Assembly (NCBI GenBank): GCA_903866355.1
Contig: CAIPNE010000714.1
Location: forward strand, 64,825 to 128,824
Reading direction: 5' to 3'
DNA: 64,000 nucleotides
DNA from: an uncultured Gammaproteobacteria bacterium
GTDB taxonomy: Bacteria > Pseudomonadota > Gammaproteobacteria > Ga0077536
Positions 1 through 64,000 of this stretch are shown piece by piece. The translations under genes and the position numbers were made by a program. Each line of letters begins with the position of its first letter. The stretch's first letter is position 1. Under the pieces are notes generated by a model. It was not told where the DNA came from. It was given only the letters and a program-made list of their open reading frames with translations, and did not search any database.

Positions 1-3000
1 CAGCGCCACTTCGTTGGTCGGCTCAGTGCAAGTGACAATCGCATCCCCGGTTGGTGAGTGTGCCAGTTCAGTCACGTCGAGGTTGACTGCGTTCGGGTTG
101 CTCACACCACCCAGCCGCATGAAGTATCTGATGTGGGCAATTTCGGTGTACAGATCGGAGACGTAGAGGTCATCCTCAAAGGTGCCGGTGAGGTCGATTT
201 CCACAATGTAGACCTGATCCAGGGTGTCGGGTACCTCAAAGAATGAGGACTGGTAGGTGAACCACTTTCCGACTGTAGGATTCTGGATTTCTTCTTCGTG
301 TATGTAGACGCCGTCGCTCACTCGTCGCAGTCGCAGCGTGATGAAGTTGCTGTTCTGGATCGGCTTGTAGAACGTGCAGCAGATCCGCACCTGAGCGCCG
401 GGGAAGTAGTTGGTCTGCTGGATAACCCGTACGCCCGCAGATCCGGACCCGGCAGCCCGCCGGAAATGCAGTGCCCGGTTGCCTTTATAGGTCCGCTCAG
501 GGTCAATCCAGATAGCGACGGTAGCGCGAGCGTTGCCCCAGTTGACATTCTCGTCGGCCCACTCTGCGAACTGATCGCCCCACATACCCGGCGGCATGGT
601 CGTCGGACTGGTGTACCACGACAAAGCATTCTTATCGACGTTCTTGTTCAGCGGATCGTTTTGCGCCCACATCCGGTCAGAGCGGCGCAGACCTGAGTCG
701 CGGAAATCGCAAATGACCTTGTTGAACTTGGAGAACGTGATGAATCGGTTGTACAGGAAGCCCCGGCCACCGTTGCGCGGCTCAGCCTTGACCTCTGCGA
801 TCCAGAACTGGCCTGCGGTGACCCCAGCCGTGATTCTGAATCGGATAGCAAGGGCATCGACTCCATCGGACGGGACGGCATAGGTGCCCAGCAGGTGGGT
901 GAACGTAACGCCGTTCGTCCTGCCGGTTGGGTTGTCAATCGACACCCGTGATGCATTGCCGTCCAGCGCCGTGGGCGGGGTGTACCCCGGCGCAGCGGTA
1001 TTGGCCGATGCCGGGTCGAGGGTTTCGACACCCACCACTTCGCCGTCTAAGTAGGAGATAACATCCATGACGATTTGGGCGGTCGGAGACATCGGCTCAC
1101 CCCAGTAGGCGGTGCCGGGAGTGTAGCCGGGGTTGGGTTCCCCGATTCTCTCCCAGTAGAAGCCTCCGTAAAAGACAACTTCGCCGGGATAGTAGTCGGC
1201 TCCGTTATTGTAATTGCCTTTGTAGCTTGTCCCAAAAGCGGCGGGGAAGGTCGCACTCTCTGCGCCGACAAACTTAACGGATGCGCCGATAACCACTTCG
1301 TCCAGCGGATCGACCTTAAAGGGCGTCTTGGCCGTCAAGCTGACTTCGGTGCCGTCTGCAACGATACTGGCCGACCCCACCCGGTTTCCGGAGTAGCTGT
1401 CTTGGGTGCCGTCCCACACCCAGTCGCCCACCGTGACCCAGGAGTCGAGGTCGGCGAGGTCGAGGTCGGCATCGGTGTATGGCGATCCGGCGGCGGTGAC
1501 CGCACCAGTAATCGCTTGTGAGACATTGGTGAAGCGCCACTGGTTTGGGTCGTACACCTTAAAGTCGAAGGACAGCGGATCTTCATAGTCGATGTAGGTC
1601 GTCGCGTATGCGGCCACTTCACGGATACCGGCGAAGTACCCGATTGCAGCAGTGCGTGTTGCGGTCAGTGTGCGGTAGACGTGCGTTTCGGTGGTATTGA
1701 AGCGCACCCGCTGAGTAGTTGACGTTGTCGTAGTCAGGCTGGTTGAAACCGGCCCGCTCATAGGCGACGAGCCTTGTACGACGGAGTTGGTTCCGAAAAG
1801 CCCCCACTGGATTCCGGAGAAGATCGACTCCATGATCGCAGCAGGCATCTTCAGCAGACCGCCGGGGAAAAGCCAATAGTCTTTGCCCATCGCTGGGGTG
1901 ACCGGGGCCGCACCAGGATAAGACACGGTCGGCGCGAAGGCAGTAGATATTGCAGTGGCGATAGGTGTGGACACAGTCGCACCCAGCCCTTGAATGGGCA
2001 TGGTGCCTATGATTTTGTTGACCGTTTGTCCCGCAAGAATCTGCGGCTGAATATCCCTGCGTCGGTAGATCAGGCTACTGGTGGCTTCGTTCCGCAGCGC
2101 AATAGATGTACTGGGGTCGGCGGTTGCTCCGGTGGATTGGCCCAGTGCGGTAGCTACGGTGTTCGGGATACTGCCAGTTTCGGATGCTGACCCAATGGCT
2201 GCCGCCACGGGCTGAACCGTAGAAACCGTCGAGGCTTCAATAGCAGCATTAACGGCTCTGGGGTCTAGCCAGTTGACGCTGGAAATCCCCGCGACAAGGT
2301 TCCCGACATTGCCCAGCAGACCGTTGATGGATTCCCCGATATTGGTGACCGCACCCTTGACCGCACCAACAACGGTTTCAATTGCTCCTGGCGTATGAAC
2401 ATTCTTCGGAGACGGCAGGACAGTGGCCTGCATGTCGGTCCCCGGCACGTTTGTCGTCGTAGAGGTCGTGGTGGTCACATCGGCGTACACCGAAATCGGG
2501 AAAACCTCGTACGTCGTCTGGATGCCAGTGTCGTAAACCGGATAGGGTTCGGCAGTGAGCTTGGAGAACTCCATCTTGATCCACTTGGTGGAGATTTGCC
2601 TGGGGAAGAAGATCTTGCCCCGCTGGACGGTGTAGTCCCGCCAGATCGGGGTCCACCTACGGCTAACGTGCATGCTGGGGGACGAACCGCCGACCGGGAA
2701 GCGCTGTGCCGTCCAGTCGCACGAAAATACAGAATTGTCCAGGCTGCTGGAAGTTACCTCGCCTTGGGAGTCCGGAGTGATCGGGTCGGGATCAACGTAG
2801 GCAATCGGGTTGACCATAAAGCTCTCATGGTCATTGAGCCAGCTTGACAGCTTGATGATGTGTGCGGTCAAGAGGCCACGGAACTTGGAGAAGCTGACTT
2901 CGCCGTCGAGGGTGATGTAGTTCGGAAGGGCAAGGGTGTTCGGCGTATAGGAGTAGCCGATCTGACTGCCCTTCGACATCACCGAAATAAACACCGCAGA

Positions 3001-5106
3001 GCCGGGTGAGTCGTATGCCCATCCGGCGACGATGCGCAACGGCTCATTCTGAGTCAGCGGTGGCGACAGCGGTGCTTCAAAGTATTTCGATGTCGTACCG
3101 TTGGTGAACTCCAGCACGATCTTTCCGTAACCCAGGTTGCCCACGTCGTAGTACAGGCGCGGCCAGAATTGGCCGGATTCGGGGTTTTCAGGAATGATTT
3201 CCAGCAGTACCGGGTTGTCTCCTGGCGGGCTGGTGGCGGTGAAGTCGGGGGTCCACTCCACACCGATCCAGCAGTTCTTTTTGACCAGCGGGCCAACCCT
3301 GAACGGAGCGACAAACTCCGATTCCTCCGACCCCGTCGCTACATCCCACAGACCCCTGCCTGCTTGCCAGCGGGTGTGGGCTTCGACGGTTGGGGGAACA
3401 GAAATCGGTGACGGGTTGAGCGTGACCCCGTCCGGATCATCGTTGGTGTAGTAGATATTGAGGGCATTGCCGGTATAGATAGGGTCGATGTACAGAGTGT
3501 CGATGAGTTGCGGTGACCCATCCGCAGTTCGTACGTCAAGATAGAGCGAAACCACAGCGTCAGGAGTCGGCTGAGCCGACGAGCGCCAGAATGTGGCAGG
3601 GTTGTTGTCGATAGCTTTCGGGGCGTCCCAGTCCTTGATGTACGTCTCTACTACGTTGCCCAAAGCATCTTCAGTGATGGTGGTGGCGCGGATGCCGGAA
3701 GGCCGGTCGTACATATTGCGGCGCATCAGGACGTTGCGCAAACCGACGCAGTAGGGGCGGGTTCCCATGGCCGGGTCGGGCAGTCGAGTCAGTCGGAACT
3801 GAACCGCCTTGGCAAGGGTGGGACTGGTGTAGGCGGTATAGGGGTGCCAGTTCTCCGTGAATGACGCAGGCAGCGTCAGACTGACTGGGTTGCGGTTTTC
3901 ATCCAGCATGGCCCGCCAGTTGTCCTGCCGGTCGTGGTACCATACGTCGATTCTGGCCGGAACCTTGACCGCCTGGAATGACACATCATTGATCGGCATG
4001 GGGAGCTTGAAATTGACCTGGAGGACTTCGGTCTTCTGTTCAAACGTGCGAGCGGTCTTGTATTTTTGACCGACATCCCGCAGGTACTGAAGAGCGATCT
4101 GGTAGCTGGTCATCCCATTTCGTGGGTCGCCAGGAGGTGGTTCGGTGGGGTAGGTCATGTGACCACCACCTACTGTTCCAATGATGTCAAAAATCTCAGT
4201 AATGCCCTCAAAAACTTCAGTAATGGTGTTCCAGTTAAGAGCGTTTAGGTTGGCACCGATGAACGCAGCGAGGTCATTCCCGGTGAATCTCCCGATGAGT
4301 AGTGACCACAAAGTTGTCCAGTCCACACCTAGCAAAGAGTTGCCGGTTGCCCCGATAAGTTCTTTATCGTTGGCGAACTCCCACCACAGATCCGGAGTAT
4401 TTTTTAGGCGCTGTTCGGCAGAAAAGTTTCCGTGACTCAGCCCGTTCGACCCATCCAGGTCATCCCATGCAACCGGCTCAATTGCCCCAGGAAAAAGTTT
4501 TCCGGCCTGTCGGCAAGGATTACCAAAAGATATGCCAGCAAGGAGGTCTGCTTTTCTGTGCTGTAGCCGACCACCTTGAATCTCTTCCAACACCTTGGAC
4601 ATAACGGCAGCGCCCTGGCTATACCCTCCCAAAGCGAATGCGCCTGGGGTGTCGTTAATCATAGAGATTGTTTTCTCGACGCCCTCCCTCATTGATTGAC
4701 CAAACGGGAACATTGCATTGGCAAAGCTAACGGTCTTTACCGTCCACAAGTCAGCGTCAACCATTCGGTGGAAGGGGTCATTGGCGGGTGCCCAGGCCCA
4801 TTCGTAGAGCTTTCCATCAAGATCGCTGAAGGTCACACTCATTGGGGCGTAGATGGGCAACACCCCGAATCCAAAAAAATCAAACCAGTTGTGGGTTCCG
4901 GTGGAGTAGAAAAACGTCGGCTTCGGGACATCGCCTTGAGAGGCGGGTCGTGGCTGAGAGAACCACTCGCGGCCCTTGGAGGCGTCCACTATGGCATTGG
5001 GGGAATTGGGAGATTCGGCCTGCTGGGACAGCAGCTTGCGGATAGCGTTGTAGATGCCCAGCGGGATGTGGAACTCGTAGTACATGCTGTCGATAGGGTT
5101 AGTCAT
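1..5106 (-). CDS. Giant distal tail/baseplate-associated structural protein. It is 3'-truncated by the window edge, with more than 1,700 codons open. Its N-terminal region carries a cutinase/lysin-B-like serine esterase motif.
   Basis: Own reverse-complement translation from the ATG at 5104-5106 (ATGA overlap with the stop of the upstream gene) shows no stop codon down to position 1. The track does not list it, presumably because it is incomplete. Residues about 150-200 read ...TPGAFALGGYSQGAAVMSKVLEE... followed by ...LAGISFGNPCRQAG..., which matches the G-Y-S-Q-G nucleophile elbow and FGDP-like motif of cutinase-family esterases. It is the last gene of the baseplate/fibre block. Confidence 0.6.
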   Translation of the reverse strand, partial: MTNPIDSMYYEFHIPLGIYNAIRKLLSQQAESPNSPNAIVDASKGREWFSQPRPASQGDVPKPTFFYSTGTHNWFDFFGFGVLPIYAPMSVTFSDLDGKLYEWAWAPANDPFHRMVDADLWTVKTVSFANAMFPFGQSMREGVEKTISMINDTPGAFALGGYSQGAAVMSKVLEEIQGGRLQHRKADLLAGISFGNPCRQAGKLFPGAIEPVAWDDLDGSNGLSHGNFSAEQRLKNTPDLWWEFANDKELIGATGNSLLGVDWTTLWSLLIGRFTGNDLAAFIGANLNALNWNTITEVFEGITEIFDIIGTVGGGHMTYPTEPPPGDPRNGMTSYQIALQYLRDVGQKYKTARTFEQKTEVLQVNFKLPMPINDVSFQAVKVPARIDVWYHDRQDNWRAMLDENRNPVSLTLPASFTENWHPYTAYTSPTLAKAVQFRLTRLPDPAMGTRPYCVGLRNVLMRRNMYDRPSGIRATTITEDALGNVVETYIKDWDAPKAIDNNPATFWRSSAQPTPDAVVSLYLDVRTADGSPQLIDTLYIDPIYTGNALNIYYTNDDPDGVTLNPSPISVPPTVEAHTRWQAGRGLWDVATGSEESEFVAPFRVGPLVKKNCWIGVEWTPDFTATSPPGDNPVLLEIIPENPESGQFWPRLYYDVGNLGYGKIVLEFTNGTTSKYFEAPLSPPLTQNEPLRIVAGWAYDSPGSAVFISVMSKGSQIGYSYTPNTLALPNYITLDGEVSFSKFRGLLTAHIIKLSSWLNDHESFMVNPIAYVDPDPITPDSQGEVTSSSLDNSVFSCDWTAQRFPVGGSSPSMHVSRRWTPIWRDYTVQRGKIFFPRQISTKWIKMEFSKLTAEPYPVYDTGIQTTYEVFPISVYADVTTTTSTTTNVPGTDMQATVLPSPKNVHTPGAIETVVGAVKGAVTNIGESINGLLGNVGNLVAGISSVNWLDPRAVNAAIEASTVSTVQPVAAAIGSASETGSIPNTVATALGQSTGATADPSTSIALRNEATSSLIYRRRDIQPQILAGQTVNKIIGTMPIQGLGATVSTPIATAISTAFAPTVSYPGAAPVTPAMGKDYWLFPGGLLKMPAAIMESIFSGIQWGLFGTNSVVQGSSPMSGPVSTSLTTTTSTTQRVRFNTTETHVYRTLTATRTAAIGYFAGIREVAAYATTYIDYEDPLSFDFKVYDPNQWRFTNVSQAITGAVTAAGSPYTDADLDLADLDSWVTVGDWVWDGTQDSYSGNRVGSASIVADGTEVSLTAKTPFKVDPLDEVVIGASVKFVGAESATFPAAFGTSYKGNYNNGADYYPGEVVFYGGFYWERIGEPNPGYTPGTAYWGEPMSPTAQIVMDVISYLDGEVVGVETLDPASANTAAPGYTPPTALDGNASRVSIDNPTGRTNGVTFTHLLGTYAVPSDGVDALAIRFRITAGVTAGQFWIAEVKAEPRNGGRGFLYNRFITFSKFNKVICDFRDSGLRRSDRMWAQNDPLNKNVDKNALSWYTSPTTMPPGMWGDQFAEWADENVNWGNARATVAIWIDPERTYKGNRALHFRRAAGSGSAGVRVIQQTNYFPGAQVRICCTFYKPIQNSNFITLRLRRVSDGVYIHEEEIQNPTVGKWFTYQSSFFEVPDTLDQVYIVEIDLTGTFEDDLYVSDLYTEIAHIRYFMRLGGVSNPNAVNLDVTELAHSPTGDAIVTCTEPTNEVAL

Positions 5107-6455
5107 CAGGTACTCACAAAGGTGGCAGGATCGACCCAATCACCGGCCAGAGTGTTGGGTCGCTGGGCAGTAAGACTGGTCGATACCGTGGACTCCTGGG
5201 CAGGAGCAGAATAGGCCACAGCGTATTCGGCCCAGTAGGTGGTCTTAGGATTGCTTGACACCTTAATAGGCAGCTTGTAGTGCAGATCGTCGGCAATGCC
5301 GCCTTGGGCTTGGACATTTATCTTTTTGTCTGCGATGTAAGCCGACTGACTTGCCCACGGGAACTGATACGGGCTACGGTCGGGATTCAGAGCAGGGACC
5401 GCTAGTGGTGTGATGCCGTATTTGCCGCCGGGGTAATTGTCGGGAGCATCGGCCTTTTCGTAATTAATCCACTCAGTGTATGCCCCGGTGGACCGAAAGA
5501 TTTCAAAGTTCGGCTCAGATTTGATTGAGCCGTCAGGCTGTAGCGTCCCGTAGGTAACGGAGTCGATGGGTGACCTTTCGCCGCCGCCAATCAGGTAGTA
5601 GTACGAATACTCGCTGGTGACGTTGAATGCAGCGTAGGGCGCTAATTGAGCGTTATCGGTGGCATCGAAGAGCCACAGTTCGGATGGATTGAGGTTGAGG
5701 TTCAAGTCGGTGGAGGTCATCGTTTTGATGACCGGGCTGGCAACCACGCTCTTTTGGACTTCGTAGTATGTCGAAGTGGCGGCAATAGCTGAAATCTTCG
5801 CGGGCGCGAGCATCGACAAGCCACGAAGGTTGATGGAAATAATCGTGTCAACAGGAGTAATCCTGTCCAGCATGTCGCGCAGCAGCCGGAACTCTTCGGG
5901 CGACAACACATCCTTATGGGGGCGAACAGTCAGTTCGTTTCGGGCAGAGTACTGAGCGCGACCAAGGTTCTCCCCCAGGCCGAAGGCGTCGATGTATCGC
6001 CACGTCTCCAGAAGCGTGCAGTCGGTCCCGGTGGCAGCTTGCGAACACATCCGGACGCCTTGCGGAGTCCCACCTAGCGAGCAGGCAGCGAAGAAGTTTT
6101 TGATCCTGGCCCGATACCACGCATCCTTGACCCTGACTTCATTCCACTGATCCGACGTAAGCATGTCAGTCATTGGGCTGTACGAGTAGGACTCTGCCGG
6201 GGAGCGACCCAGGAAATTGATCTTAGAGAAGATGTAGTCCAGGTCATTGAAGTAAATCGTCTCCAGCGCGTTGGTGAGCCGCGCTAGGAAGGACTGGTTC
6301 AGTAGGCTCCCGGCCCCGGTGGTGCCACAGATGGAGTCAACGAACTTATAGAGCAGGGTGTCGGGAGTAGCCGTGTAGATCTGCTCATCGAAGTGAGCTA
6401 GCCGAAGCTCCGTAGAGATTGGCGGCAATACGGGGAAGGGGGCGACTGAAACCAT
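5106..6455 (-). CDS. Baseplate wedge / fibre-attachment protein, possibly gpI-like by its position after the J-like gene
   Basis: 449-aa ORF sharing the ATGA junction with the giant gene. Its position follows the Baseplate_J-like gene. No diagnostic motif was recognised. Confidence 0.4.
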   Translation of the reverse strand: MVSVAPFPVLPPISTELRLAHFDEQIYTATPDTLLYKFVDSICGTTGAGSLLNQSFLARLTNALETIYFNDLDYIFSKINFLGRSPAESYSYSPMTDMLTSDQWNEVRVKDAWYRARIKNFFAACSLGGTPQGVRMCSQAATGTDCTLLETWRYIDAFGLGENLGRAQYSARNELTVRPHKDVLSPEEFRLLRDMLDRITPVDTIISINLRGLSMLAPAKISAIAATSTYYEVQKSVVASPVIKTMTSTDLNLNLNPSELWLFDATDNAQLAPYAAFNVTSEYSYYYLIGGGERSPIDSVTYGTLQPDGSIKSEPNFEIFRSTGAYTEWINYEKADAPDNYPGGKYGITPLAVPALNPDRSPYQFPWASQSAYIADKKINVQAQGGIADDLHYKLPIKVSSNPKTTYWAEYAVAYSAPAQESTVSTSLTAQRPNTLAGDWVDPATFVST

Positions 6456-6456
6456 T

Positions 6457-8262
6457 CTAGGTAGCAGCCTTCCGGATGATCCTGACGTTGCGGTACATCA
6501 TCACTTGGTTGTCGGCCAGCTTGAAGTCCTCCGTCCTGATGACATCCGGAACGGTGTCGGCAGAGTTGGTGAATAGCTGGATTCCGTAGTTGGTCGAGTT
6601 CTCTGCTGCCGTGGTCACCTTTACGTCCACCACACCCAGGCATTGCTGGACGGCCATGCAGATGTTCGACAGCTTGAAGCTGGCCCCAAAGTTCAGGCCC
6701 TGGAAATACTTCTGGAGCCGGTTGATGATTGCGCTGTTCACCACAGATATGGAATAGGCGCGGTCGTATTCGATAGATAGGCACGGCTGGACGTACTGAT
6801 AGTCAGCCTGGTGAACCAGCACATCTGTCGTGATCTGCTTGTTCTGTGCCACCAGCGAATTAACTACTTCCGGCACGCGGTTATACACAAACTTCAGCGT
6901 GGTTTCGGTGCCGTTGGTGGGGCCTCTCCCCGACAGCCACTCAATGCCGCATATCTCGCGGTGGGAACCCGTCAGCAGAGTCGTGGTGTTGGCGTAATTC
7001 CTGGTCGTGGTCCGGATGACGTGGTAGTCAACCCCTTGGGTGTAAACAGAAGAGCCGATGGTGAGCTTTTCGGGGAAAGATACAATCGGAACACTGCCCA
7101 GCCTGATAAACCGACTGCTCAATGCAGGGGTGGAGTTGTCCCCGATCCGCTCAAAGTTCATGTTGTATAGCGGATCTGCGGACACCGCAGACAGCGTCTG
7201 CGCAGTGACTACGGTGCGCTCCGTTACAGGAAACGGATCAATTCCGTCTACAAAGATGTCTACCTTATTTGTAACCTTGTTGTCAGGATCATTTCGGGAG
7301 GCCGATGGGGTGTACTGGAACTCCACGTCCACTACGTCGCCAACCGACAGCGCACTTCCGGTAGACAGATTCAGGGTTGGCGTGGTGTAGCCCGACAGGC
7401 TGTAGTCAGTTTCGGGGACGTAGAAACGCTCCGTTGATTGCCCCAGGTCGGTGAAGACGCTGGCTCCGTCGCGCCAAATATGCTTGACGCCGCTGACGGG
7501 AATCGTAGTCGCGGTGTTCAGGATTTCGACCTGGGTCTTGTACAGCTTGATCGGGCCGACCACACTGGCGCGACTGACGTTGACATTCTGCAAAGCCAGG
7601 GAAATGTACCAATCGCTCGTCCCGGCAATGTTGCGCAGCAGCGTGTCCTTGAACCGCTGGCGCAAAGCAGGATCTGTTTCGGTATCAACCCCTCCGGTCG
7701 TGGAGGCCAGGTTCGTGACGGTGGTAGCGCCAAGCTGGGCGCTGACGGCGGCGATGGAGTCGGGCGGCACATTCCCGACGCTGCCGACCACGGTACATTC
7801 CACCGGGATGTCAATGCTGTAGTTGCCCGACGTGAGGATCGCCGCCTGGGACGTGGAGAAGCTGATTGTCCCACTCGTCCCGGCCATACCTGGCTTGGTG
7901 GTGAACTGGGTACCGACCGGAATCGGAGTGTCTACACTGCTGGCAGTCTCTACCTTCATTCGGACCACCCCTTTGGAGGGGCGTCCCTGGAGCCGTCCGA
8001 AACCAAAAATCCCGACAAACTGCTCCAGTTCCAAACCGACTTTGGTGTCGATGTCCAGCAGCGAGCCGGTCAGGTACTGGCTGATGTAGGCGGCAGAGAT
8101 AGCCTCTGAGCAGGCGTCGATGATTTTCCGCTCAGGTGTACCAAGCTCGCAGGACAGGCCGGGAGCCGTGGTGTTCAGCGTGGCGATGATGGAGGCCGAA
8201 ATGTCGGCAGGACTTTTAGGCACCTTGGGATACCGCAATCGTGGCTTGGGCATTATCGGCAT
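6457..8262 (-). CDS. Baseplate_J-like (gp47/gpJ-type) baseplate protein
   Basis: 601 aa. The N-terminal region ...ELGTPERKIIDACSEAISAAYISQYLTGSLLDIDTKVGLELEQFVGIFGFGRLQGRPSKGVV... resembles the conserved Baseplate_J signature. It sits between the small W-like gene and the wedge gene. An alternative start at the ATG at 8253 is possible. Confidence 0.5.
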   Translation of the reverse strand: MPIMPKPRLRYPKVPKSPADISASIIATLNTTAPGLSCELGTPERKIIDACSEAISAAYISQYLTGSLLDIDTKVGLELEQFVGIFGFGRLQGRPSKGVVRMKVETASSVDTPIPVGTQFTTKPGMAGTSGTISFSTSQAAILTSGNYSIDIPVECTVVGSVGNVPPDSIAAVSAQLGATTVTNLASTTGGVDTETDPALRQRFKDTLLRNIAGTSDWYISLALQNVNVSRASVVGPIKLYKTQVEILNTATTIPVSGVKHIWRDGASVFTDLGQSTERFYVPETDYSLSGYTTPTLNLSTGSALSVGDVVDVEFQYTPSASRNDPDNKVTNKVDIFVDGIDPFPVTERTVVTAQTLSAVSADPLYNMNFERIGDNSTPALSSRFIRLGSVPIVSFPEKLTIGSSVYTQGVDYHVIRTTTRNYANTTTLLTGSHREICGIEWLSGRGPTNGTETTLKFVYNRVPEVVNSLVAQNKQITTDVLVHQADYQYVQPCLSIEYDRAYSISVVNSAIINRLQKYFQGLNFGASFKLSNICMAVQQCLGVVDVKVTTAAENSTNYGIQLFTNSADTVPDVIRTEDFKLADNQVMMYRNVRIIRKAAT

Positions 8263-8632
8263 TGCGCACAGATACCGTGGCAGACACAGTGTCGTACGAA
8301 ATAGCGACGTTAATGGCGTCGATGGAATACAGCAGTTCGGAATAGCTGTAGCGCTGAGGCGCAGCCTTCAGGCCCTGAAGCTGAACCGACTGGTAGTTCT
8401 GGAGGATGCGCAGCACTTCGCTCTGGATCTTGGAGCGGGTGTTGTCGGTAATGAGTGAACCAATGAAATCGGGCAGGACCGACCCCAGTTTGGGGTGGAA
8501 CCTGTCGATGCCATACCGTTCGGTAACCCACAGGCAAAGGTCTTGTTTCAGCTTTTCGCTGCCGTAGACGATAGCCATGGAGTTGCCGGTACGGACCAGA
8601 TCCCCGTTGGCGATAGCCAAGCTGTACGTCAC
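8216..8632 (-). CDS. Small baseplate protein (gp25/gpW-like by size and position only)
   Basis: 138 aa with a GTG start preceded by GAGGAGG at an 8-nt spacing. It lies immediately upstream of the J-like gene, as in Mu/P2-type baseplate gene order. Confidence 0.35.
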   Translation of the reverse strand: MTYSLAIANGDLVRTGNSMAIVYGSEKLKQDLCLWVTERYGIDRFHPKLGSVLPDFIGSLITDNTRSKIQSEVLRILQNYQSVQLQGLKAAPQRYSYSELLYSIDAINVAISYDTVSATVSVRNADNAQATIAVSQGA

Positions 8633-8683
8633 GGCTTTACCTCCTCATATCTTCTAGGAGGTCACCGGGGCGGGCACAGGGTT

Positions 8684-10822
8684 CTAGTAGGCGTACAGCC
8701 AGACTCGACCGGCTGCCCCGGCCCCACTGTTTGTTCCCCCCACCAATACACCGTCTCCACCTGACCCACCGCCGCCGGGGGCGTTTCCGTTACCTGAAGC
8801 CGTGGTCGAAGCGGCACCGCCGCTGTAGGTTCTGTTATTGAATGTGTAGTTTCCCGGCGAACCACCATTTCTGGTGACTGTGTAATAGAAATTAGCTGCA
8901 CCACCAGCCGCTACGGTAGATGGGCTGCTCAAAGTAGAGTTGCCACCGGCACCCGGCGCTGCGCCGAAGGCGATCCCTGCGGGCGCTCCAGCACCCACCA
9001 CCCCGCTAAGGGTGGTTACGGTCCAGCCGCCAGCAGGACGAGAAATAGTCACGCCCGACCAAGACCCCTGCTTGCCGCCGCCGCCGGTATTGAAGAAGGC
9101 ACCGCCCTGCCCACCAGCACCGCCGCCGCCGACCATGACTACGTCGATCTTGGTACACCACGTCGGGATTGTGTAGTTGTACGCACCTGCTGTTGAGTAG
9201 ATAGTCTCAGTTGGAATGTTGTAGTAGGCCGCGTTGGCTACCGAAGCGCTGCCGCCGGGGGTGGTGATGACCATGGACTTCCACCCCACAGTCATGGTCG
9301 GCCACGCCAGAGCCAGCGAGGTCGTGCTGTTTACATAGATCGTGGCTGATGTGCCTCCCACCGTTACCGTTGTCTGGCCGGGGACGAAGCCACTGCCGGT
9401 AATGGTGACTTGAGTTCCTGACGTGACCTGTGTTGCCGACGTGCCGCTATAGGTCGGTGCTGCGTAGTAGGTGAATACGTTAGATCCGGTGACCGACCCG
9501 ACAGAGTTAGTGATAACCAGGCTTTTTGCGCCTGCCGACGATATCGTGGGCACCTGAAAGCTCAACGAAGAAGTGCTGCTTATCGACAGCCCGATAACGG
9601 GAGCGCCGCCAAGCGTGACTGAAGTTCCGCTGATGAAGTTGCTTCCCGTAACGCTGATCGAATCCCCGGCCTTACCGCTGGGGGAAGAGATACCGGAGTA
9701 GGTCGGGGCCACAAGGGTGGTGAACACCCCGCCGCCGGTAACTGAACCCACCGGAGTGGTGATGACCACGTCTTTTGCCCCCGCAGAAAGCGAAGGAACC
9801 GTACAGGTCAGTGAGGTTCCCGATGCCACCGAAACATTCGTAGCGCTGACTCCACCGATAGTGACGGTGGTCGATCCGGATACGAAGTTGGTGCCGCCGA
9901 TAGTGACTGTTGCTCCTGACCCTGCGCTGGTTGGAGAAATTGCGGTGTAGGTCGGTGCCCCCAAATAGTTGAAGGTTCCGGTAACCGACCCTCCCTTGGT
10001 GGTGATGACGATATTTTTAGTGCCAGGGAGAAGGGTCGGAATTGTGCAGGTCAACGATGTATTGGAGTTGACAGTTACACCTACTGTTGCGCCGCCGATA
10101 GTAACTGTGGTGTCTCCCACCATGAAGTTTGTGCCGGTAACGGTGACAGCAGTTCCTGCGATGCCGGTATTGGGGGAAACGCTGGCGAAGGTCGGAACTC
10201 CGTAGTTGGTGAACACCCCGGTGCCCTTAACCGAAGATCCGGCAGTTGTGATGACAACGTCGAGGGTGACACTGCCGAATCCTTCAGGGATCTTGCACGT
10301 CAGCGATGTGCTTGATGAGACGCTGACGTTAGTAGCAGGCGGGAATCCGGTGACTCCGGTGACGCCGAAGGTCACAGCAGTATTCCCGACTACGAAGTTG
10401 GTTCCGGTGATCGTGACTGTAGTCCCGCCTCCACCGTTGATCGGAGAGATAGATGCATAGGTCGGGGATACGGCATAAGTGAATCCCCCCGTCAGCGTTG
10501 CTGTCCCTCCAGCACCGGCAACCACAACATCTTTTGTGCCGGAAGTGGTCAGGGTAGGTACCTTACACACAATTTGAGCGGTACCTAGCACAGATACATT
10601 TGTGGCCGCTACGCCGCCAATGCTGACCGTAGAGCCTGCTACGAAGTTGCTGCCGTTAATAGCAATATCAGTTCCGGCAGTTCCTGAGCTTGGCGAGATT
10701 GTCGTAATGGTCGGGGGTGTTGAGGCGCTATACGCCTGCGTGGTGCCGACATAAATAGCCTGGACCGGGGTTGACCCCAGGTAAATCCCTGCGGCGCTGC
10801 TGCCGCCCTGGTAGATAGGCAT
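8684..10822 (-). CDS. Tail protein with about 7 tandem IPT/TIG-like Ig-fold repeats and a C-terminal glycine-rich domain
   Basis: 712 aa. A roughly 85-aa repeat unit (ISPxSGxAGTxVTIxGTNFxxGxTxVTIGGVxATNVSVxSxTSLTCTVP...) recurs about 7 times. The C-terminus reads ...YNYTIPTWCTKIDVVMVGGGGAGGQGG...GRVWLYAY. It is coupled TAA-ATG to the upstream gene. Confidence 0.6.
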   Translation of the reverse strand: MPIYQGGSSAAGIYLGSTPVQAIYVGTTQAYSASTPPTITTISPSSGTAGTDIAINGSNFVAGSTVSIGGVAATNVSVLGTAQIVCKVPTLTTSGTKDVVVAGAGGTATLTGGFTYAVSPTYASISPINGGGGTTVTITGTNFVVGNTAVTFGVTGVTGFPPATNVSVSSSTSLTCKIPEGFGSVTLDVVITTAGSSVKGTGVFTNYGVPTFASVSPNTGIAGTAVTVTGTNFMVGDTTVTIGGATVGVTVNSNTSLTCTIPTLLPGTKNIVITTKGGSVTGTFNYLGAPTYTAISPTSAGSGATVTIGGTNFVSGSTTVTIGGVSATNVSVASGTSLTCTVPSLSAGAKDVVITTPVGSVTGGGVFTTLVAPTYSGISSPSGKAGDSISVTGSNFISGTSVTLGGAPVIGLSISSTSSLSFQVPTISSAGAKSLVITNSVGSVTGSNVFTYYAAPTYSGTSATQVTSGTQVTITGSGFVPGQTTVTVGGTSATIYVNSTTSLALAWPTMTVGWKSMVITTPGGSASVANAAYYNIPTETIYSTAGAYNYTIPTWCTKIDVVMVGGGGAGGQGGAFFNTGGGGKQGSWSGVTISRPAGGWTVTTLSGVVGAGAPAGIAFGAAPGAGGNSTLSSPSTVAAGGAANFYYTVTRNGGSPGNYTFNNRTYSGGAASTTASGNGNAPGGGGSGGDGVLVGGTNSGAGAAGRVWLYAY

Positions 10823-12646
10823 TTACGTCACAATGTAGACGGTCGTAGATGACTTGGTGCCGATTGCGGCATACTGTGCAGCGGTTCCTGTCCACAGCGT
10901 GAGCGTTGCGGCGGTTCCGGCGCTGCTACCCTGGACATATCCGGCAGGGATTGATTGCAATGCACTATTTGCCAAGCTCAGCGACTGCTGGACAGCAGAA
11001 GTTAAGTCGGTAGAGGGGATGCCGCTACCGGGCCGGGTATAGGTTCCAGCACCCAGCGAAGTGAGCGCCGCCGACGTGCTGGCGGCAGTCAGCAAAGCAC
11101 GCCCCGTAGCCGTCGAGTCGATAATCGTGCTGGCTGTCACCGACTGCAACGCAGTATCGGCCTTGCCCAGACTGGACTGAACTGCTGAGGCCAGATCAGT
11201 CAGGGGGATGCCCGTGGAGGGCTTGGAGTAGCTTCCGACACCCAATGTGCTTCGGGCTGCTGCGGCGTCAAGTGCCGTCAGCAGAGCCTTGCCGGTTGTC
11301 GTAGCGTCGGTGATGTTGCTGGATGCGACGGTCTGCAAAGCACTGTCGGCCTTATTCAGGCTTGTCTGGATGCCGGTCGCAAGGTCGCCAAAGGGGACAC
11401 CGCTGTTGGGCTTGGTGTAGGTTCCGGCACCCAGAGTGGTGCGTGCAGATCCGACATCGGCGGCAGTCAACAGAGAACGGCCAGTCACCGTCGAGTCAGT
11501 AATGGCTGCGGCGTTCACCGACTGCAACGCAGTAGCTGCGGCGGCAAGTGCGGTCTGCACAGCGCTGGTCATGTCATCGGAAGGGATGCCGTTGGACGGC
11601 CTGGAGTAGGTGCCGGTCCCGGCTCCGATAGCGGTGCGGGCGCTGGCCGAATCGACCGATGTCAAAAGTGCCCTGCCGACAACGGTCGAGTCCGTAATGT
11701 CGGATGCGGCGATGCTGGCGACATTTCCGGTGGTGGTCACGCCGATAAGGTTTCGGGCGGTAGCTGAATCGACAGCGGTCAGCAGGCTTCTTCCGACTGA
11801 TGTTGAGTCGCTGATGCTCGTTGCGGTTGGAGCGTAGTTGCCCGCCAGGGCGGTGGACGATGTTGTCCCCAGCGTCAGATTGGAGGTTCCGGCACCAATA
11901 ACGGCGCGGGCGGCTGCTGCTGACGCAGAAGTTATTAGACCTCGCCCCACCGATGTCGAGTCGCTGATACTGACAGAGGAAGGCGCATAGTTTCCTGCTA
12001 GAGCAGTGGTCGAGGTAGTGCCCAGCGCCAGATCGGATGTACCTGCGCCGATAGCGGTGCGGGCTGCCGCCGCCGTAGCTGCCGTCAGAACGGACCTGCC
12101 GGTTGCGGTGGAGTCAGAGATTCCCGCCGCGCTGACCGATTGCAGTGCGCTGTTGGCGGCAGCCAACGAGGTCTGTACCGCCGTGGTGAAGTCCGTAGAG
12201 GGGATTCCTCCGGAGGGCTTGGAGTAAGTGCCTGCACCCAGTGCTGTGCGGCCCGCAGCCGCGTCTACAGCCACCAAGACGCCCTTGCCTACCGTGGTGG
12301 CCCCAATGGCGTCCTGGGCGGCGCTGGTAGTGGCAGCCTTTAGGACAGCCCTGCCGACCGCCGTGGAGTCCACGATGTCGGTGGCGTTGATCGACGTACC
12401 CGTACCGATGCCCAGGACGGTGCGGGCGTCCTCAATCGTAAGGGCAGTCAGCAGCGAAACACCGACCGAAGAGGCATCCCCCAGGTTGGCGGCACTAATG
12501 CCGTACGGAAGGTTCTGCCAGTTGGTCAGGCCGTCGCCGTACTTGAACTTGCGGGTGTCGGTTTCGTACCCCATTTCTCCGACAGCAAGGATTGGGTCGG
12601 CAGACACCCACTGGTCTGAAGTTCCCCGGCGGGGTTGGATCAGCAT
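10823..12646 (-). CDS. Tail fibre protein built from about 12 tandem repeats of roughly 37 aa (phage tail-fibre-repeat-like)
   Basis: 607 aa. The motif I(T/S)DST(A/V)xGRxLLTAxDxAxARxAIGAGT recurs throughout. The N-terminus is MLIQPRRGTSDQWVSADPILAVGEMGYETDTRKFKYGDG. Confidence 0.6.
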   Translation of the reverse strand: MLIQPRRGTSDQWVSADPILAVGEMGYETDTRKFKYGDGLTNWQNLPYGISAANLGDASSVGVSLLTALTIEDARTVLGIGTGTSINATDIVDSTAVGRAVLKAATTSAAQDAIGATTVGKGVLVAVDAAAGRTALGAGTYSKPSGGIPSTDFTTAVQTSLAAANSALQSVSAAGISDSTATGRSVLTAATAAAARTAIGAGTSDLALGTTSTTALAGNYAPSSVSISDSTSVGRGLITSASAAAARAVIGAGTSNLTLGTTSSTALAGNYAPTATSISDSTSVGRSLLTAVDSATARNLIGVTTTGNVASIAASDITDSTVVGRALLTSVDSASARTAIGAGTGTYSRPSNGIPSDDMTSAVQTALAAAATALQSVNAAAITDSTVTGRSLLTAADVGSARTTLGAGTYTKPNSGVPFGDLATGIQTSLNKADSALQTVASSNITDATTTGKALLTALDAAAARSTLGVGSYSKPSTGIPLTDLASAVQSSLGKADTALQSVTASTIIDSTATGRALLTAASTSAALTSLGAGTYTRPGSGIPSTDLTSAVQQSLSLANSALQSIPAGYVQGSSAGTAATLTLWTGTAAQYAAIGTKSSTTVYIVT

Positions 12647-12662
12647 GTCAGTTCATTCCTTC

Positions 12663-13355
12663 TCATGGCGTACCACCCGTGACAAATATGTCTCCTGCAC
12701 TTTCTGGTGTGCCACCGTCCAAATCTGCTCCCAGGCCGGGGCCGGAAACCGATCCACCACTGACAATCGGGTCGTCATTCGGGGTCGTGGCGGTGCCGCC
12801 GCTGATACCGGAACCGGCCACCGAAAGCCCAAGAATGGACAGGACGGTGTTGACATCCGGCGCGGTCAGCAGGAGCCTCCCCAGCACGGTGGAGTCGGTG
12901 ATGTTGTTCGACGGCATGGTTGACGGCGCTGATGAAATTGAGGTCCAGGTGCCGTTTGCTTCCTGCCGCTGAAGCGTGCCCCCGTTGTCGCGGTAAGCCA
13001 CACCGTTGAGGGTCATGGTTTCGGCATTGATGTTGACCACCGACCCATTGATTTCGGTCGGTCCCCCCGCACCGATCTGCGTCTGTCCCTGCGTCGGAGA
13101 GATAAGCTCCCCGGCTGTCTGATAGGGAATACGGGCATGCAGCCGCCACTCTCCGCGATGCCGGGAGACATACCATTGCTCGCCCACTGCCGGGACAGAC
13201 ATCACCGACCCGACGTAATACCGGGTATTGATCCAGACTTCTGTCCCCTGCCGGGTGCGTCCGCAGGCTTTGTAGCTGGAAACATCAACCGACGTGATCG
13301 CCACGGCGTGAATGTTGACATCGTTGGGGCTTTGAGTGGTGTATCCGTTTATCAT
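12663..13355 (-). CDS. Baseplate spike / fibre-anchoring protein (tentative)
   Basis: 230 aa. It is ATGA-coupled to the hub-lysin gene. The C-terminal region contains one copy of the fibre repeat (ITDSTVLGRLLLTAPDVNTV) and a glycine-rich tail. The N-terminal half has spike-like beta-rich composition. Confidence 0.4.
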   Translation of the reverse strand: MINGYTTQSPNDVNIHAVAITSVDVSSYKACGRTRQGTEVWINTRYYVGSVMSVPAVGEQWYVSRHRGEWRLHARIPYQTAGELISPTQGQTQIGAGGPTEINGSVVNINAETMTLNGVAYRDNGGTLQRQEANGTWTSISSAPSTMPSNNITDSTVLGRLLLTAPDVNTVLSILGLSVAGSGISGGTATTPNDDPIVSGGSVSGPGLGADLDGGTPESAGDIFVTGGTP

Positions 13356-16189
13356 TCTGGCGACACCACCGTGGGATACGTCGTCGGTTCTGGCAGCAGG
13401 TCGTAGCTTCCGAAGTTGTCGGACGGCCAGCGCCAGTTGGTCAGTGAGTTCTCGTTCAAAATGGTCTGTGCCGCCGCCGGATCGGTCGGGGAGGACAGGA
13501 CGGCTCGCGTCGAGAATCCTTGCTCATAGTCGAATGAATGTTCGACAGCAGAGCAGTACATCTGAAGATTGTGCTTGCGCAGCAGCACCCTCATGCCGGG
13601 ATACAGTTCGGGCATAAATGTGAAGGAGACGTTGGCCCGGTACATAGACGAGAACTTCCCCATGAACAACTGGGTCGCCAGCAGAAACTCCATGGCCGGG
13701 TTGCTGACCATCGTGTAAGTCTGCTTAAAGGGTCGCACGCCAAACTTTCGGATAATCTCCCTGCCGGTCATCCCCTGCATGTCGCCAGGAGCCACCTTGC
13801 GAAGCTGATTGAATAGCGGTTCATTCTCCATCGTGGCTACACCGGCTGACATGATCCAGCCTGTCAGCCCACGATCCTGACCAAAGCCCACATAGTCACC
13901 ATCTACATAAACGTGAGTGGTTAGCGGATCGTCGGACAGGTCAATCCGGAAGTCTTTGATTTCGATGTCCTCCAAAGACAGAATGGCGGGCTTGCCATAC
14001 AGGCCAAACTCGTCGGGCGTGTACGCCATGAAGTCGCCGTTCGGGGCGCTCTGGAAGTTGCGCAGGCTGGCACGGCAGAGTGCCTGCACCATCTGTATCA
14101 GCGGCTGACCGTCGATGAACTGCTTCTCGCCAGGAAGCAACTGGGAGATACTGGTTGACCACGTTCCTGGCCGGAACTGGAAGGAGAACAGATTTCGGGC
14201 GATGGGTTCGGTGATTTCTCCCATAGCGCCTCCACCGCCTCGCTGCCCGGTTCCTGCTGGCAAGCCACGGGGAAGTCCCATGATGGGCGGGGTGTACGGA
14301 GCGCTGAGGTCGGGTCCACCATTCGGACAGGCACGGCGTGCCGTCATTGTGGACAGCGGCTCAGGTATCGGCTCAATCTGGCCGGGTGAGCCTTCTGGCC
14401 CTCCGGTGTTGATCCACATTCCCGCACCCAGGTAGATCCCGACATGGTCGTACATTGACGTGAATAGCAGATCGCCACGCTGAGCGGCGGTAGAGGGGAT
14501 TACTGCTGGCAATGCACTCTGGCCTGACGTTCCGTCTCCGATATCGACGTTGATGCACCGGAACGCCCAGTTGGTCAAACCGGAGCAGTCCAGTCCGACG
14601 CCGGGGGTTTTCCCGCCATACTCGTAAGGAGTCTGATACATCAACAGCGCAGCGTTAATCGCGCCTTCGGAGTCGGGTACCGGCTTACCTGCACGGGTGT
14701 TGGCTAGGGCTGGTCCCGACCCTGTGCCGGTTGATGCCAGCGTGCTGTAGTTGCTCACCGCCGAATTGATGGAACTGGTGACCGTACTGGTTACTGAGCT
14801 AGCCAGGGGGATTGTGTTAATGATCGCCCAGGATGCCAGCGCCGTACCTTCCTGCTGAGCTTTCCGGTAGGCGAGAACAATGCCTTTGGCTGCTTCAAAT
14901 GCCGCGCCGTACAGTTCAGGGGTGGCCCCTACTTGAACTTTGTAGATCGCTGAGCCGGGAGCCATGTTGCGCCAGTTAAACTGCCCCAGCTTGTCGTAGA
15001 ACATTCCCGCCGCCGCATACGGATTCATCCGCTGGGCCACAATGCCCCATCCGGCTCGCTGCTGGAAGAGGCCGACAGAGTCGAGGTTCGGGTTCGGGGG
15101 GAATCCATCGTTGGGGAAGGTCGCTGATTCTTTTACGGTCGGATTGGCAAAGTTCTTCCAGGTGCCGCCGGTTTCTACCAGAATGCAGGCCACTGCCAGG
15201 GCAGCAGCATCTGACTGATCTTCCTGCACGCCCTGAGCAATACCTAAGTTACCGATCTGTTGCCATGAAGCCTGGTCGCTACTGCCGACCGATGCCTGCG
15301 CTGCACCGGCTTCACCGGCAGCCTTGAGGGCATTGGCTTGCTGAATGTTGGTGGTCGTCGGACCCATGCCACGGGCATCGCATGCGGCGATGATGTACGG
15401 GAGATAGGCGACCTGACCCGTTCCTCCGATTCCGGCACCGGGTGGAGGCCATGCACCCAGCGGAGCGGATGCGTTGTATCCCGCTGCCGACCGCTGAGGG
15501 AAAGAGTGGTCGGGGCCTAGCATCATGGTGTAGAACGAATCTTCTGCTGCCCGGTATCCCGGCATGTTGCGGTCCAGGTATTCCTTGACGAACGGGAAGA
15601 AGGCCATGGGGAAGTTCTGGATGTGAAGCTGGTTAGGGTTCCAGTTGCCGACGCGGATCATAATTTCGCGCAGCATGCCGCCAATGCCAGAGTCAATCGG
15701 GAACTGGCCGTCCCCGCCGACCATAGAGTTGAAGCCATACTGACTCATTAGCGCCTGGTTTTGCGGCGTGGCCGGGTTCCACCAAGTGTGCAGTAGCTTT
15801 TTGAGCGTGCAGGTTGCGCGGAACTCTGCAATGCCAGGGTGTAGCTGGCGATAAGGGATCTCATCTAAGAATCCGGTGAAGACCTGGATCATCCGTGTGC
15901 GCTTTAGGTAAAGGGTCACTACGTCCATGCGACTGAAAGCGAACGGCTCCCCGGCGTTGTATCGGGGCTGCCCGCCGGGGACCAGTGGCTTATTGGCAAG
16001 GGCAAAGGACAGCGTAGAAGCGGAGTTCTCTTTGCGAGAGACAGCGCCACGGATGAGGTCTGCCGATACGTCATAAAGGACGTTTTTGTGAGTAATGAAA
16101 ATCTTGGCCTCCGGTGAGTACACCAGAGTTTTCATTTCGTTAGGGGCGTAGGGGTTAAGCTGCGGCCCCGAATCGGGGTAAGTCACCAA
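13352..16189 (-). CDS. Baseplate hub / tail-associated lysin with lysozyme-(SLT/GH23)-like and NlpC/P60 peptidase domains
   Basis: 945 aa. One region reads ...GVGLDCSGLTNWAFRCINVDIGDGTSGQ...RGDLLFTSMYDHVGIYLGAGMWINTG, which is the NlpC/P60 Cys...His signature. Another reads ...ACILVETGGTWKNFANPTVKESATFPNDGFPPNPNLDSVGLFQQRAGWG, which is like the SLT motif E...GLFQ. It lies directly downstream of the tape-measure and small distal-tail genes. Confidence 0.7.
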   Translation of the reverse strand: MVTYPDSGPQLNPYAPNEMKTLVYSPEAKIFITHKNVLYDVSADLIRGAVSRKENSASTLSFALANKPLVPGGQPRYNAGEPFAFSRMDVVTLYLKRTRMIQVFTGFLDEIPYRQLHPGIAEFRATCTLKKLLHTWWNPATPQNQALMSQYGFNSMVGGDGQFPIDSGIGGMLREIMIRVGNWNPNQLHIQNFPMAFFPFVKEYLDRNMPGYRAAEDSFYTMMLGPDHSFPQRSAAGYNASAPLGAWPPPGAGIGGTGQVAYLPYIIAACDARGMGPTTTNIQQANALKAAGEAGAAQASVGSSDQASWQQIGNLGIAQGVQEDQSDAAALAVACILVETGGTWKNFANPTVKESATFPNDGFPPNPNLDSVGLFQQRAGWGIVAQRMNPYAAAGMFYDKLGQFNWRNMAPGSAIYKVQVGATPELYGAAFEAAKGIVLAYRKAQQEGTALASWAIINTIPLASSVTSTVTSSINSAVSNYSTLASTGTGSGPALANTRAGKPVPDSEGAINAALLMYQTPYEYGGKTPGVGLDCSGLTNWAFRCINVDIGDGTSGQSALPAVIPSTAAQRGDLLFTSMYDHVGIYLGAGMWINTGGPEGSPGQIEPIPEPLSTMTARRACPNGGPDLSAPYTPPIMGLPRGLPAGTGQRGGGGAMGEITEPIARNLFSFQFRPGTWSTSISQLLPGEKQFIDGQPLIQMVQALCRASLRNFQSAPNGDFMAYTPDEFGLYGKPAILSLEDIEIKDFRIDLSDDPLTTHVYVDGDYVGFGQDRGLTGWIMSAGVATMENEPLFNQLRKVAPGDMQGMTGREIIRKFGVRPFKQTYTMVSNPAMEFLLATQLFMGKFSSMYRANVSFTFMPELYPGMRVLLRKHNLQMYCSAVEHSFDYEQGFSTRAVLSSPTDPAAAQTILNENSLTNWRWPSDNFGSYDLLPEPTTYPTVVSPE

Positions 16190-16809
16190 CTACCACCTCC
16201 CCCGCCGCCGCCGCCCAAGCCCCCGCCGCCGCCGTCCGAAGGCGGGGTGACCGGGCTGGGCTGGATCGGAAAGGATGGGGTTTCGGTGGGTGTGTCGTCA
16301 ACCGGAGTCGGCGGCTGAATTAGCACGTCGGCCAATCCGCTGCCGTCCAGCACGCCGCCTGCGGTGTTCTTGCCCCAGATTTCTTCGATGTTTGATGACA
16401 AAGAGGCCAGGTTGGTTCGGGAACTGACCATAGAGTCCACTAGGTCGATGGTGAACTTTGCTCTGGGCATGAAGTTGGACCTGACACCGCCCGCCCTGAA
16501 TGCCTTGATAATCCCCGTCCAGTTATAGATGGAGCGCTGCGGCCACCACAGCGTGAGAATCGGAGAGATAGCGTTGTTTTGGGCGTCGATCTGGACGTTA
16601 CGCACCCACAACTGAAAGTCCTCGTAGTTGTTCTCGTTTCGGAAAACAACCTCAACTTCCAGTTCGGGCTGGAGCGCCTTGATCGGGAAGTGGTGGACTA
16701 GCGTTCGGGTTTGGGCCGAATCAATCATTCCCGTGATGGGGGAGGAGAACGAGGTTACGTTAAGGTATCTCGTTCCCCACCTTGTGCTGTACAGCCGAAG
16801 CTGACTCAT
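16183..16809 (-). CDS. Hypothetical distal-tail/baseplate protein with a poly-Gly C-terminus
   Basis: The track ORF spans 16183..16899. I prefer the internal ATG at 16807-16809, which makes an ATGA overlap with the upstream stop and has AGGA 7 nt upstream. This gives 209 aa ending ...PPSDGGGGGLGGGGGGGGSW. Confidence 0.45.
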   Translation of the reverse strand: MSQLRLYSTRWGTRYLNVTSFSSPITGMIDSAQTRTLVHHFPIKALQPELEVEVVFRNENNYEDFQLWVRNVQIDAQNNAISPILTLWWPQRSIYNWTGIIKAFRAGGVRSNFMPRAKFTIDLVDSMVSSRTNLASLSSNIEEIWGKNTAGGVLDGSGLADVLIQPPTPVDDTPTETPSFPIQPSPVTPPSDGGGGGLGGGGGGGGSW

Positions 16810-16985
16810 CAATAGTCCTGCGGAGATATGCCGATGGGGAGCTTGATCGGCTCTTCTCGTTCCGGCGCGTTGAACACCATCCCGTACTGGTAGCTCCACC
16901 CAATGCCATTGAGGTCCACGTCGGGCTTAGCGAAGGCGTGCCATATCGGACCAGAGATTGGTGTGTTGCTCATGTAGCTTGCCAC
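16809..16985 (-). CDS. Small hypothetical protein
   Basis: The track ORF spans 16809..17063. The likely start is the GTG at 16983-16985, with GAGAGAGGA upstream and positioned after the stop of the 256-aa gene at 17005. That gives about 58 aa. Confidence 0.3.
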   Translation of the reverse strand: MASYMSNTPISGPIWHAFAKPDVDLNGIGWSYQYGMVFNAPEREEPIKLPIGISPQDY

Positions 16986-17004
16986 AGTTATGTCCTCTCT
17001 CTCT

Positions 17005-17775
17005 TTATTGCATGGTGGGGATCGTGAACAGATTGAACTGCGGCGATACCGTGCCGAAAGCATTGACGATTCCGGAACCCAACGCGCCGCCGGTCACGCT
17101 GGGAGGGGAAGCAATTGTTGGGATGTTCAGTGAGGCCGCTGCCGATGCGGGGATGCCGCTGATTTTGGAGCCGATGTTCCCCACTATCGGAAGCGAACCT
17201 CCCTTAAATGTTTCTGAGTTTCCGATAAGACCTTCGTCATTGTTCGGGGCGTAGAAGAAATCGTTGTATTCGTTGCGCTCCCAGCCGATGCCGTTGATGA
17301 AGGATTGCAGCGCAGTGCTGATGGTCGTGGAGGACACGATGCCGGAAATGTCCTCCTGCACCTTGAAGTTCAAGGTCAGTTCACGGGTGGTGGAGTTGAC
17401 TTGATCGGCAAAGGGGAAGCTGGCGGCATAGACCTTTAGCTTCCAGTTGCGGGTGGTGTACTCAAAGACAGCGGTCTGGCCGTTGCGCTGGGCCACCATG
17501 AGGTCGCGCATAAAGGCCACTACCTTGATGAGATAGGGCCAGCCTCCCTGACCGCAGTCCACCTTGACGGTGAGGTCGTCAATCCTGGTCCCCAGGATCT
17601 GCACTACCCGGCCACCATAGGTTTGGTCTGTTTTGGTGATGAGGCTGTAGTTCCAGGTGACCTCGTTTGGGTTTGTCCGGAAGCGCAGGACGTGACTACC
17701 CCAGGTAAGTGAGGCGATTCCCCGCTGCGGATTAAACGACGAGTTTGATTGCTGCTGGATATTGGGGGCGGTCAT
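17005..17775 (-). CDS. Distal tail / baseplate-initiator protein (tentative)
   Basis: The track ORF starts at 17787 (TTG). I prefer the ATG at 17773-17775, which overlaps the tape-measure stop as ATGA. 256 aa. It sits immediately after the tape-measure gene. Confidence 0.45.
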   Translation of the reverse strand: MTAPNIQQQSNSSFNPQRGIASLTWGSHVLRFRTNPNEVTWNYSLITKTDQTYGGRVVQILGTRIDDLTVKVDCGQGGWPYLIKVVAFMRDLMVAQRNGQTAVFEYTTRNWKLKVYAASFPFADQVNSTTRELTLNFKVQEDISGIVSSTTISTALQSFINGIGWERNEYNDFFYAPNNDEGLIGNSETFKGGSLPIVGNIGSKISGIPASAAASLNIPTIASPPSVTGGALGSGIVNAFGTVSPQFNLFTIPTMQ

Positions 17776-20120
17776 TACGGCAACCAACCTGGCTCACCGG
17801 GTTGGGGGTCATTGCGTGCCGCGCCGCCGCGCCCTGCGTTAGCCCCCGCAGTACTGGGGCTAAGTGCGACAGTCGCAGGAGCAGTCGCCCTGCCGCTCTG
17901 GTCAATGGTGACCGTCAATGTTCCGTAGACGGGAGCGACGGAGAAGTTATTGGCTCCCCCGCCGAAGCCACCGCCGAAGCCGCTCTTGCCGCCGTCACCG
18001 ATTTGGGCCAGCGTCATACCTGCACTCTTGTCGTCTTTAGGACGCAGCTTGAGCTTGCCCGACGTTATGTCCTTTAGCTGCTGCTCATTGCTGATGTCCA
18101 GCTTGCCCCACTTCCCGCCCGATCCGACCTCAATCCCGCTGCCGCCATATTGCTGGATAAGATTTTCCAGCGCGGCAGAGCGCTCGTCGCTCTGGCTGTA
18201 GGCCGCAGAGTCGGAGGCAATCTTTGTCTTATCCCAGTTCCACTCTTCTCCAGGCGTCTTGCCGAAGATGTTGCTTCCAAGGTCGCTCAGGAATGCACCG
18301 GCAGTCTGAATCTGTCCTGAAATAAAGCCGCCGATCTTTTGTCCGGTCCCTCTGGGCTTTGCCCTCGCCGCCTCTTTCTGGGCCTGTTCGTTCTTGGCCT
18401 TGCCTTGAGCAACGGCGTTGGGGTTGGCGATAACTTCTGATAGGAACTTTTCAACCATCGTTCGGTTGCGCCAGTCCATGTCGGGGAACATCTCCATGAG
18501 CCATTGCTGAAATGCCGTGACAGCCCTGCCCTTGTTGCCGCCGGAACTCTGGACAAAGCGCTGTGCCCAATAGCGGATGATGTTGTAGGTGGCCTGAGTC
18601 TGCCCTTCACCCATAGACTCCATGGCCGTGTAGGGGTCAGTTCCCGGCGGCAGCTTCACTCCACTCATTTGCGGGTTGAGCATCATGCCACCAAGAGGGC
18701 TGCCCATGCTCGTCGCTGACTGGACTAGCTGCGGCATCTTGTCCACAAGATCCGATATACCGTTGAAGGTGAAGGCGGCTGCTCCAGCCTCCTGGCTGGC
18801 AGATCTGCCGGGGACACCGGCATTTATCAAGGATGCGGATGTGTTGGCGTAGTTCGCTTCTAACTGAGGCAGGCTGGCGTAGCCCGTTTTTGATCCTTCC
18901 TTCAGTCCCCCCAAAGCGCCTGCAAGCCCTTCTTGAGTCATGCCACCCTCCACAACATTCTTCTTAAACAGACTCATGGATTCGGCCACCGACATATTCA
19001 TGTCTTTGAGGTTGTTCGCCATAAACTGAGTGACAGTATCGAACTCTTTGCCGGTGAAGCCGGAACTGAGGCCGGATGACACGATCTGTCGCGCCTGGTC
19101 GGTCGTAATGAACGGGTTGAGGGCCATAGAGCGGATTGACATTTCATAGCCCAACCCCTCTTGCAGGCCACCGCCACGGACTTGCCCCATAGAGCGGTAA
19201 TTCTGTACCGCCTGCCCGCCCTCTTGAAACAGGTAATTGCCACCGGCCAGCAAGCCGACTCCAGTGGCAGCGGCACCTAATCCTGTTCCGGCAAAGGCTG
19301 CCAAAGCGCCCAGTCCGCGAGACGCCAGACCGGCTTGACCGCCAGCCATAGGAACAGACGCAGATCCCTCTGAAAGTGCCGGAATGGCGGCTCCAGATGC
19401 CCGTGCCAGCCCACTGAGGCTGTTCATGCCTCTTTGCGCGAAGCCCATCGCGTCCCCGCCGGGAGCAAGTTCGCCAAGAAGTTGGGCTGCGCCGGAAGTC
19501 ATACCGGAAATCCGGCGCTGCATCGGGGAGTACGGGTCACTCATCTGGCTGGCGACATTCTGATCGTTCTGGGCCTTGTCGCGGGCATTATGGCGCTGAG
19601 CGTGCTGCGCTAGATCGTTGTCGCTGGGGGAGTGCGCCGGAACGTCTCCAGTACGGACGTTGCCCCAGTTGCTCTGCATGTTGAAGTACTGGCGCGGATC
19701 TTGAGACGCCATATTCCCCAGGAAGGCGCTGGTGTCATTGATCGTCGGTGCCCGGTTGGCCCCTCCCGCCCCGCTGCCGCCGCCCATTCCGGACAGAGGA
19801 TCGACCCGGCCTTGCGGGAAGCCCCGGCTGACCTGAGTGCCCTGGCCGGTCATTACGGCCTGCTGGGTATCCGTCATCCGCTGGAGCGTATTGACAAGGT
19901 TGGTCTGTGCTTCGTTGGCCTGGTTGGTCAGGGCCGTCATCTGCTGGAGATACTTGAGGAAGTCGGACCCCGTCCGATTGGCAGCTTCGGTCGAGGTACG
20001 GAAATTGTTGAGCGATTCAGTCAGTTCTTTCAGGCTGGAGACGCCCGAATTGTCGATGTCAAAACTGACCCGTGCGGCAACGTAATCCGACCCGGCCTCA
20101 AAGCCACCAGCTTGCGTCAT
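17775..20120 (-). CDS. Tail tape-measure protein
   Basis: 781 aa, and the largest gene between the chaperones and the baseplate. It has a coiled-coil-like N-terminus, Gly/Ala-rich middle segments and a glycine-rich C-terminus. It is ATGA-coupled to the frameshift-extension ORF. Confidence 0.6.
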   Translation of the reverse strand: MTQAGGFEAGSDYVAARVSFDIDNSGVSSLKELTESLNNFRTSTEAANRTGSDFLKYLQQMTALTNQANEAQTNLVNTLQRMTDTQQAVMTGQGTQVSRGFPQGRVDPLSGMGGGSGAGGANRAPTINDTSAFLGNMASQDPRQYFNMQSNWGNVRTGDVPAHSPSDNDLAQHAQRHNARDKAQNDQNVASQMSDPYSPMQRRISGMTSGAAQLLGELAPGGDAMGFAQRGMNSLSGLARASGAAIPALSEGSASVPMAGGQAGLASRGLGALAAFAGTGLGAAATGVGLLAGGNYLFQEGGQAVQNYRSMGQVRGGGLQEGLGYEMSIRSMALNPFITTDQARQIVSSGLSSGFTGKEFDTVTQFMANNLKDMNMSVAESMSLFKKNVVEGGMTQEGLAGALGGLKEGSKTGYASLPQLEANYANTSASLINAGVPGRSASQEAGAAAFTFNGISDLVDKMPQLVQSATSMGSPLGGMMLNPQMSGVKLPPGTDPYTAMESMGEGQTQATYNIIRYWAQRFVQSSGGNKGRAVTAFQQWLMEMFPDMDWRNRTMVEKFLSEVIANPNAVAQGKAKNEQAQKEAARAKPRGTGQKIGGFISGQIQTAGAFLSDLGSNIFGKTPGEEWNWDKTKIASDSAAYSQSDERSAALENLIQQYGGSGIEVGSGGKWGKLDISNEQQLKDITSGKLKLRPKDDKSAGMTLAQIGDGGKSGFGGGFGGGANNFSVAPVYGTLTVTIDQSGRATAPATVALSPSTAGANAGRGGAARNDPQPGEPGWLP

Positions 20121-20510
20121 GTCCAGCTACCCCAATCGTTCCGGAAGTCGGCTGGGGTTTCAGCACCGCTCATGGTGAAGCGGTTTCCTCTTTCCAACCG
20201 CTCCATGAACTTGTCCAGGTCGTCCAGGTCGTCCTCCGTTAGGGGGACTTCGCCCTCTTCATTAGCGATACCCAGAGCGCCCATTAGCTGGTCCTTGTAC
20301 AGTTCGACCCAGCGCTCCGGAGCGAGATTGAACGTCTGATGCTCTAGTTCGGCGGTCTTGTCCTCAATGCGAATGCGCCGGTCCATATAAGCCCAGTACA
20401 CCAGTGCCCAGTGCTGGAAGAAGTTAAGGCTCCGCTGCTTCAGCAGCCCCTGTTCATAGGCTAGACGCACCTCTACCTCAGATCGTGCGTCTAGCCGCTG
20501 AGTTTTCCCA
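20117..20510 (-). CDS. gpT-like -1 frameshift extension of the tail-assembly chaperone (it carries the G-GT-type fusion product together with 20491..21051)
   Basis: A GGGAAAA heptamer lies 12 nt before the chaperone stop. The -1 frame is exactly the frame of the 117-aa track ORF (20117..20470), which ends in an ATGA overlap with the tape-measure start. Confidence 0.6.
20459..20496 (-). promoter_or_regulatory. Frameshift-stimulatory stem-loop: a perfect 12-bp stem with a 14-nt loop, beginning 6 nt 3' of the slippery site
   Basis: On the mRNA, GGCTAGACGCAC..(14 nt)..GTGCGTCTAGCC. The arms lie at 20485-20496 and 20459-20470. The stem contains the zero-frame TAG stop. Confidence 0.65.
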
Positions 20511-21051
20511 ATTTACGGGCCAACTCAGCGAACTCTGTGTCGAGGTCCATAATTGCGCGGTAAATCTCCGTGATGACCACCGGATAGAACTTGCTCATGC
20601 GGCTGACCTTCTCCGCAAATACCGCACCTTCATCTTCAGACTCTGTGATCGGCTGATACAGAGGTCGCCCGTCGATGCTCCGGACGCCGGAAGCACACAC
20701 TGCGATCTGGTAGGCGCGGGGGTATGCGTCGGAATCTTTGAAGTCTTTGGTGTACAGGCCGATGCGGAGGTCGTCGTCGGCATTGAGTGTTTGGACGGCC
20801 ACCTTGTGGTCGCCCATCACGGTGATGGTCTTGTGCCTCCGACCGCAAGTAAGCAGCGTCGAGAACCAGACCCGCTCTTCGTCGGAAAGCTCCGTGACTT
20901 CTTCGACAACCTCATCGGCTACCTTTTGGCGATCTTCTTCCACGGGCACGTCGGCGCTGGGGAACTCTTCCGGAGCAGCGATGGGCATATCGCTGTCTGA
21001 AAGAATCATTTCCGGCGGCACCGGGGTGGCAGTGATTCGGCGTCCAGCCAT
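20491..21051 (-). CDS. Tail-assembly chaperone (gpG-like), acidic
   Basis: 186 aa and acidic, located between the tube and tape-measure genes. Its 3' end carries the slippery site and stimulatory hairpin. Confidence 0.55.
   Translation of the reverse strand: MAGRRITATPVPPEMILSDSDMPIAAPEEFPSADVPVEEDRQKVADEVVEEVTELSDEERVWFSTLLTCGRRHKTITVMGDHKVAVQTLNADDDLRIGLYTKDFKDSDAYPRAYQIAVCASGVRSIDGRPLYQPITESEDEGAVFAEKVSRMSKFYPVVITEIYRAIMDLDTEFAELARKLGKLSG
20503..20509 (-). promoter_or_regulatory. -1 programmed ribosomal frameshift slippery heptamer GGGAAAA (X XXY YYZ, with zero-frame codons GGA AAA)
   Basis: Seen directly in the sequence. The reverse complement of ttttccc lies in the frame TTG GGA AAA CTC of the chaperone gene. 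Confidence 0.7.
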
Positions 21052-21085
21052 TTGTCCTCCTGGGGTTTAGGGCAGTTACCTTGGG

Positions 21086-21646
21086 TCAGTACTCTTCAGC
21101 GGCCCTATCGAAAGCGGCCTTGCTTTCCGCGCCGGAAACGTCACCCAGCGCCTGATCCAGCACGCCGCCGCCGTCGCCGCCGTCACCACCCATCCCCATT
21201 CCCATCAGGGGAAGGAGACGCAGGAGGGCGGGATTGGCGGTGCGGAAGCCTTCCCGGCGGCGCTCCACCAGATCTTCGGGGACGTAGCGTTCGCGGGACT
21301 CCAACTCGTCCTCTAGGTCTAGCTCTTCGGCGTTGGGTTCGTACACGTCTTCTTCTTCGGGCACAAAGTTTTCCGGCGAGTACGTCCACTCTTGGCCCTC
21401 GCGCCACGACATGCGCGTCCCCATCGGCACGTCCAGCCGGTCGTAGGCATCTTCGATGTCGTCGTCCAGATCGGCCTCAGAATCCTCATCCGAAGCCGTA
21501 CGGGTGTTCATCATGCCCTGCGGGATTCTGACGCCTCTGGTGAAGTCCGAAATCTGCTGAGCCGTCAGGGTGGCACGGTGAATCTCCGGACGGTCCAGAC
21601 TGTAGTAGTCAGACTGACGCTGAATCTCCATGATGCCTCCTAGCAA
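21086..21646 (-). CDS. Acidic hypothetical protein (tail-assembly or tube-associated)
   Basis: 186 aa, very Asp/Glu-rich, with a C-terminal GMGMGGDGGDGGG segment. It lies between the tube gene and the chaperone. Confidence 0.4.
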   Translation of the reverse strand: MLGGIMEIQRQSDYYSLDRPEIHRATLTAQQISDFTRGVRIPQGMMNTRTASDEDSEADLDDDIEDAYDRLDVPMGTRMSWREGQEWTYSPENFVPEEEDVYEPNAEELDLEDELESRERYVPEDLVERRREGFRTANPALLRLLPLMGMGMGGDGGDGGGVLDQALGDVSGAESKAAFDRAAEEY

Positions 21647-21663
21647 ACTTCAGATTTTTATTG

Positions 21664-22134
21664 CTAGACAGGTGTGCTGTAGCAATACTGGAATGTTAGG
21701 GTCTTCGGCAAAGTCATCGTGCCAATGTTGACGTTCTCGCCTTCGTCAATGTCGGTGATGACCACTTTGTGGTACACCTTTGACCGCATCACTCCGTTGG
21801 GGGATTTGATGACCTTTTGCATCGTGACGTTACCCAGGCTGATCTGACGCTTCAGCACGTCGAGCAGGTTGTGGGAGCCGTCGAGGCCGGGGAGCATCTG
21901 CCACACTGGCTGGTTCCACAGTTCGTAGAACGTCGCTCGCAGAGTGCCGACGCCGACCGCCATGGAGGTCACAATCTCCAGCGGTACAGACTCGTCAATC
22001 GGCTGCACCGCCTGGGCGGTTGCCACCGGGGTCGGCGGGGTGTCCTGCATGACCTGGAGGTACGCCATACGCGCACCATTCCACATCATGGTGGTGAACC
22101 CAGAACCGCCAATGCGGCTCGCTGTCGCTACCAT
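21664..22134 (-). CDS. Tail tube protein
   Basis: 156 aa immediately downstream of the sheath gene. RBS AAGGTGG precedes the ATG. The size and position are canonical. Confidence 0.55.
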   Translation of the reverse strand: MVATASRIGGSGFTTMMWNGARMAYLQVMQDTPPTPVATAQAVQPIDESVPLEIVTSMAVGVGTLRATFYELWNQPVWQMLPGLDGSHNLLDVLKRQISLGNVTMQKVIKSPNGVMRSKVYHKVVITDIDEGENVNIGTMTLPKTLTFQYCYSTPV

Positions 22135-22149
22135 TTAGCCACCTTCTTC

Positions 22150-23727
22150 TTAGAGCGTTGACTGCAAGGTGTTGGAAGAGCCGCCAAAGTCATTGACGGT
22201 CGGGGTGGCCGGGGCGGTAATCGCTCCGACCTGGCTGTTCGACGTGAAGTTCGGGTTATTCGGGTTGTTACCCTGAGCCGTCACACTGCCCGAAGTCAGG
22301 CTGACGGCGAACGTCACGACGATGTAGTTCAACGGCATGGCCGGGAGCCAGCTAAAGCTGACTTCGATCACGTCGGGGTTGGTCAGAAGCTGACGGGCCT
22401 TCAGACCGGAGTAGTTGACGAGCAGGCCGTCGCGCAGCAGCGACTGGAGAGCGGCTTCTGCCGACGCCTTGACGTTGACCAGCGTGTAGTCGTAGATCGG
22501 CTGGCCGATGAGGTTGGCGTTCTCCAGGTAGTCGCGCAGCCGGTAAACCAGAGCGTCCTGCTGGCCGATGATGTTCCACTCACGGTGCAGCAGGTCGGAG
22601 GGGTCGGTGGTGACACCGTGACGAACCCACATCTTCTGGCGGCGGGTCTTTTCGATGACCATGAGTCCGTTCTTGGACTCATCGTTCTTTTCCTGCTCCT
22701 TCTGAAGATCCACCACGCCTTCCCAGCCGGTGATGACCTTGTGGGTCAGCGGCTGGGCGTAAGACATCGACACGGTCATTCCGGCCAGGGAGGCAGCGAG
22801 GTACTGTCCACCCAGTTCGATGGATTTGTTCAGTTCAGGGCTGTAGTAGGTGAACTTCGTCGGGCTGACCAGGGCAATCCGCTGCTCACCGATCTGGTTG
22901 GCGTAGGTGCGGCGCTGATCCGACGAAATGGAGCCGTCCATCCCGATAATGGCGCGGCGCTCAAACCTGTTGGCCGACTGAGTAACCACATGCTGACGAA
23001 CCTGCTCGTTCAAAGGCTGCATGCCTCCGTTGCAGGGGACAACAAGAGCGACCAGGGCCTGGTCATTCAGCTTCTCCAGGGCGGCGACGTACTCAGCCAC
23101 CACTGGGGACTCCGGATCATCGGGCTGCACGGCTACACAGACAACTTGGTATGCGCCGTTCATAAACGCGAACTTCGCAGCCAGAGTCAATTCCGACAGC
23201 ACGCCGCCGGGGGCGACTCCGTTGACCGTCTCGCTAGTCAGGTTGAACGGTTCGCCGTAAGCGGTACGAACATCGTCGTAGTCGTAGAAGACGAAGGGGT
23301 TGAAGTAGTCGGGGTCGGTGTAGCGGTAGCTCACCGTGACGGTGTCACCCGACAGGATGGTGCCGCCGTCGATCACCCGGCTGACCGCATACAGAGCTTC
23401 GGAAGTGCCTTGCGTGCCGCCGACGAGGACTACAGTGTAGTCCTGGTTCTCATCGAACACAGCCCCGGTGTAGGGGTTGGTGACCACCAGGGTGGTCAGG
23501 TCGATGCCCTTCTGGGCGAGGGTGCGCGACACTGCCGGAACGGTCAGTTGCTGGTCGGCCTCAACGTAGATTGACTCAGTGAACTTCCGGTAGCCAATCG
23601 TGGTGCCGAAAAGGGCCACCGCCGTGGGCAGCGTAGAGTTCACCACCAACTGAGGACCGGGCATCGGGTTGGTGTAGACACCAGGCGGCAAGTACCGACT
23701 GAAGTCTACCGCCGAAGTCTGGGTCAT
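22150..23727 (-). CDS. Contractile tail sheath protein
   Basis: 525 aa. The N-terminus MTQTSAVDFSRYLPPGVYTNPMPGP matches the sheath PGVY-type start. AGGAGG precedes the ATG, and the gene is followed by the tube gene. Confidence 0.7.
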   Translation of the reverse strand: MTQTSAVDFSRYLPPGVYTNPMPGPQLVVNSTLPTAVALFGTTIGYRKFTESIYVEADQQLTVPAVSRTLAQKGIDLTTLVVTNPYTGAVFDENQDYTVVLVGGTQGTSEALYAVSRVIDGGTILSGDTVTVSYRYTDPDYFNPFVFYDYDDVRTAYGEPFNLTSETVNGVAPGGVLSELTLAAKFAFMNGAYQVVCVAVQPDDPESPVVAEYVAALEKLNDQALVALVVPCNGGMQPLNEQVRQHVVTQSANRFERRAIIGMDGSISSDQRRTYANQIGEQRIALVSPTKFTYYSPELNKSIELGGQYLAASLAGMTVSMSYAQPLTHKVITGWEGVVDLQKEQEKNDESKNGLMVIEKTRRQKMWVRHGVTTDPSDLLHREWNIIGQQDALVYRLRDYLENANLIGQPIYDYTLVNVKASAEAALQSLLRDGLLVNYSGLKARQLLTNPDVIEVSFSWLPAMPLNYIVVTFAVSLTSGSVTAQGNNPNNPNFTSNSQVGAITAPATPTVNDFGGSSNTLQSTL

Positions 23728-23804
23728 AATGACCTCCTACTAGCTGGTGGCACGGGGTCTTTTCTCTCTTTCTGGTCGGCCCTCTGGGGTTTCACAGGGC
23801 AGGG

Positions 23805-24614
23805 CTAAATCGTTCGCCACCGGGGGAAGGGTACTTCCGCTTGCATAACCGGAACGTGATCCACCCGCGACAGCGTGTAGGCACCGTCATTATCGAACCG
23901 GATATTGAAGTTCCCGATGATGTCGAACGAATAGTTGTCCTCGTACGCCAGCACATCGGACTGCCAGGGAACGTCCATGCTGGCACTTTGCCCGCCGGGG
24001 GTGATGACATCGGTGTTCAACGCCATAGCGACGTACGGGTTCTCTGACAAAGCTGTCAGAAGCTGCCGGTACTGCTTGGTATTGGCGTTGGGCTGAGTGA
24101 TGACCAACTCAGGTGTACGGGCAAACGCCAACATATTGATGACCGTGTCGGCAATCCGGTCCCGCTCACGGCTGCGGAGCGCCACGATGGTCAGGGTGAC
24201 CCTGCCGTTGAACATCCACTCCTGAATGGGCGTCCAGTTGCCTTTTTCGTCTTGGGTCCAGACTTCGTGGGAAATACCGGCCCGGTTGAGCTTGGTGAAG
24301 CTGAACTGCACCCACACGCCGGGGTACTGCTCTTTCTTCATCGGGTATTCCAGGTCCACATAGACCGGGTCGCCGTCCACGGTGATGTTGGTCCGCAGGA
24401 GAGCGTCCCGAAGGGCCAGGATCACGGCCCGCTTGACGGCCTCAATCAGACCGCCTTCGGAGCCGGGGATTGTTTCACTGACTTCGGTACCCGGCTGTGG
24501 AAGATCCTGGTCGGATGCGAAGATGCTGGCGCTGAGCCTGGTGGTGAAGGTGCCGATGCCGACTGTCGGGTTAGCGGCTACCGCCAGCTTGGAATTAGCT
24601 CTGAGGTTAGCCAC
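23805..24614 (-). CDS. Hypothetical neck/tail-terminator-region protein
   Basis: 269-aa ORF directly upstream of the sheath gene. No motif was recognised. Confidence 0.35.
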   Translation of the reverse strand: MANLRANSKLAVAANPTVGIGTFTTRLSASIFASDQDLPQPGTEVSETIPGSEGGLIEAVKRAVILALRDALLRTNITVDGDPVYVDLEYPMKKEQYPGVWVQFSFTKLNRAGISHEVWTQDEKGNWTPIQEWMFNGRVTLTIVALRSRERDRIADTVINMLAFARTPELVITQPNANTKQYRQLLTALSENPYVAMALNTDVITPGGQSASMDVPWQSDVLAYEDNYSFDIIGNFNIRFDNDGAYTLSRVDHVPVMQAEVPFPRWRTI

Positions 24615-25071
24615 GGTAGCCGCCCTTCAGGGCTTCCATCAGTTCTGCGCGAATAGAGTCCTGCTCTTCATTGATCGCACGGAGGATCGCATCCCGCATG
24701 AAGTTCTTCGGCTTCAAGCCAGGGTGCCGCCACTTCTGGTCGCGCCAGACCCGGCCACGGTGCGGGATATCGACGTATCCCGGCTTACCGACGCCCCGGC
24801 CCCTTCGGATGTGGGGGCCGTCGCCTTGCTTACAGCCCAGCGGAACGGTTCGCCCTTCCACCCAGTGCATAAGGAAGGGGTTGATGCCCTGCTCCTGGCG
24901 CATAAGGTATTTCGCGCTGGTCTTGATGCCGACCAGGCCCTTGTCGCTGTACGGGTTGAGAGCCGCCATGGCGCGGTTTGACCAGCCACGATTGACTACG
25001 TCCTCGCGGGCGTACTGAACAGCCTTCATAGACAGGCGGGCGCAGATTTCTGGCGGCAGAGGAATCCTCAT
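24607..25071 (-). CDS. Head-tail joining / neck protein (HK97 gp10-like, tentative)
   Basis: 154 aa and basic. Its size and position in the neck block suggest the assignment. It shares an ATGA junction with the upstream gene. Confidence 0.4.
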   Translation of the reverse strand: MRIPLPPEICARLSMKAVQYAREDVVNRGWSNRAMAALNPYSDKGLVGIKTSAKYLMRQEQGINPFLMHWVEGRTVPLGCKQGDGPHIRRGRGVGKPGYVDIPHRGRVWRDQKWRHPGLKPKNFMRDAILRAINEEQDSIRAELMEALKGGYRG

Positions 25072-26138
25072 GCGACGATCACCACTCTCAGAGAGTCGGT
25101 AGCAGGTGGATCTTGGAAGGTCAGGGTGACCGAATTGCTGTCGGTGGCGTAGATGTTGGTATCCACCTGCTCGCCGGTAGCGGAGTCGTAAAGCTGGGTC
25201 AGGATGTTGGTCGTCCCCAGGTTGTGCTGAACCACGATGGTTGTGGCGTCCCCGTCTCCGATAGTGAAGGCGTGCCGGGTGCCGAAAGCCGTGATGACCG
25301 CCCGCAGCGAGTTGAGCGAGGGCGCAGTATCGAACACCAAAGTAACGGTGGACATAGTGGCGGCAAAGACGTTGGCATCGACCTGCTCGCCGGTCGCCAG
25401 GTTGTATAGCTGCACGATGACATCAGATGTGCCCAGTTCGTGCGGGATCGTGATGCTGTGCGACTGACCGTTGCCGATTACGACGGCGTGCCGCACATCT
25501 GGTGCCGGTGCGAAAGGGAACGGATTGGTGCGGGTAATCATCGGGGTGTGCGGGGCGATGAAGGCTTCCGGTGACAGGAAGGGAATACCGATCACCGGGT
25601 ACTTGGCGATATTGGTGACGTTAGACAATTCGCTGATCTGGGCCTTTTGGCCGATGATGTCGGACGCCGACTGGCCGAAACGGGTTCCGGTTCGCAAGCT
25701 GTCTTTGGTAACTTCCTTGATTCCGTAAAAACCCTCAAGCTCTGCCGGGGTTCCGTTGGCATTCCATCTTCGCACCCGAATGACGTAGTCGTGCTGCATC
25801 AGTATCGGGAAGGCTTCGGTCTGGAACTCCCGATTGTCGGCCTGCCAAATACCGCGCTTGCGGTACTGCTCCCCTTCGACGTTATCGGTGAACAGTCCCC
25901 ATACCTTCGCTGCCTGCCTGACCCCGCCCTGGATGGTGGTGCCCCAGCAGATGTTGCAGACCTCGCCGCTGTCGGTGTACACATCGTCGGTGCAATACGG
26001 GCACAGCGGCATGTCGGAGTCGGTAAAGCGGTGGTACATCGACAGCAGAATGCACTGCTCGCCATGGGCCTGCAAGCTATCCTTGACGGCTTGGCGGGCC
26101 TGATTGACCGCGTAGTTCTCTACGAGGTTGATGCTCAT
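25068..26138 (-). CDS. Neck-region protein with an N-terminal 4-Cys zinc-ribbon and two tandem Ig-like repeats of about 70 aa
   Basis: CPYC...CNIC at the N-terminus. The repeats are HAVVIGNGQSHSITIPHELGTSDVIVQLYNLATGEQVDANVFA... and HAFTIGDGDATTIVVQHNLGTTNILTQLYDSATGEQVDTNIYA... Confidence 0.45.
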   Translation of the reverse strand: MSINLVENYAVNQARQAVKDSLQAHGEQCILLSMYHRFTDSDMPLCPYCTDDVYTDSGEVCNICWGTTIQGGVRQAAKVWGLFTDNVEGEQYRKRGIWQADNREFQTEAFPILMQHDYVIRVRRWNANGTPAELEGFYGIKEVTKDSLRTGTRFGQSASDIIGQKAQISELSNVTNIAKYPVIGIPFLSPEAFIAPHTPMITRTNPFPFAPAPDVRHAVVIGNGQSHSITIPHELGTSDVIVQLYNLATGEQVDANVFAATMSTVTLVFDTAPSLNSLRAVITAFGTRHAFTIGDGDATTIVVQHNLGTTNILTQLYDSATGEQVDTNIYATDSNSVTLTFQDPPATDSLRVVIVA

Positions 26139-27124
26139 TAGGTGATCCTGGTCGAACCCCAGGCGATAGCCGGGGCTGCCGGGTAGAACCGCCAGCCGCG
26201 CACCTGGGCCGCATAGGTACCGGCCTTGAAGATCCCCCTGGCCTGACCGCCATAGATGCCACCGGCCACCAGCAGCGAGCCACGGCCCAGGTTCAGCATC
26301 TTGCGCTTAGCCATTTTGACGTAGCGGACGTAGTCGGGGTATTCGGTGGACAGGATCTGCTGCCACCGCATGGAGTAGTCACGCCGGTCGGTGAAGGTCA
26401 CGTTCATGCCCTGGAAGGCCGGGATCTCTGTGTAGCTGCGCACCAGATGTCTGACAACTTCGTAGTACGTCCCCAGGACCAGCAAGCCGTTCAGTTCATT
26501 AGGCGGGGGAACTGTCCCTGGCCCGACGCCCCAGTTATTGATAGGGAAGCCGGTCAGACCCATCTTCAGCGCGGCTTGGCTCAGAAGCTGGGCGATCCGC
26601 TCGTAGTCAAAGTGGGTCTGGAACGGTTCGATGATATGCGGCCCGCCTTCGGTCGAGTCAAACATATCGCCAAACATCCAGCTAACCTGCTCCACGACGC
26701 TTTTGAGCGGTTCCGACAGCGACTCGTACAGAGGCATCGGGTTGAGGATCTGAAGGTGATCGCTGAATGTGAAGGACGTGCCGTTAACCTGATAGCGCCA
26801 CTGAACGGTAACCAGGCCCCGGTAAGACGTATTTGGCGGGCCGATCTGGTAGTCGTATTTACCGACATCTTCCCGGTGGATCTGGCTGGCCGGGACGGTA
26901 GACAGCTTGGTGCCGCGAGGGTCGCCGGATGGAGTGGCGGTGACATCGTTGAACCAGACATCCAGGCTGAGGGTGTTGGGGTCGGGATCTACCGACGTAG
27001 CGCCGTCATAGATGTCGATAGCGACGTAGCCCCGCCCGCCTTGGGAGACGAACTTCCGGACCAGGGCCTGCTCGCGGATTTTGGGCGAGTAGACCGACTC
27101 ACCGCTAGGCTGGGTGATCGGCAT
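26138..27124 (-). CDS. Hypothetical structural (neck/head-completion region) protein
   Basis: 328-aa ORF with consistent GC3 bias. No motif was recognised. Confidence 0.45.
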   Translation of the reverse strand: MPITQPSGESVYSPKIREQALVRKFVSQGGRGYVAIDIYDGATSVDPDPNTLSLDVWFNDVTATPSGDPRGTKLSTVPASQIHREDVGKYDYQIGPPNTSYRGLVTVQWRYQVNGTSFTFSDHLQILNPMPLYESLSEPLKSVVEQVSWMFGDMFDSTEGGPHIIEPFQTHFDYERIAQLLSQAALKMGLTGFPINNWGVGPGTVPPPNELNGLLVLGTYYEVVRHLVRSYTEIPAFQGMNVTFTDRRDYSMRWQQILSTEYPDYVRYVKMAKRKMLNLGRGSLLVAGGIYGGQARGIFKAGTYAAQVRGWRFYPAAPAIAWGSTRIT

Positions 27125-27127
27125 GGG

Positions 27128-28150
27128 TCACGCTCCGACGTTGACGATGTCAAGGCGGCTGGCGAGTGCCCCGCTGTTTTGTCCGCTGATAGCGTCCACT
27201 ACCTGCTCCACGAAGCTAAAGATCTGGCCGATGATGTTGTTGGGTGCTTCAAAGGATGCCTTCACCGTCAGTACGTCATCTTTTTCAAAGCGCAGCTTGC
27301 CCGACAGCGACAGAGTCTGGGAGAAGCCCGGTGTGTAAAGGTTCCCGCGCATGAACTGCTGGGTCCGCAGGGTCGTCTCCTGGCCGTTGATGCACAGCAC
27401 CATTTTGGCGACATCCGGCACGATCTGTGGGTTCCACTGGACGGCGCAGTCGATCTGATAAAGACCGCCCTGTCGGACGGTGATTGCCGTGAGGCTCGCT
27501 GCCGGATTGAAGCAGTTGTACGGATCTTCCAGTTCGTCCTGCCACTCCAAGATGGTTCCGGACCAGACGAGCTTCTGTGGGTTGCGCTGACGCACCCGGC
27601 AGATCAAGGCAGGCTGGGGTACCGGCGGGTTGACCACGGTGGGGTAGTAGTTGTTGATGACCGGCTGCTGCGGCGGGGAGCCGAATACCGTGTGCCAGCC
27701 GGTCGTACCGCCATAGGTAGCCCAAACCTGCACCAGATTGGTGTCCGTTTCAAAGATCATCAGGCCGGGATAGGCGCTGGGCCGTGATCCGGACGTGCAG
27801 AGGCGGTAGTGCTGAGGGACTTCCGCGACGGTATGAGTGTGGTTACCCGGCGCTGCCTGCCATGCGCCCGTCCCCAGCGTGTGGTGGATCGCCGTGGTGG
27901 ACGAATCGGTGTCCGCATTCTGGTGGGTGTTAGCCTGCGACAGCTTTGGGCCATGCCCGATTCCGCTCGCACCACTGTGGTCGTGGGTTTTGAGCGCGGC
28001 ATTAGCCTCCAACGCCATGACGGCTTTGTTGATGTCGTCATGTAGCTCCGTATGGTTGCGGAGCGCCGTACCCGCCGAAGAGAGAGAAGTCTCTTCGGGA
28101 AGGGTGGGGACGTTGAAGAAGTCGAAGTCGCCGGGGTAGACGATGCCCAC
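27128..28150 (-). CDS. Hypothetical structural protein with a His/Gly-rich N-terminal region
   Basis: 340 aa, containing ...HDHSGASGIGHGPKLSQANTHQNAD...HHTLGTGAW...HTHTV... Confidence 0.45.
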   Translation of the reverse strand: MGIVYPGDFDFFNVPTLPEETSLSSAGTALRNHTELHDDINKAVMALEANAALKTHDHSGASGIGHGPKLSQANTHQNADTDSSTTAIHHTLGTGAWQAAPGNHTHTVAEVPQHYRLCTSGSRPSAYPGLMIFETDTNLVQVWATYGGTTGWHTVFGSPPQQPVINNYYPTVVNPPVPQPALICRVRQRNPQKLVWSGTILEWQDELEDPYNCFNPAASLTAITVRQGGLYQIDCAVQWNPQIVPDVAKMVLCINGQETTLRTQQFMRGNLYTPGFSQTLSLSGKLRFEKDDVLTVKASFEAPNNIIGQIFSFVEQVVDAISGQNSGALASRLDIVNVGA

Positions 28151-28187
28151 CTAAGACCCCTCTCTGTATTGCAGGGAGCGGGCAGAT

Positions 28188-28520
28188 CTAGCTGATCGGA
28201 TCGCCGTTCTCGTCCTTGAGGACCGACGCGGAGTCGTAGAAGTCGCGCATGTAATCCTGGTTGCGGCTCGCCAGAGCAGCGACCCGTGCGCCAGCAGCGG
28301 CACCGGCATTGCCAACGTCGATGGTTCCCGCTTCGACGGCCAGAGCCTGGATCACAGCTTCGCCGGTCACGATGCTGGAGGTATCACCATTGATGGTGCA
28401 GGACTGAACCTCGTAGAGAGCGTCGGACACAGACGGCCCGCCGGGGATACCGGCATTCGGCTGCTTGGTCAGATACAGGCCGTTGACAACGGGTCCGTAC
28501 TGCGGATAGGGAGCGGTCAT
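28188..28520 (-). CDS. Small paralogue 3 of a three-gene family
   Basis: 110 aa. It shares the ...SCTI(N/D)G(D/E)(T/E)SS(I/A)VTG... block with the 72-aa paralogue. RBS GAAAGG precedes the ATG. Confidence 0.45.
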   Translation of the reverse strand: MTAPYPQYGPVVNGLYLTKQPNAGIPGGPSVSDALYEVQSCTINGDTSSIVTGEAVIQALAVEAGTIDVGNAGAAAGARVAALASRNQDYMRDFYDSASVLKDENGDPIS

Positions 28521-28535
28521 GGTGATTTACCTTTC

Positions 28536-28703
28536 TTACGGGGTCGGGAGGGTAGGCGTGTCTGCGGCTGCCTCAGCGACCACCATGGCTGCTGGGGGGT
28601 TGGCAAGGGCACCCGTGATGCGCGGCGTGGAGACGCCGAACTGGCGAACCTGATAGGTCGCCTTCGGGTAGGGGTCGCTGCTGCTGAGTGCCCAGTCGCT
28701 CAT
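28536..28703 (-). CDS. Small paralogue 2 (55 aa), not in the ORF track
   Basis: Own translation gives MSDWALSSSDPYPKATYQVRQFGVSTPRITGALANPPAAMVVAEAAADTPTLPTP. AGGAG lies 8 nt upstream of the ATG. It shares the Y(Q)xRQF(P/G) block with the 72-aa gene and fills an otherwise 186-nt gap. Confidence 0.4.
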   Translation of the reverse strand: MSDWALSSSDPYPKATYQVRQFGVSTPRITGALANPPAAMVVAEAAADTPTLPTP

Positions 28704-28706
28704 GGC

Positions 28707-28925
28707 TTAGGCTCCTGTTGCCCCGGCGGCGGGATCGTAGCGGGTAGCGTCACGGGCGGTAACCGCGCTGGACTCTTCGCCGTCGATGGTGCAAGACGGA
28801 GGGGTGGCGAGCGAGTCGGCCACCGTCACGTCGGGGTTGCCGTCCTTGGTGAACGGAAACTGGCGAGTCTGGTACCCCAAGACGAAGGGGTTGTCAGCGC
28901 CGGGGTGGGGTGCGGGGGCGGTCAT
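28707..28925 (-). CDS. Small paralogue 1 (72 aa)
   Basis: MTAPAPHPGADNPFVLGYQTRQFPFTKDG...PSCTIDGEESSAVTA. It is ATGA-coupled to the upstream 200-aa gene. Confidence 0.45.
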   Translation of the reverse strand: MTAPAPHPGADNPFVLGYQTRQFPFTKDGNPDVTVADSLATPPSCTIDGEESSAVTARDATRYDPAAGATGA

Positions 28926-29524
28926 TTTGCTCCTTTTCGGGGTGCGGTCACGGTGGTGGTGGCGAAGGTCCAGGTTTCGTTACCCTGAGAGTCGGTGGTC
29001 AGACTGCCGGGGAACAGTGCCGCCATGTCGGCGTGAAGCGCACACAGAGGGGCGATGCCCTCCTTGAGTTCCCGTGCCGACTGGAACACCCGGCCACGGG
29101 TGACCACGCCCGACTTGGGGTCGGTTTCACCGCACTGGAGGCATGCCTTTTCGACCAGATCCCTGCCGGTGTTCGCCTCTTCAACCTCGCCGCGCAGATT
29201 CGCCATTTGCTCGTCGGAAGCGGCGATGGACTGGCTCATCAGCAGGGTGATGTGATCCTCCATGGCCTCGTCGGTCGAGACGGTGATGCTGCCCTTCATC
29301 CACAGCTTCTGAAGGCCGCGCATTTCCAGAGCGAGCTTGGGCAGGTGGGCGACAGAGTCGGAGGTACCAGCCGGGGAAAGCTCAAAGTCCACGTTCCCCT
29401 CGCCAATGCGCTGGTGAAAGCTCATGTGGTGGGGAGTGTTGTTCTTGATGTACAGCGAACCCTCATGCTTGCGGAGTTCCGGCAGCGTGAGCTTCTTGTC
29501 CTGCTGCTTAGTGCTTGTAGCCAT
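28922..29524 (-). CDS. Hypothetical protein
   Basis: 200-aa ORF. GAGGAAGAGAGATAAGG precedes the ATG. Confidence 0.45.
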   Translation of the reverse strand: MATSTKQQDKKLTLPELRKHEGSLYIKNNTPHHMSFHQRIGEGNVDFELSPAGTSDSVAHLPKLALEMRGLQKLWMKGSITVSTDEAMEDHITLLMSQSIAASDEQMANLRGEVEEANTGRDLVEKACLQCGETDPKSGVVTRGRVFQSARELKEGIAPLCALHADMAALFPGSLTTDSQGNETWTFATTTVTAPRKGAK

Positions 29525-29601
29525 GCCTTATCTCTCTTCCTCGACGGTTGGCTCTTACATACTTTCAGGCTGCCGGGGCGCAGAGGTACAGGGTGAAGGG
29601 T

Positions 29602-29880
29602 TTAGGCTCCGGTGTCGCCACCTGTGCTGCCGGTTGCCCCGGTGTCTCCACCAGTCGATCCGGTGGCACCCGCGCCGCCAGTAGAGCCGGTTGCCCCAGT
29701 GTCTCCACCAGAGGACGCTCCGGTATCCCCTCCGGTGGCTCCGGTGTCTCCACCGCCTGTGGAACCAGTAGCCCCTCCGGTGTCGCCGCCCGTAGCCCCG
29801 ACATCACCCTTAGTTGATTCCGTTGCGCCCGTATCGCCACCCGATCCCGTTGCGCCCTCCGATGAGCCGGTCGGCTCGGG
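29602..29880. repeat. Tandem nucleotide repeat encoding the collagen-like G-D/A/S-T region
   Basis: Repeated ggtgtctccacc / ggtggcaccc / ggttgcccc units of 9 to 27 nt are visible on the plus strand. Confidence 0.5.
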
Positions 29881-30135
29881 TTCAGGCGTAGGCTCAGGTG
29901 CAGCAACGTCGGGCACTGCGTCGGCCAGTACCTGGCGAACCTCTAAGATGACGTTGTTCAGCGCGTTGGCGCGAGCATCATCCTGGGCCTGCTGCTCTTG
30001 GACTTCAGCAGCGGTCACCGCCCCGTCAATGGCTGCCTTTACCTGAGCAGCGATGTCGGGGTGAGCGGCGATGACCTCCATCGCAGCGCCCATCTTGGCA
30101 GTCAGTTCCGCGAAGACCTCATCGAATGTTGCCAT
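29602..30135 (-). CDS. Fibre-stalk-like protein: helical N-terminal half, Pro/Glu linker and a collagen-like Gly-X-Y C-terminal region
   Basis: 177 aa. The C-terminus reads GDTGATGSTGGDTGATGSTGGDTGA... Confidence 0.5.
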   Translation of the reverse strand: MATFDEVFAELTAKMGAAMEVIAAHPDIAAQVKAAIDGAVTAAEVQEQQAQDDARANALNNVILEVRQVLADAVPDVAAPEPTPEPEPTGSSEGATGSGGDTGATESTKGDVGATGGDTGGATGSTGGGDTGATGGDTGASSGGDTGATGSTGGAGATGSTGGDTGATGSTGGDTGA

Positions 30136-30155
30136 TATGTGTTCCCTTCAATCTT

Positions 30156-30893
30156 TTAGATGAGATACCGAATGATGACGATGCCAGAAGCACCACTACC
30201 AGCGCCACCGTCATAGTTACCGCCGCCACCGCCGCCCCAACCCTGACCACCGAAGCCGCGATAACTACCAATACCATTACCCCCGCTTGGGCTGGAAATG
30301 ACTGAAGCGGAAGTAATTACCCCACCGCCCCCACCGCCGCCGCCCCAACTGGCACCACCACTTCCCCCGCTGCCTGCGGAAATAAATGTCCCGATAAGGG
30401 CAGCAGTGTCACTCCAACCACCACCACTACCGGGTGCCCCACCACCAGCACCAGTACCGCCGTTGCCGTAAGAACCGCCGCCGCCGCCGCCGTAACCGCC
30501 GGAACCGCCAGTACCGCCGCCGCTTCCACCACCGCCACCACCGTTGTTGCTGACACCCTGACCGCCGCCGTTGGCGGTTAAGCCAAGAGCCGTAGAGGTA
30601 CCGCCACCGTTGCCGCCAGTACCGCCTGCGCCCACTGTGATCGAATACACGCCACCGGCAAACTGACTGCTGCTGGTGACCAGTCTCCCGCCACCACCGC
30701 CGCCGGAATATCCCGCTGTCGCGCCGCCGCCCCCGCCGCCGACAAGTACAGCCTGCATAGTTACCGATCTACCAACCGTGAAGGTTTGACCAGAAGTGGT
30801 GAAGATGTGGTAGCGGTAGCCACCTGTGTCAACGACGGTGCCGCCGATTGCGATTGGCCCCCCGGCCAAGATAGCGTTGCGTGCGGCGAACAT
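30156..30893 (-). CDS. Glycine-rich-domain protein, paralogous to the C-terminus of the IPT-repeat tail protein
   Basis: 245 aa with YRYHIFTTSGQTFTVGRSVTMQAVLVGGGGGG... poly-Gly ...GIVIIRYLI. Compare YNYTIPTWCTKIDVVMVGGGGAGG...RVWLYAY in 8684..10822. Confidence 0.5.
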   Translation of the reverse strand: MFAARNAILAGGPIAIGGTVVDTGGYRYHIFTTSGQTFTVGRSVTMQAVLVGGGGGGATAGYSGGGGGGRLVTSSSQFAGGVYSITVGAGGTGGNGGGTSTALGLTANGGGQGVSNNGGGGGGSGGGTGGSGGYGGGGGGSYGNGGTGAGGGAPGSGGGWSDTAALIGTFISAGSGGSGGASWGGGGGGGGVITSASVISSPSGGNGIGSYRGFGGQGWGGGGGGNYDGGAGSGASGIVIIRYLI

Positions 30894-31747
30894 TACGGTG
30901 TGTACCCCGCCGACACCGATCCGTACCAGTTGACCCCGTCACTGACGAAGCTGAGAATATCCATCTTCCCAGGAGTGACAGTAATGGTCGGAACACTTGT
31001 CCACTTGACGTTGGTGAAGGTGGCCGATCCGTTTCCAGTGGTCGGGGCTTGTTTGAGCAGCAAAATGAAGCTCTTCCCGGCCCCTACCGCAGGCATAGTG
31101 AAGGTGCAGGCGGTGCTTGCGGTGAGGGTTGCGGTCAGTACGGTTCCGCTGGTCAGAGACAAAGTCGCCGCCGTCGTGACGGTGCCGATGGTGACAACCG
31201 ACTCGGTGTAGTTGGTGATTGTCGGCGCGGTAAGGGTTTTGTTCGACAAGCTCTGAGTGGCAGCAATTGTAGTCACCGTGTCGGAGGCACCGGGGAAGGT
31301 GAACGTCGTCCCGTCCGTACCGGCCAGCGTCAACGTGGTGTTGACGTTTAGCACCTTGCCTGCGGCGAAGTTCGACCCAAAGAAGCTGTCCTCCCAGTGT
31401 TCAGGAAGGGTCGGGTCTGCTACCAGGGCGGTGAACATACATTCGATGCTCGGGCCAAGCACATGGATGACGCCCATGTTGGAGGACAGTGTGGTGATGG
31501 TGCCCGACGAGTTGTTGATCCCAATGATCTGCGTTCCGGCTTCGACTCCGGTCGTCGGCAGCACCAAAGTGTGGTTCGCGCTGCCGGTGAACTCTTGAGT
31601 CCTAGCAGAGGCAGAGGTTAGCGTCAACGTACCGCCCGATGTCGCCGTGGAGGCGAAGCTGGATAGCCGGTTGACCTGGGACACGACGGTATTAAAGTCG
31701 CTGGCCCCTAGTGAGTCACCAGTGTTGTAGTTATCCTTTAGCGGCAT
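30893..31747 (-). CDS. Fibre-like protein with a conserved N-terminal MPLKxNY..GD..(D/E)(F/L)N motif
   Basis: 284 aa, Thr/Ser/Gly-rich and beta-rich. Its N-terminus is paralogous to that of 36043..36321. Confidence 0.45.
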   Translation of the reverse strand: MPLKDNYNTGDSLGASDFNTVVSQVNRLSSFASTATSGGTLTLTSASARTQEFTGSANHTLVLPTTGVEAGTQIIGINNSSGTITTLSSNMGVIHVLGPSIECMFTALVADPTLPEHWEDSFFGSNFAAGKVLNVNTTLTLAGTDGTTFTFPGASDTVTTIAATQSLSNKTLTAPTITNYTESVVTIGTVTTAATLSLTSGTVLTATLTASTACTFTMPAVGAGKSFILLLKQAPTTGNGSATFTNVKWTSVPTITVTPGKMDILSFVSDGVNWYGSVSAGYTP

Positions 31748-31800
31748 TGGTGTTTCCTCTCTACATCACTTAAAGTCGCTGGTGGCGGGGAGTACAGGTA

Positions 31801-34500
31801 TCAGGCGAAGGGGACGGCGGGAGGGGTGAAGTCGGCGGTGTACCGGGCGGCTTGAGTGATCCGAAGGTTTTCAATTTGCCCCTGGAAATCCTGGGCTACC
31901 CCTGCCGACAACCGACCGATATGCAGCGGGGTCGTGGGGGTGATCGCGGTGGCGTTGCTGACGGTCGCCCCTTGGAGGACTCCACCGACATACATCCGCA
32001 GGGTTCCGCTGGCTCGGGAGACAGCGACATGCACCCAGTCTGTTCCTGTGTATGCGCGTGTCATCAGGGTGGTGTCGCCGTTGCCGAACTCAAAATTGTT
32101 GCCGTTGCGCCGCAGCCACCACCCCATTGACGGCCCACCGTAGGTGCTGGCGATGACCAGACCTGCGGCCCATTTGACCCACGCCTCGACGGTGAAGTCA
32201 CCGGGGAAGCTCATGTGCCCCGCCCGGTATGGGATGGTCAGGTAATCTCCGGTGCCGTCGAGGGTGACACTACTGGTGGAGAACTTAGTCACCGCCGTCG
32301 AGGTCTTCGCATCGCCGTAGTTGGTCAGGTTGGTCATCCCAGTCGAGTCGTAGATTCCGGCGTTGTCGAAATCCACCAGCAGGCTGGTGCCGGAAATGGC
32401 GGCGACTGGGGCGGTCGGCGGTGTGAACGCGGCGGTGTAGACGGCGGTGCTGGTTATCCGAATGTTGGCGGCATAACCGATGAAATAACCTCCTGCGCCG
32501 TTGGACTCGCAACCAACATAAAACGGGCTAGTCGCCCTGGAGGTCAAATCATTGTTCGTTGTCGTGGAGCCGACCAGCACGCCGTTGAGGTAGAGGCGGG
32601 TGGTGCCGCTGGCGCGTGACAGTGCGACATGGTTCCAGGTGTTGAGCGTCATGGCTGTAGATGCGGCGATGAGGGCGGTGTCATTGTTCCGGTATGCCAG
32701 CACGCCGGAAGTGTCCACGTTGAGTGTCACGTCATTGGCGGGGCCGGTGCCGAAAGACCAGAGCCTCTGGAAGTAGGTGGTGCGGATCGTGAAGTCGCTA
32801 AAGTTCCACCACCCCTCGACGGTGAAGTCTCCCGTCCCGATTCCGGTCAGGTACCCAGCCGGAACAGTCAGATAATCCCCTGTCCCGTCGAAGTACCCGC
32901 TGCCACCGTAGGGGTAGGTGACCCGCTTGAACGGGGCAGCCTCGTTCGCACTGAGGGTCACGTTGCCATAGACCCCGGTGCCGTTCTTGGTGATAGTGAA
33001 GTTGTTAGTGCTGGCATCGGTGATGGTGGACGCACTCTGGCACGTCAGCAGGCTGGTGTTGGCGATAGCAGTGAGTGGAGCGGTGGGCACCGTCAAAGTA
33101 GTCTGGGTCGGGTTGTAGACCGCCGTGCCCTTCACCAGACGCAGATTGGAAATGTACCCGGCGTAGAAGGAGCCACCACCGTCATCGGCCACATAGGAGG
33201 TTCCCTGGACGAAAGTGGTGCTGTTGGTCACCGTGGCTACCCTGATGCCGTTGAAGAACAGCGACAGAGTGGTCCCGCTTCGGACTACGGCTATATGAGT
33301 CCAAACCTTCACCGTGGGGAGTGCCGCCTGCAACAGGTCGGCAACGTAGGCGGTTCGCACGACGAAGTTGCTGCCGTTTTTGCCGATCCACAATCCGGTG
33401 TTCACCAAAGTGACAAAGATTCCGCTCGTGGTGTTTGTCCAGTTATTGGGATTAAGCCAGCACTCAAACGTGAAGTTGCCAGAGGCGGGATTCAGTGCGG
33501 CACTACTGGGGATCGACAGGTTGGTTGGGACACCGTAGTTCAACCAATCGGTGGGGTCACCGTTGAAATACACGCTGCCGGTGCTGGTGGCCCCCGCCGT
33601 GATGCGGGGTGGGGCGAACGGGGAAAACCGGGTGACGGCGGTGTCACCCGATTTGGTGATCGTGAAGTTGTTAGTCGAGTTGTCCTTGAAGCGGTTGTCC
33701 TGCAAGGTGAGCAGGCTGGTGTTGGCGATGGCAGTGAGCGGAGCCGTAGGCACCGTGTAGGACGTTCCCTCGTAGACAGCCGTTCCCTTGACGAGCCGCA
33801 CATTGGAGAGGTACCCGAAGGTGTATTCGTTCGTACCACTGTTGCCGATATACGGGGAAGACGCTGATGCCTGGGCAGTGGTGAAGGCTGCGGTGGCCGT
33901 CCGTGTGCCGTTCAGGTACAGCGACAGCGTGTTGCCGGATCGGACAACGGCGCAATGGTTCCAGGTGTTGTTGACGATGGTGCCACCGGCAAGAAGCTCA
34001 ACACTGTTACCGGCCTTCAGGACATTGCTCTGCACATACAGGGCCATGCCAAGTCCGTTGCCCCCAGCACCGATTCTGGTGTCAATGAGAACGTCAAGGT
34101 TGCTGCCCGTCTTGTAGAACCAGCACTCCATCGTCCAGTCGCCCGAACCGAACCCGAACGCGGCATTGCTTGCCAGCGAGAGAAAGTCGCCGCTGCCGTC
34201 GAAGTACCCCGACCAGTACCCGCTTGGGAAGTACGGGGAGAAGGTTCCCTGCGTCACGTCCCCGGTGCGGGTCACCGCGAAGTTGTTGGTGCTGCCGTCG
34301 CGGAAGACACTGTTGGTCGCACCGGGAATACCGATGGTCCTCATTGACAGGACGTTGCTGGCCGGAATGGAGTCGGGGGCGACATCAACCGGCCAGGTGC
34401 CTGCCCGAACGGCTAGCTGGTTCTCTTGGAGGTTCCAGATGCCCGGTGCCGACGTGGTGGTCGGTGTGATGAGCTTGCCCATGACGTTGCCGGTACTCAT
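31801..34500 (-). CDS. Protein with about four tandem LamG_3-like (concanavalin-A-like lectin/glucanase) domains
   Basis: 899 aa. Each domain repeats FDGSGDYL...W...GYxSNxRxVKGTAVY signatures, for example GYLSNVRLVKGTAVY, GYISNLRLVKGTAVY and ANIRITSTAVY. Confidence 0.6.
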   Translation of the reverse strand: MSTGNVMGKLITPTTTSAPGIWNLQENQLAVRAGTWPVDVAPDSIPASNVLSMRTIGIPGATNSVFRDGSTNNFAVTRTGDVTQGTFSPYFPSGYWSGYFDGSGDFLSLASNAAFGFGSGDWTMECWFYKTGSNLDVLIDTRIGAGGNGLGMALYVQSNVLKAGNSVELLAGGTIVNNTWNHCAVVRSGNTLSLYLNGTRTATAAFTTAQASASSPYIGNSGTNEYTFGYLSNVRLVKGTAVYEGTSYTVPTAPLTAIANTSLLTLQDNRFKDNSTNNFTITKSGDTAVTRFSPFAPPRITAGATSTGSVYFNGDPTDWLNYGVPTNLSIPSSAALNPASGNFTFECWLNPNNWTNTTSGIFVTLVNTGLWIGKNGSNFVVRTAYVADLLQAALPTVKVWTHIAVVRSGTTLSLFFNGIRVATVTNSTTFVQGTSYVADDGGGSFYAGYISNLRLVKGTAVYNPTQTTLTVPTAPLTAIANTSLLTCQSASTITDASTNNFTITKNGTGVYGNVTLSANEAAPFKRVTYPYGGSGYFDGTGDYLTVPAGYLTGIGTGDFTVEGWWNFSDFTIRTTYFQRLWSFGTGPANDVTLNVDTSGVLAYRNNDTALIAASTAMTLNTWNHVALSRASGTTRLYLNGVLVGSTTTNNDLTSRATSPFYVGCESNGAGGYFIGYAANIRITSTAVYTAAFTPPTAPVAAISGTSLLVDFDNAGIYDSTGMTNLTNYGDAKTSTAVTKFSTSSVTLDGTGDYLTIPYRAGHMSFPGDFTVEAWVKWAAGLVIASTYGGPSMGWWLRRNGNNFEFGNGDTTLMTRAYTGTDWVHVAVSRASGTLRMYVGGVLQGATVSNATAITPTTPLHIGRLSAGVAQDFQGQIENLRITQAARYTADFTPPAVPFA

Positions 34501-34501
34501 G

Positions 34502-34987
34502 TCAGCCCCATACCTGAAACTCCAGCGTCATAACGTAACCGCTGGCGTTGTACAACCTGATGTACCGCCAGTTGTTATTGACGTTGATCGACACAAGACC
34601 GTTGGTTGAGCCGGTAGACGTGTAGGTCGGGGTGGTAGTGATGGTCGTCCAGTTGGTGTTGTCGGTGGAACCCTGAACGGTTCTTCCTTCGGCGTAGGAG
34701 GTTCCCCATCCACCGGGGAGGTTGCTCAGGTAGTCGTACCCGATCACGATGCGGTTAACGAACTTGGTTGACCCCAGGTCGGCCTTGATGAAGGCGTTGG
34801 CTTCGGAGTTCGTGCCCGTTTGGTAGCCGTTGGTCGCCACCGACCCGTTGGCGTTATTATCGTTCATCCCGGCATAGGTGGCCGCGACATTGCTGCCGTA
34901 GACAGAACTCTGAGTATAGGTGATCCCAGTGTATTGGCTCGCAGGGATCGCCTTCTCGTAGGCCGCTGTCATGCTCCACACACTCAT
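34502..34987 (-). CDS. Discoidin (F5/8 type C)-like carbohydrate-binding domain protein
   Basis: The track ORF spans 34502..35059. I prefer the ATG at 34985-34987, which makes an ATGA overlap with the upstream stop, giving 161 aa. The C-terminus reads ...NNNWRYIRLYNASGYVMTLEFQVWG. Confidence 0.45.
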   Translation of the reverse strand: MSVWSMTAAYEKAIPASQYTGITYTQSSVYGSNVAATYAGMNDNNANGSVATNGYQTGTNSEANAFIKADLGSTKFVNRIVIGYDYLSNLPGGWGTSYAEGRTVQGSTDNTNWTTITTTPTYTSTGSTNGLVSINVNNNWRYIRLYNASGYVMTLEFQVWG

Positions 34988-35670
34988 GTGAGTCCCAGCT
35001 TGGACTTGTAGGAGTTGTAGACAGAGGTCATCTCCGTGGTGGAGAGAATCCTGTTCCATACCGCGATGAAGGACACCTCACAGTTGGAGTTCTCTCCGTA
35101 AGAAATATTGACCCCCAACCCGTTGAATCCGGTTGATCCTCCGGTCGAGTTGGTCACCACGGCGGTGTTGTTGACGTAGAACGATCTTTGATTGGCCGCG
35201 TAGTTTTCGGTTCCGGCGTAGATTCTCCACGCCGTGTCAGCGGAGCCGCTGTAGTGAATCCAACCGTTGGCGTAATACGCCTGCGTATAGCCACCGTAGT
35301 GACCGAACAGCCAGTTGGTGCCAGAAGATGCGATGACCCGACCATTGGTGCCACCCGTGTAGCGCGAACCGCAGATGATGGTCAAGTTGTTATACAAATA
35401 GTTCAGCGGAGCGGTTGCGCTCTGCGTGGTCGTGAACCGCAGCACGCCGCCGTTGGTGGACTGGAAGGTGGGGCTTCCGGCCAACGTCATGTTGTTGCCG
35501 CTCCCGCTCAGGTCAGTCCAAGTAGTTCCGGTGCCAGGGTAGGAGCGGGTGTCTCCGGCATCCACATGCAGGGTCAAGCCGGAAGGCAAGACCGGGGGTA
35601 TAGGAATGGCCGTGCCGAAGGTTGCCTTGTAGCCGACGTAGCCACCGTTGTCGAATACGGTCTTGGTCAT
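34984..35670 (-). CDS. LamG-like lectin-fold protein
   Basis: 228 aa with ...TWTDLSGSGNNMTLAGSP... and ...WNRILSTTEMTSVYNSY... Confidence 0.5.
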   Translation of the reverse strand: MTKTVFDNGGYVGYKATFGTAIPIPPVLPSGLTLHVDAGDTRSYPGTGTTWTDLSGSGNNMTLAGSPTFQSTNGGVLRFTTTQSATAPLNYLYNNLTIICGSRYTGGTNGRVIASSGTNWLFGHYGGYTQAYYANGWIHYSGSADTAWRIYAGTENYAANQRSFYVNNTAVVTNSTGGSTGFNGLGVNISYGENSNCEVSFIAVWNRILSTTEMTSVYNSYKSKLGLT

Positions 35671-35673
35671 CGT

Positions 35674-36033
35674 CTAGCTGATTTCCTCATACGAGCAGAC
35701 GGCTTCCAAACTGGTATTCGCGCTGGCCGTCACCCGCAAGCTGTCATTTTCCTCCAGGTAGATGCTGGTGTCCTTGGAGATAACCACCAGGGTTGCAGCC
35801 ACCGGGACGGTGATGGTGAAGGCGAGCCGGAAGGCGGTGGTCTGGTTCTTGTAGACATCCACGGTGATCGTCGCCGCTGCCGCCCCGATGTTAGCGATGG
35901 ACAGCGAGTTGATCTTGAGGATTTTGCCGCTGGAGGCGGCGTTGGTCACCAGGGCGGCGGCAGAGGTCGTGACGGCGGCACCGGCCACCTTCCCCAAAAT
36001 GGTGGTGACGTTGACAATGTTGGGGTTAGCCAT
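35674..36033 (-). CDS. Small beta-rich hypothetical protein
   Basis: 119-aa ORF, Ala/Thr/Val-rich. Confidence 0.4.
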   Translation of the reverse strand: MANPNIVNVTTILGKVAGAAVTTSAAALVTNAASSGKILKINSLSIANIGAAAATITVDVYKNQTTAFRLAFTITVPVAATLVVISKDTSIYLEENDSLRVTASANTSLEAVCSYEEIS

Positions 36034-36042
36034 GGGATTTCC

Positions 36043-36321
36043 TTACCCGAAAACGATTGCCATGGCAATCGCCTTGCCGGTGCTGAATGTCGGCGGGGTG
36101 GCCCAGGTGCCGTCACCGCGCAGGTAGGTGGTGGAGCCGGGAGATCCGCTGGATGTGCTGATTCCCGCCACCGGCAGGCCGGTGCAGTTGGTCAGGGTTC
36201 CGGAGGTAGGAGTTCCCAGCGCCGCGCCCGAAACCACCGCAGCGTTAATCGCCGTGTTGGCGCTGTTCAGTTCGGTGGCGGTCACCACGTCGCCATTGAC
36301 ATAGTTAGTCTTGAGCGGCAT
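36043..36321 (-). CDS. Small fibre-associated protein sharing the MPLKxNY..GD N-terminal motif
   Basis: 92 aa: MPLKTNYVNGDVVTATELNSANTAINAAV... ending ...YLRGDGTWATPPTF... Confidence 0.4.
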   Translation of the reverse strand: MPLKTNYVNGDVVTATELNSANTAINAAVVSGAALGTPTSGTLTNCTGLPVAGISTSSGSPGSTTYLRGDGTWATPPTFSTGKAIAMAIVFG

Positions 36322-36345
36322 TTTGGCTCCTTACTCTCTCTCTCT

Positions 36346-39240
36346 TTATAGGTAGAACGGGAAGAAGTTACTACTGAGCAGTTCTGATACGTCAGAAGTG
36401 ACAGCGGCAGGAATCTCCAGCAACGCTCCGGTGACAGCGTCGAAGTTGAGCATGTTAACGGTCAGGACAGTCACGGCCTGATCGGTGTACAGGAACCGGC
36501 CCATGTTGACATTGGGGATGTCTCCGCTGAAGGCTTGTAGAGCGGAGTTGGAGAACAGATCCGACTTCAGCCGCTCTTCGGTGGGTGCCAGCAGCGCCAG
36601 CAGACCATCCAGGCTCATCCCCTTCGTAAAGTCAATCAGGCTAGATGGGGTGACGGTGAGGTTGGAGTTCAGTAGAGCATCGAAGTTAACGGCACCGCCG
36701 GGACCATTACTGACCGGCATGTTGGCGTCGAGGAACTGGTTGTACAGAGGGTCGGTGTCGGTTGTGACAATGCCCAGTACGTCGGAATCCAGAAGTTGAC
36801 CCCGGCTGGGTTCCGGAGAGGTCACTTCGGCGGTCACCGAAAGGTCAGCGTCGATGAACTGATTTCGGGTGACTTCGGCGTTCGATGATGACGTAACGAA
36901 GAATTGCGCTTCAGTTTCGGCATCGTTGTAGATAAGGACGAAATGACCGGCAGTAACATCCAGGTGAGAGTTGACTCTGGCATTCCGAAGGAAGTCGATG
37001 TAGGTCGATGCGGTGACCGGAAGATCCGCGTCGAGCAGTGCGTCGAAGTCCACCGCGCCGGTCGTCTCGTCGGTGATTCCTAATAGAGCGTCAGCGTTGT
37101 GGTTGCGGATAATTTCGCCGTACCGGGAAGAGGTTACTGCCAGGTCGGTATCTACCCGTGCCCCAAACAGAACGGCAGAATCCACACCGGCTTCGGTGGA
37201 GAGATTGTCAGATTCTGAGAACTGGTTGCGGATGAATGTGGTAGATAGAGAGGCTGTGACGGGGAGGTCACCGTCCAGCGGCTGTTGTTGGGAGAATCCG
37301 GCGGTGGCTTCGGCGGTGGAAGTGTGATCGGCGTCCAGCGGCTGGCCGTAAGTTGTGTCAGCGCTAAGTTCGGCGGTCACCAAAAGTTCAACGAATCCGA
37401 TGCGCCCCTTCACCGGATCAGATTGTGCTGTGGCCGTGACGGCTAGTTCGTCGGAATCAATATCGACCAAAACGGATCGGATCGCAATGAAGGTGGCTTC
37501 TACCGGCAGGTCAGCATCAACACCGACATTGCGGAGGGATTCGGAGTCCGGAATCGTGACGGTGATTCCAACATCTTCAGATTCAACAAAGACATTGCGG
37601 GTCGCTTCGGCAGTGATGCCAACGGCGACCTCCCCGCCGAATATATCGCTGACCATATCGGCAGCTTCGACGGCGACAAAATCAGCGATGCCTGCTAGGT
37701 CAGCGGTAAGGCTCTGAGCATCCCAGTTTACAGCCGACTCGACGGTTGCCGTCGCCACCAAGACGGAGTCCACAATGGCGTTACGGTCGGCTGCTGGGGA
37801 GTCTGATACGACAACGGTTATCTCTTCGGCGTCGGCGCGGGCGACAATGGATGCTTCCGCACTGGGCTGTGCGGTAATGATCTGGTCGTAAGAGAAGAAG
37901 TTCGCATTGCGAGTGCTGTCAGATTCCGTCGTGACGGTGACAGCCGTATCGCTATCGGAATACAGGGAGGTCGAAGCATCAGCCGGATTCGTCACTGTGA
38001 CGTTGATGGTGTCGGAGTAGACGTTTCTGCCTTGCACTACGTCACCAGAAGGACTGGCTGTCCCCGCGAGGTCAGTATCTTCGATTGCGTTACGGGTACC
38101 TGTTGTATCCCGACTGACTGTCACGTCCTGGCTGGAGTCTAGGAGTGCAGAGAAGTCCACGGCATCGGTGGCGGTTGCTGTCCCGTCTAGTAGAGAATCT
38201 GCGAACTGGCCGCGAATCGTATCGTTAGTGACTTGACTGTTTGCCGAAGTGACAGTGGTCGTCAGTGACGTATCGCCAAACACGCCCCTGGTGGTGTCTA
38301 CCAGTACGGATGAGAATATGACGGGGAAGACGTAGGGGAACGCAGAGTTGTAGCTGACTGTGGTGAGCAATGACGAGTCAACGGTCTGTCCCCGGCCTCC
38401 AGTTGCCTCTAGGGATACCGTCCCTGACAGGCTGGCTGCGATGGTAGTCGAGACTGTTGCGGCGGCAGACAGTCCTGCGACAATCTCCCCTGATGACTGA
38501 GCGTAGGCAGTCCAGTTGACTTGTGCTGTGGGTGTCGCAGTAACTGCTGTATCTGTATCTCCACCGTAGGTCTTTGCCAGGACGTTGCTGGTCTGGAAGG
38601 TGAACGGGAAGGTGTACGGAAATTGATTGCCAAGGCCAGCAGTGACCGTCAGATCAGCGGCAAGTCCCTGAGCATCCCAGTTGACTACCGAATCGGCGGT
38701 TGCCGTCGCGGCCACCAGGACGGAGTCCACATTGGCGTTGCGGTCGGCAGCCGGGGAGCCTAGTGCCGTCCCTGACAGGCTGGCTGCGATGGTAGTCGAG
38801 ACTGTTGCGTTGGCAGAAAGTCCTGCAAAGATTTGTCCCGATGACTGAGCGTAAGCGTCCCAGTTGACTTGGCCGGTGGGTGTTGCGGTGACTGCTGTGT
38901 CTGTATCGCCGCCGTAGGTCTTGGCAAGCACATTGCTGGTTTGGAAGGTAAATGGGAAGGTATACGGGAACTGGTTGCCAAGCCCAGCCGTGACCGTCAG
39001 CGAAGCGTCGGCTGTCAGGACGTATCCGACAAGGGTTTCGGTGGTCGTGCCCACCACAAAGGGGACGGTGTAAGGAATAGTATTATTGGTGGATACGACA
39101 ACATCCAGAGATGCGTCGGCCACTTCTTCTTTGGCGAAGATTACGACAACATCCAGAGAAGCGTCGGCAAAAAGCCTTCTTGTCGTATCCCTTAATACTT
39201 GGCTAGAACCAACCGGATATGACCTACCTAGCCGTGCCAC
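36346..39240 (-). CDS. Large repetitive fibre-like protein (964 aa) with internal tandem domain duplication
   Basis: Short motifs (DADLxVT, NAIVDSVLVA...) recur through the protein. An exact 118-aa duplication is present (...DLTVTAGLGNQFPYTFPFTFQTSNVLAKTYGGDTDTAVTATPT...). Confidence 0.55.
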   Translation of the reverse strand: MARLGRSYPVGSSQVLRDTTRRLFADASLDVVVIFAKEEVADASLDVVVSTNNTIPYTVPFVVGTTTETLVGYVLTADASLTVTAGLGNQFPYTFPFTFQTSNVLAKTYGGDTDTAVTATPTGQVNWDAYAQSSGQIFAGLSANATVSTTIAASLSGTALGSPAADRNANVDSVLVAATATADSVVNWDAQGLAADLTVTAGLGNQFPYTFPFTFQTSNVLAKTYGGDTDTAVTATPTAQVNWTAYAQSSGEIVAGLSAAATVSTTIAASLSGTVSLEATGGRGQTVDSSLLTTVSYNSAFPYVFPVIFSSVLVDTTRGVFGDTSLTTTVTSANSQVTNDTIRGQFADSLLDGTATATDAVDFSALLDSSQDVTVSRDTTGTRNAIEDTDLAGTASPSGDVVQGRNVYSDTINVTVTNPADASTSLYSDSDTAVTVTTESDSTRNANFFSYDQIITAQPSAEASIVARADAEEITVVVSDSPAADRNAIVDSVLVATATVESAVNWDAQSLTADLAGIADFVAVEAADMVSDIFGGEVAVGITAEATRNVFVESEDVGITVTIPDSESLRNVGVDADLPVEATFIAIRSVLVDIDSDELAVTATAQSDPVKGRIGFVELLVTAELSADTTYGQPLDADHTSTAEATAGFSQQQPLDGDLPVTASLSTTFIRNQFSESDNLSTEAGVDSAVLFGARVDTDLAVTSSRYGEIIRNHNADALLGITDETTGAVDFDALLDADLPVTASTYIDFLRNARVNSHLDVTAGHFVLIYNDAETEAQFFVTSSSNAEVTRNQFIDADLSVTAEVTSPEPSRGQLLDSDVLGIVTTDTDPLYNQFLDANMPVSNGPGGAVNFDALLNSNLTVTPSSLIDFTKGMSLDGLLALLAPTEERLKSDLFSNSALQAFSGDIPNVNMGRFLYTDQAVTVLTVNMLNFDAVTGALLEIPAAVTSDVSELLSSNFFPFYL
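38414..39120. repeat. Direct tandem duplication of two units of about 354 bp, roughly 85-90% identical, inside the 964-aa gene
   Basis: gtccctgacaggctggctgcgatggtagtcgagactgttgc... recurs at 38414 and 38768. The right boundary is approximate. Confidence 0.6.
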
Positions 39241-39246
39241 TCAGCA

Positions 39247-39753
39247 TCACTCTTCCCAGATGACGTAGCACCACATATTGACGGCAGCGGCAGACGTAGG
39301 GGTGGCTCGGATGCGAAGCGCCATGCTGGCGTTGACTTCCGGCTCGCGTCCCAGCGGGAACTGCTGCTTAAAGTAAAGGGAAGTGTCGTAGTTGTACGCG
39401 AACAGCCGGGAAGCGGTAATGATGCCTTCGTCGGTGGAGTTGAAGCCGGTGGCCCTGACTGCGCTCACCACAGCACTGGAAGCTGGCCCGGTGGCATCGT
39501 TGTAGCGGGTGACAGCCGTGATCTGGGTGATTTCGGCGAACACTCCGGTTTCGACAAGCTCCACCCTTACCGGGGAAGCCGGGGCGGCATCGAAGCCGTA
39601 GCCCCACTCCACGATGCGGAACTTCTGGGCACCCGCCTTGACTTGAAGGATCGTCTTGACTGTGCCCGACGTAGCGGAGGTCGCAGTAGCGGCGGGGGGT
39701 CCGCTCAGTCCCGACGTATTGGCGTTCCAGGCGATGAACAGCGGTGCGGCCAT
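39247..39753 (-). CDS. Hypothetical structural protein
   Basis: The track ORF spans 39247..39864. I prefer the internal ATG at 39751-39753, which follows AAGGTAAAGGAAA and lies after the upstream stop at 39765. 168 aa. Confidence 0.45.
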   Translation of the reverse strand: MAAPLFIAWNANTSGLSGPPAATATSATSGTVKTILQVKAGAQKFRIVEWGYGFDAAPASPVRVELVETGVFAEITQITAVTRYNDATGPASSAVVSAVRATGFNSTDEGIITASRLFAYNYDTSLYFKQQFPLGREPEVNASMALRIRATPTSAAAVNMWCYVIWEE

Positions 39754-39764
39754 GAGGGTTTCCT

Positions 39765-40445
39765 TTACCTTATTGAGGCGTGATTGACGGCGGCAGATAA
39801 CTGGGAAGTTTTTACGCCGGGGGTCGGACTGAACGATAAGGGGATGCCAATAGCTCCACCCCACTGAGTATTGTTAGTTGTGGTGACCGTACTGGAAGTT
39901 ACGCCGTCCGAAACGGCATAGAAGCCGCCAGCCGAATTATTTCCGCTGGTGTTCGTCCAGAAAGCTAACGTGGCTCCGGTGTAGCTATTAAGCGGTGAGG
40001 CGTAGGTTTCTCCGACGCTGAACACCACCATGCCGTTAGCTGGCCCCTGCGCCGTGACCGTGTGGGGGGAGCCTTGCTGTAAAGCCGTGACTGGGGTGCC
40101 GATTTTTCCAGCCCCCTTGAATGACATGGAGTTGGCTGCCCAGGTGTAAGACTTGCCATTCGGGTTTAGGTTGACCGTCTTGGTTCCTGAGCCGCCAATT
40201 TCCAAGTAGAACGAGGCGCACCGAAAAGTTGATGCCAAAAACTTCATGGCGACACCATCGAAGGTTAGCACTACATCATTCGGCCCCATTGCGTCATTGC
40301 CGTTCGTCAGAGAGACATTTAGGCCGGGGCAAATGGTGACGATAACGAGGTTGTGGTCGGCGGCGACAGTGTGATTCCATGACCCCGCCACGTTCGCGGA
40401 GGACTGATAAAATCCGGTCCCGGCAGAGCCGAAAGTAACGGGCAT
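39765..40445 (-). CDS. Hypothetical structural protein
   Basis: 226-aa ORF, Gly/Thr/Ser/Asn-rich. Confidence 0.45.
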   Translation of the reverse strand: MPVTFGSAGTGFYQSSANVAGSWNHTVAADHNLVIVTICPGLNVSLTNGNDAMGPNDVVLTFDGVAMKFLASTFRCASFYLEIGGSGTKTVNLNPNGKSYTWAANSMSFKGAGKIGTPVTALQQGSPHTVTAQGPANGMVVFSVGETYASPLNSYTGATLAFWTNTSGNNSAGGFYAVSDGVTSSTVTTTNNTQWGGAIGIPLSFSPTPGVKTSQLSAAVNHASIR

Positions 40446-40482
40446 GGGTCACCTTTCAGTTCGCCGGATGACGTACTGAGGG

Positions 40483-40866
40483 CTACGCCGCCAGTGGAGC
40501 CAGTGACAGACCGCAGGTGTTGAGCGTCAGGGTGTCACCGTTGGCGACCGTCTTGCTCACCGAAAGCTGCGCCGACCAGAGGAAGGAGCCGCCGGTCGAA
40601 GCCGACCAGACCGAAATGTAGGCTACGGTTTCGGAGGTCGTCATGTTCCATGCGGTCGGAGTAGCCGACAGAGCGATAGCACCCGACGAGGCGGCAGCGA
40701 AGGTCGCCTGCTGACGCACCGTTACGGCGCTCTGATTGCTCGTTCCGCTGGCACCTGGGTCACCAGTGTGCAAGCCGATGTAGGTCGCAGAGTTAGAGAA
40801 CGAAGTGCCACGAATGCCATTCAGCATTGCATTGGCGAGGTTGGTGGTGGAGAGGCCCACAGTCAT
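40483..40866 (-). CDS. Small fibre/minor-tail-like protein with an ...YIGLHTGDPGASGTSN... motif
   Basis: 127 aa. GAAAGAAAGG precedes the ATG. From memory, the LHTGDPG block resembles N-termini of actinophage minor tail proteins, but this is unverified. Confidence 0.45.
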   Translation of the reverse strand: MTVGLSTTNLANAMLNGIRGTSFSNSATYIGLHTGDPGASGTSNQSAVTVRQQATFAAASSGAIALSATPTAWNMTTSETVAYISVWSASTGGSFLWSAQLSVSKTVANGDTLTLNTCGLSLAPLAA

Positions 40867-41017
40867 CGGTTATACCTTTCTTTCGGTGGAGGCGGTAGCC
40901 TCCGTATCGGGGTTGGCCGGGTCCGTGGCCTCATCCATCCAGAGATTTTGCGGCGCTCTGGTCACCGATGCCGATGCTTCCGTCACGATTTCACCCAAGA
41001 TGTTCATGTCATTTCTT

Positions 41018-41203
41018 TCAGGCTTGGAGGGCAGTGGATAACAGGAACCAGGCCCCGGCGTGGCTTGACCACCGGAAGCCCAGGAAGGCGGTCTTGTGTG
41101 GCTCCAGCGTGATGGAGGGGTGAGCGCCCAGGCAGGGGATCACGTCGGACGGTGAGAACACCAGAACCCGATCAGGCCCTGCTTTGACCTCAAACACTTC
41201 CAT
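41018..41203 (-). CDS. Small hypothetical protein (low confidence)
   Basis: The track ORF spans 41018..41419 with a GTG start. Only the 3' third, from the ATG at 41201-41203 (MEVFEVKAGPDRV...), shows the local GC3 bias. No RBS was found. Confidence 0.25.
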   Translation of the reverse strand: MEVFEVKAGPDRVLVFSPSDVIPCLGAHPSITLEPHKTAFLGFRWSSHAGAWFLLSTALQA

Positions 41204-41478
41204 CTGATGCTCGTCCGGATCTTCGGGCAAGCTCAAGTGCAGATCGGACTGGGCGACGATGTGATTGCTGTATGAAGGATAGGCAGTACGCGCCCAGCCC
41301 AAAGTAAGCTGGTCGTGTTCACCGACTGGTGTCGGCCCTAAGTCCTTGCGTGTCACCAAGACCTCCCTCACCACTTCTGAAGGGTGAGAGGGCTGGTTAC
41401 AGGGCAGAAAGGCCCCCACCCTGCGAACAGGATGAGGGCCGGTCCTACCGAAGGATCGTGTGCGGCGAGTGCCCCTCG

Positions 41479-41685
41479 TTAGGACGTTTCGATGATGGGG
41501 ATATGGCTGGCGGTCTTTTCGTCAATGTCGATGACCACCGGGTTGCTGATCTTCAGGTCAGATAGACCGTTGATGAACTCCTGCATGTCGTGGATGCAGC
41601 TAGTTTGCACAATGATCTTCTGTATCTCACCGTCGTCATTAGACAGCGTGACGAGATAAGACCTCCCCACAGCTTCTGCGCACAT
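41479..41685 (-). CDS. Small Ile-rich hypothetical protein in an AT-richer island (moron-like)
   Basis: 68 aa (MCAEAVGRSYLVTLSNDDGEIQKIIVQTSCIHDMQEFINGL...). No SD precedes the ATG. TAGCCT lies 6 nt upstream of it, consistent with a leaderless TANNNT promoter. Palindromes lie immediately upstream. Confidence 0.45.
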   Translation of the reverse strand: MCAEAVGRSYLVTLSNDDGEIQKIIVQTSCIHDMQEFINGLSDLKISNPVVIDIDEKTASHIPIIETS

Positions 41686-41715
41686 AGGGTTAGGCTAGCA
41701 CTTCTAACTGTTGAA

Positions 41716-41748
41716 CCCTATAGGGCATTAAATCCCTAGACCGTAGGG
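41716..41748. promoter_or_regulatory. Palindromic element CCCTATAGGG (perfect 10-bp palindrome) plus CCCTAgaccgTAGGG, flanking the stop of the 232-aa gene and upstream of the 68-aa gene
   Basis: Seen in the sequence: 41716-41725 and 41734-41748, with an AT-rich spacer between them. Confidence 0.5.
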
Positions 41749-42431
41749 CCACTATCCCCAGTCTCGACCGGGGTGACCACGGCGTCCGGAGGAAGCTCTC
41801 CAGCCACGGCCAGAGTCGCACCTTCAGGTACGGCTACGGGCGATACGTCGGGAACCTCCACCACCGTAGTGGCCGGATGCAAGTCGCCTGCGTGTACCGG
41901 ATCGGCTGTCGGATCAACCGGGACCGGGGTGACCGCCTCAGCCGGTGTTTCGACCGTCTCAGCGCCCGCAGGAACCTCTGCCGGGACAGACGGTACCTCT
42001 GCGGTGATGCTGGCGTCAATCAGCCCTCCATCGGCCACCTGGCCTGCCGGGGTGCTGGCCTCGACGGCGACAGCCGGAACCTCAACGGGAGCCACCGGCT
42101 CCAGCGCGTCAGCCTGCGCCTTGACGGCATCAGCAGCCACGACGAGTTCATCGACAGCCTGGATGAGTTCCGGATCGGTTGCCGTACCGGCAGCGGTCAG
42201 GCTAGCCACCTGCTGCTGAAGGCTGGTCACCTGGCCGGTCAGTGAGGTCAGGTTGCTCTTCAGGTTCCCGACGTTGATGTTGTTGTCCGCGACAGCCTCG
42301 TTGAGCTTGGCGACAGCGGCTTCGATCTGGTCAGCGAGTGACATGATTTCTCCGATTTTATTGAGGATGAAGAAGGTCACAAACAGCGTGAACCCCTGAA
42401 AAAGCAAGGCGGCTGCGGTGAACCAGATCAT
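41736..42431 (-). CDS. Membrane-anchored coiled-coil protein with a Pro/Val/Ala-rich C-terminal half
   Basis: An N-terminal hydrophobic helix (IWFTAAALLFQGFTLFVTFFIL) is followed by heptad-like segments and then PVAPVEVPAVAVEAS... AAGGAG lies 6 nt before the second ATG. Confidence 0.5.
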   Translation of the reverse strand: MIWFTAAALLFQGFTLFVTFFILNKIGEIMSLADQIEAAVAKLNEAVADNNINVGNLKSNLTSLTGQVTSLQQQVASLTAAGTATDPELIQAVDELVVAADAVKAQADALEPVAPVEVPAVAVEASTPAGQVADGGLIDASITAEVPSVPAEVPAGAETVETPAEAVTPVPVDPTADPVHAGDLHPATTVVEVPDVSPVAVPEGATLAVAGELPPDAVVTPVETGDSGPTV

Positions 42432-42447
42432 CACGGACTCCTTGGGA

Positions 42448-42487
42448 GGGGAGCGCCAACGGACGGGGGGTGGGGTCGGCGCTCCCC
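42448..42487. terminator. Inverted repeat GGGGAGCGCC / GGCGCTCCCC (10-bp stem, 20-nt loop) in the 5' leader of the 232-aa gene
   Basis: Seen in the sequence. Its function (terminator or leader structure) is not resolved. Confidence 0.35.
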
Positions 42488-42552
42488 TACTCTTTCTCCC
42501 ATCATTGAGTGAGCTTTACAGGTTGAGCGGGAAAAGTGGTACGCACATACAG

Positions 42553-42589
42553 AAATCCCCCTCCCAGATGTTTGCTAGGAGGGGGATTT
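42553..42589. terminator. Intrinsic-terminator-like hairpin about 40 nt downstream of the major capsid gene: a 12-bp perfect stem AAATCCCCCTCC / GGAGGGGGATTT with a 13-nt loop
   Basis: Seen in the sequence. The stem is flanked by T/A-rich runs on both strands and could act bidirectionally. Confidence 0.5.
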
Positions 42590-42629
42590 CTTGCCTGTAC
42601 GAGTTTGCTGTACAGCTATCCTTGCAGGT

Positions 42630-43631
42630 CTACGCCTTGCGGAGGATAACTATGCCTCTCGGGTTTAGGATAGCTAGGCCAACGAGTTCGTCCATAACCC
42701 AGCCTTTGTGGAACTGTTCCACGTTATTGTTCTCTTCCACGTCGAGCGAGTACATGACGGGGAACACGCCCAAGAAGGACGGCTCCGGAGTCAGGTAGGT
42801 CGTACCCGGCGGGATGATGACGGACTTGCCGATCTGGAACTCACCGAACTGCACGATGCGCTCGCCAGCAACGACAGAGTCTTTGAACGCCCACCCTGTC
42901 GTATTGATGTCCCACCTGTAAAAATCCCGATATTCTGCGGGATTGCAGAGCAGGCGAGACGAATCCAGCAAACGCTGATCGGTGAAGGTGACCGCCGTGT
43001 AGAGGTCATCCGGCGACAGGTAGTTGCCTGCAACCTGGATTTCATTCGGCAGCGAGCCGGTACCGGGGACGGACGAGGAATCGACCAGACGATACTGTGC
43101 TGCGGCGACCTCCAGCAAAGTAATCAGGCGGCTATCTTCCTGCCGCATGATCGCCTGTTTCGTCATATCCTGGGCGTACTCAACCACGTTTGACCTCAGG
43201 TAATAGAGGTCTTCCTTCTTGATCTTCGGGAAGGCGGCGATGCGGAACAAGCTAACTGGCACACGTTTGCCCTCGAAGGGTGTGATTTTGACCTCACCCT
43301 CGTCGCCGTGGAGTAGGTAAGCCTGTCCTAAGTCGTCCAGAACGTCGTACTCAATGGGCACGCCGGGGGTCAGCGTGTCCTCCAGCAGGACGTTACGCAG
43401 GATGCCCTGGTAACGAAGCTGAAGCTGGATGGGGCCGATCATGGACTGGCCCAAGCGGACCATTCCGTTCTGGCGATCACCCAGGATGTTGGCGAGCTTG
43501 GACTGCTTCTCGCGGGCACTGAGCTTGCGACCACCCAGACGTGTCATCACGTTCTGGATATCAGCCACATACTCATCAGAGTGACGGGCAAGCCGACCGA
43601 AGCCGGAACCCGTAGCTACTGGGAGACTCAT
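42630..43631 (-). CDS. Major capsid protein (HK97-fold type, inferred)
   Basis: 333 aa. GGGAGGA precedes the ATG. A strong hairpin follows the gene. It lies downstream of the portal-protease block. A spine-helix-like segment FPKIKKEDLYYLRSNVVEYAQDMTKQAIMRQEDSRLITLL is present. Confidence 0.5.
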   Translation of the reverse strand: MSLPVATGSGFGRLARHSDEYVADIQNVMTRLGGRKLSAREKQSKLANILGDRQNGMVRLGQSMIGPIQLQLRYQGILRNVLLEDTLTPGVPIEYDVLDDLGQAYLLHGDEGEVKITPFEGKRVPVSLFRIAAFPKIKKEDLYYLRSNVVEYAQDMTKQAIMRQEDSRLITLLEVAAAQYRLVDSSSVPGTGSLPNEIQVAGNYLSPDDLYTAVTFTDQRLLDSSRLLCNPAEYRDFYRWDINTTGWAFKDSVVAGERIVQFGEFQIGKSVIIPPGTTYLTPEPSFLGVFPVMYSLDVEENNNVEQFHKGWVMDELVGLAILNPRGIVILRKA

Positions 43632-43646
43632 TTTTCTATTCCTCCC

Positions 43647-44174
43647 TTAGCTTCCGGCACCAAGGGTGACTGCACCCAGGTTGAAGCGGTTCAGACGGAT
43701 CAGGATTTTGTCGGTCGTCTCGACATCCAGAAGCTCCGCAATGGCGTTGGCGTTGGTAGCGCCGACCGGAGTGAGCTTGCCCTGAGCATTGCCGGTCAGC
43801 AGTTGCTGACCGCCGTTGGTCGGAGCGGTCCACGTTGCGGTGGTGTCGAAGGCCGGGGCCAGGATCTCAAACACAGCGTCGGAGTCACCGACCCAGACGG
43901 TGAAGAGGTTGGTCCCGGTTGCGGTGACCTCGTCAATGCCCAGGTTGGGCGCGACGAACAGAGCGGACAGACCAAAGGGCTTCTGGCCTGCTGCTCCAGT
44001 GAAGGGCGTGAAGATTTCGGCACTCTTGCGAGCCATGACCGTGCCGGGAAGAATGTCGAAGGACTTCGTCCAGGCCGGGTCGAGGAAACCACCCCACGTC
44101 GTAGCTTGATGCTGCGCGTAGATCGGTCGGATCGTACGCTTCTGCGACGGGTTGGTGATAGTTGCGCGGAACAT
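43647..44174 (-). CDS. Head decoration- or scaffold-position protein (beta-rich, hypothetical)
   Basis: 175 aa with a strong RBS GAAAGGAGG. It lies immediately upstream of the capsid gene. Confidence 0.4.
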   Translation of the reverse strand: MFRATITNPSQKRTIRPIYAQHQATTWGGFLDPAWTKSFDILPGTVMARKSAEIFTPFTGAAGQKPFGLSALFVAPNLGIDEVTATGTNLFTVWVGDSDAVFEILAPAFDTTATWTAPTNGGQQLLTGNAQGKLTPVGATNANAIAELLDVETTDKILIRLNRFNLGAVTLGAGS

Positions 44175-44205
44175 TTCTCGCCTCCTTTCTTAGTGATGAA
44201 GGGGG

Positions 44206-47200
44206 TTATTTGAAGAAGAGCAGTGAGTCACTGCTGGGATCATTGGCTGCAATCCGGTTGGTCTGGGCGGTGCGCTGACCACTTCCCAGTCCGCGAGGAA
44301 TGCTGGTCCCGCGAGAAACAGCAGCGGAACGCTGACGGTTGGCCGCAGAGCGGTCAACATCGTTCTTGGCTTCAAGAAGCCGGGTACGGTCCACCACAGT
44401 GGCGTGCCGCATGGTCTGGAACCGGGCGATCAGCTTCCACTTCTCGCTGGACGGAGCCAGACCGGCGTTGATGTATGCCTCAGCGCAACGAACCGCCGCG
44501 ACTGCATCAGCCGTCCGATTGGACGTTTTCTCGCCGCCGCCGGGTGCCCAGAACTGTGAATCCGTGCTGAGGTCGGGATCGGCAAGATTGTCACCGGCAT
44601 TGCTGCCGTAGTCAGACAAGTCGTACTGGCTTGCCTGAGCGTCGGCGTCGGTGACATCTTTGACGGGAGCTTCCACGTCGGCGCGTGCCATAGGCGCTGC
44701 GGTTTCCAGCGACTCATTGGCTTTGCGATTCATGGTGGCCTCCCTTGTGGTTTCAGCCTTTCTGGCCTCAACCAGAACCTTTTCCAGGGTGGGGAACAGA
44801 TTGCCCAGCGGAACTCCGGTGGCGCGGATGTAGCGAGCGGCCTCACGCCGGATGAAGTTGGCGTTGCCATGCTGGCGAGCCGTCTTTCCGGTCGAGCGAG
44901 CGAGCCAGTCATCGAAGGCGGCGAAAGCATGAATGCTCGCATCCTTCGGCTGAGTGGCGACGTTGTCCAGAGCGATGGAGTCGAAGTCGTCGCCCTTCAG
45001 GGACTGATCGTCGGTACCCGACAGGTCGGGGTTGACGGTCGTCGGCTCCACGATGTTGTCGCCTGCGAGGAAGCGCCGGAAACCCTGCTGCGTCGGACGC
45101 ACACCGGCTTGGCGGCACAGCGAGGCGTACTTGTTGGCGGCGGCGTGCTGAGGACCAGAAGGAGCAGTCGGCTCTCCGACCGTCACATCAATCGGGCCGA
45201 ATGTGCTGCCTCCGGTGTAGGGGTTGACAGCATCCGGACCAGCGGTGTCGAGGCTATGCTCGCCAGCCACCTTCTTCTGACGCAGACGAGCCAGTGCGGC
45301 AGCATCACGCCGAAGCTGATCGGTCCCACGCTGAACGCGGGCGACGAGAGTGTTCTCCGTGTTGGAAATGGAGTCACCGACAGTCGGGTTCACCAGTGCC
45401 TCTTCGGCAGGGGTCTGGCTCAGGAAGATCTCTTCCTGCGCACCCTGGTCATTGCGACCGTAGGGGCCACCATCGACGTGACCACTTTCGTCGGCATGCA
45501 GACGGCGACCACGGGATGCGACCTTCCCGCGTTCGGACAGGTTAATTCCCATGGAACGTCCTTTCTGTATCCTTCGTTCTTTCTTTTGCGAAGCGGTGTT
45601 TCTCACAGGGCGCTTCTTCCCTTTGGACGGTCGAGTCCAAAAGTTTTCTGTCGTACCTTGAATGAAATAGTCGATGCTGCCGGGGTCAGAGGGATCGCAG
45701 CCGTTCTTTTTGCAGAACTCCACATATGCCTGCTGGTCATCTTTGGCCGTGCGATAACGAGCTTCGATTTGGGGCGGCACGCTGGACGGATTGACCGGCT
45801 GCTCTTCCTCTTCGTACTCTTCTTCCGGTTCACCTTCGGCGTAGGGCTGGCTTTCTGCACCCATGTCGCCACCCATCGACGGATCAACAGGACCGCCGCC
45901 GTACAGTTCCGACTCTGCATAGGCCAGATCGCCTTGTGCCTGGTTGAGCAGAGCGAGTTCCTGCTCCGGTCCCATTTGACCCAGGTTGGGGTCCAGTGCA
46001 GGCTGGCCCATCGACGGATCGCCGCCCATCATCGACGGATCAACAGGAGCGCTGCCCATGTCCTCCGCGTAGCGATATCGGGGCATTTTTCTTCCTCCTT
46101 TGCGGGTCGGGATGCCGACCTCTTCAACATCCTCAACCCGCCGGTCGGCGTCGAGGCCCGCATCTTCCTGGGCACGGTCTAGCCGCTTAGCCTGGTCGAA
46201 GTCAGGGGTGCTTAACTCTTCGGGAGAATCCACATAGTGGTGGAAGTCGTCGCTTCCGTCGTCCTCCGACTGCTCGCGCAGAGTGTCAATATCTTCGGGA
46301 GCTTCAGTTTCCCCCCAGGCATAGCGGCGATTCGCGGCACGCATGATGTTGTTTCCTCCCGGCTGATACCAGATATGAACGTGATCCATGTGGTCTTGGG
46401 TTGCGTTTCCGGTATTACCGGCGCTGTAGGGGCTTGGATCGGCTCCATTCCCGTAGCCGTAAACTTGGTTATTCCAGATCAACCCATGCACATTAGGATC
46501 TTGAAGAGCCTGTTGCAGAACTCTGTCACCCGACTCAATATCGGGCACCATCACGTCGAGGGCACCGTTTTGATGCTCGCCATACTGGTCTGCTTCATGG
46601 TCACCGACAGTGAACCCTTGGTTTTCCCAGTGCGGCATCATCGAATGGGCAAAGTCTCTAGCGCTGCCGTCTCCGGTAACTCCACCACCGCTGCTGCTGC
46701 TACCGCCTCCACCGCCGCTAGTCCCGCCTCCACTGGACGATCCACCACCACCACCACCAGGATTGACCCAGCCTTCGCCGGGGGTGAGGTTGTACTGCGT
46801 CGGGGCTGACGGCATTCCTGTCATGTCACCCGGCGTCAGATCCTTCATGGTGGACATGGTCTTGTTTTCGTCTTCTTCATAAGCGGCTGCATACCGCCGC
46901 AAAGCATGGCGCTTAGCCATGTCGTAGCCTTGCTCGTACCGACCGCGAACGAAGTCTGCTTCTTGAGAGTTAAGGCCCTTTAATGCATCGGCCACATCGG
47001 GGTTTTCGTCGGCAGTATCCGAATCACCCCGGTCGTATGCTTGCCGACCGATATCTGACCAATCAACTTCAGAAGCACGATTAGCCGTCAGGAACTCAGG
47101 CTGAACCCGCAGGAACTCACGGAGCTTGCGCAGCCTCTTGTCCCTCTCCAGGTCGTCCAAGATCCTGTCAGGAATACTGCGCCGGTTCTTCTTCTTCTCC

Positions 47201-48162
47201 AGCCGCTTCTTCTCTTTAGCGTCGGCTAAAGCAAGCTCTTCGCGGGTGGGGATGTAGGACTGCTTCTTGTTCCACGCCAACGTCTTGAAGGCTTGCGGGT
47301 CGGAGCTTCCCGTTGTGCTGTTCTTGTCTTCGATGAAGGTGCCGGAAACGGGTTCGGTCGCCATGGTAAAGGCCCGCGCCGGATTCATTCCCCCACCAGC
47401 GATGCCACTGTCCAATGGCTGCGGCTGGAAGTCGCCGTATCCGGCATCAAACCCGCCGCCCCTCATGGGGTCGATGGTGTCGGGGTCGATGTCGCCAATT
47501 TGCTCGCCGTGGCGACGATTAGCCACCACGACACGGCTGACCACAGCAGTTTCGTCAGCAGGATCGAACACATAGCTGAGTTCAAAGAAACCCAGCTTGA
47601 AACAGTTCTCGTAAACCAGCGTTGGCTCTCCGGTTTTGGCGTGCCGCAGCGTCTCACCTTTGTGATGCTTAACGTGGTCGCACATATCGGAGATATCGGT
47701 GGCTTTATTGTCGCAAACAGAACACTTCGTGAACCCGGCTTCGACGCCCATAGAGACGGAGTCCATGCCGCCTTCATGGATTTCCTTAGCGAGCTTGGGG
47801 AAGCGAACAGCGTCGATTTCCTGAATGACCTCGACGTATTTGTCATTACCGGCTTCGCGGTACCTAGCGGCAACCACCCGGCCACGGGCCTTTTCTGGAT
47901 CAAAGTTCTGGTGATTGACGAACACCGGCTTGCCCAGGAATGTGCGGAAAGACTTCTTCAGTTCCTCGCTGGGCCACGCATCGTAGTTCTGATTGATCCG
48001 CGCACTGATCGCCCGCACCTGGGTGTAGATCATCCCCGGCTGCATCTTGAAGTCGTCAATGACGGCGGCGTAGCGCCCTGTATAGGACGCCACAAGCTGC
48101 CGCACGCCATTATCGGTCAGACCGCGTGAGGCCGCAGCGCTGTACCGCATAGTCGCCGTCAC
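44206..48162 (-). CDS. 1318-aa protein consisting of an N-terminal HK97-type prohead serine-protease-like domain (Peptidase_S78-like) fused to an extension of more than 1,000 aa
   Basis: The N-terminal 220 aa read ...GKPVFVNHQNFDPEKARGRVV... (the His motif) and ...GGMDSVSMGVEAGF... (the Ser motif). A GTG start follows GGAGGG. The extension is acidic and Gly/Ser-rich, with one compact histidine-rich segment ...GLIWNNQVYGYGNG...DHMDHVHIW... Confidence 0.55.
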   Translation of the reverse strand: MTATMRYSAAASRGLTDNGVRQLVASYTGRYAAVIDDFKMQPGMIYTQVRAISARINQNYDAWPSEELKKSFRTFLGKPVFVNHQNFDPEKARGRVVAARYREAGNDKYVEVIQEIDAVRFPKLAKEIHEGGMDSVSMGVEAGFTKCSVCDNKATDISDMCDHVKHHKGETLRHAKTGEPTLVYENCFKLGFFELSYVFDPADETAVVSRVVVANRRHGEQIGDIDPDTIDPMRGGGFDAGYGDFQPQPLDSGIAGGGMNPARAFTMATEPVSGTFIEDKNSTTGSSDPQAFKTLAWNKKQSYIPTREELALADAKEKKRLEKKKNRRSIPDRILDDLERDKRLRKLREFLRVQPEFLTANRASEVDWSDIGRQAYDRGDSDTADENPDVADALKGLNSQEADFVRGRYEQGYDMAKRHALRRYAAAYEEDENKTMSTMKDLTPGDMTGMPSAPTQYNLTPGEGWVNPGGGGGGSSSGGGTSGGGGGSSSSGGGVTGDGSARDFAHSMMPHWENQGFTVGDHEADQYGEHQNGALDVMVPDIESGDRVLQQALQDPNVHGLIWNNQVYGYGNGADPSPYSAGNTGNATQDHMDHVHIWYQPGGNNIMRAANRRYAWGETEAPEDIDTLREQSEDDGSDDFHHYVDSPEELSTPDFDQAKRLDRAQEDAGLDADRRVEDVEEVGIPTRKGGRKMPRYRYAEDMGSAPVDPSMMGGDPSMGQPALDPNLGQMGPEQELALLNQAQGDLAYAESELYGGGPVDPSMGGDMGAESQPYAEGEPEEEYEEEEQPVNPSSVPPQIEARYRTAKDDQQAYVEFCKKNGCDPSDPGSIDYFIQGTTENFWTRPSKGKKRPVRNTASQKKERRIQKGRSMGINLSERGKVASRGRRLHADESGHVDGGPYGRNDQGAQEEIFLSQTPAEEALVNPTVGDSISNTENTLVARVQRGTDQLRRDAAALARLRQKKVAGEHSLDTAGPDAVNPYTGGSTFGPIDVTVGEPTAPSGPQHAAANKYASLCRQAGVRPTQQGFRRFLAGDNIVEPTTVNPDLSGTDDQSLKGDDFDSIALDNVATQPKDASIHAFAAFDDWLARSTGKTARQHGNANFIRREAARYIRATGVPLGNLFPTLEKVLVEARKAETTREATMNRKANESLETAAPMARADVEAPVKDVTDADAQASQYDLSDYGSNAGDNLADPDLSTDSQFWAPGGGEKTSNRTADAVAAVRCAEAYINAGLAPSSEKWKLIARFQTMRHATVVDRTRLLEAKNDVDRSAANRQRSAAVSRGTSIPRGLGSGQRTAQTNRIAANDPSSDSLLFFK

Positions 48163-48165
48163 CGA

Positions 48166-51100
48166 CTAGCCCTCCAGGTAGTGGGTTCCCCGAAGGTCAA
48201 GACCGGGGAGATTGCGGGCACCCTGCGGGTGCGCTTCGTCCATCAACTCTTGCTGCTCAGCCAGCGAGTAAACCCGGCCAGCCGTACGCAGGAAGCCTTG
48301 TGCAGCGTTGGCTATAGCGTCGTCGCTATAACCGCCGCCAGATATGGCACCGCCGCCTAAGGCTGTGTTGCCGATGTTGGCCTGGAACTGACGGACGATG
48401 TCGGAGCCGTCGTCGTAAGCCGCCTGCTTGGGCTGAACCTTGTAGTTGATGAGGTCGCTTTCCGGCTCATCCAACAGGTCGATGTAGTCGTGGTGGTTGT
48501 CCCACTCTTCGCTGGTGGAGAACCAGTCCTTACGAGACGGACCACTGCCTGCAAACGCGGGATCAACAGCACTGGAGTCATCGTTGAAGTTGCTGAGTTG
48601 GGAATCATCACCGTCTGCTACGACGCCTGCGGTAAGCAGGCCAGAAATACCGTTGCCGATAGCAGATCCGATGCCGGATGCAATGGGACCAAGGGTTTGG
48701 GTAACCATCGGTAGGACAGCACCGCCGACATCCTGCAAAATCGGCATTACATTGTTGAGAAAGAAGTCGCCGTCTAGTCCGCTACCCACTCCGCTAGTGG
48801 AATTGGCATTCTGCGGAAGATCTTCTTCCAGCTTCTTGCCGCCGTCAGACTGAACCGGCTGCTGCGGCTGACTCCGGTTGTTGAAGTTGTCCGTCGTGAT
48901 CTGAGGAAGAGGATCTACCCCACTAGACGGTGGGCCGGTAGGGGCCTGCTGCTGTGGCTGCTGAACAGGAACGGCTGGCTGCTGAGCGGCAGGCTGCTGC
49001 GGTTCGCCCGCCCCACTCAAGGCACCCAGATCTTCGTCTTCGTCGGCAAAAAAGTGACGGCTACCCTGGAATTGAGTCAGGCCAGGATTGCCAAGGGGTT
49101 GCCCTCCAGTGCCGGGTATCGCCGTATTCTCAAGGCCCGCCGAAGGCGTCGGGGGCATAGAGAAGCTGGTGCTGTTCGGCGGGCCAGGATCGGGGGCGTA
49201 GTCAGAAATCCCGTCAGCCGGGGCTGGGCCAGGGGCTGGAGGAACGCCTGGAGTTCCCGACGTAGGTGCAGAGCCACCAGGCTCAACCGGAGGCGGCTGG
49301 GTTCCTGTGTCGGGCGAATCAGCCGTTGCCGCCGGGGCACCGGGGATCTTCAGGGTGTCGTCGGCAAAGATCAAATCTTTGTTGGTGATCTGAGAGTTGC
49401 CACCCATCAGATCGTCAATGCCCACACCAGAACGCTCACTGATGCTGGTCAAGGTGTCACCGGACTGAATCTTGTAGTCACCGGCCCCAATGGCATCTTT
49501 GTTGCCGTTGGGGGACCAGTCGGAGCCACCGCCGCCACCACCGGCTGCGCCACCGCCACCAGTGCCAACGGGGGTTTCAGTCGCCGTGTTCTTGACCTCC
49601 GGACTACCACCGCCTAAATCCTTAAAAGCATCAGGATCAGAGCTTCCGGTTGGTGACGATGGAGCGTCTGGAGCGTCCTTGGGCTTGTTGTTGTAGTCGC
49701 CAGATCCTGTGGGGTTTAGCCGCGTAGGGGCGTCATCGTTATAGAACGGGTTCCGAAGGTCAAAGTTCTCCGTAAGAAAACCGTTGCCATTGTCGCGCTC
49801 AAAAGGGGAGCGGGTGCTTTGGCCTATCCAGTCGAAAAGATCACCTACAGGATCGGGCTTCTCTGCGGTGCGCCGCATAGCGACGAACAGGCTGGCGTCG
49901 TAGCCACGATCACGAAGCTCGCTGACGATTTCGGAGACTTCATGGTTACGCTCAGCCATATTCCCGAAGTTCTCAGCCGCCGGTTCAGCGCTGAGGTCGC
50001 GGAGTTTTTTTAGTAGATTCTCGTCAGCGGTGTAGGTCAGAGCTTCCTTGCGCATGCTGAAGCGGACGATGGGGGTGTCCTCGTCGTCCAGCTTGCCGTG
50101 GTTCTTGGCCCAGGACTTATCGACCTTGGCAGCTTTCTCCTGCCACGCATCGGTCCACCCTGGCCGCTTGTTCCCCTGAGCCTGATCCTTCATCACCTGT
50201 GCCCAGATTTTTGCGGTCATAGGGTCTTCAGGGTCGATGCCGTGGTGGTCGGCCCACTCCAGAAACTGGTTGGTGGCGACACCGGCTGTGATCTGATCCG
50301 GCCCGGTGGTCTTGCGCTCGTCCTTCTCCACGTCGATGGAGGTCGGATCTGCCGGATCGGGGATGCGGTACAGATCCGGCGACAGCCGGTCGGGCTTCCC
50401 TTGTGAACGCAGCGTGGGGTTGTCGTGGCCGTTGCCACCCTCCCAGACCTCATTGGGGTCGAAGGTGTAGCCGTCTACGTCGTAGTTACGCTGCGGACGC
50501 TCCGTGAAGTTGTCGTAGATGTAGTCGTAGACCTTTTTTGCATCTTCGGACGTAGGTTCGTCGTCAAGCTGAGACATGAAGGCGTCGGCTGACGGAAGAT
50601 CCACCACGCCCATGTTCACGTCACTCACCCAGGACTTGTAGTCCTCCAGCACACTGCCGCCGCGAGAGAGGAATCGGTCGTACGCCGATTCGGGGAGCAT
50701 TTCCCCCCGTGCAGAAGCACCAGGCTTGGGGAGCGAGGCCCAATAGCTCTCTGCATTCGGGAACTCGCTTTGTGCCGCTTCCGGCTTCGCGTTGATTTCC
50801 TGCTGGTACCAGTCCTTGGCCTTCGGGTGATCCGGCGCAATGTTATGGACTCGCAGGAACGTCTCGTACGGCAGCTTGCCGTCTGGACCCAGAAGGTGTT
50901 CGTCGTAGGCCAGCTTCTGCGAATGCCGGGACCGCGAACTGGGGCTGACCACAGGCAAGCTGCGGCGCGGCTTATTCTTCTTCGGCAGCTTCTGCTGGCG
51001 GGGCCTGCCGGTCTGGTGGGCCGACTGCATGGTGAAGTACGCGGCAAGGCCGTGGCTGCACAGACGGCCAACGAAGGTCTTCTTGCGCCGGAATGCCCAC

Positions 51101-52623
51101 TTACCCCACTCGCAGCCGCAATGCCATTGGTCGATGGAGTTCGACCCGGTCAAGCTGGCACCCTTGAAGATGACCACGTCGTAAGTGCCGTTGTCACCGA
51201 CCACCGACGCCATGATCCTGTTGGGGGCCATGTCCTTGACCGTTACCGCGCCGGAAGTCTTGAGGCGCATCGCTTTGGTCCGCACATCCGACCACGCCGC
51301 CTCGCGGATCATCGGATCGGCTTCCACCAGATCCATGTACTGGCCGACGCGAGGGTCCAGGCCGGTAGCCGACTCAATGATGTAGGCGGTGCGCTGGATG
51401 AAGGTGACCGGATCGGTGCGGAACTGATTCAACGGATCATTGGCAGCAGCCCGGTGAATCGGCAGGTCGATGTACTTATCGCTCAAACCGGCAGGGCGCT
51501 CTACAGAAGAGTGCCTCCTATTCGGGGAGTGGCACCACTCGCAATGCTCTTCGCCGTCATCTTCACCGAAGTCGCAGCCGTGTGTGTAGCAGCCTTCGTC
51601 AAGGAAGGCTTGGTCATCGTCACTACCTGCCGTGACGTAGATCGGCTCGTAGTTGTGCAGTGCCCGGTCGAAGAGTTCTTCGTCTCCGACATGCTTCTTG
51701 ACATACTCTTCGTAGCGCTTCTGCTCGCGGGGGTCGTCAAACTTCGGGGCGGGATGGGCAGCCAGCCAGTCCTCATCGTCCCAGACCTCTACCTCGTTGG
51801 GCAGAAGCATTTCCGGCTCCGGAGCTTTGCGGTGCTTGCCGGGATAGGCGGTGTGAATGCTAGCTCCGCGCTGGTTGAACTTGTCCAGCAGGCCGTAGCC
51901 GTCTACGCCGTGGGTTTTCCCGTACAGATTGGCGGTGGCATCCTGGTCAGGCTGAAGGCCAGCCTGCTGTGCCCACTGAACGTAGTGATTCATTGAGCCG
52001 GGGCGGGCGGTGCGGAGGCTGCCCTCGCGGAACGGAATTGCTTGGTGCATAGCCGGGATCGGATCGCCGTACTCATCAACGTGGCCCCATGTGCCGTCCG
52101 ACTCTTGAGTCAACTGCTCGCCGCACTCCTCGCAGCCAGATTCTGCCGACTCCCGGCTGCTGGTGGCGAACAGATGCGGGGCGGGGCCGGGGTAGGGGCC
52201 ACCCTCTTCGCTCTCGCCGGTCACAGAGTTAGTCGGCGTCATCCGCTCTTCCAGATCTACGTCGTGATCCGGAGTGATGGTCTGATCTTCTTCGTACATC
52301 TCAGTCGGGTGCTGAGGCTCGTAGTCGTAAGGCAGGGTGGTGGACATCGACTCGTCCACGTCGCCTAGAGCGCCAGCGCGAGTTCGGGTCAGCCAGGTTT
52401 TGCGGGTGTCTTCCGGCTGCTCCAGAAGCTCCTGACGGTACCCCTCATAGTCAGGCTCTTCACCCTCGCTGGAGTCCTCACTGGCTGCAATCTTCGTCTC
52501 GTCAATCCAGACGGAAAAGCCCTGACCGGCAACCTTGTACTGGGTACGGCCTCGCGTCGTCTCCGTATCGGTGACGGTACCGGGGCCGTGGGCAGTATGG
52601 ACGGCGCTGCCGATTTTAAGCAT
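48166..52623 (-). CDS. 1485-aa head-module protein with several Cys clusters, a SWIM-type zinc-finger motif (CxCx(n)CxH), a LysM domain and a long Pro/Gln-rich region
   Basis: AGGAGG precedes the ATG. The zinc-finger segment is ...DQWHCGCEWGKWAFRRKKTFVGRLCSHGLAAYF... The LysM-like segment is ...DYKIQSGDTLTSISERSGVGIDDLMGGNSQITNKDLIFADDTLKIPG... Another cluster reads CYTHGCDFGEDDGEEHCEWCH. Confidence 0.6.
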   Translation of the reverse strand: MLKIGSAVHTAHGPGTVTDTETTRGRTQYKVAGQGFSVWIDETKIAASEDSSEGEEPDYEGYRQELLEQPEDTRKTWLTRTRAGALGDVDESMSTTLPYDYEPQHPTEMYEEDQTITPDHDVDLEERMTPTNSVTGESEEGGPYPGPAPHLFATSSRESAESGCEECGEQLTQESDGTWGHVDEYGDPIPAMHQAIPFREGSLRTARPGSMNHYVQWAQQAGLQPDQDATANLYGKTHGVDGYGLLDKFNQRGASIHTAYPGKHRKAPEPEMLLPNEVEVWDDEDWLAAHPAPKFDDPREQKRYEEYVKKHVGDEELFDRALHNYEPIYVTAGSDDDQAFLDEGCYTHGCDFGEDDGEEHCEWCHSPNRRHSSVERPAGLSDKYIDLPIHRAAANDPLNQFRTDPVTFIQRTAYIIESATGLDPRVGQYMDLVEADPMIREAAWSDVRTKAMRLKTSGAVTVKDMAPNRIMASVVGDNGTYDVVIFKGASLTGSNSIDQWHCGCEWGKWAFRRKKTFVGRLCSHGLAAYFTMQSAHQTGRPRQQKLPKKNKPRRSLPVVSPSSRSRHSQKLAYDEHLLGPDGKLPYETFLRVHNIAPDHPKAKDWYQQEINAKPEAAQSEFPNAESYWASLPKPGASARGEMLPESAYDRFLSRGGSVLEDYKSWVSDVNMGVVDLPSADAFMSQLDDEPTSEDAKKVYDYIYDNFTERPQRNYDVDGYTFDPNEVWEGGNGHDNPTLRSQGKPDRLSPDLYRIPDPADPTSIDVEKDERKTTGPDQITAGVATNQFLEWADHHGIDPEDPMTAKIWAQVMKDQAQGNKRPGWTDAWQEKAAKVDKSWAKNHGKLDDEDTPIVRFSMRKEALTYTADENLLKKLRDLSAEPAAENFGNMAERNHEVSEIVSELRDRGYDASLFVAMRRTAEKPDPVGDLFDWIGQSTRSPFERDNGNGFLTENFDLRNPFYNDDAPTRLNPTGSGDYNNKPKDAPDAPSSPTGSSDPDAFKDLGGGSPEVKNTATETPVGTGGGGAAGGGGGGSDWSPNGNKDAIGAGDYKIQSGDTLTSISERSGVGIDDLMGGNSQITNKDLIFADDTLKIPGAPAATADSPDTGTQPPPVEPGGSAPTSGTPGVPPAPGPAPADGISDYAPDPGPPNSTSFSMPPTPSAGLENTAIPGTGGQPLGNPGLTQFQGSRHFFADEDEDLGALSGAGEPQQPAAQQPAVPVQQPQQQAPTGPPSSGVDPLPQITTDNFNNRSQPQQPVQSDGGKKLEEDLPQNANSTSGVGSGLDGDFFLNNVMPILQDVGGAVLPMVTQTLGPIASGIGSAIGNGISGLLTAGVVADGDDSQLSNFNDDSSAVDPAFAGSGPSRKDWFSTSEEWDNHHDYIDLLDEPESDLINYKVQPKQAAYDDGSDIVRQFQANIGNTALGGGAISGGGYSDDAIANAAQGFLRTAGRVYSLAEQQELMDEAHPQGARNLPGLDLRGTHYLEG

Positions 52624-52698
52624 GGGTGCTACCTCCTACCTTTTCTGGCAGGGCGTGGCAGCGGTTACAGGTTTAGATCCTGGTGAGAAGCCCTTGCG

Positions 52699-52947
52699 TC
52701 AGGGCTTGTAATACACCGGAAGGCCGAAGAGTCCGGAGTCGGAATGCTCCCAAAATCTCTTCCAGCTACAGTGCAGGTTGTAGACCTCAGAGGCTAGGTC
52801 AGGGCTTTCCATTGGGCAGGTGACCATTTCTGTGCCCTCCCGCGCCGCCATAATCCCGTGCTGGTTCAGGTACTCCGATAGCGACACGGCCTGGTCGGCG
52901 CTGTCGGTTGGGAGAGTCATATAAAAGACGGAAACCTCTGACTTCAC
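52699..52947 (-). CDS. Small hypothetical protein
   Basis: 82-aa ORF with a GTG start and an uncertain start choice. An alternative ATG at 52918-52920 exists. Confidence 0.3.
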   Translation of the reverse strand: MKSEVSVFYMTLPTDSADQAVSLSEYLNQHGIMAAREGTEMVTCPMESPDLASEVYNLHCSWKRFWEHSDSGLFGLPVYYKP

Positions 52948-53038
52948 TGGGCTGGGCCTCTCTTTTGTTGGGGGTCTGGGTCACCCTAATCTAAGGGACT
53001 AGAGAGGCGCTAGATCTTGGATCGTTTTCAGGAAATGT

Positions 53039-53314
53039 TTATGGGGCAGTGCAGACTTCATCGCTGTCGATAGGGTAGTTCTTAGTGTCCCGAATGGTGG
53101 TGGTTACAGAGCGGGACACCCAGCCGTAGCAGGACAGGAACTCGTCCTCATCGAAACCGATTTCTTCGGCAGTTTTGCGCAAGACCTGGAGCAGTAACCA
53201 TCGCTGCTGTTCGTCTTGAATGGGGTGCGTCCGGTATTCGTTCCATGCAACGGTTCCGTTGGGCAGGGATAGTCCGTACTCCGTACGGGCAGATATCACG
53301 TCGTCGTCACTCAC
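53039..53314 (-). CDS. Small acidic hypothetical protein
   Basis: 91 aa. It is ATGA-coupled to the portal gene. Confidence 0.4.
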   Translation of the reverse strand: MSDDDVISARTEYGLSLPNGTVAWNEYRTHPIQDEQQRWLLLQVLRKTAEEIGFDEDEFLSCYGWVSRSVTTTIRDTKNYPIDSDEVCTAP

Positions 53315-55713
53315 CAGCGGGGCCTCACTCCGGTTGCTTCCTCGTACTGCTCAACTAGCTCTTGCAGCAGCTTGCGGGATTCGGGTGCCCCGCCAGCCTG
53401 GATTTCCGGCCAGTCAGCACGAATCTGCGACTCGTAGCCAGCCATGCCGGTGATTGCATATGCTTCCGGATCTTCCACGATGTCACCAACCGACACGCCG
53501 CTAGCTCGCCGCCGGATCGCCTTTTCCACCCGCTTGGCGTCGGCAGTGCGAGCCTTACCGTAAGAGGACGGACCCTTTTCAAACTTTGTCAACGGTCGGT
53601 TGGTTCGCAAGGTAGACACCTTGGCACCCTTGGGCATGGCCCCTCGCTGCTCGTCAGACTCCACCGGACGCTGCCGGTTACGAGGAAGCTCAGTTACCGT
53701 TTCGGAAGCGTCCTCGACGCCGCCTGGGCCGCTGGACTTCGGGCCTTCTCCGTGTGGTCCGGTAGCCGCAGCTTTCTGTTGACCGCCCTCTTCTTCCGGC
53801 GGCGGTGGGGAGACGCCGGGGAGCAGACCCATCTGACCGGCAGGCGACATCTGCTTGATCTGCTGCTCCTGCATTTCGGCCTGACCTTCGACCATTTCGG
53901 TCTGGGCCAGCCCCTGACGCAATTGCAGTGTGGCTGACAGTGCTGCCACCAGATCGTCGGGGTACGGGATGCCTTGGGAGTCGCAAAGCGTTTGCAGCTT
54001 CGCCATAGCCTGCGCCTTCGCCAGACCTTTGGAGACAGTCTCTTCGGCCTGCATTTCCAGTTCCCGGCTGAACTCAATCGGAATGTTGACGGCCAGAGTG
54101 CCGTCCGACACCGGCACGCCCATCGACTTGAGTTGGGCGATGAACTGCCTTTCCTGAGCTTCGTCGCGCAGGTTGAGGGTAGCGAACTTAATTTCGGGCA
54201 GCAGCAGCTTGGGCACGCGGACGATTTCTTCTTCGCCAGTTTCCTCGTTGTACTGAACGATTTCCCGATAGATAGGAACCCTCAGCCCGCCCTTGAGTTC
54301 GTAATCGTAATGCTCCTGGGCTTCCGCGATGACCTCAGCCCGCTTCTGCATATGGCGAAGCACCTTCTTCTGGAAGGTGAGCATCAGTTGCTCGCAGACC
54401 TCGCGGTTCAGTGCGGAAGAGGCGTAAGTTCCACCGGCTCCGGAGCCGCCAGCAATAAGGGCCTGACCGATCCCCCACGCCTGAAGCAGCTTGGCGTCGA
54501 TGCGGTCGTAGTCCTGGTCGAATCGGGGAACAGCCTCCCGGCCAAACACCGACTGGACGTTTACACCAAAGTTGTGTACGAGCAGCTTGAAGTCAGCAGC
54601 CAGCGCGTTCTGCATATCGTCGCGCAAATCATCCAGTTCGCCCTGGTCCGGAATCCAGGGTTCGCCGTCGCCCATATTTTCGATGCCCATTGTCGCCAGG
54701 ATCAGCGGGGCGTAGAGCCTGTCTGCCACCGCATCCTGGGCCGCGTTGAGGCTTTCTTCCATCATCAACGTGCGGAAAGATCGCAGCAGATGAGGGGTTC
54801 CCCGCAGATCCCAGAAAGCAGCTTTGTTGACCAGGCGGGAGACGAGGGCATCGGAGATATCCAGGCCGTCATCCTGGGCAGCAGCCTTGACGATTTCGGG
54901 GTAGTGCTTGACTAGCTGCTGGTACTCCCAGGTGCGCTCCATGCGCTCACTGGGGGTTTCTTCCGACTCGCCGCCGCCGTTAGGTCCGGAGCGCAGATTC
55001 TCCACCAACTCCTTGACCATGAGTTGGACGCGCTCTTCCTGAACGAACAGCGACTTTGAGACGCGGACCATGTCGGGGTTGAGGATTTCTTCACTTGACC
55101 AGATACCCAGCGACTCATTGAAGTGAGCCAAGCTGGTGACCTCACCAACCGTGAAGTATTCCCGCCCCAGACCTTCAGACAGGAACTCTCCGTAGTTCAG
55201 ATCCTGCATGAACATTTGCTCGTAGAACTCTTGGATCTTCTTGTCGGTGGACTGGAACTCCAACCCGACAACCGGAAACTTGCTGTAGATGTCGATGAGC
55301 AGCGGCACCAAGTCGTGGGTCGTGTACCACAACCGGCACCACCGACGAAGCTCAGTTAGCTCTTTCGGATCTTGGACATTAAAGGGGATACCTTTGTCCT
55401 CTAGGCTAGAGAAGGGCTGCCGGATCTTTGGCATCGCCATTTGGACATTGGAGGCGGTTCGGGTCATTCCGGTAGTTGATCCCCGCACACTCGACATCTT
55501 CTGTCGGCGCATCTGTGCAGCCAACGCCTTGTTGGTGGAGTCGGTTACAGAGCCACGGGTGGCCGTATCTGCCACCTTCTTGGCTTCAATCCGTGCCTGG
55601 ACAGGAGAGTTAGGAAGGGTGTATCCGGCTTGGCGCAGCCTGCGCATTTCCGTTTCGGGATTGCCGACGTAAAAGTTCGATGACCGCCGGTCAGAGAAGG
55701 AGAAGTCACTCAT
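53311..55713 (-). CDS. Portal protein (large, with an acidic C-terminus; inferred from position and size)
   Basis: 800 aa. It is the first large gene of the portal-protease-capsid series. The C-terminal third is Glu/Gln-rich. No Walker motif is present, so it is not the terminase. Confidence 0.5.
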   Translation of the reverse strand: MSDFSFSDRRSSNFYVGNPETEMRRLRQAGYTLPNSPVQARIEAKKVADTATRGSVTDSTNKALAAQMRRQKMSSVRGSTTGMTRTASNVQMAMPKIRQPFSSLEDKGIPFNVQDPKELTELRRWCRLWYTTHDLVPLLIDIYSKFPVVGLEFQSTDKKIQEFYEQMFMQDLNYGEFLSEGLGREYFTVGEVTSLAHFNESLGIWSSEEILNPDMVRVSKSLFVQEERVQLMVKELVENLRSGPNGGGESEETPSERMERTWEYQQLVKHYPEIVKAAAQDDGLDISDALVSRLVNKAAFWDLRGTPHLLRSFRTLMMEESLNAAQDAVADRLYAPLILATMGIENMGDGEPWIPDQGELDDLRDDMQNALAADFKLLVHNFGVNVQSVFGREAVPRFDQDYDRIDAKLLQAWGIGQALIAGGSGAGGTYASSALNREVCEQLMLTFQKKVLRHMQKRAEVIAEAQEHYDYELKGGLRVPIYREIVQYNEETGEEEIVRVPKLLLPEIKFATLNLRDEAQERQFIAQLKSMGVPVSDGTLAVNIPIEFSRELEMQAEETVSKGLAKAQAMAKLQTLCDSQGIPYPDDLVAALSATLQLRQGLAQTEMVEGQAEMQEQQIKQMSPAGQMGLLPGVSPPPPEEEGGQQKAAATGPHGEGPKSSGPGGVEDASETVTELPRNRQRPVESDEQRGAMPKGAKVSTLRTNRPLTKFEKGPSSYGKARTADAKRVEKAIRRRASGVSVGDIVEDPEAYAITGMAGYESQIRADWPEIQAGGAPESRKLLQELVEQYEEATGVRPRW

Positions 55714-56068
55714 CTGCGGACACCTTCTCGCTGACCTTGGTCAGGCACGATTCGGTGTACCACAGCGTTTCGGGGACGGTTTCGTATGCCTTCTCTTCAA
55801 AGCGAACCAGGAAAGAGGGATGCACCCAGGTGCCGCCGTTCTTGAGGTCGGTAGAGACTTCCTCCACCACGCCGATACCGTCGTAGAGTTGCCCGCCGGT
55901 TCGGCACTCCACCCTGTCCCCCACCTTGAAGGGGACGGTGAGCGCCATGAAGTTCATGGCATATATAAGGTCACGCGGAACGAAGCATTTGTCGCAGTAC
56001 CCACGATCTAGCTCGTCGGTATGGACAATCCCCTTTAGCCTCTTGCAGGAGTAACAGACCTTCTTCAT
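55706..56068 (-). CDS. Zinc-ribbon plus KOW/SH3-like small protein
   Basis: 120 aa with CYSC...CDKC followed by FKVGDRVECRTGGQLYDGIGVV. Confidence 0.45.
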   Translation of the reverse strand: MKKVCYSCKRLKGIVHTDELDRGYCDKCFVPRDLIYAMNFMALTVPFKVGDRVECRTGGQLYDGIGVVEEVSTDLKNGGTWVHPSFLVRFEEKAYETVPETLWYTESCLTKVSEKVSADE

Positions 56069-57513
56069 GCCTTACCCGTCCAGCGCTGATTCTTGTCCCG
56101 CCGATGCCAGTCATCGGGAGTGGACTTCAGCTTATTGCCATTATCGGGATGATGGTCGGAAGGCCACGCATCAGTTGCAAAGTCCTCGCCGTCGTCGTCA
56201 TTCCCGACAGGCTTCTGCTGGAGAGCATCTAGCAGATTGGCCTTGCGCTCCTTGTCCATCTGCTTCTTGATGCCGTCAGGCAGGCATCCGGAACACCACT
56301 TCTGGCCGCGATGATCGACGGTCCCACTCAGGTCGTAGTCACGGATACCCTTGCCGCAGGCAGGGCAGGAGTCCTTGGCGGCTTGGCGCATAGCCTTGCG
56401 GTGGCCGTCGCACTTCCGGCAGGAGCCTTCGGCGCACGGCTTGGTGCCGGGGACGCGCTCGTAGCCTTCCCAGCATTCGCACTTACCTTTGGCTTGATGC
56501 TTCCGACTCAGCCGCATCTTGCCCTTCTGGTCAAGATTGCGCACATACTCGTTGTACTCCTGAGAGAAGCTGCGGCGCTCCTCTTCGGGGAGCCGATTAA
56601 AAGCGTTATGGTCGAGGTTCTTGTCAGGATGCGTCAGTCTCAGCCAACGCTCAAAACCGACACCCGAAGCCAGTTCCTCTTCGGAAGCTGTTCGCTTCTT
56701 ATTCGCCACGATGACGTTATCCCTGACCGGAACCTCACGGCACAGGTACTTCTCGACGGCAGCCTGACGGTTCTCCCCGCCGGTACCGATGACGTAGGAG
56801 TTCCAGATCTTGCCGCACTTGCAGTTATGGTAGCCGGGAACCGACAGCTTGGCCCCGCACTTGCACATAAAGCTATCGGGCGTTTCGGTAGCAACGTACG
56901 CCGACAGCCGCTGGTTCCATTCCCAGCCGTCTACGTTGTGCTGACGAGAAGCCTGAACCGGACCCCAGCCCGTCCAAGCCTGCTTTTTCTGGCGGCGCTC
57001 TTCGTCTTTGCGCTTCTTGTAGAAGTACGGGTTTTCGGTGTGCTGGTTTTTAGAGCGATCTACCTGCTTCTTGCGCTCTTCAAACAGCTTGTACCAGCCG
57101 TCATGGACTTCAGCGCTGCGCTGACCACCAAAGAGATACCGGCGTAGCTGGCTGACGCCGCGCTCTCCGATACCGTATTCGCTGGCGAAGTCGTAGAGGT
57201 CTTTGTCTCCACCAATACCTAGCTGACCCTGCTGGGCACGCTGCTGTACCCACTGCTGCCACTTATCGAACATAGAGGCTTCGCGGTACTGACCAGGCTT
57301 TTTACCCGGCCCGTGATGACGGCTCAAAGCATTAAGTAAACGCTCTGCACAATTCCGGCAAAACCCGGTAGGCCCCAACAGCTTGAGGTCTATGGTTCCT
57401 TCAGCGGGTTTGCCGCACAGGTTCTGGCAGTTTCCCAAGTCCTCACCAGCGGTGCGGCTTAGCCTTTTGGGTAACCACGCTCCGTTTCGACAGAGGCGCG
57501 GAAGTCCATCCAC
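56065..57513 (-). CDS. Basic cysteine-rich protein with multiple zinc-ribbon motifs
   Basis: 482 aa with a GTG start. Its first 55 nt overlap the 3' end of the upstream 797-aa gene. Cys clusters include CRNG..NCQNLC..FCRNC, CKCGAKL..CKCGKIW and CECWEGY..CAEGSCRKCDGH..CPACGKG..CSGC. The protein is Arg/Lys-rich. Confidence 0.5.
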   Translation of the reverse strand: MDGLPRLCRNGAWLPKRLSRTAGEDLGNCQNLCGKPAEGTIDLKLLGPTGFCRNCAERLLNALSRHHGPGKKPGQYREASMFDKWQQWVQQRAQQGQLGIGGDKDLYDFASEYGIGERGVSQLRRYLFGGQRSAEVHDGWYKLFEERKKQVDRSKNQHTENPYFYKKRKDEERRQKKQAWTGWGPVQASRQHNVDGWEWNQRLSAYVATETPDSFMCKCGAKLSVPGYHNCKCGKIWNSYVIGTGGENRQAAVEKYLCREVPVRDNVIVANKKRTASEEELASGVGFERWLRLTHPDKNLDHNAFNRLPEEERRSFSQEYNEYVRNLDQKGKMRLSRKHQAKGKCECWEGYERVPGTKPCAEGSCRKCDGHRKAMRQAAKDSCPACGKGIRDYDLSGTVDHRGQKWCSGCLPDGIKKQMDKERKANLLDALQQKPVGNDDDGEDFATDAWPSDHHPDNGNKLKSTPDDWHRRDKNQRWTGKA

Positions 57514-59852
57514 TCCTTGTCGTCGTGGCCTTCGCCGCCGTCCTCTTCTTCGGACTCTTCGTCGTACTCTTCGGGGCCGAAGTCATCGTCGTAATAGTTG
57601 CCCTCTTCGGCAGACATCTGGTCGAGGTAATCCTCAAACCGGGCTTCTGCTCCACCGATAATCGGCTCGCCTTCTTCGTTGAAGTAGCGACTTTCGGCAA
57701 CCCGGCGACGGCCTTCGTACAGGGAGTCGTGACCGTGTACGTCGTGAACTTGCGGGCCGTCCCAGTAGGCAGGATCAACCTCTTCTTCGTGACCGTCATC
57801 CCCAATGCCGTGATACAAAAACTCAATGGCTTCGGGATCACCTTGGTCGGCCAGATGATTGAGGGTGTCCCACAACTCCGTAGCCTTGAGGTCATCGGGG
57901 TCGATGTACTTGTACTCTTCGATGAGTTCGGCGGTCTGGCTGGCGTACCGGCGACGGCGAGCCTGCATCTGCATCTGCTGGGCGATTTCCGGCGGGAGCG
58001 CACCCTGACCGGCGGCTGCCGGGGGAGGACCACCAGGAGCGGCACCACCCATAGCGGACGGATCGACGCCGCCCTGACCCATCAGTTGCGCCAGCATGGC
58101 CGGATCAATCTGGCCGGAAGCCGGATCGACTCCCTGCGGTGCCGGTCCCTGCGGAGCCTGGGTCTGAGGAAGGACGTTGACGGTGCCAGCCGGGGGCATG
58201 ACATTCATCGGGTTCTGTGCCTGCTGAACCTGCTCCGCGTACTGGATGGTCTGGAGCGCCTGCTGCAACGGCTGGATGGACTCTTGGAACTCTTCGGCCT
58301 TCTCATTGAGCAGGTTGGTGATCGCCTCATCGGCCTGCATGAGGTAGTCCTTGCCAGCAGCGGTACGGCGAGCTTGGTACTCCATAAGGCCCAGGTCCAA
58401 AGGCTCCTTGACGTTAGACATACCATCGGGGAACAGGCCGCTAGTGCCAGCCATGGGGTTGACCGCTGGTGGTGTGTAGGGGTTGGTGAGGTTATTGATG
58501 TTGACGCCACCGATTTCCGGCGCTGAGCCACCAGGAACCTCAGCGTGACGCTGAAGAGCAGCGGTCAGGATGAAGTACTCCTTGTCGGGGCGGTTAACGG
58601 CGTAGTACTCCAGCGTCCTAGCAGACGGGCGGGCCAGGTTATCCACGCACCACTGGGCGTACCGCTTGATGATTGCTGCGGTAACCGCACCGCTACCTGC
58701 GCCAGGAATGCCAGATCCGCTGGTGCCGGGTACCGGGGGCGGGGCAGCGGGGTCGGTCGGCGTCATCCCCGAAGCATCGGGAGCAGCCGGGGCGGTGGTA
58801 GGGGGATATCCCATCATTTCATTGGCCTGACGGCGGGCATGCTTGCCCGAATCCCCGCCGGGGGTGAAGTTGCTGCTTGGCGGGCCGTCGTATCCGTTCT
58901 GGGAGACGGAATCCAGGTAGCCGTGGAAGTCGCCTTCCGGAATCAGATCGTCGTCGGACGGCTGGAAGGTCGCGTCGATGTCCTGCACCGGGCCGGTGGT
59001 GTCGGCCTGACGGCGACGAGACTCCTTGTTGCCGGAAGCGCCTTCCCACTTACCATCGGTGTCGGGGAAAGGCTTGGCCTTCGGACGAGGGGGCTTCTCG
59101 TCATTGGTCATCATTTCCCGGTAGGCATCCAACTCGTCGCCGGAATAGGCCACCCGGCTGGCGCGACGGTTGACTAAGCCCTTCAGTTCGTCCTTGATGC
59201 GCTTGGCTTCCGGCCCACGCCAGGTACCGGCGTTGGAGAGGAAGTAGTTGACGATGTGCTTGGCCGGATCTTGGTAGTACATATCATCGACGCTCTCCAG
59301 TTCGTGGAGGGCATCCAGATACGGCTGAGCGGCGAAGTTGACCTTCGGCCAGTTGCGCTTGATGTCCCGCGCAATCTCATGCAGCGGACGAGGGCCTTGC
59401 TGCTGCCGCTGAGCCTTGGCGTCCAGTATGTCGCCAACAGTGCCCAGGCTGGGCATATCTGGCGAGTGAACGTCCCAGTCCTTCAGGTCGCCTTCGTAGT
59501 CTTCCTTCTCAAAGTCAGGATGATCGACGGGGTCGAAGTCGGGGCTACTCTCGTCGCGGGGGTCGCCCTTAGCAATCCGCTCACGCCACTCGCGCTCCAT
59601 GGTCTTGCAGACCTTGCGCATCACGCCGGTCACCGGCATCAGGTGGGCGTTGACCGTTCGGATCATGTCGTCTTTGCACAGGGCGACCCGGTCGTGGAAC
59701 TCTTCCTTGGTCTTGGCGCAGAACAGGTGTGCCCCGTACTGCTCCCGCACGTCGTAGATCGCAGCGGCCAGCTTGTCGGTCGCGGCCTGCTTGGCGATCT
59801 TCTGCTCAGAATCCGAAGCTACAAGCGCCTCAAATGCGGTGATGTCAGACAC
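57459..59852 (-). CDS. 797-aa hypothetical protein with Pro/Gln/Ala-rich low-complexity segments
   Basis: A GTG start follows GGAAG. The protein has an acidic C-terminal tail (...EEYDEESEEEDGGEGHDDKEW...). Confidence 0.5.
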   Translation of the reverse strand: MSDITAFEALVASDSEQKIAKQAATDKLAAAIYDVREQYGAHLFCAKTKEEFHDRVALCKDDMIRTVNAHLMPVTGVMRKVCKTMEREWRERIAKGDPRDESSPDFDPVDHPDFEKEDYEGDLKDWDVHSPDMPSLGTVGDILDAKAQRQQQGPRPLHEIARDIKRNWPKVNFAAQPYLDALHELESVDDMYYQDPAKHIVNYFLSNAGTWRGPEAKRIKDELKGLVNRRASRVAYSGDELDAYREMMTNDEKPPRPKAKPFPDTDGKWEGASGNKESRRRQADTTGPVQDIDATFQPSDDDLIPEGDFHGYLDSVSQNGYDGPPSSNFTPGGDSGKHARRQANEMMGYPPTTAPAAPDASGMTPTDPAAPPPVPGTSGSGIPGAGSGAVTAAIIKRYAQWCVDNLARPSARTLEYYAVNRPDKEYFILTAALQRHAEVPGGSAPEIGGVNINNLTNPYTPPAVNPMAGTSGLFPDGMSNVKEPLDLGLMEYQARRTAAGKDYLMQADEAITNLLNEKAEEFQESIQPLQQALQTIQYAEQVQQAQNPMNVMPPAGTVNVLPQTQAPQGPAPQGVDPASGQIDPAMLAQLMGQGGVDPSAMGGAAPGGPPPAAAGQGALPPEIAQQMQMQARRRRYASQTAELIEEYKYIDPDDLKATELWDTLNHLADQGDPEAIEFLYHGIGDDGHEEEVDPAYWDGPQVHDVHGHDSLYEGRRRVAESRYFNEEGEPIIGGAEARFEDYLDQMSAEEGNYYDDDFGPEEYDEESEEEDGGEGHDDKEWMDFRASVETERGYPKG

Positions 59853-59926
59853 GTCTGCCCTGCTTCCAGTCGTCGTCGGGAGAGCTTCCTCGTAACTTCT
59901 GTCGGCGGGATCAGCCGGTTACAGGA

Positions 59927-60262
59927 TTAAAGAGCCTGCTTGGCGTGCTTGCTGATTTTTGACGCCTTAGTGATGATGTCGGCAGGCGCGTCTTTGATGT
60001 ACGGGATCAGCATGTCGATGACTTCAATCATGCTGGATAGCGCTTCTCGCAGTTCACGGTTATCCCGGTCTAGCTTCTCGTTCAGGCTGGACAGCCGGTC
60101 TGCCAATCCCCCCGCTGCGTTGCTCAGGATTTCAGCGGCGTGAGCGCGAGACTCGCCCCGACTGGAGCGAGCGGCAACAATTGAAGCGCCAACCGTCCCC
60201 AGGCCCGCCCCAATGCCTGCATAAGAAAGTGCCGACAAAACAGCACTAACGCCACTAGACAT
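59927..60262 (-). CDS. Small membrane protein (one N-terminal transmembrane segment plus a coiled coil), holin-like topology
   Basis: 111 aa: SAVLSALSYAGIGAGLGTVGASIVAA followed by charged helical segments. Confidence 0.45.
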   Translation of the reverse strand: MSSGVSAVLSALSYAGIGAGLGTVGASIVAARSSRGESRAHAAEILSNAAGGLADRLSSLNEKLDRDNRELREALSSMIEVIDMLIPYIKDAPADIITKASKISKHAKQAL

Positions 60263-60713
60263 CCTTCTTCTCCAGTCGTGATGCCAGCCGCTCCACCCCG
60301 ATTAACTGGTTGATGTCCCACAAGGCCAGGTAGCCGACGTAACCCAGCGCCGCGAAAAGCACAGATGTTGAGTAAACATGGTAGTCCCCGGTGTAGAACC
60401 TGAGGATCATGTACACCAGGATGGAGACGAACTGCCCGACATCAGCGCCCATCCGGAGCCACATGGCACGGTATTTGCAGGGCGGTGATCTGTGAATCAG
60501 GTAGTCAGACAGGATAGCGGTAGGGGTTGCCCATAATGTCAGCCCGCCCCAGACCCAGAAGGCCCCGGCTGCTTCGTCCTGAAGCTCGCGGGGGATTGCG
60601 GCGAAATCCCCCTTCACAATGATGACGAGAGTGCCAACCCAGATGGTCAGGTAGAGGAAGTGCCGGAAAGAAAGATACTTCTCTGACACATCAACTTTTC
60701 CCCAAAAGCTCAT
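60255..60713 (-). CDS. Four-helix integral membrane protein
   Basis: 152 aa with four hydrophobic helices (LYLTIWVGTLVIIV, AFWVWGGLTLWATPTAIL, VGQFVSILVYMILRF, VLFAALGYVGYLALW). Confidence 0.5.
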   Translation of the reverse strand: MSFWGKVDVSEKYLSFRHFLYLTIWVGTLVIIVKGDFAAIPRELQDEAAGAFWVWGGLTLWATPTAILSDYLIHRSPPCKYRAMWLRMGADVGQFVSILVYMILRFYTGDYHVYSTSVLFAALGYVGYLALWDINQLIGVERLASRLEKKDV

Positions 60714-60725
60714 TGGGTGACTCTC

Positions 60726-62210
60726 CTAGAGGAACAGAGCTTCAGAGGGCAATGATGCAGCACGATCCAGTGCAGGTCTGCTGGCACTCCGCAGCAGGGC
60801 GATGTGATTACTCCGCTGGGTAGCACCATCGACCACCCTCTGAACGAAGGCTGTCGTAATGGTTCGGGAGCGGTCTACGGAGTAGGACGAAGTTGCCTTC
60901 TGCGCGTAGTGCATAGCGCGGGTTCCAAGCTCACGGGCATCGTTGGTGTCGATGTTGTCGGCCAGGAACCGGCTGGACTCCAGGGTGACGTAGCGCCGGT
61001 CTTGGGGGGATAGGCCCCCTTTGCGTGGCCCGCCTCGCACAATTGCGTCGGCTAATTCTCTCAAGCCTTCGTTGCGCTGGTCCTCGCCACGCTGGACGTT
61101 TTCCGGCGAGAACTCTTCCAGGTACTCAGCGATCACGTCAGGATCGGTGCGCAGTTCATGCGGTGTGCGGTCGAACCGACCCTCATCAGCCCAGTGACCT
61201 GAACCTTCGGTGCAGTTATCTCCCGGCTTAGACCCACACTCAGGGCACTCAATACTGCGCCACTCAGATCCGGCAGCCTTTTTGTCCCAGCCCTTTTCGG
61301 AGTCGGCAGCTTCCCACGGAGCTAGACCATCATGCTCTTCTTTGAGGGAACCGGCAGCCTCTTTGTAGACCTCTTCCTCTTCCCCACCCTTGAACTCTTC
61401 TTCGTCGCCGCAGTTACCTTTCTTGCGACGATCCCGTTCGGCCTTCTCTTCCCGTGCCTGGGATTCGGGAACGTAGGGATCTAGGCCGGTGCGGTCGATG
61501 TACTCCTGCAACCGCTGATCGCGCTGCTTCGTCAGTTCACGCCACCGGGCACGGTCTTCGGCATCCGGCTCCAGACCGTAGTCGGAGAACCAGTCACCGT
61601 CTCCGTAGTAGATATCGCCATGCTCCCCACCCTCAGTGCGGGGAGTGAAGTGCGGATCTGTGCCACGCGGGGCTGGCATAGCGATGCGCCGACGCGCCTC
61701 TTTGCCTTCGCCCTTGCGATCCCGCTTTAGGCGTTCTTCTAGGTCTTTCCCGCCGGGGCCGCGCTTCCATTTCTTGCCCCACTCCTGGGACTCTTCGTCG
61801 TCGTCTTCGTCGGCAAGCTCGTTGTAGATGTCCCAGCCAACCGGGTTGCCGTCATCGTTGGTTTTGCCGCCCCAGTCTCCATAGCTTCCTGCCGCGATGT
61901 GAACTCCGGCGATGGGCGAGGTATCCTCACGGTCATAGGCCCCGGTCAGCAGATCCTCGCGGAGAGCGACGAGGGCGCGAGCATCGGTTTCCAGTTCGGC
62001 CAGCCGGTGCAACGGCCCGACCTCAGCGCCACGGCGAGCAACGTGAGTACGAGCAATGTTCATCAGTCGGCGGCACTGGGCCAGCCGGTTGTCGATGGAG
62101 AACGGGGTGCCGTCAAACCAGGAATCCGTCGCGGCAGCGTACTTCTTGTGGGCGGTATCGAAGCTGGCGGCGGTCGCCCGGTCGTCAATGGATCGGCTAT
62201 TGGTAAACAT
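60726..62210 (-). CDS. 494-aa highly charged hypothetical protein with one Cys4 zinc-ribbon (CPECG...C)
   Basis: The ORF is Glu/Asp/Arg/Lys-rich and contains ...IECPECGSKPGDNCTEGSGHW... No NTPase motifs are present. Confidence 0.45.
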   Translation of the reverse strand: MFTNSRSIDDRATAASFDTAHKKYAAATDSWFDGTPFSIDNRLAQCRRLMNIARTHVARRGAEVGPLHRLAELETDARALVALREDLLTGAYDREDTSPIAGVHIAAGSYGDWGGKTNDDGNPVGWDIYNELADEDDDEESQEWGKKWKRGPGGKDLEERLKRDRKGEGKEARRRIAMPAPRGTDPHFTPRTEGGEHGDIYYGDGDWFSDYGLEPDAEDRARWRELTKQRDQRLQEYIDRTGLDPYVPESQAREEKAERDRRKKGNCGDEEEFKGGEEEEVYKEAAGSLKEEHDGLAPWEAADSEKGWDKKAAGSEWRSIECPECGSKPGDNCTEGSGHWADEGRFDRTPHELRTDPDVIAEYLEEFSPENVQRGEDQRNEGLRELADAIVRGGPRKGGLSPQDRRYVTLESSRFLADNIDTNDARELGTRAMHYAQKATSSYSVDRSRTITTAFVQRVVDGATQRSNHIALLRSASRPALDRAASLPSEALFL

Positions 62211-62248
62211 ACTGACCTCCTACTCTTTCGGTAGCAGGGCGGCAGGGT

Positions 62249-62514
62249 TCACAGTGAGGACACCTGCTCTTTGTCCATTTCGGGTGTCCGGACATACCGA
62301 AGCTCTACGCGCCCGTCAATGGCGACAATCTTGTCGAATCGGTACGCCAGGACGGCCAGCTTGTCGCGGAGGATCAGCCGGTTGAGATTGCCGTGTGCTG
62401 CGCGAATCTTTTCAACATCGGCCAGCGGGACGGCATAGAACACTTCCGGACAGTTGCTGGTAGCAACTCGCACGGTGTGGCCGTCCTGTTCTCCCCCCAC
62501 TAACTGAAGATCGG
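62249..62514 (-). CDS. First gene of the long leftward operon (hypothetical, 88 aa)
   Basis: The track start is the GTG at 62536. I prefer the ATG at 62512-62514, which is preceded by AGGAGG at a 5-nt spacing. Confidence 0.45.
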
Positions 62515-62536
62515 GCATGACACCTCCTGCGCTCAC

Positions 62537-62709
62537 TCTTTAAGGTGTCTGTCGGTGCGGATGGGACTGCGATGAGGCAGTCCTGTCCCTACGCTATAAC
62601 TCACACTAGGGCGACACGATCACGGGGAAAAGACAACTTGCTCCGACAGCATAAAGGTTGCAGCATCAGTTTTCTCCCCGCCCACCCCTCGACGCAGAAA
62701 TGAGCTTCC
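62537..62709. promoter_or_regulatory. Divergent intergenic control region between the leftward structural operon and the rightward nrdH-like gene
   Basis: It is the only sizeable strand-switch gap. It contains a hairpin GGACTGC-gatgag-GCAGTCC (62564-62583) and an element CCCTAcgctataactcacacTAGGG (62587-62611) that carries TANNNT-like hexamers. Confidence 0.45.
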
Positions 62710-62955
62710 ATGCCCGCCGTCACCGTATTCACCACCGGACCTACCTGCCAAATGTGCCGCACCACCAAGATCCACATGAAGCGCAAAGGCATCAATTTTG
62801 AAGAGGTACGGCTGGACGAGAAGCCGGAACTGGCCGACATGGTGCGGGCGATGGGGTTCACCATGGCACCTGTGGTGCTGGTCAATGACGAAGATGTATG
62901 GGACGGTTACCGTTCCGACGCCATTGACCAGCTAGCCAAAGATATTGCGGCCTAG
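62710..62955 (+). CDS. nrdH: NrdH-like glutaredoxin
   Basis: 81 aa: MPAVTVFTTGPTCQMCRTTKIHMKRKGINFEEV...VVLVNDEDVWDGYRSDAIDQL, with the CxxC redox motif and glutaredoxin fold signatures. It is the only convincing plus-strand gene. Confidence 0.65.
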   Translation: MPAVTVFTTGPTCQMCRTTKIHMKRKGINFEEVRLDEKPELADMVRAMGFTMAPVVLVNDEDVWDGYRSDAIDQLAKDIAA

Positions 62956-63392
62956 TCGTCAGTAGGTACGACGGCCCGGTAGTAGCCCTTACCGATCCGG
63001 ACGGCGTACCCCATCTTGACGAGGGTGGCGCACCGGGCCGACGCTGCGGTACTGGACAGCCTGAACCGATGAGCCAGACCGCTGAGGGCGATTCCCCGCA
63101 CCCGATCATTTCGGCGCAGATACAGCCACGTCTCTAGCTGCTCGCGGGTTTGAAGGCGAGCCGCAATCCGCTCATCTTCACTGAAGTTGTTGCTGGCCGG
63201 AACGATGAGATCTTCCGCAGGCAACTCGTCGTCGTCGTCGGAAGCGAACATCAGCAGCGTGCGAGCAGTATCCGCAGTCTGCGTCCCGTTGCGCATCTGC
63301 TGAGCCAGCAGGAGGGCCTGCCCAACATCTGTTGGGTTGTGTGCGTCGATATCGAAGCTGATTTCTCCGTTGGAGGTAATCGTTATCTTCAT
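62952..63392 (-). CDS. Hypothetical protein with a C-terminal winged-helix-like segment (possible DNA-binding regulator)
   Basis: 146 aa. GAAGGAGAAAACACC precedes the ATG. The C-terminus reads ...LSGLAHRFRLSSTAASARCATLVKMGYAVRIGKGYYRAV. It overlaps nrdH convergently by 4 nt at a shared CTAG. Confidence 0.5.
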   Translation of the reverse strand: MKITITSNGEISFDIDAHNPTDVGQALLLAQQMRNGTQTADTARTLLMFASDDDDELPAEDLIVPASNNFSEDERIAARLQTREQLETWLYLRRNDRVRGIALSGLAHRFRLSSTAASARCATLVKMGYAVRIGKGYYRAVVPTDD

Positions 63393-63428
63393 CCTGGTGT
63401 TTTCTCCTTCGGCAGAGGATGACTCTTC

Positions 63429-63455
63429 ATTTATACCACTTGTGTTGAGTGTAAT
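63429..63455 (-). promoter_or_regulatory. Sigma-70-like promoter candidate in an AT-rich patch upstream of the 146-aa gene
   Basis: On the minus sense, TTACAC...TATAAAT lies about 40 nt upstream of the RBS. The region is locally AT-rich in otherwise GC-rich DNA. The -35/-10 spacing of about 13 nt is short, so only the -10 is convincing. Confidence 0.35.
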
Positions 63456-63465
63456 TGGCTCTGTC

Positions 63466-63719
63466 TCAGCACGGAGTTTCGTAGTCGTAGTCGGTTGGCA
63501 TCAGCCGTCCGACGTTGTCCATGCAAGCCTGGTAGCAGTTACGGTAGCTGGATGATCCAAAGCCCACCGACTCGCAGTGCTGGAAGCTGCCGTCAGCCTG
63601 AGGCAGAGTGTCACAGAATCCCCCGAAGGGCGACTGCCAACACTGACCTGGCACGGCAGAAGCCTGGGGAGCCAGACACAACCCGACTGCCGCTAACGCA
63701 GCACAAAGTAAACGAAACA
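63466..63719 (-). CDS. Small secreted cysteine-rich peptide (signal peptide plus about 62-aa mature region with 6 Cys)
   Basis: The track ORF extends to 63933. I prefer the ATG at 63717-63719, which follows a perfect AGGAGAAAA RBS. The product is MFRLLCAALAAVGLCLAPQASA|VPGQCWQSPFGGFCDTLPQADGSFQHCESVGFGSSSYRNCYQACMDNVGRLMPTDYDYETPC. Confidence 0.5.
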
Positions 63720-63754
63720 TTTTTCTCCTTCCCAAACCGGCGGGTGCCGGAAGC

Positions 63755-63988
63755 TCAGTAATCTCCTTGCCAGTCCTCCCCGGCTTCATTGCGCATCTTG
63801 ATGTACTCCTGAAGGGCTTCGGTAATCCCTTCGGGGGTGAGGCCCAAGGAGGGGGCACCATCAAGCTCACGTTTTTGGCGCAGGCGTTCGCCCAACTCCC
63901 TGACCAGTTCTTCCTGGCGTGGAGTGAACACAACCTTGGTGCCCTTCAGCAGTTCGGGGTTCTGCTCAGCTTGCTTTCGGATCTTCAC
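63755..63988 (-). CDS. Hypothetical charged/helical small protein
   Basis: 77-aa ORF with a GTG start after GGGAG. It lies close to the window edge. Confidence 0.4.
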   Translation of the reverse strand: MKIRKQAEQNPELLKGTKVVFTPRQEELVRELGERLRQKRELDGAPSLGLTPEGITEALQEYIKMRNEAGEDWQGDY

Positions 63989-64000
63989 GGCGACTCCCTT

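Follow-up and report, generated by a model that had tools for sequence, protein, structure and literature searches.

The window analysed here, a stretch of 64,000 nucleotides, comes from a new relative of the Cluster C mycobacteriophages (Bxz1, Cali), for which no counterpart at >80% DNA identity was found among the phage records of GenBank. Its head module is encoded on the minus strand in the order portal, two small ORFs, LysM protein, 1318-aa ORF, cement protein and major capsid protein:

53311-55713, minus strand: portal protein (phrog_2833, E 0)
48166-52623, minus strand: LysM protein of 1485 aa, upstream of the 1318-aa ORF
48171-48175, minus strand: GGAGG Shine-Dalgarno (SD) sequence of the full-length product, 8 nt before the GTG at 48162
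44206-48162, minus strand: uninterrupted full-length ORF of 1318 codons (143.6 kDa; phrog_2774, E 2e-242)
43647-44174, minus strand: cement (decoration) protein gene, directly downstream of the 1318-aa ORF (PF23968, E 3.4e-87)
42630-43631, minus strand: major capsid protein, 333 aa (phrog_2522, E 4e-137)

The full-length product starts at GTG 48162, and its GGAGG has an anti-SD pairing energy of -9.8; one public gene call begins instead at Met5 (1314 aa). The extent and length assigned to the ORF by the sequence-only reading stand, but the plus strand does not, since in that orientation the translation is full of stops. The gene order likewise agrees with the proposal that the ORF occupies the protease/scaffold slot between the portal and capsid genes, the location in the head module expected of prohead proteases. 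That it is one gene and not two is borne out by its homologues, which number >300 and which, in 117-118 of the best 119, carry the N-terminal and C-terminal blocks together in one polypeptide. In some distant relatives separate genes do occupy the same slot, which could be taken to mean that at least two genes were wrongly joined into the long ORF during sequencing or assembly, but 16 contigs from independent sources, up to 149.6 kb in length, encode the identical protein of 1318 aa, and >100 homologues likewise consist of one ORF bounded by the same ends; on these grounds the artefact, whose chance of being real we consider negligible, was ruled out. Nor is the size of the ORF unusual, as had been claimed, for family members range from 850 to 1780 aa and occur in hundreds.

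From N- to C-terminus the ORF comprises a protease, a linker, an MT3 peptidase domain, block B, an acidic variable region and block C, within which the following features can be delimited:

47518-48105, minus strand: prohead protease domain, residues ~20-215, with His84 at 47911-47913 and Ser137 at 47752-47754
47674-47724, minus strand: C147-x2-C150...C161-x-H163 zinc-knuckle-like insert inside the protease domain, invariant in 118 members
46612-47517, minus strand: variable linker, residues 216-517, of charged helices and a Gly/Ser run, common to <10% of relatives
46363-46611, minus strand: MT3/VldE-type LAS zinc peptidase domain, residues 518-600, with ligands H530, D536, H595 and H597 and an I562-W563 core
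46093-46332, minus strand: block B, residues 611-690, acidic and conserved (YAWGETEAPEDIDTLRE...RRVEDVE), recognised in ~100 of 119 relatives
46084-46101, minus strand: possible third internal start, AAAGGAGG (46094-46101) and then ATG Met693 (46084-46086), for a 626-aa product
45550-45564, minus strand: candidate internal start 1, AAAGGA (45559-45564) and then ATG Met871 (45550-45552)
44206-45552, minus strand: nested in-frame ORF 1, equivalent to block C, 448 aa (47.9 kDa), of long helices and disordered linkers
44731-44746, minus strand: candidate internal start 2, AAGGGAGG (44739-44746) and then ATG Met1144 (44731-44733)
44206-44733, minus strand: nested in-frame ORF 2, 175 aa (18.7 kDa), the scaffold candidate

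Both motifs quoted for the N-terminal domain by the sequence-only reading are present (KPVFVNHQNFD, residues 78-88; DSVSMGVEAGF, residues 134-144), and N83, H84, N86, D88, D134, S137, G139 and E141 are invariant among 118 aligned family members, H84 and S137 being kept also in annotated jumbo-phage proteases. The domain, modelled by AF2 with a pLDDT of 79.5, has an assemblin-like fold and matches the head maturation protease phrog_18299 (E 2.7e-19); its identity to the annotated jumbo-phage proteases sharing H84, S137 and the Cys/His motif is 25-32%, and in a weak hhalign match to T4 gp21 H84 and S137 fall on the LNH and Ser140 of gp21. The Phrappuccino orthologue is named "Capsid maturation protease" in UniRef. 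A protease fold was thus found where it had been supposed, but of the designation HK97 gp4-type only the protease survives and not membership of the Pfam Peptidase_S78 HMM, since no Pfam family was hit, be it by the complete protein at E<=0.01 or by residues 1-260 at E<=10; the domain groups with T4 gp21 and the jumbo-phage proteases. We conclude that residues ~20-215, with His84 and Ser137, form a prohead protease of the serine type that has the T4 gp21/assemblin fold and for which processing activity is predicted. Candidates for the third triad residue are D162, H163 or D156. The CxxC...CxH motif is present in jumbo-phage proteases too, and the zinc-knuckle-like spot is split by inteins in some relatives, in P0003 at residue 148.

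The extension had been described as containing a Gly/Ser linker and a compact, possibly enzymatic His-rich segment. Both are there, at residues ~467-497 and ~560-598 (GLIWNNQVYGYGNG...DHMDHVHIW), and by phmmer and Foldseek the latter belongs to an MT3/VldE-type zinc peptidase domain, residues 518-600 matching 9flh in a phmmer search of the PDB (E 1e-3) and the domain matching 9flm in Foldseek (E 1.7e-3, prob 1.0, 29% identity over 94 columns). The Zn ligands of VldE are H301, D308 and H375 with an HxH motif (PMC11667670); in the alignment H301, D308, H373 and H375 correspond to H530, D536, H595 and H597 of the ORF, whose central Ile-Trp (L561-I562-W563) has as its TM4 counterpart W853, which is needed for function (PMC1796659). 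In VldE two cleft arginines, R294 and R363, border the site and keep the catalytic water in place (PMC11667670), whereas the ORF copy is without both, having E523 for R294 and T584 for R363, and most homologues keep GGYR and DRG. Because of these replacements the activity of the copy is in doubt, and there may be little of it or none, but membership of the fold family still holds, and residues 518-600 are a zinc peptidoglycan L,D-endopeptidase domain of the MT3/VldE type.

The mt3 motif is known from siphovirus tape measures, the protein is large and it matches the tape measure phrog_6090 (E 2.8e-7), all of which could favour its being a tape measure or other tail protein, as the annotation of the Cali gp93 orthologue has it. 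The phrog_6090 match is, however, limited to the MT3 domain, a prohead protease makes up the N-terminus and the gene lies in the head module, so that we see next to no likelihood in a tail function. The actual tape measure gene adjoins the sheath gene (22150-23727):

17775-20120: tape measure (phrog_2836, E 4e-94)

The tape-measure identity was rejected on the strength of the protease N-terminus together with this separate gene.

Orthologues that share the protease N-terminus of the ORF as well as its blocks B and C occur in Bxz1 (gp95), Cali (gp93) and Phrappuccino (gp53) of Clusters C and AA, in Skog of Gordonia (gp158) and in Finch of Rhodococcus (gp17). Their segments are 35-68% identical to the window protein and their synteny is the same (portal, LysM giant, ORF, cement, capsid); apart from the Cali protein they are annotated as hypothetical, and Bxz1 gp95 was already listed as mt3-bearing by Piuri & Hatfull (PMC1796659). 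The cargo region differs among them in length and content, the Phrappuccino protein having only 852 aa and no MT3, and other relatives carry SLT, Rpf-like, isochorismatase or L5 gp82-like enzymes in the same slot. The enzyme thus varies, whereas the protease and the putative scaffold ends are kept.

It is in the C-terminal part that the view of the extension as cargo only appears to fail, because the conserved final 448 and 175 residues, with their internal SD and ATG, look like scaffold, and the gene reads as a nested protease-scaffold with a cargo slot. There is no stop between Met871 or Met1144 and the end of the ORF, such that short products initiated at these sites would be in frame and co-terminal with the full-length protein bearing the protease at its N-terminus. 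The Met871 position is occupied by Met in 99/118 and by Val in 7/118 family members, and this Val is GTG wherever the DNA was read (6 loci). The Gly codon before Met871 is GGA at 15/17 loci, compared with 12% gene-wide, and the codon preceding that Gly is AAA at 12/17 loci, compared with an AAA share of 16-17% among Lys codons gene-wide; the SD, of average strength only (-6.0), is retained where the amino acids differ (aaggagg, gggagga, ccggagg; ~45 loci). At Met1144 the anti-SD pairing of -11.5 equals that of the capsid and cement gene sites, and the Arg codon is AGG in 15/21 cases as against 7% gene-wide. Compared with controls the internal-start SDs gave p 4.5e-5 and 1.6e-17, the latter for Met1144, where <= -7.5 kcal/mol is reached by 82% of 39 loci but by 9% of the 745 internal ATGs that served as controls, and a synonymous-recoding test gave p 1.4e-6 for Met871 and 5.5e-6 for Met1144, all being values that overstate independence because the loci are related to one another. 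On truncated contigs gene callers choose the Met871 and Met1144 starts. The conservation of ATG/GTG and SD pairs at synonymous sites in ~40 diverse loci suggests that the tail may also be made separately. The possible start at Met693, with a pairing energy of -11.8 and Met in 72% of family members, is less well conserved and complicates a picture with two starts.

SD-like motifs inside genes can also be translational pause sites. One could accordingly suppose that the 1318-aa chain is the only product, a polyprotein resembling P2 gpO, with protease and scaffold in one chain trimmed by autoproteolysis, in which the SD-like motifs are pause sites or relics of fusion. P2 gpO is a known single-chain protease-scaffold (HFTV1 preprint summary), the Met871 SD is only average, and fusions, which could leave relic signals, have evidently happened, since relatives with split genes have the protease alone (219 aa, or 343 aa) and then a separate 448-aa ORF remotely homologous to block C; for the separate 448-aa ORF at L054, in the same slot, hhalign to the 175-aa region/block C gave prob 80.6% and E 1.3e-5. 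Against such a polyprotein, which we judge rather unlikely, stand the persistence of the SD and ATG/GTG pairs over ~40 divergent loci even where amino acids change, the exclusive use of GTG for Val at Met871 and a Met1144 site as strong as that of the capsid gene itself. Moreover, the capsid of a ~150-kb genome would need hundreds of scaffold copies but few copies of protease or enzyme, which a single product cannot supply.

Residues 871-1318 are conserved and mostly helical and disordered; no fold match was found for the C-terminal part, and no similarity to any characterised scaffold was detectable. The 175-aa product has an acidic disordered N-half, a basic helical hairpin and a conserved AANDP..D..LF end; its size and its charge pattern, one half acidic and the other basic, are scaffold-like. 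A scaffold role is further suggested by the helical and disordered character of the region, its location just ahead of the genes for cement and capsid proteins, the lack of any other scaffold gene in the head module and the capsid protein of 333 aa, which has no scaffolding (delta) domain and is too short for one of its own. The protease might nevertheless be joined solely to a protein of the internal or ejection kind, with the C-terminal 450 residues serving as a capsid/portal-anchoring, ejection (pilot) module and the scaffold being the LysM protein or an unrecognised small ORF. The LysM protein has short motifs in common with the ORF, including an AANDP motif like that at the ORF's C-terminus, and could be a second such protein, internal or ejected; enzymes acting on the cell wall, like those in the cargo slot, are typical of ejection proteins, and the likeness to known scaffolds is missing, as noted. 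We nonetheless find this alternative improbable, given the position next to the cement and capsid genes, the high copy number implied by the strong internal site, the size and charge pattern of the 175-aa product and the want of another candidate scaffold. On balance it is moderately probable that the ORF, the head-maturation gene of a new myovirus, nests a scaffold within a protease gene and holds a slot for enzyme cargo.

For such a nested gene we infer internal initiation, a scaffold role of the 448- and 175-aa products, the cleavage sites and the packaging and ejection of the enzyme. Ribosomes would initiate internally as well as at the GTG, yielding the 448-aa product and, from the stronger of these two sites, a 175-aa product, which would be abundant and would serve as scaffold of the capsid. 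The full-length protein, which would be rarer, would by virtue of the same C-terminus co-assemble with the scaffold inside the procapsid, bringing protease and cell-wall enzyme along. The protease would then cleave both the linkers and the scaffold, with Glu as the probable residue before the cut, as in its relatives from T4 and jumbo phages, whereupon the scaffold fragments would exit and the enzyme domain would stay in the head, possibly to be ejected with the DNA and to help in crossing the thick wall of actinobacteria, in the manner of the transglycosylase gp16 of T7. We know of no capsid-borne wall hydrolase shown in myoviruses like the window phage.

More tentatively, and with the odds somewhat against it, a whole lineage of large actinobacteriophages may use this gene as a translational ladder, in which the full-length protein and two or three shorter co-terminal forms are made in set ratios and scaffold identity is the address that loads interchangeable wall enzymes for ejection. 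If so, the lineage would span the Cluster C and AA mycobacteriophages, Skog and Finch of Gordonia/Rhodococcus and >300 metagenomic relatives, with a cargo set including MT3 peptidase, SLT, Rpf-like and isochorismatase domains, and the gene would constitute a cassette for encapsidating cargo that is both natural and evolvable. Among phages it would then be the nearest parallel yet to UL26/UL26.5 of herpesviruses, down to the fold of the protease. Newly described here are the candidate internal starts Met871 and Met1144, the MT3 domain of Bxz1 gp95 being already known.

The individual parts of the ORF have counterparts in several known systems. T4 gp21 and the jumbo-phage proteases (phiKZ gp175, SPN3US gp245, Erwinia Alexandra gp145, PaBG gp226) have the same fold and the same catalytic His and Ser, and those of Alexandra and PaBG share the aligned CxxC...CxH, although no sequence-level match in Pfam or the PDB ties this group to the ORF. 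They cut after Glu and self-cleave C-terminally, and T4 and jumbo-phage heads likewise contain processed internal or ejection proteins. These proteases, however, are stand-alone proteins of 210-265 aa with separate scaffold or core proteins, and their cargo is targeted by short propeptides, whereas in the ORF protease and cargo are fused. In T7 a wall-degrading enzyme, the internal core protein gp16, is stored in the capsid and ejected at infection, comparable to the SLT domain in the cargo slot of some relatives; gp16 has a lytic transglycosylase domain but is fused to neither protease nor scaffold, and T7 is a podovirus. The MT3 domain itself, with its H..D...HxH zinc site and I-W core, recurs in motif 3 of the TM4 tape measure, in the C-terminal domain of S. 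pneumoniae VldE (Spr1875) and in M. tuberculosis Rv0320 and Rv1728c, its bearer being a head protein in the ORF, a tail tape measure in TM4 and a secreted host protein in the VldE type. The mt3 of TM4 has been demonstrated to hydrolyse peptidoglycan and to play a part when stationary-phase cells are infected (PMC1796659). P2 gpO resembles the ORF in joining an N-terminal protease to a C-terminal scaffold in one polypeptide, but it is much smaller and has neither internal start nor cargo domain. Finally, the nested protease-scaffold genes lambda C/Nu3, Mu I/Z, HSV-1 UL26/UL26.5 and HFTV1 gp17/gp17.5 are the precedent for the arrangement proposed for the ORF. Lambda gpC is a protease of a different, ClpP/S49-like type, and the HSV short form is made from its own promoter. 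In contrast to these precedents, the ORF interposes ~650 residues with a swappable enzyme domain between protease and putative scaffold and has at least two, possibly three, conserved putative internal starts.

The 1318-aa open reading frame lies unbroken on the minus strand at 44206-48162, with a GTG start 8 nt past a GGAGG. The sequence-only reading had already placed an unbroken frame of this length at these positions, and that part holds, but the strand is corrected to minus, the plus-strand frame at 44206-48162 being riddled with stops. The large ORFs of the window are all on the minus strand and constitute a myovirus structural module, in which the head genes are followed here in their order, with two tail genes added.

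53311-55713, minus strand: portal, first in the gene order
between the portal and the LysM protein, minus strand: two small ORFs
48166-52623, minus strand: LysM protein of 1485 aa, between the small ORFs and the 1318-aa ORF
44206-48162, minus strand: 1318-aa ORF, between the LysM protein and the cement protein
43647-44174, minus strand: cement protein (PF23968)
42630-43631, minus strand: major capsid protein, after the cement protein
22150-23727: sheath, within the myovirus module
17775-20120: tape measure, within the myovirus module

No second scaffold was found in the head module beside the 1318-aa ORF, and the capsid protein, of 333 aa, is without a delta domain. A reading of the ORF as the tape measure is refuted by the real one at 17775-20120, which leaves it practically no probability, and a reading as an assembly artefact is refuted by the occurrence of the identical protein on contigs from metagenomes, the longest of ~149.6 kb, so that it too is scarcely conceivable.

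The N-terminal part of the protein is a protease. PHROG "head maturation protease" matches residues 58-207 (E 2.7e-19), and the annotated proteases of jumbo phages are 25-32% identical to the ORF by tblastn. Pfam and NCBIfam gave zero matches for the ORF, whole or in pieces, and since a PDB profile search with the 118-sequence family alignment found no protease, fold prediction was needed; in the protease fold comparison the next fold scores at most 6.1. Both motifs quoted by the sequence-only reading are in place, the His motif as KPVFVNHQNFD (residues 78-88) and the Ser motif as DSVSMGVEAGF (residues 134-144), and their H84 and S137 are invariant throughout the 118-member family and in the proteases of Erwinia phage Alexandra and Pseudomonas phage PaBG, falling on the LNH motif and Ser140 of T4 in a statistically weak alignment with gp21. 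The Peptidase_S78 (HK97 gp4) identity proposed at the same time has to be given up, there being no Pfam match: the domain of residues ~20-220 is of the T4, jumbo-phage and assemblin kind and not a member of Pfam S78.

Likewise invariant in the 118 members, Alexandra and PaBG are a C147-x2-C150...C161-x-H163 motif and C187, which look like a zinc knuckle. The CxxC...CxH motif lies at 47674-47724 on the minus strand and recurs in the Alexandra (L085 2752-3531) and PaBG (L086 2680-3444) genes; to our knowledge a zinc site in a prohead protease is undescribed. Instead of a zinc ligand, H163 could be the residue that completes the catalytic triad, which in herpesvirus proteases is Ser-His-His. Intein or homing-endonuclease Pfam domains are recorded on seven homologues (P0003, P0062, P0068, P0111, P0029, P0070 and P0108). 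In P0003, the single case inspected, the intein (residues 148-526) interrupts the protease domain at C147/S148, an invariant position of the CxxC motif that is thereby marked as functionally critical.

More than 300 homologues of the 1318-aa protein exist, those listed being 801-1735 aa long, and BLAST coverage over the best 119 of them resolves the chain into conserved blocks separated by variable regions.

Block layout over the best 119 homologues
residues ~20-220: block A (protease), in 117/119
residues 220-610: first variable region, mostly unshared
residues 610-690: block B (acidic), in ~100 of 119
residues 700-850: second variable acidic region, mostly unshared
residues 860-1318: block C, in 100-118 of 119

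The domains carried in the middle differ among relatives, a His-rich domain being present in ~27/119 and SLT, Rpf-like transglycosylase, isochorismatase or L5 gp82-like domains in others, and in distant IMG/VR relatives the protease domain either stands alone (219 aa) or carries different extensions (321-1009 aa). Such a variable enzyme slot suggests a natural route by which proteins fused to the scaffold are loaded into the capsid, of relevance both to breaching the thick actinobacterial wall and to engineering capsids as protein carriers.

In the window the slot is filled by a Gly/Ser linker and a His-rich segment, both noted from sequence alone, and the suspicion that the latter may be enzymatic is borne out by its identity as an MT3/VldE-type peptidase domain. 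Residues 525-597 match PDB 9flh (E 1e-3), and the folded domain in a second AF2 model matches 9flm, 9fln, 9flh and 9flk with probability 1.0, all four of them entries for the MT3 domain at the C-terminus of S. pneumoniae VldE. MT3 is named for motif 3 of the TM4 tape measure, which has peptidoglycan hydrolase activity and aids infection of stationary-phase cells, and Bxz1 gp95, the orthologue of the 1318-aa ORF, was already listed as a carrier of the motif (PMC1796659). H530, D536, H595 and H597 occupy the positions of the zinc ligands and the HxH motif, and the domain retains the Ile-Trp core. Most homologues keep both VldE cleft arginines; these are replaced by E523 and T584 in the window copy, which may be impaired or of altered specificity.

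Two further proteins of the window deserve mention. The 1485-aa protein (48166-52623, minus strand) has a LysM domain (residues 1050-1094) and a zinc-finger motif of the SWIM-like CxC...CxH form (WHCGCEWGKW...RLCSHG), besides long linkers rich in Pro and Gly and, around residues 1290-1340, a hydrophobic stretch resembling a glycine zipper; its orthologues are labelled 'LysM domain containing protein' or 'LysM-like endolysin', and it has the appearance of a second internal or ejection protein. The two giants have in common YVEFCKKNGCDPSDP (1318-aa) and FLEWADHHGIDPEDP (1485-aa; BLASTP E 4e-4), TGSSDPQAFKTL and TGSSDPDAFKDL, respectively, directly preceding each Gly-rich linker, and C-terminal RIAANDP and HRAAANDP, motifs that may be targeting or cleavage signals. 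A 945-aa virion protein (13352-16189, minus strand; phrog_2810), in which residues 317-466 give weaker matches to segments of endolysins and tape measures, may carry another wall-degrading domain in the tail or baseplate.

The nearest GenBank phages are Phrappuccino and the Cluster C mycobacteriophages (Bxz1, Cali, Rizal, I3), with Gordonia phage Skog and Rhodococcus phage Finch coming next. Since conserved segments are only ~51-55% identical to theirs in amino-acid sequence and the capsid gene <80% identical at the DNA level, the window represents a new relative of the Cluster C phages. Synteny is the same in all four reference phages (Cali, Phrappuccino, Skog and Finch), in which the orthologue is labelled "hypothetical protein"; Cali gp93 (L001 8947-12807) carries the GenBank note "tape measure", and the Phrappuccino orthologue is named "Capsid maturation protease" in UniRef. 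Neither protease nor scaffold is annotated in the head module in the GenBank records of well over 200 sequenced phages, among them the widely used group of Bxz1, Cali and I3. The Cali note goes back to the mt3 motif listed for Bxz1 gp95 in the TM4 paper and is a mis-annotation, the gene being the head protease and probable scaffold gene; both functions, the scaffolding one as probable, are here assigned to one "hypothetical" gene. The gene family, its mt3 motif, the protease label in UniProt and the nested protease-scaffold principle are on record; new are the fold-level proof of the protease for this phage lineage, the conserved putative internal starts pointing to the missing scaffold and the picture of a swappable enzyme slot that separates protease from scaffold. 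Literature searches on 9FLH, Phage_cement_3 and mycobacteriophage I3 proteomics yielded nothing useful, and one on PF26571, a family recorded on homologues, found nothing.

The evidence for internal starts comes from the DNA preceding conserved methionines. Met871, in a K-G-x-x-M motif with variable surroundings, is Met in 99/118 and Val in 7/118 members, the Val codon being GTG in every case with DNA read (6 loci). The upstream Gly codon is GGA in 15/17 distinct loci (12% gene-wide) and the codon before it AAA in 12/17 (16-17% of Lys codons gene-wide), so that gAAAGGA lies 6-10 nt before the ATG or GTG; over ~45 distinct loci an SD-like sequence is kept despite amino-acid change (e.g. aaggagg, gggagga, ccggagg). 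The Met1144 site is the stronger: in the window AAGGGAGG precedes the ATG, its pairing energy to the anti-SD of -11.5 kcal/mol being equal to that of the capsid (-11.4) and cement (-11.9) sites; 82% of 39 distinct loci are at or below -7.5, a level reached by 9% of the 745 internal ATGs taken as controls (Mann-Whitney p 1.6e-17), and the Arg codons beside it are AGG in 15/21 (7% gene-wide). When the seven upstream codons were recoded synonymously from each gene's own codon usage, both sites proved stronger than the amino acids require, Met871 in 37/42 loci (p 1.4e-6) and Met1144 in 23/28 (p 5.5e-6), all these p-values being upper bounds on significance because the loci are related to one another. 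It is against these signals that a single gpO-like polyprotein with no internal initiation has to be weighed, a reading that we regard as unlikely.

A third internal start is possible at Met693 (AAAGGAGG within 46087-46106 and ATG at 46084-46086, minus strand; -11.8), which is Met in 72% of members and less regular, and the ORF may yield more than three products. Met607 (ATG 46342-46344, minus strand; GGGAGG, SD -10.3) was rejected as a family start, being unconserved and peculiar to the window. As a separate observation, internal translation initiation that yields a shorter form of the protease is annotated within gene 21 in the T4 record itself, which recalls that internal starts are a recurrent feature of genes of this class.

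The predicted nested products are of 448 aa (44206-45552) and 175 aa (44206-44733), the latter combining a disordered half of acidic character (pI 4.05) with a helical hairpin that is basic, and ending in a conserved AANDP..D..LF. In a distant relative on a 114-kb phage contig (L054) the module reads portal, 411-aa core of the LysM-giant family, 343-aa protease, separate 448-aa ORF, cement and capsid, and residues 1152-1276 of the 1318-aa protein, in block C, align with 304-417 of that separate ORF (hhalign probability 80.6%, E 1.3e-5). Another (L083) has a 219-aa protease followed by ORFs of 249 and 483 aa, of which the 483-aa one shows no significant similarity to block C (prob 4.9%). When the 448-aa part was run against all 1.84 billion representatives, 126 relatives came up, in most cases as the C-terminal end of ~600-1780-aa proteins. 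Short stand-alone hits (175-189 and 415-439 aa), at first taken for separate scaffold genes, were rejected as such, since the contigs of those inspected turned out to be truncated, gapped or chimeric. In most of them the gene callers had picked exactly Met871/Met1144-type starts, which agrees with the proposed starts but is not counted as independent evidence.

In the AF2 model of residues 495-1318 (pLDDT 61.5) MT3 is folded and the rest consists of long helices and disordered linkers, with confident helical units at residues 1072-1151 and 1220-1282; Foldseek against PDB and BFVD returned only MT3 hits and one uncharacterised orthologue. That the C-terminus is without a match to any known scaffold favours a pure ejection protein in which it serves as an anchor, and even so we consider this improbable. 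In the slot normally held by a scaffold there are protease and wall-peptidase domains, a C-terminus that is helical and conserved, and internal SD-ATG signals that are likewise conserved. On the nested protease-scaffold reading, the capsid scaffold would be the 175-aa product, perhaps also the 448-aa one, with which the full-length chain would co-assemble via the shared C-terminus; the protease would then cut the linkers and scaffold, and the enzyme domain would stay in the head, maybe to be ejected to attack the wall, the least supported step. The protease relatives all cleave past Glu in short A/S/G/L-x-E motifs and trim their own C-termini (PMC5694885). Conserved A-x-E candidates are PADE204/T, EAPE623/D and ANE1150/S (slash, putative cut), which stay speculative because the PADE site falls within the fold of the protease and stand-alone proteases conserve it too. 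Every prediction is testable in M. smegmatis with existing phages.

Co-assembly through a shared C-terminus is also how lambda gpC/Nu3 and HSV-1 UL26/UL26.5 work and, by recent ribosome profiling, HFTV1 gp17/17.5, and the possible ejection of a wall enzyme may be likened to T7 gp16. Use of the nested starts would mean that phages whose protease has the assemblin fold follow the same gene logic as UL26/UL26.5 in the herpesviruses, which would strengthen the case for a common ancestry of the two assembly machineries.

Follow-up and report, generated by a model that had tools for sequence, protein, structure and literature searches.

What does a 1485-aa protein encoded in the head module of a contractile-tailed virus do, and does it leave the capsid during infection? 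The question is raised by a locus in the 64,000-nucleotide stretch of DNA analyzed here (the window), whose product an initial annotation put forward as a candidate ejected protein or polyvalent effector. We find that the source of the window is a relative of the Mycobacterium cluster C phages (Bxz1/Myrna-like) with a contractile tail. The protein is a diverged member of the cluster C "LysM-like peptidoglycan binding protein" family.

The gene and its neighborhood

The gene is a single, complete ORF. The initial annotation had allowed for an ORF split by sequencing error; this can be set aside because an identical protein is encoded by 11 metagenome contigs from several independent assemblies (longest contig, 149.6 kb), so that the ORF is neither split nor misassembled. 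It is the largest complete ORF of the window, although not, as had been stated, the source of its largest protein: a minor-tail ORF cut by the window edge (1-5139) encodes at least 1713 aa. The portal gene does lie upstream, but two small ORFs of 91 and 82 aa intervene. At the other end, the supposed ATGA junction with the protease fusion does not exist. The stop codon TAG is followed by tcg and then by the GTG of the fusion, which begins 3 nt past the stop codon with no overlap.

Genes for the portal, cement protein, major capsid protein (MCP), sheath, and tape measure protein were all identified in the window (Table 1), in agreement with the myovirus-type tail and the head-module location first described. 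The tail also has lysin-like domains of its own, encoded at 1-5139 and 13352-16189, and these count against an ejection and envelope reading of the 1485-aa protein.

Table 1. Features of the locus; residues refer to the protein named or, for its parts, to the 1485-aa protein.
Feature	Residues	Position	Strand	Remarks
Portal protein gene, upstream		53311..55713	-	
Ribosome-binding site GGAGG		52632..52636	-	8 nt 5' of ATG
SWIM-LysM head-module protein, complete ORF	1-1485	48166..52623	-	161 kDa, pI 4.6, ATG start
Small conserved N-terminal domain	1-45	52489..52623	-	HTxxGxG...RGR..YKVAG.GF.VW.DE; recognized by conservation
Acidic region with invariant short linear motifs	81-160	52144..52383	-	NSTxLPY..PQ, IDxxERxxPxxS, PGPxPxLFA
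Acidic lineage-specific insert	161-377	51493..52143	-	Columns filled by few relatives
Conserved core	378-540	51004..51492	-	Helical bundle and SWIM-type zinc-finger domain
SWIM signature CGCEWGKWAFRRKKTFVGRLCSH	502-524	51052..51120	-	CxCx17CxH
Strongly basic tail RPRQQKLPKKNKPRRS...	541-570	50914..51003	-	Follows SWIM core
Conserved linear motif	741-780	50284..50403	-	Ends TTGPDQI
Conserved segment	860-920	49864..50046	-	
LysM domain	1050-1094	49342..49476	-	Pfam PF01476
Pro/Gln-rich low-complexity linker	1097-1260	48844..49335	-	32% P+Q
Uncharged Gly/Ala/Ile/Leu stretch GIGSAIGNGISG	1299-1336	48616..48729	-	Resembles glycine zipper
Conserved C-terminal region	1361-1485	48169..48543	-	FAGSGP, SDIVRxFQA, invariant RTAGRxYSxAEQxxLxxE..GAxNL..LDLxGTHY
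Protease-scaffold fusion, adjacent gene	1-1318	44206..48162	-	Prohead protease (residues ~55-210) and scaffold-like part
Tape-measure-type motif within fusion	~500-607 (fusion)	46342..46665	-	Matches phrog_6090
Capsid cement (minor capsid) protein		43647..44174	-	PF23968
MCP		42630..43631	-	83% identity to Mycobacterium phage Myrna MCP
Sheath		22150-23727		
Tape measure protein		17775-20120		

This position in the head module is strictly conserved. As far as the contigs reach, all 47 related viral contigs place the gene between the portal gene and those for the protease(-scaffold), cement protein, and MCP, on one strand. The same order is found in Delylah, Skog, E3, and I3, and the portal-to-MCP order also in low-GC relatives whose homologue has 411 aa. 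In these minimal relatives, protease and scaffold are encoded by separate genes. ThyX, RNA ligase, and other non-structural genes are interspersed in this interval in relatives, where they come and go.

The neighboring protease fusion contains a segment that reaches 59% identity to a piece found within siphovirus tape measure proteins. This segment appears to be a peptidoglycan-hydrolase motif of the TM4 Tmp motif-3 type. For an element of this type, Piuri and Hatfull (2006) showed peptidoglycan hydrolysis, and they located it in Bxz1 gp95 (PMC1796659).

Conserved core and optional modules

The protein is acidic and about 70-80% disorder-like, with linkers rich in disorder-promoting residues. 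Its relatives differ widely in length (411 to about 1900 aa) but keep three elements: N-terminal domain, SWIM core, and an invariant C-terminal motif. The LysM domain and the glycine-rich hydrophobic stretch are optional.

The core (pI 9.1) is the sole basic part of the protein; in the 411-aa homologue it is likewise followed by a basic tail. The SWIM signature proposed at first is supported by several lines of evidence. The pattern CxCx6-25CxH arises in only 2 of 20,000 shuffles of the protein, 30 relatives show no variation at the zinc ligands C502, C504, C522, and H524, and the fold of the core matches SWIM proteins, the best structural match being ZSWIM8. SWIM is the only Pfam match to the signature region, but falls below threshold (12.5 bits against a cut-off of 19.6). 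The same profile matches 18 of 30 relatives (E<=1) and gives the minimal 411-aa homologue 19.3 bits. In two relatives (P0009 and P0012), non-homologous sequence begins at the second-half Cys. Both proteins have a Pfam intein match (Hom_end_hint), and the SWIM motif seems to be broken by an intein at this residue. SWIM domains elsewhere bind DNA or protein. Known SWIM proteins (ZSWIM8, Shu2/SWS1, MuDR-type transposases, and bacterial SNF2-associated proteins) share with the phage core the CxCxnCxH pattern and the preceding beta-strand and helix fold, whereas the phage core sits in a head module and lacks an associated helicase, kinase, or transposase domain. Further Cys-motif clusters are present as originally described (C164/C167 and C345/C350/C361/C364), but they belong to the lineage-specific insert and their columns are filled in few relatives. 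The insert also carries a single copy of a short Y-V-x-W-A-x-x-x-G-L-x-P module.

Both ends of the protein are conserved. Pfam and PDB searches with the N-terminal domain gave no match, and the linear motifs at residues 81-160 are probably docking motifs. The C-terminus ends in [GN]THY in all 38 complete homologues (411-1734 aa). A profile of the C-terminal region matches 755 clusters, and each of the 150 matches listed runs to the C-terminus or stops a few residues short of it. This region is predicted not to fold alone (pLDDT 48.9), as expected of a motif that folds upon partner binding.

The LysM assignment passes the Pfam threshold over the full profile (E=5.7e-9; 36.2 bits against a cut-off of 20.9), and LysM proteins in the PDB also match (e.g., Ecp6, E=4e-7). 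The domain is found in 20 of 33 diverse relatives; none was detected in the E3 and Skog homologues, and the minimal 411-aa homologues lack both LysM and the glycine-rich stretch. LysM is thus not the defining feature of the family, whose conserved function must reside in the N-terminal domain, SWIM core, and C-terminal motif. It also follows that engagement of the envelope cannot be the ancestral function. The Pro/Gln-rich segment, said to exceed 150 aa, measures 164 aa; P+Q make up 13% of the protein as a whole.

The glycine-rich stretch may interact with membrane. It weakly matches V-ATPase proteolipid subunit K (E=0.005), and the tape measure protein encoded in the window contains a similar one. 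Of 165 full-length relatives, 82 have an uncharged stretch of 25 aa or more, and 79 of these 82 contain GxxxGxxx[GAS]. Many relatives have Asp residues within this region, which argues against a classical transmembrane helix.

Relatives and similar systems

True homologues of the protein are found in cluster C-type actinobacteriophages: Bixzunavirus (Delylah gp99, Catera gp93, Spud gp96, and I3 gp102), Myrna (B5LJA0), Gordonia phages Skog (gp157) and Pupper (gp93), and Rhodococcus phages E3 (gp76) and Finch. Like it, they have the N-terminal domain, the C-terminal motif, and a SWIM core (52-55% identity to its own over 168 aa), and their genes also lie between portal and protease-scaffold. The 1485-aa protein is longer than these named relatives (603-1276 aa) and carries the extra Cys-cluster inserts. 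No nucleotide-level similarity of the window to sequenced phages was found, and tblastn against them gave patchy matches of at most ~48% identity covering at most 28% of the query. The gene is conserved, and already annotated, in ~224 sequenced cluster C-type myophages. To call such head cargo unusual beside a myovirus tail was therefore an overstatement.

Nor do the relatives bear out a polyvalent effector. Precomputed Pfam domains in 102 homologues comprise LysM and inteins only, and our scan of 33 diverse full-length relatives again gave only these, with no toxin, ADP-ribosyltransferase, or MuF domain. The toxin and ADP-ribosyltransferase fusions that the initial annotation had envisaged are absent from both sets.

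Three known systems resemble the protein in design or proposed mode of action. SPP1 gp7/MuF-family minor head proteins are portal-bound, DNA-binding, and ejected, and MuF proteins often have fused cargo domains. Their genes, too, follow that of the portal in the head module, they likewise combine a conserved anchor with variable appended modules, and their mode of action is the one proposed for the present protein. In the present protein, however, the anchor is a SWIM finger without toxin or enzyme cargo; hhalign gave no homology to SPP1 gp7 (probability 0.2%), and neither the protein nor its 33 relatives match Pfam MuF. The podovirus internal core proteins (T7 gp14/gp15/gp16 and P22 gp7/gp16/gp20) offer a likeness that is itself proposed, and that the initial annotation had already drawn: storage in the head, ejection, and engagement of peptidoglycan and membrane for DNA crossing. 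No sequence or profile similarity to these proteins was detected, and profile searches found no homology to known ejection proteins. Here, the virion has a contractile tail, complete with tape measure protein and lysin domains, LysM as the wall module binds rather than acting as a transglycosylase, and ejection is only proposed. Finally, mycobacteriophage tape measure proteins (TM4 Tmp motif 3) are likewise very long, with small cell-wall modules and glycine-rich hydrophobic stretches. The present gene lies in the head module of a virus with a separate tape measure gene, and tape-measure homology is limited to the motif within the neighboring protease fusion.

Possible functions

The protein is probably packaged inside the head near the portal. 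We tentatively regard it as a capsid-internal minor head protein, encoded beside the portal, that is ejected as a pilot or cargo protein. The function of the family may be delivery out of the capsid to the wall of the host cell. Inside the procapsid, the conserved terminal motifs would dock the protein on the inner capsid wall, the portal, or the protease-scaffold, and the basic SWIM core and tail would bind to the portal or to packaged DNA. Once the sheath has contracted, the chain would pass unfolded down the tail tube, either together with the DNA or preceding it; an acidic, mostly disordered chain fits such a passage. Where the host is a mycolic-acid bacterium, the LysM domain would then grip peptidoglycan, the glycine-rich stretch would associate with the cytoplasmic membrane, and the hydrolase motif of the co-packaged protease-scaffold fusion would widen the passage. 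Profile and domain searches detected no enzymatic or secretion-related family in the protein. With no signal peptide or enzyme domain recognized in these searches, LysM could meet peptidoglycan only via virion delivery. The complete chain, including ejection and envelope engagement, is plausible yet somewhat doubtful. In literature and records, we found no proteomic, structural, genetic, or ejection data placing family members in virions or infected-cell envelopes. In GenBank, gp70 and gp78 of E3 bear the label "structural protein," but the homologue gp76 is called only "LysM-like protein," which is weak negative evidence.

A rather unlikely reading is that the protein acts only in assembly, helping to nucleate or size a large capsid on the portal without ever reaching the host envelope. 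Its C-terminal motif would bind capsid protein or scaffold in the manner of scaffold tails, the adjacent protease would degrade it, and the fragments would be expelled before or during packaging. The extreme C-terminal motif together with the adjoining protease-scaffold gene fits this role equally well. At every locus the gene lies directly upstream of the protease and scaffold genes, the invariant terminal motif does not fold alone, the acidic disordered composition is typical of scaffolds, and the minimal homologues manage without any wall-directed module. Myrna-type capsids are large (inner diameter 81 nm; PMC7150772), and such capsids often need internal cores. A scaffold accessory would nevertheless leave unexplained why most long relatives keep LysM, and in a conserved place, why there is a glycine-rich hydrophobic stretch, and why a co-assembled neighbor carries a tape-measure-type wall-hydrolase motif; basic zinc fingers with inteins are not usual in scaffolds either. 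It is quite improbable that the protein is instead a non-virion, SWIM-based DNA- or protein-binding factor (e.g., for genome handling, packaging initiation, or counter-defense) that merely happens to be encoded in the head block. The SWIM fold match, the basic core, and the ThyX and RNA ligase genes in the same interval agree with such a factor. However, the gene stays strictly adjacent to portal and protease over wide divergence, in contrast to the interspersed metabolic genes, and the cytoplasm offers no obvious ligand for LysM. Nor do enzymes or regulators typically combine conserved terminal docking motifs with a length that varies four-fold.

Two further readings start from the LysM domain. 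Long flexible linkers could serve as tethers, and decoration and fiber proteins do occur on phage capsids, yet an external adhesin attached to head or neck is very improbable. In mycolic-acid bacteria, peptidoglycan is buried beneath arabinogalactan and mycomembrane, and an outside LysM could not reach it in intact cells. Relatives annotate a separate head fiber gene (Delylah gp105), the cement protein is identified, minimal homologues lack LysM, and no extra density of such size is described on the Myrna capsid surface (PMC7150772). A lysis accessory or endolysin is scarcely credible, despite the GenBank name "LysM-like endolysin" in Skog and Tonenili and matches to two PHROG families (transglycosylase and endolysin). 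Both matches are confined to the LysM portion (residues 1044-1110), Pfam, NCBIfam, and PDB searches gave no catalytic domain in the protein or 33 relatives, and the gene lies in the head module rather than in a lysis cassette.

Family membership and genomic setting

The 1485-aa SWIM-LysM protein is, on its profile matches (phrog_2940, E=1e-102; phrog_30974, E=2e-84; both PHROGs of unknown function), a diverged member of the 'LysM-like peptidoglycan binding protein' head-module family of cluster C-type phages. Every sequenced cluster C-type phage carries a gene of this family, and tblastn recovered it from 224 phage records (210 Mycobacterium, 9 Gordonia, 4 Rhodococcus, and 1 Mycolicibacterium). 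These relatives emerged only from protein-level searches; Megablast against 50,697 phage records returned no nucleotide-level relative of the gene. GenBank names family members 'hypothetical protein', 'LysM-like peptidoglycan binding protein', or 'LysM-like endolysin'. The last of these is a misnomer: matches to PHROGs labelled endolysin and transglycosylase are confined to the LysM part, and searches of Pfam, NCBIfam, PHROGs, and PDB detected no catalytic muralytic domain in the protein.

The ORF is real and unsplit. A GGAGG ribosome-binding site lies 8 nt 5' of its start codon, and the identical protein recurs on 11 contigs, the longest of 149.6 kb, that stem from several metagenomes assembled independently. 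Thus, the ORF is neither a split gene nor an assembly artefact. The initial annotation called its product the largest protein in the window; it is the largest complete ORF, but a minor tail ORF that continues past the window start is longer. Two further details of that annotation needed correction. The gene was placed right after the portal-region genes; two small ORFs intervene between the portal gene and this one. It was also described as ATGA-adjacent to the protease fusion, but the overlap is absent: a TAG stop is followed by tcg and then by a GTG start.

The head-module location is conserved. As far as each contig reaches, all 47 related IMG/VR loci keep the order portal, this gene, protease(-scaffold), cement, and capsid on a single strand, and phages Delylah, Skog, E3, and I3 show the same arrangement. 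The window's own major capsid protein shares 83% identity with its counterpart in Mycobacterium phage Myrna. Other virion genes of the window encode a portal, a cement protein of family PF23968 and, for the tail, sheath, tape measure, and baseplate proteins. The window belongs to a previously unsequenced phage with a contractile tail, related to the cluster C mycobacteriophages (Ceeclamvirinae).

Coordinates of the SWIM-LysM protein, its neighbor, and other genes of the window
Feature	Position	Remarks
SWIM-LysM protein	48166-52623 (-)	ATG start, 1485 aa, 161 kDa, pI 4.6
Small N-terminal domain	residues 1-45	fixed frame
Acidic linear motifs	residues 81-160	fixed frame; NSTxLPY..PQ, IDxDERLxPxDS, PGPxPDLFA
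Helical and SWIM core	residues 378-540	fixed frame; only basic part (pI 9.1), strongly basic tail after
SWIM signature	residues 502-524	CGCEWGKWAFRRKKTFVGRLCSH
Short conserved motifs	residues 741-780 and 860-920	fixed frame
LysM	residues 1050-1094	optional; PF01476
Pro/Gln-rich linker	residues 1097-1260	optional; 32% P+Q
Uncharged Gly/Ala/Ile/Leu stretch	residues 1299-1336	optional; glycine-zipper-like
C-terminal region		fixed frame; invariant end RTAGRxYSxAEQxxLxxE..GAxNL..LDLxGTHY
Repeated module	residues ~212-226 and ~786-800	variable regions
Neighboring protein	44206-48162 (-)	1318 aa; prohead protease at N-terminus (phrog_18299)
Tape-measure-like element of neighbor	residues ~500-607 (46342-46665, -)	putative motif-3 type
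Repeated module of neighbor	residues ~809-823 and ~1011-1025	variable regions
Minor tail protein	1-5139 (-)	at least 1713 aa; phrog_2840; residues 125-361 endolysin-like (phrog_102)
Virion structural protein	13352-16189 (-)	945 aa; phrog_2810; residues 317-445 endolysin-like (phrog_700)
Tape measure protein	17775-20120	phrog_2836
Overlapping ORFs	56065-57513 and 57459-59852 (-)	482 and 797 aa; each matching phrog_2922
Zinc-finger candidate	60726-62210 (-)	494 aa; PF24623 at residues 317-356

Fixed frame and optional inserts

An alignment of 102 homologues, together with sub-alignments, resolves the family into a fixed frame and a set of optional inserts. Between the fixed blocks lies acidic sequence rich in disorder-promoting residues. 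A minimal form of 411 aa, found on IMG/VR human-microbiome contigs of 43-44% GC (L048:9644-10879 and L049-L052), holds the N-terminal domain, the linear motifs, the SWIM motif, the basic tail, and the C-terminal GTHY motif, and nothing more. The family therefore reaches beyond high-GC actinophages. The family's conserved function must be one of the head module and must be carried by the N-terminal domain, the SWIM core, and the C-terminal motif that make up the frame.

The SWIM core is defined by its predicted zinc ligands and fold. The signature arose by chance in 2 of 20000 shuffles, and none of the four ligands (C502, C504, C522, and H524) varies in 30 relatives or in a further 33. Pfam SWIM (PF04434) is the sole family match in this region, at a sub-threshold 12.5 bits against a gathering threshold of 19.6. 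The same profile weakly matches 18 of the 30 relatives at E<=1 (best 0.0013) and gives a 411-aa homologue 19.3 bits. A confident AlphaFold2 model of residues 378-545 (pLDDT 80.8, pTM 0.76) predicts a SWIM-like three-dimensional fold; against PDB sequences, the core profile gave chance-level matches only. UniProt lists the homologue of Rhodococcus phage Finch as a SWIM-type domain-containing protein. Thus, the SWIM finger of the initial annotation stands on its invariant CxCxnCxH ligands and predicted fold, but not on its Pfam score. Of the Cys-motif clusters noted with it, only the SWIM ligands are family-wide, while the others are lineage-specific.

Some relatives carry inteins (Hint plus LAGLIDADG): P0009, P0012, P0037, P0089, and 3 of the 33 diverse full-length relatives in alignment A3. 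In P0009 and P0012, both with a Pfam intein call, the family alignment is lost once the Cys in the C-S-H half of the SWIM motif is reached. This point is taken as the intein site, so that both inteins appear to lie inside the motif. Functionally critical sites are the usual locations of inteins. Intein surveys in the literature do not mention an extein of this family by name.

A profile of the C-terminal region matched 755 clusters (50% identity) among 1.84 billion representatives and, among the 150 matches listed, ends at the C-terminus or a few residues before it. A terminal [GN]THY is present in all 38 complete viral-contig homologues, whose lengths run from 411 to 1734 aa. AlphaFold2 gave no usable model for the C-terminal 203 residues (pLDDT 48.9, pTM 0.16), which argues for linear motifs rather than a domain; these motifs probably fold on partner binding. 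Core and C-terminal profiles retrieved only short fragments from a set of 5.8 billion proteins. The idea of a shared capsid-targeting signal was dropped: HMMs of the N- and C-terminal regions matched this protein alone among all 666 six-frame ORFs of the window. For the N-terminal domain, a CarD/TRCF Tudor-like RNA-polymerase-interacting fold was considered and dropped, as neither Pfam nor PDB profiles supported it.

The optional inserts include the LysM motif, which is secure. It matches the full length of its profile (1-43 of 43) at 36.2 bits, above the Pfam gathering cut-off of 20.9 (E=5.7e-9), and LysM proteins of solved structure in the PDB match the same residues. LysM occurs in 20 of 33 diverse relatives and went undetected in the E3 and Skog homologues and in the 411-aa proteins. 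The proline/glutamine segment of more than 150 aa was likewise confirmed. The uncharged stretch near the C-terminal region, a candidate membrane-inserting segment, has a Kyte-Doolittle hydropathy that peaks at 1.43 over 19 aa, and it weakly matches V-ATPase proteolipid (E=0.005). Half to most of the relatives have such a stretch: among 165 full-length ones it was seen in no fewer than 82, of which 79 show a glycine-zipper pattern, and many relatives have Asp residues interspersed in it. A similar uncharged Gly-rich stretch is found in the window's own tape measure protein.

This anatomy does not favor the multi-effector, 'polyvalent' reading of the initial annotation. Polyvalent proteins, as reportedly described by Iyer et al. 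2017, are injected multi-effector proteins with several effector or enzymatic domains per polypeptide. Across 102 plus 33 relatives the only domains recognized were LysM and inteins, with no fusion to a toxin or enzyme, and in the protein itself no enzymatic domain emerged from Pfam, NCBIfam, PHROGs, or the PDB. A polyvalent effector is therefore unsupported.

The neighboring protein and the proposed role

The neighboring gene encodes a protease-scaffold fusion. Phages with the 411-aa form have separate genes for a protease of 343 aa and a coiled-coil scaffold-like protein of 448 aa, which identifies the window's 1318-aa neighbor as a protease-scaffold fusion. An internal element shares up to 59% identity with a segment inside the tape measure proteins of siphoviral Mycobacterium and Gordonia phages (Frankie, Hlubikazi, SG4, and others), and it appears to be a peptidoglycan-hydrolase motif of the TM4 Tmp motif-3 type. 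Motif 3 hydrolyzes peptidoglycan and helps infect stationary-phase cells, and Bxz1 gp95 has been noted as bearing it (Piuri and Hatfull, PMC1796659). Here, a myovirus has the apparent motif-3 element inside its head protease-scaffold fusion.

Relatives of the neighbor carry an inserted PF25735 'Phage L5 gp82' domain, as in Delylah (L001:11928-15788), Skog (L002:10704-13952), and I3 (L005:11928-16154); the domain is missing from the window's copy. These inserts suggest that both giant head proteins act as carriers of exchangeable inserts. The two are not paralogues, as their only internal similarity is one short repeated module. This module, [YF]-[VLA]-x-[WFL]-[AC]-x-x-x-G-[ILVC]-x-P-x-[DQ] (e.g., FLEWADHHGIDPED and YVEFCKKNGCDPSD), occurs twice in each protein.

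We read the SWIM-LysM protein as a minor head protein that is probably located inside the capsid. Its gene has the position of SPP1 gp7/MuF, but the protein is not homologous to gp7: hhalign gave a probability of 0.2%, BLASTP returned nothing, and the Pfam MuF module (PF04233), which the initial annotation had raised, is absent from the protein and from 33 relatives. Neither T7 gp14-16 nor the P22 ejection proteins gp7, gp16, and gp20 share a Pfam or PHROG family match with it. It is not a tape measure protein, since that function has a separate gene (phrog_2836) and this one lies in the head module.

We demonstrate the gene's position, the protein's composition, its domain assignments, and the conservation across the family; packaging, ejection, binding of DNA or portal by the SWIM finger, and engagement of the wall or membrane we infer. 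In phages of mycolic-acid bacteria, the family would have gained LysM and the glycine-rich hydrophobic stretch. Together with the neighbor's wall-hydrolase motif, these would be sensible only if the proteins are ejected and so reach the envelope. The main rival is an accessory to the scaffold that acts in assembly only and is removed by the protease. Position and C-terminal tail fit such an accessory equally well, but it leaves the wall-directed modules unexplained. We found no proteomic or structural evidence for or against ejection in the literature, and nothing usable on the proteomics of Bxz1-type virions. The E3 GenBank record names two nearby proteins 'structural protein' and does not so mark the homologue.

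Extending the ejection reading to both giant proteins yields a more tentative picture, which we consider possible but somewhat unlikely: contractile-tailed phages of mycolic-acid bacteria would bring envelope-crossing tools from the capsid as well as from the tail. The SWIM-anchored protein and the protease-scaffold fusion would be giant, mostly disordered, length-expandable carriers with conserved docking ends. Their linkers would hold swappable modules (LysM, a tape-measure-type wall-hydrolase motif, an L5 gp82-like domain, and glycine-zipper segments), ejected to span an unusually thick envelope. In function, the SWIM finger would stand in for MuF/gp7 as a novel type of anchor that binds portal or DNA.

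The mycobacterial envelope comprises the mycomembrane, arabinogalactan, peptidoglycan, and cytoplasmic membrane, and to our knowledge how the DNA of large myoviruses crosses it is poorly understood. If packaged and ejected, the protein would be a head-borne envelope-penetration component of a contractile-tailed phage, and the SWIM anchor, if real, a new non-MuF way to attach cargo at the portal. If it is an assembly scaffold only, the result is an ordinary one. The family is abundant, both by its C-terminal motif and by its presence throughout the cluster C-type phages, and uncharacterized. Experiments on it are feasible: Bxz1, I3, Myrna, and many SEA-PHAGES isolates can be grown and engineered.

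Part of this was already known: the family is annotated, and SWIM and LysM labels exist in public records, to which the present protein adds a diverged new member. New are the family-wide anatomy, with a fixed frame in proteins whose length varies four-fold (from 411 to about 1900 aa), the minimal 411-aa form, the apparent inteins inside the SWIM motif, and the link to a motif-3-bearing neighbor. Together, these points form a concrete, testable hypothesis of ejection.

Other genes of the window

The minor tail protein contains an endolysin-like stretch, and the tail therefore bears its own lysin domain. The 945-aa virion structural protein also has an endolysin-like segment and probably represents a lysin of the baseplate or tail tip.

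Two overlapping ORFs match phrog_2922, which is a single gene in relatives (Delylah gp91, 1237 aa; I3 gp94, 1169 aa). There it lies just upstream of the portal region, with a gene of 121-123 aa in between; in the Rhodococcus phage E3 record it is a 'structural protein' flagged as a pseudogene. The two ORFs could reflect a frameshift, programmed recoding, or a genuine split near 57459-57513. Finally, a 494-aa protein has a sub-threshold match (E=1.8e-4) to a putative DNA-binding phage zinc-finger domain.
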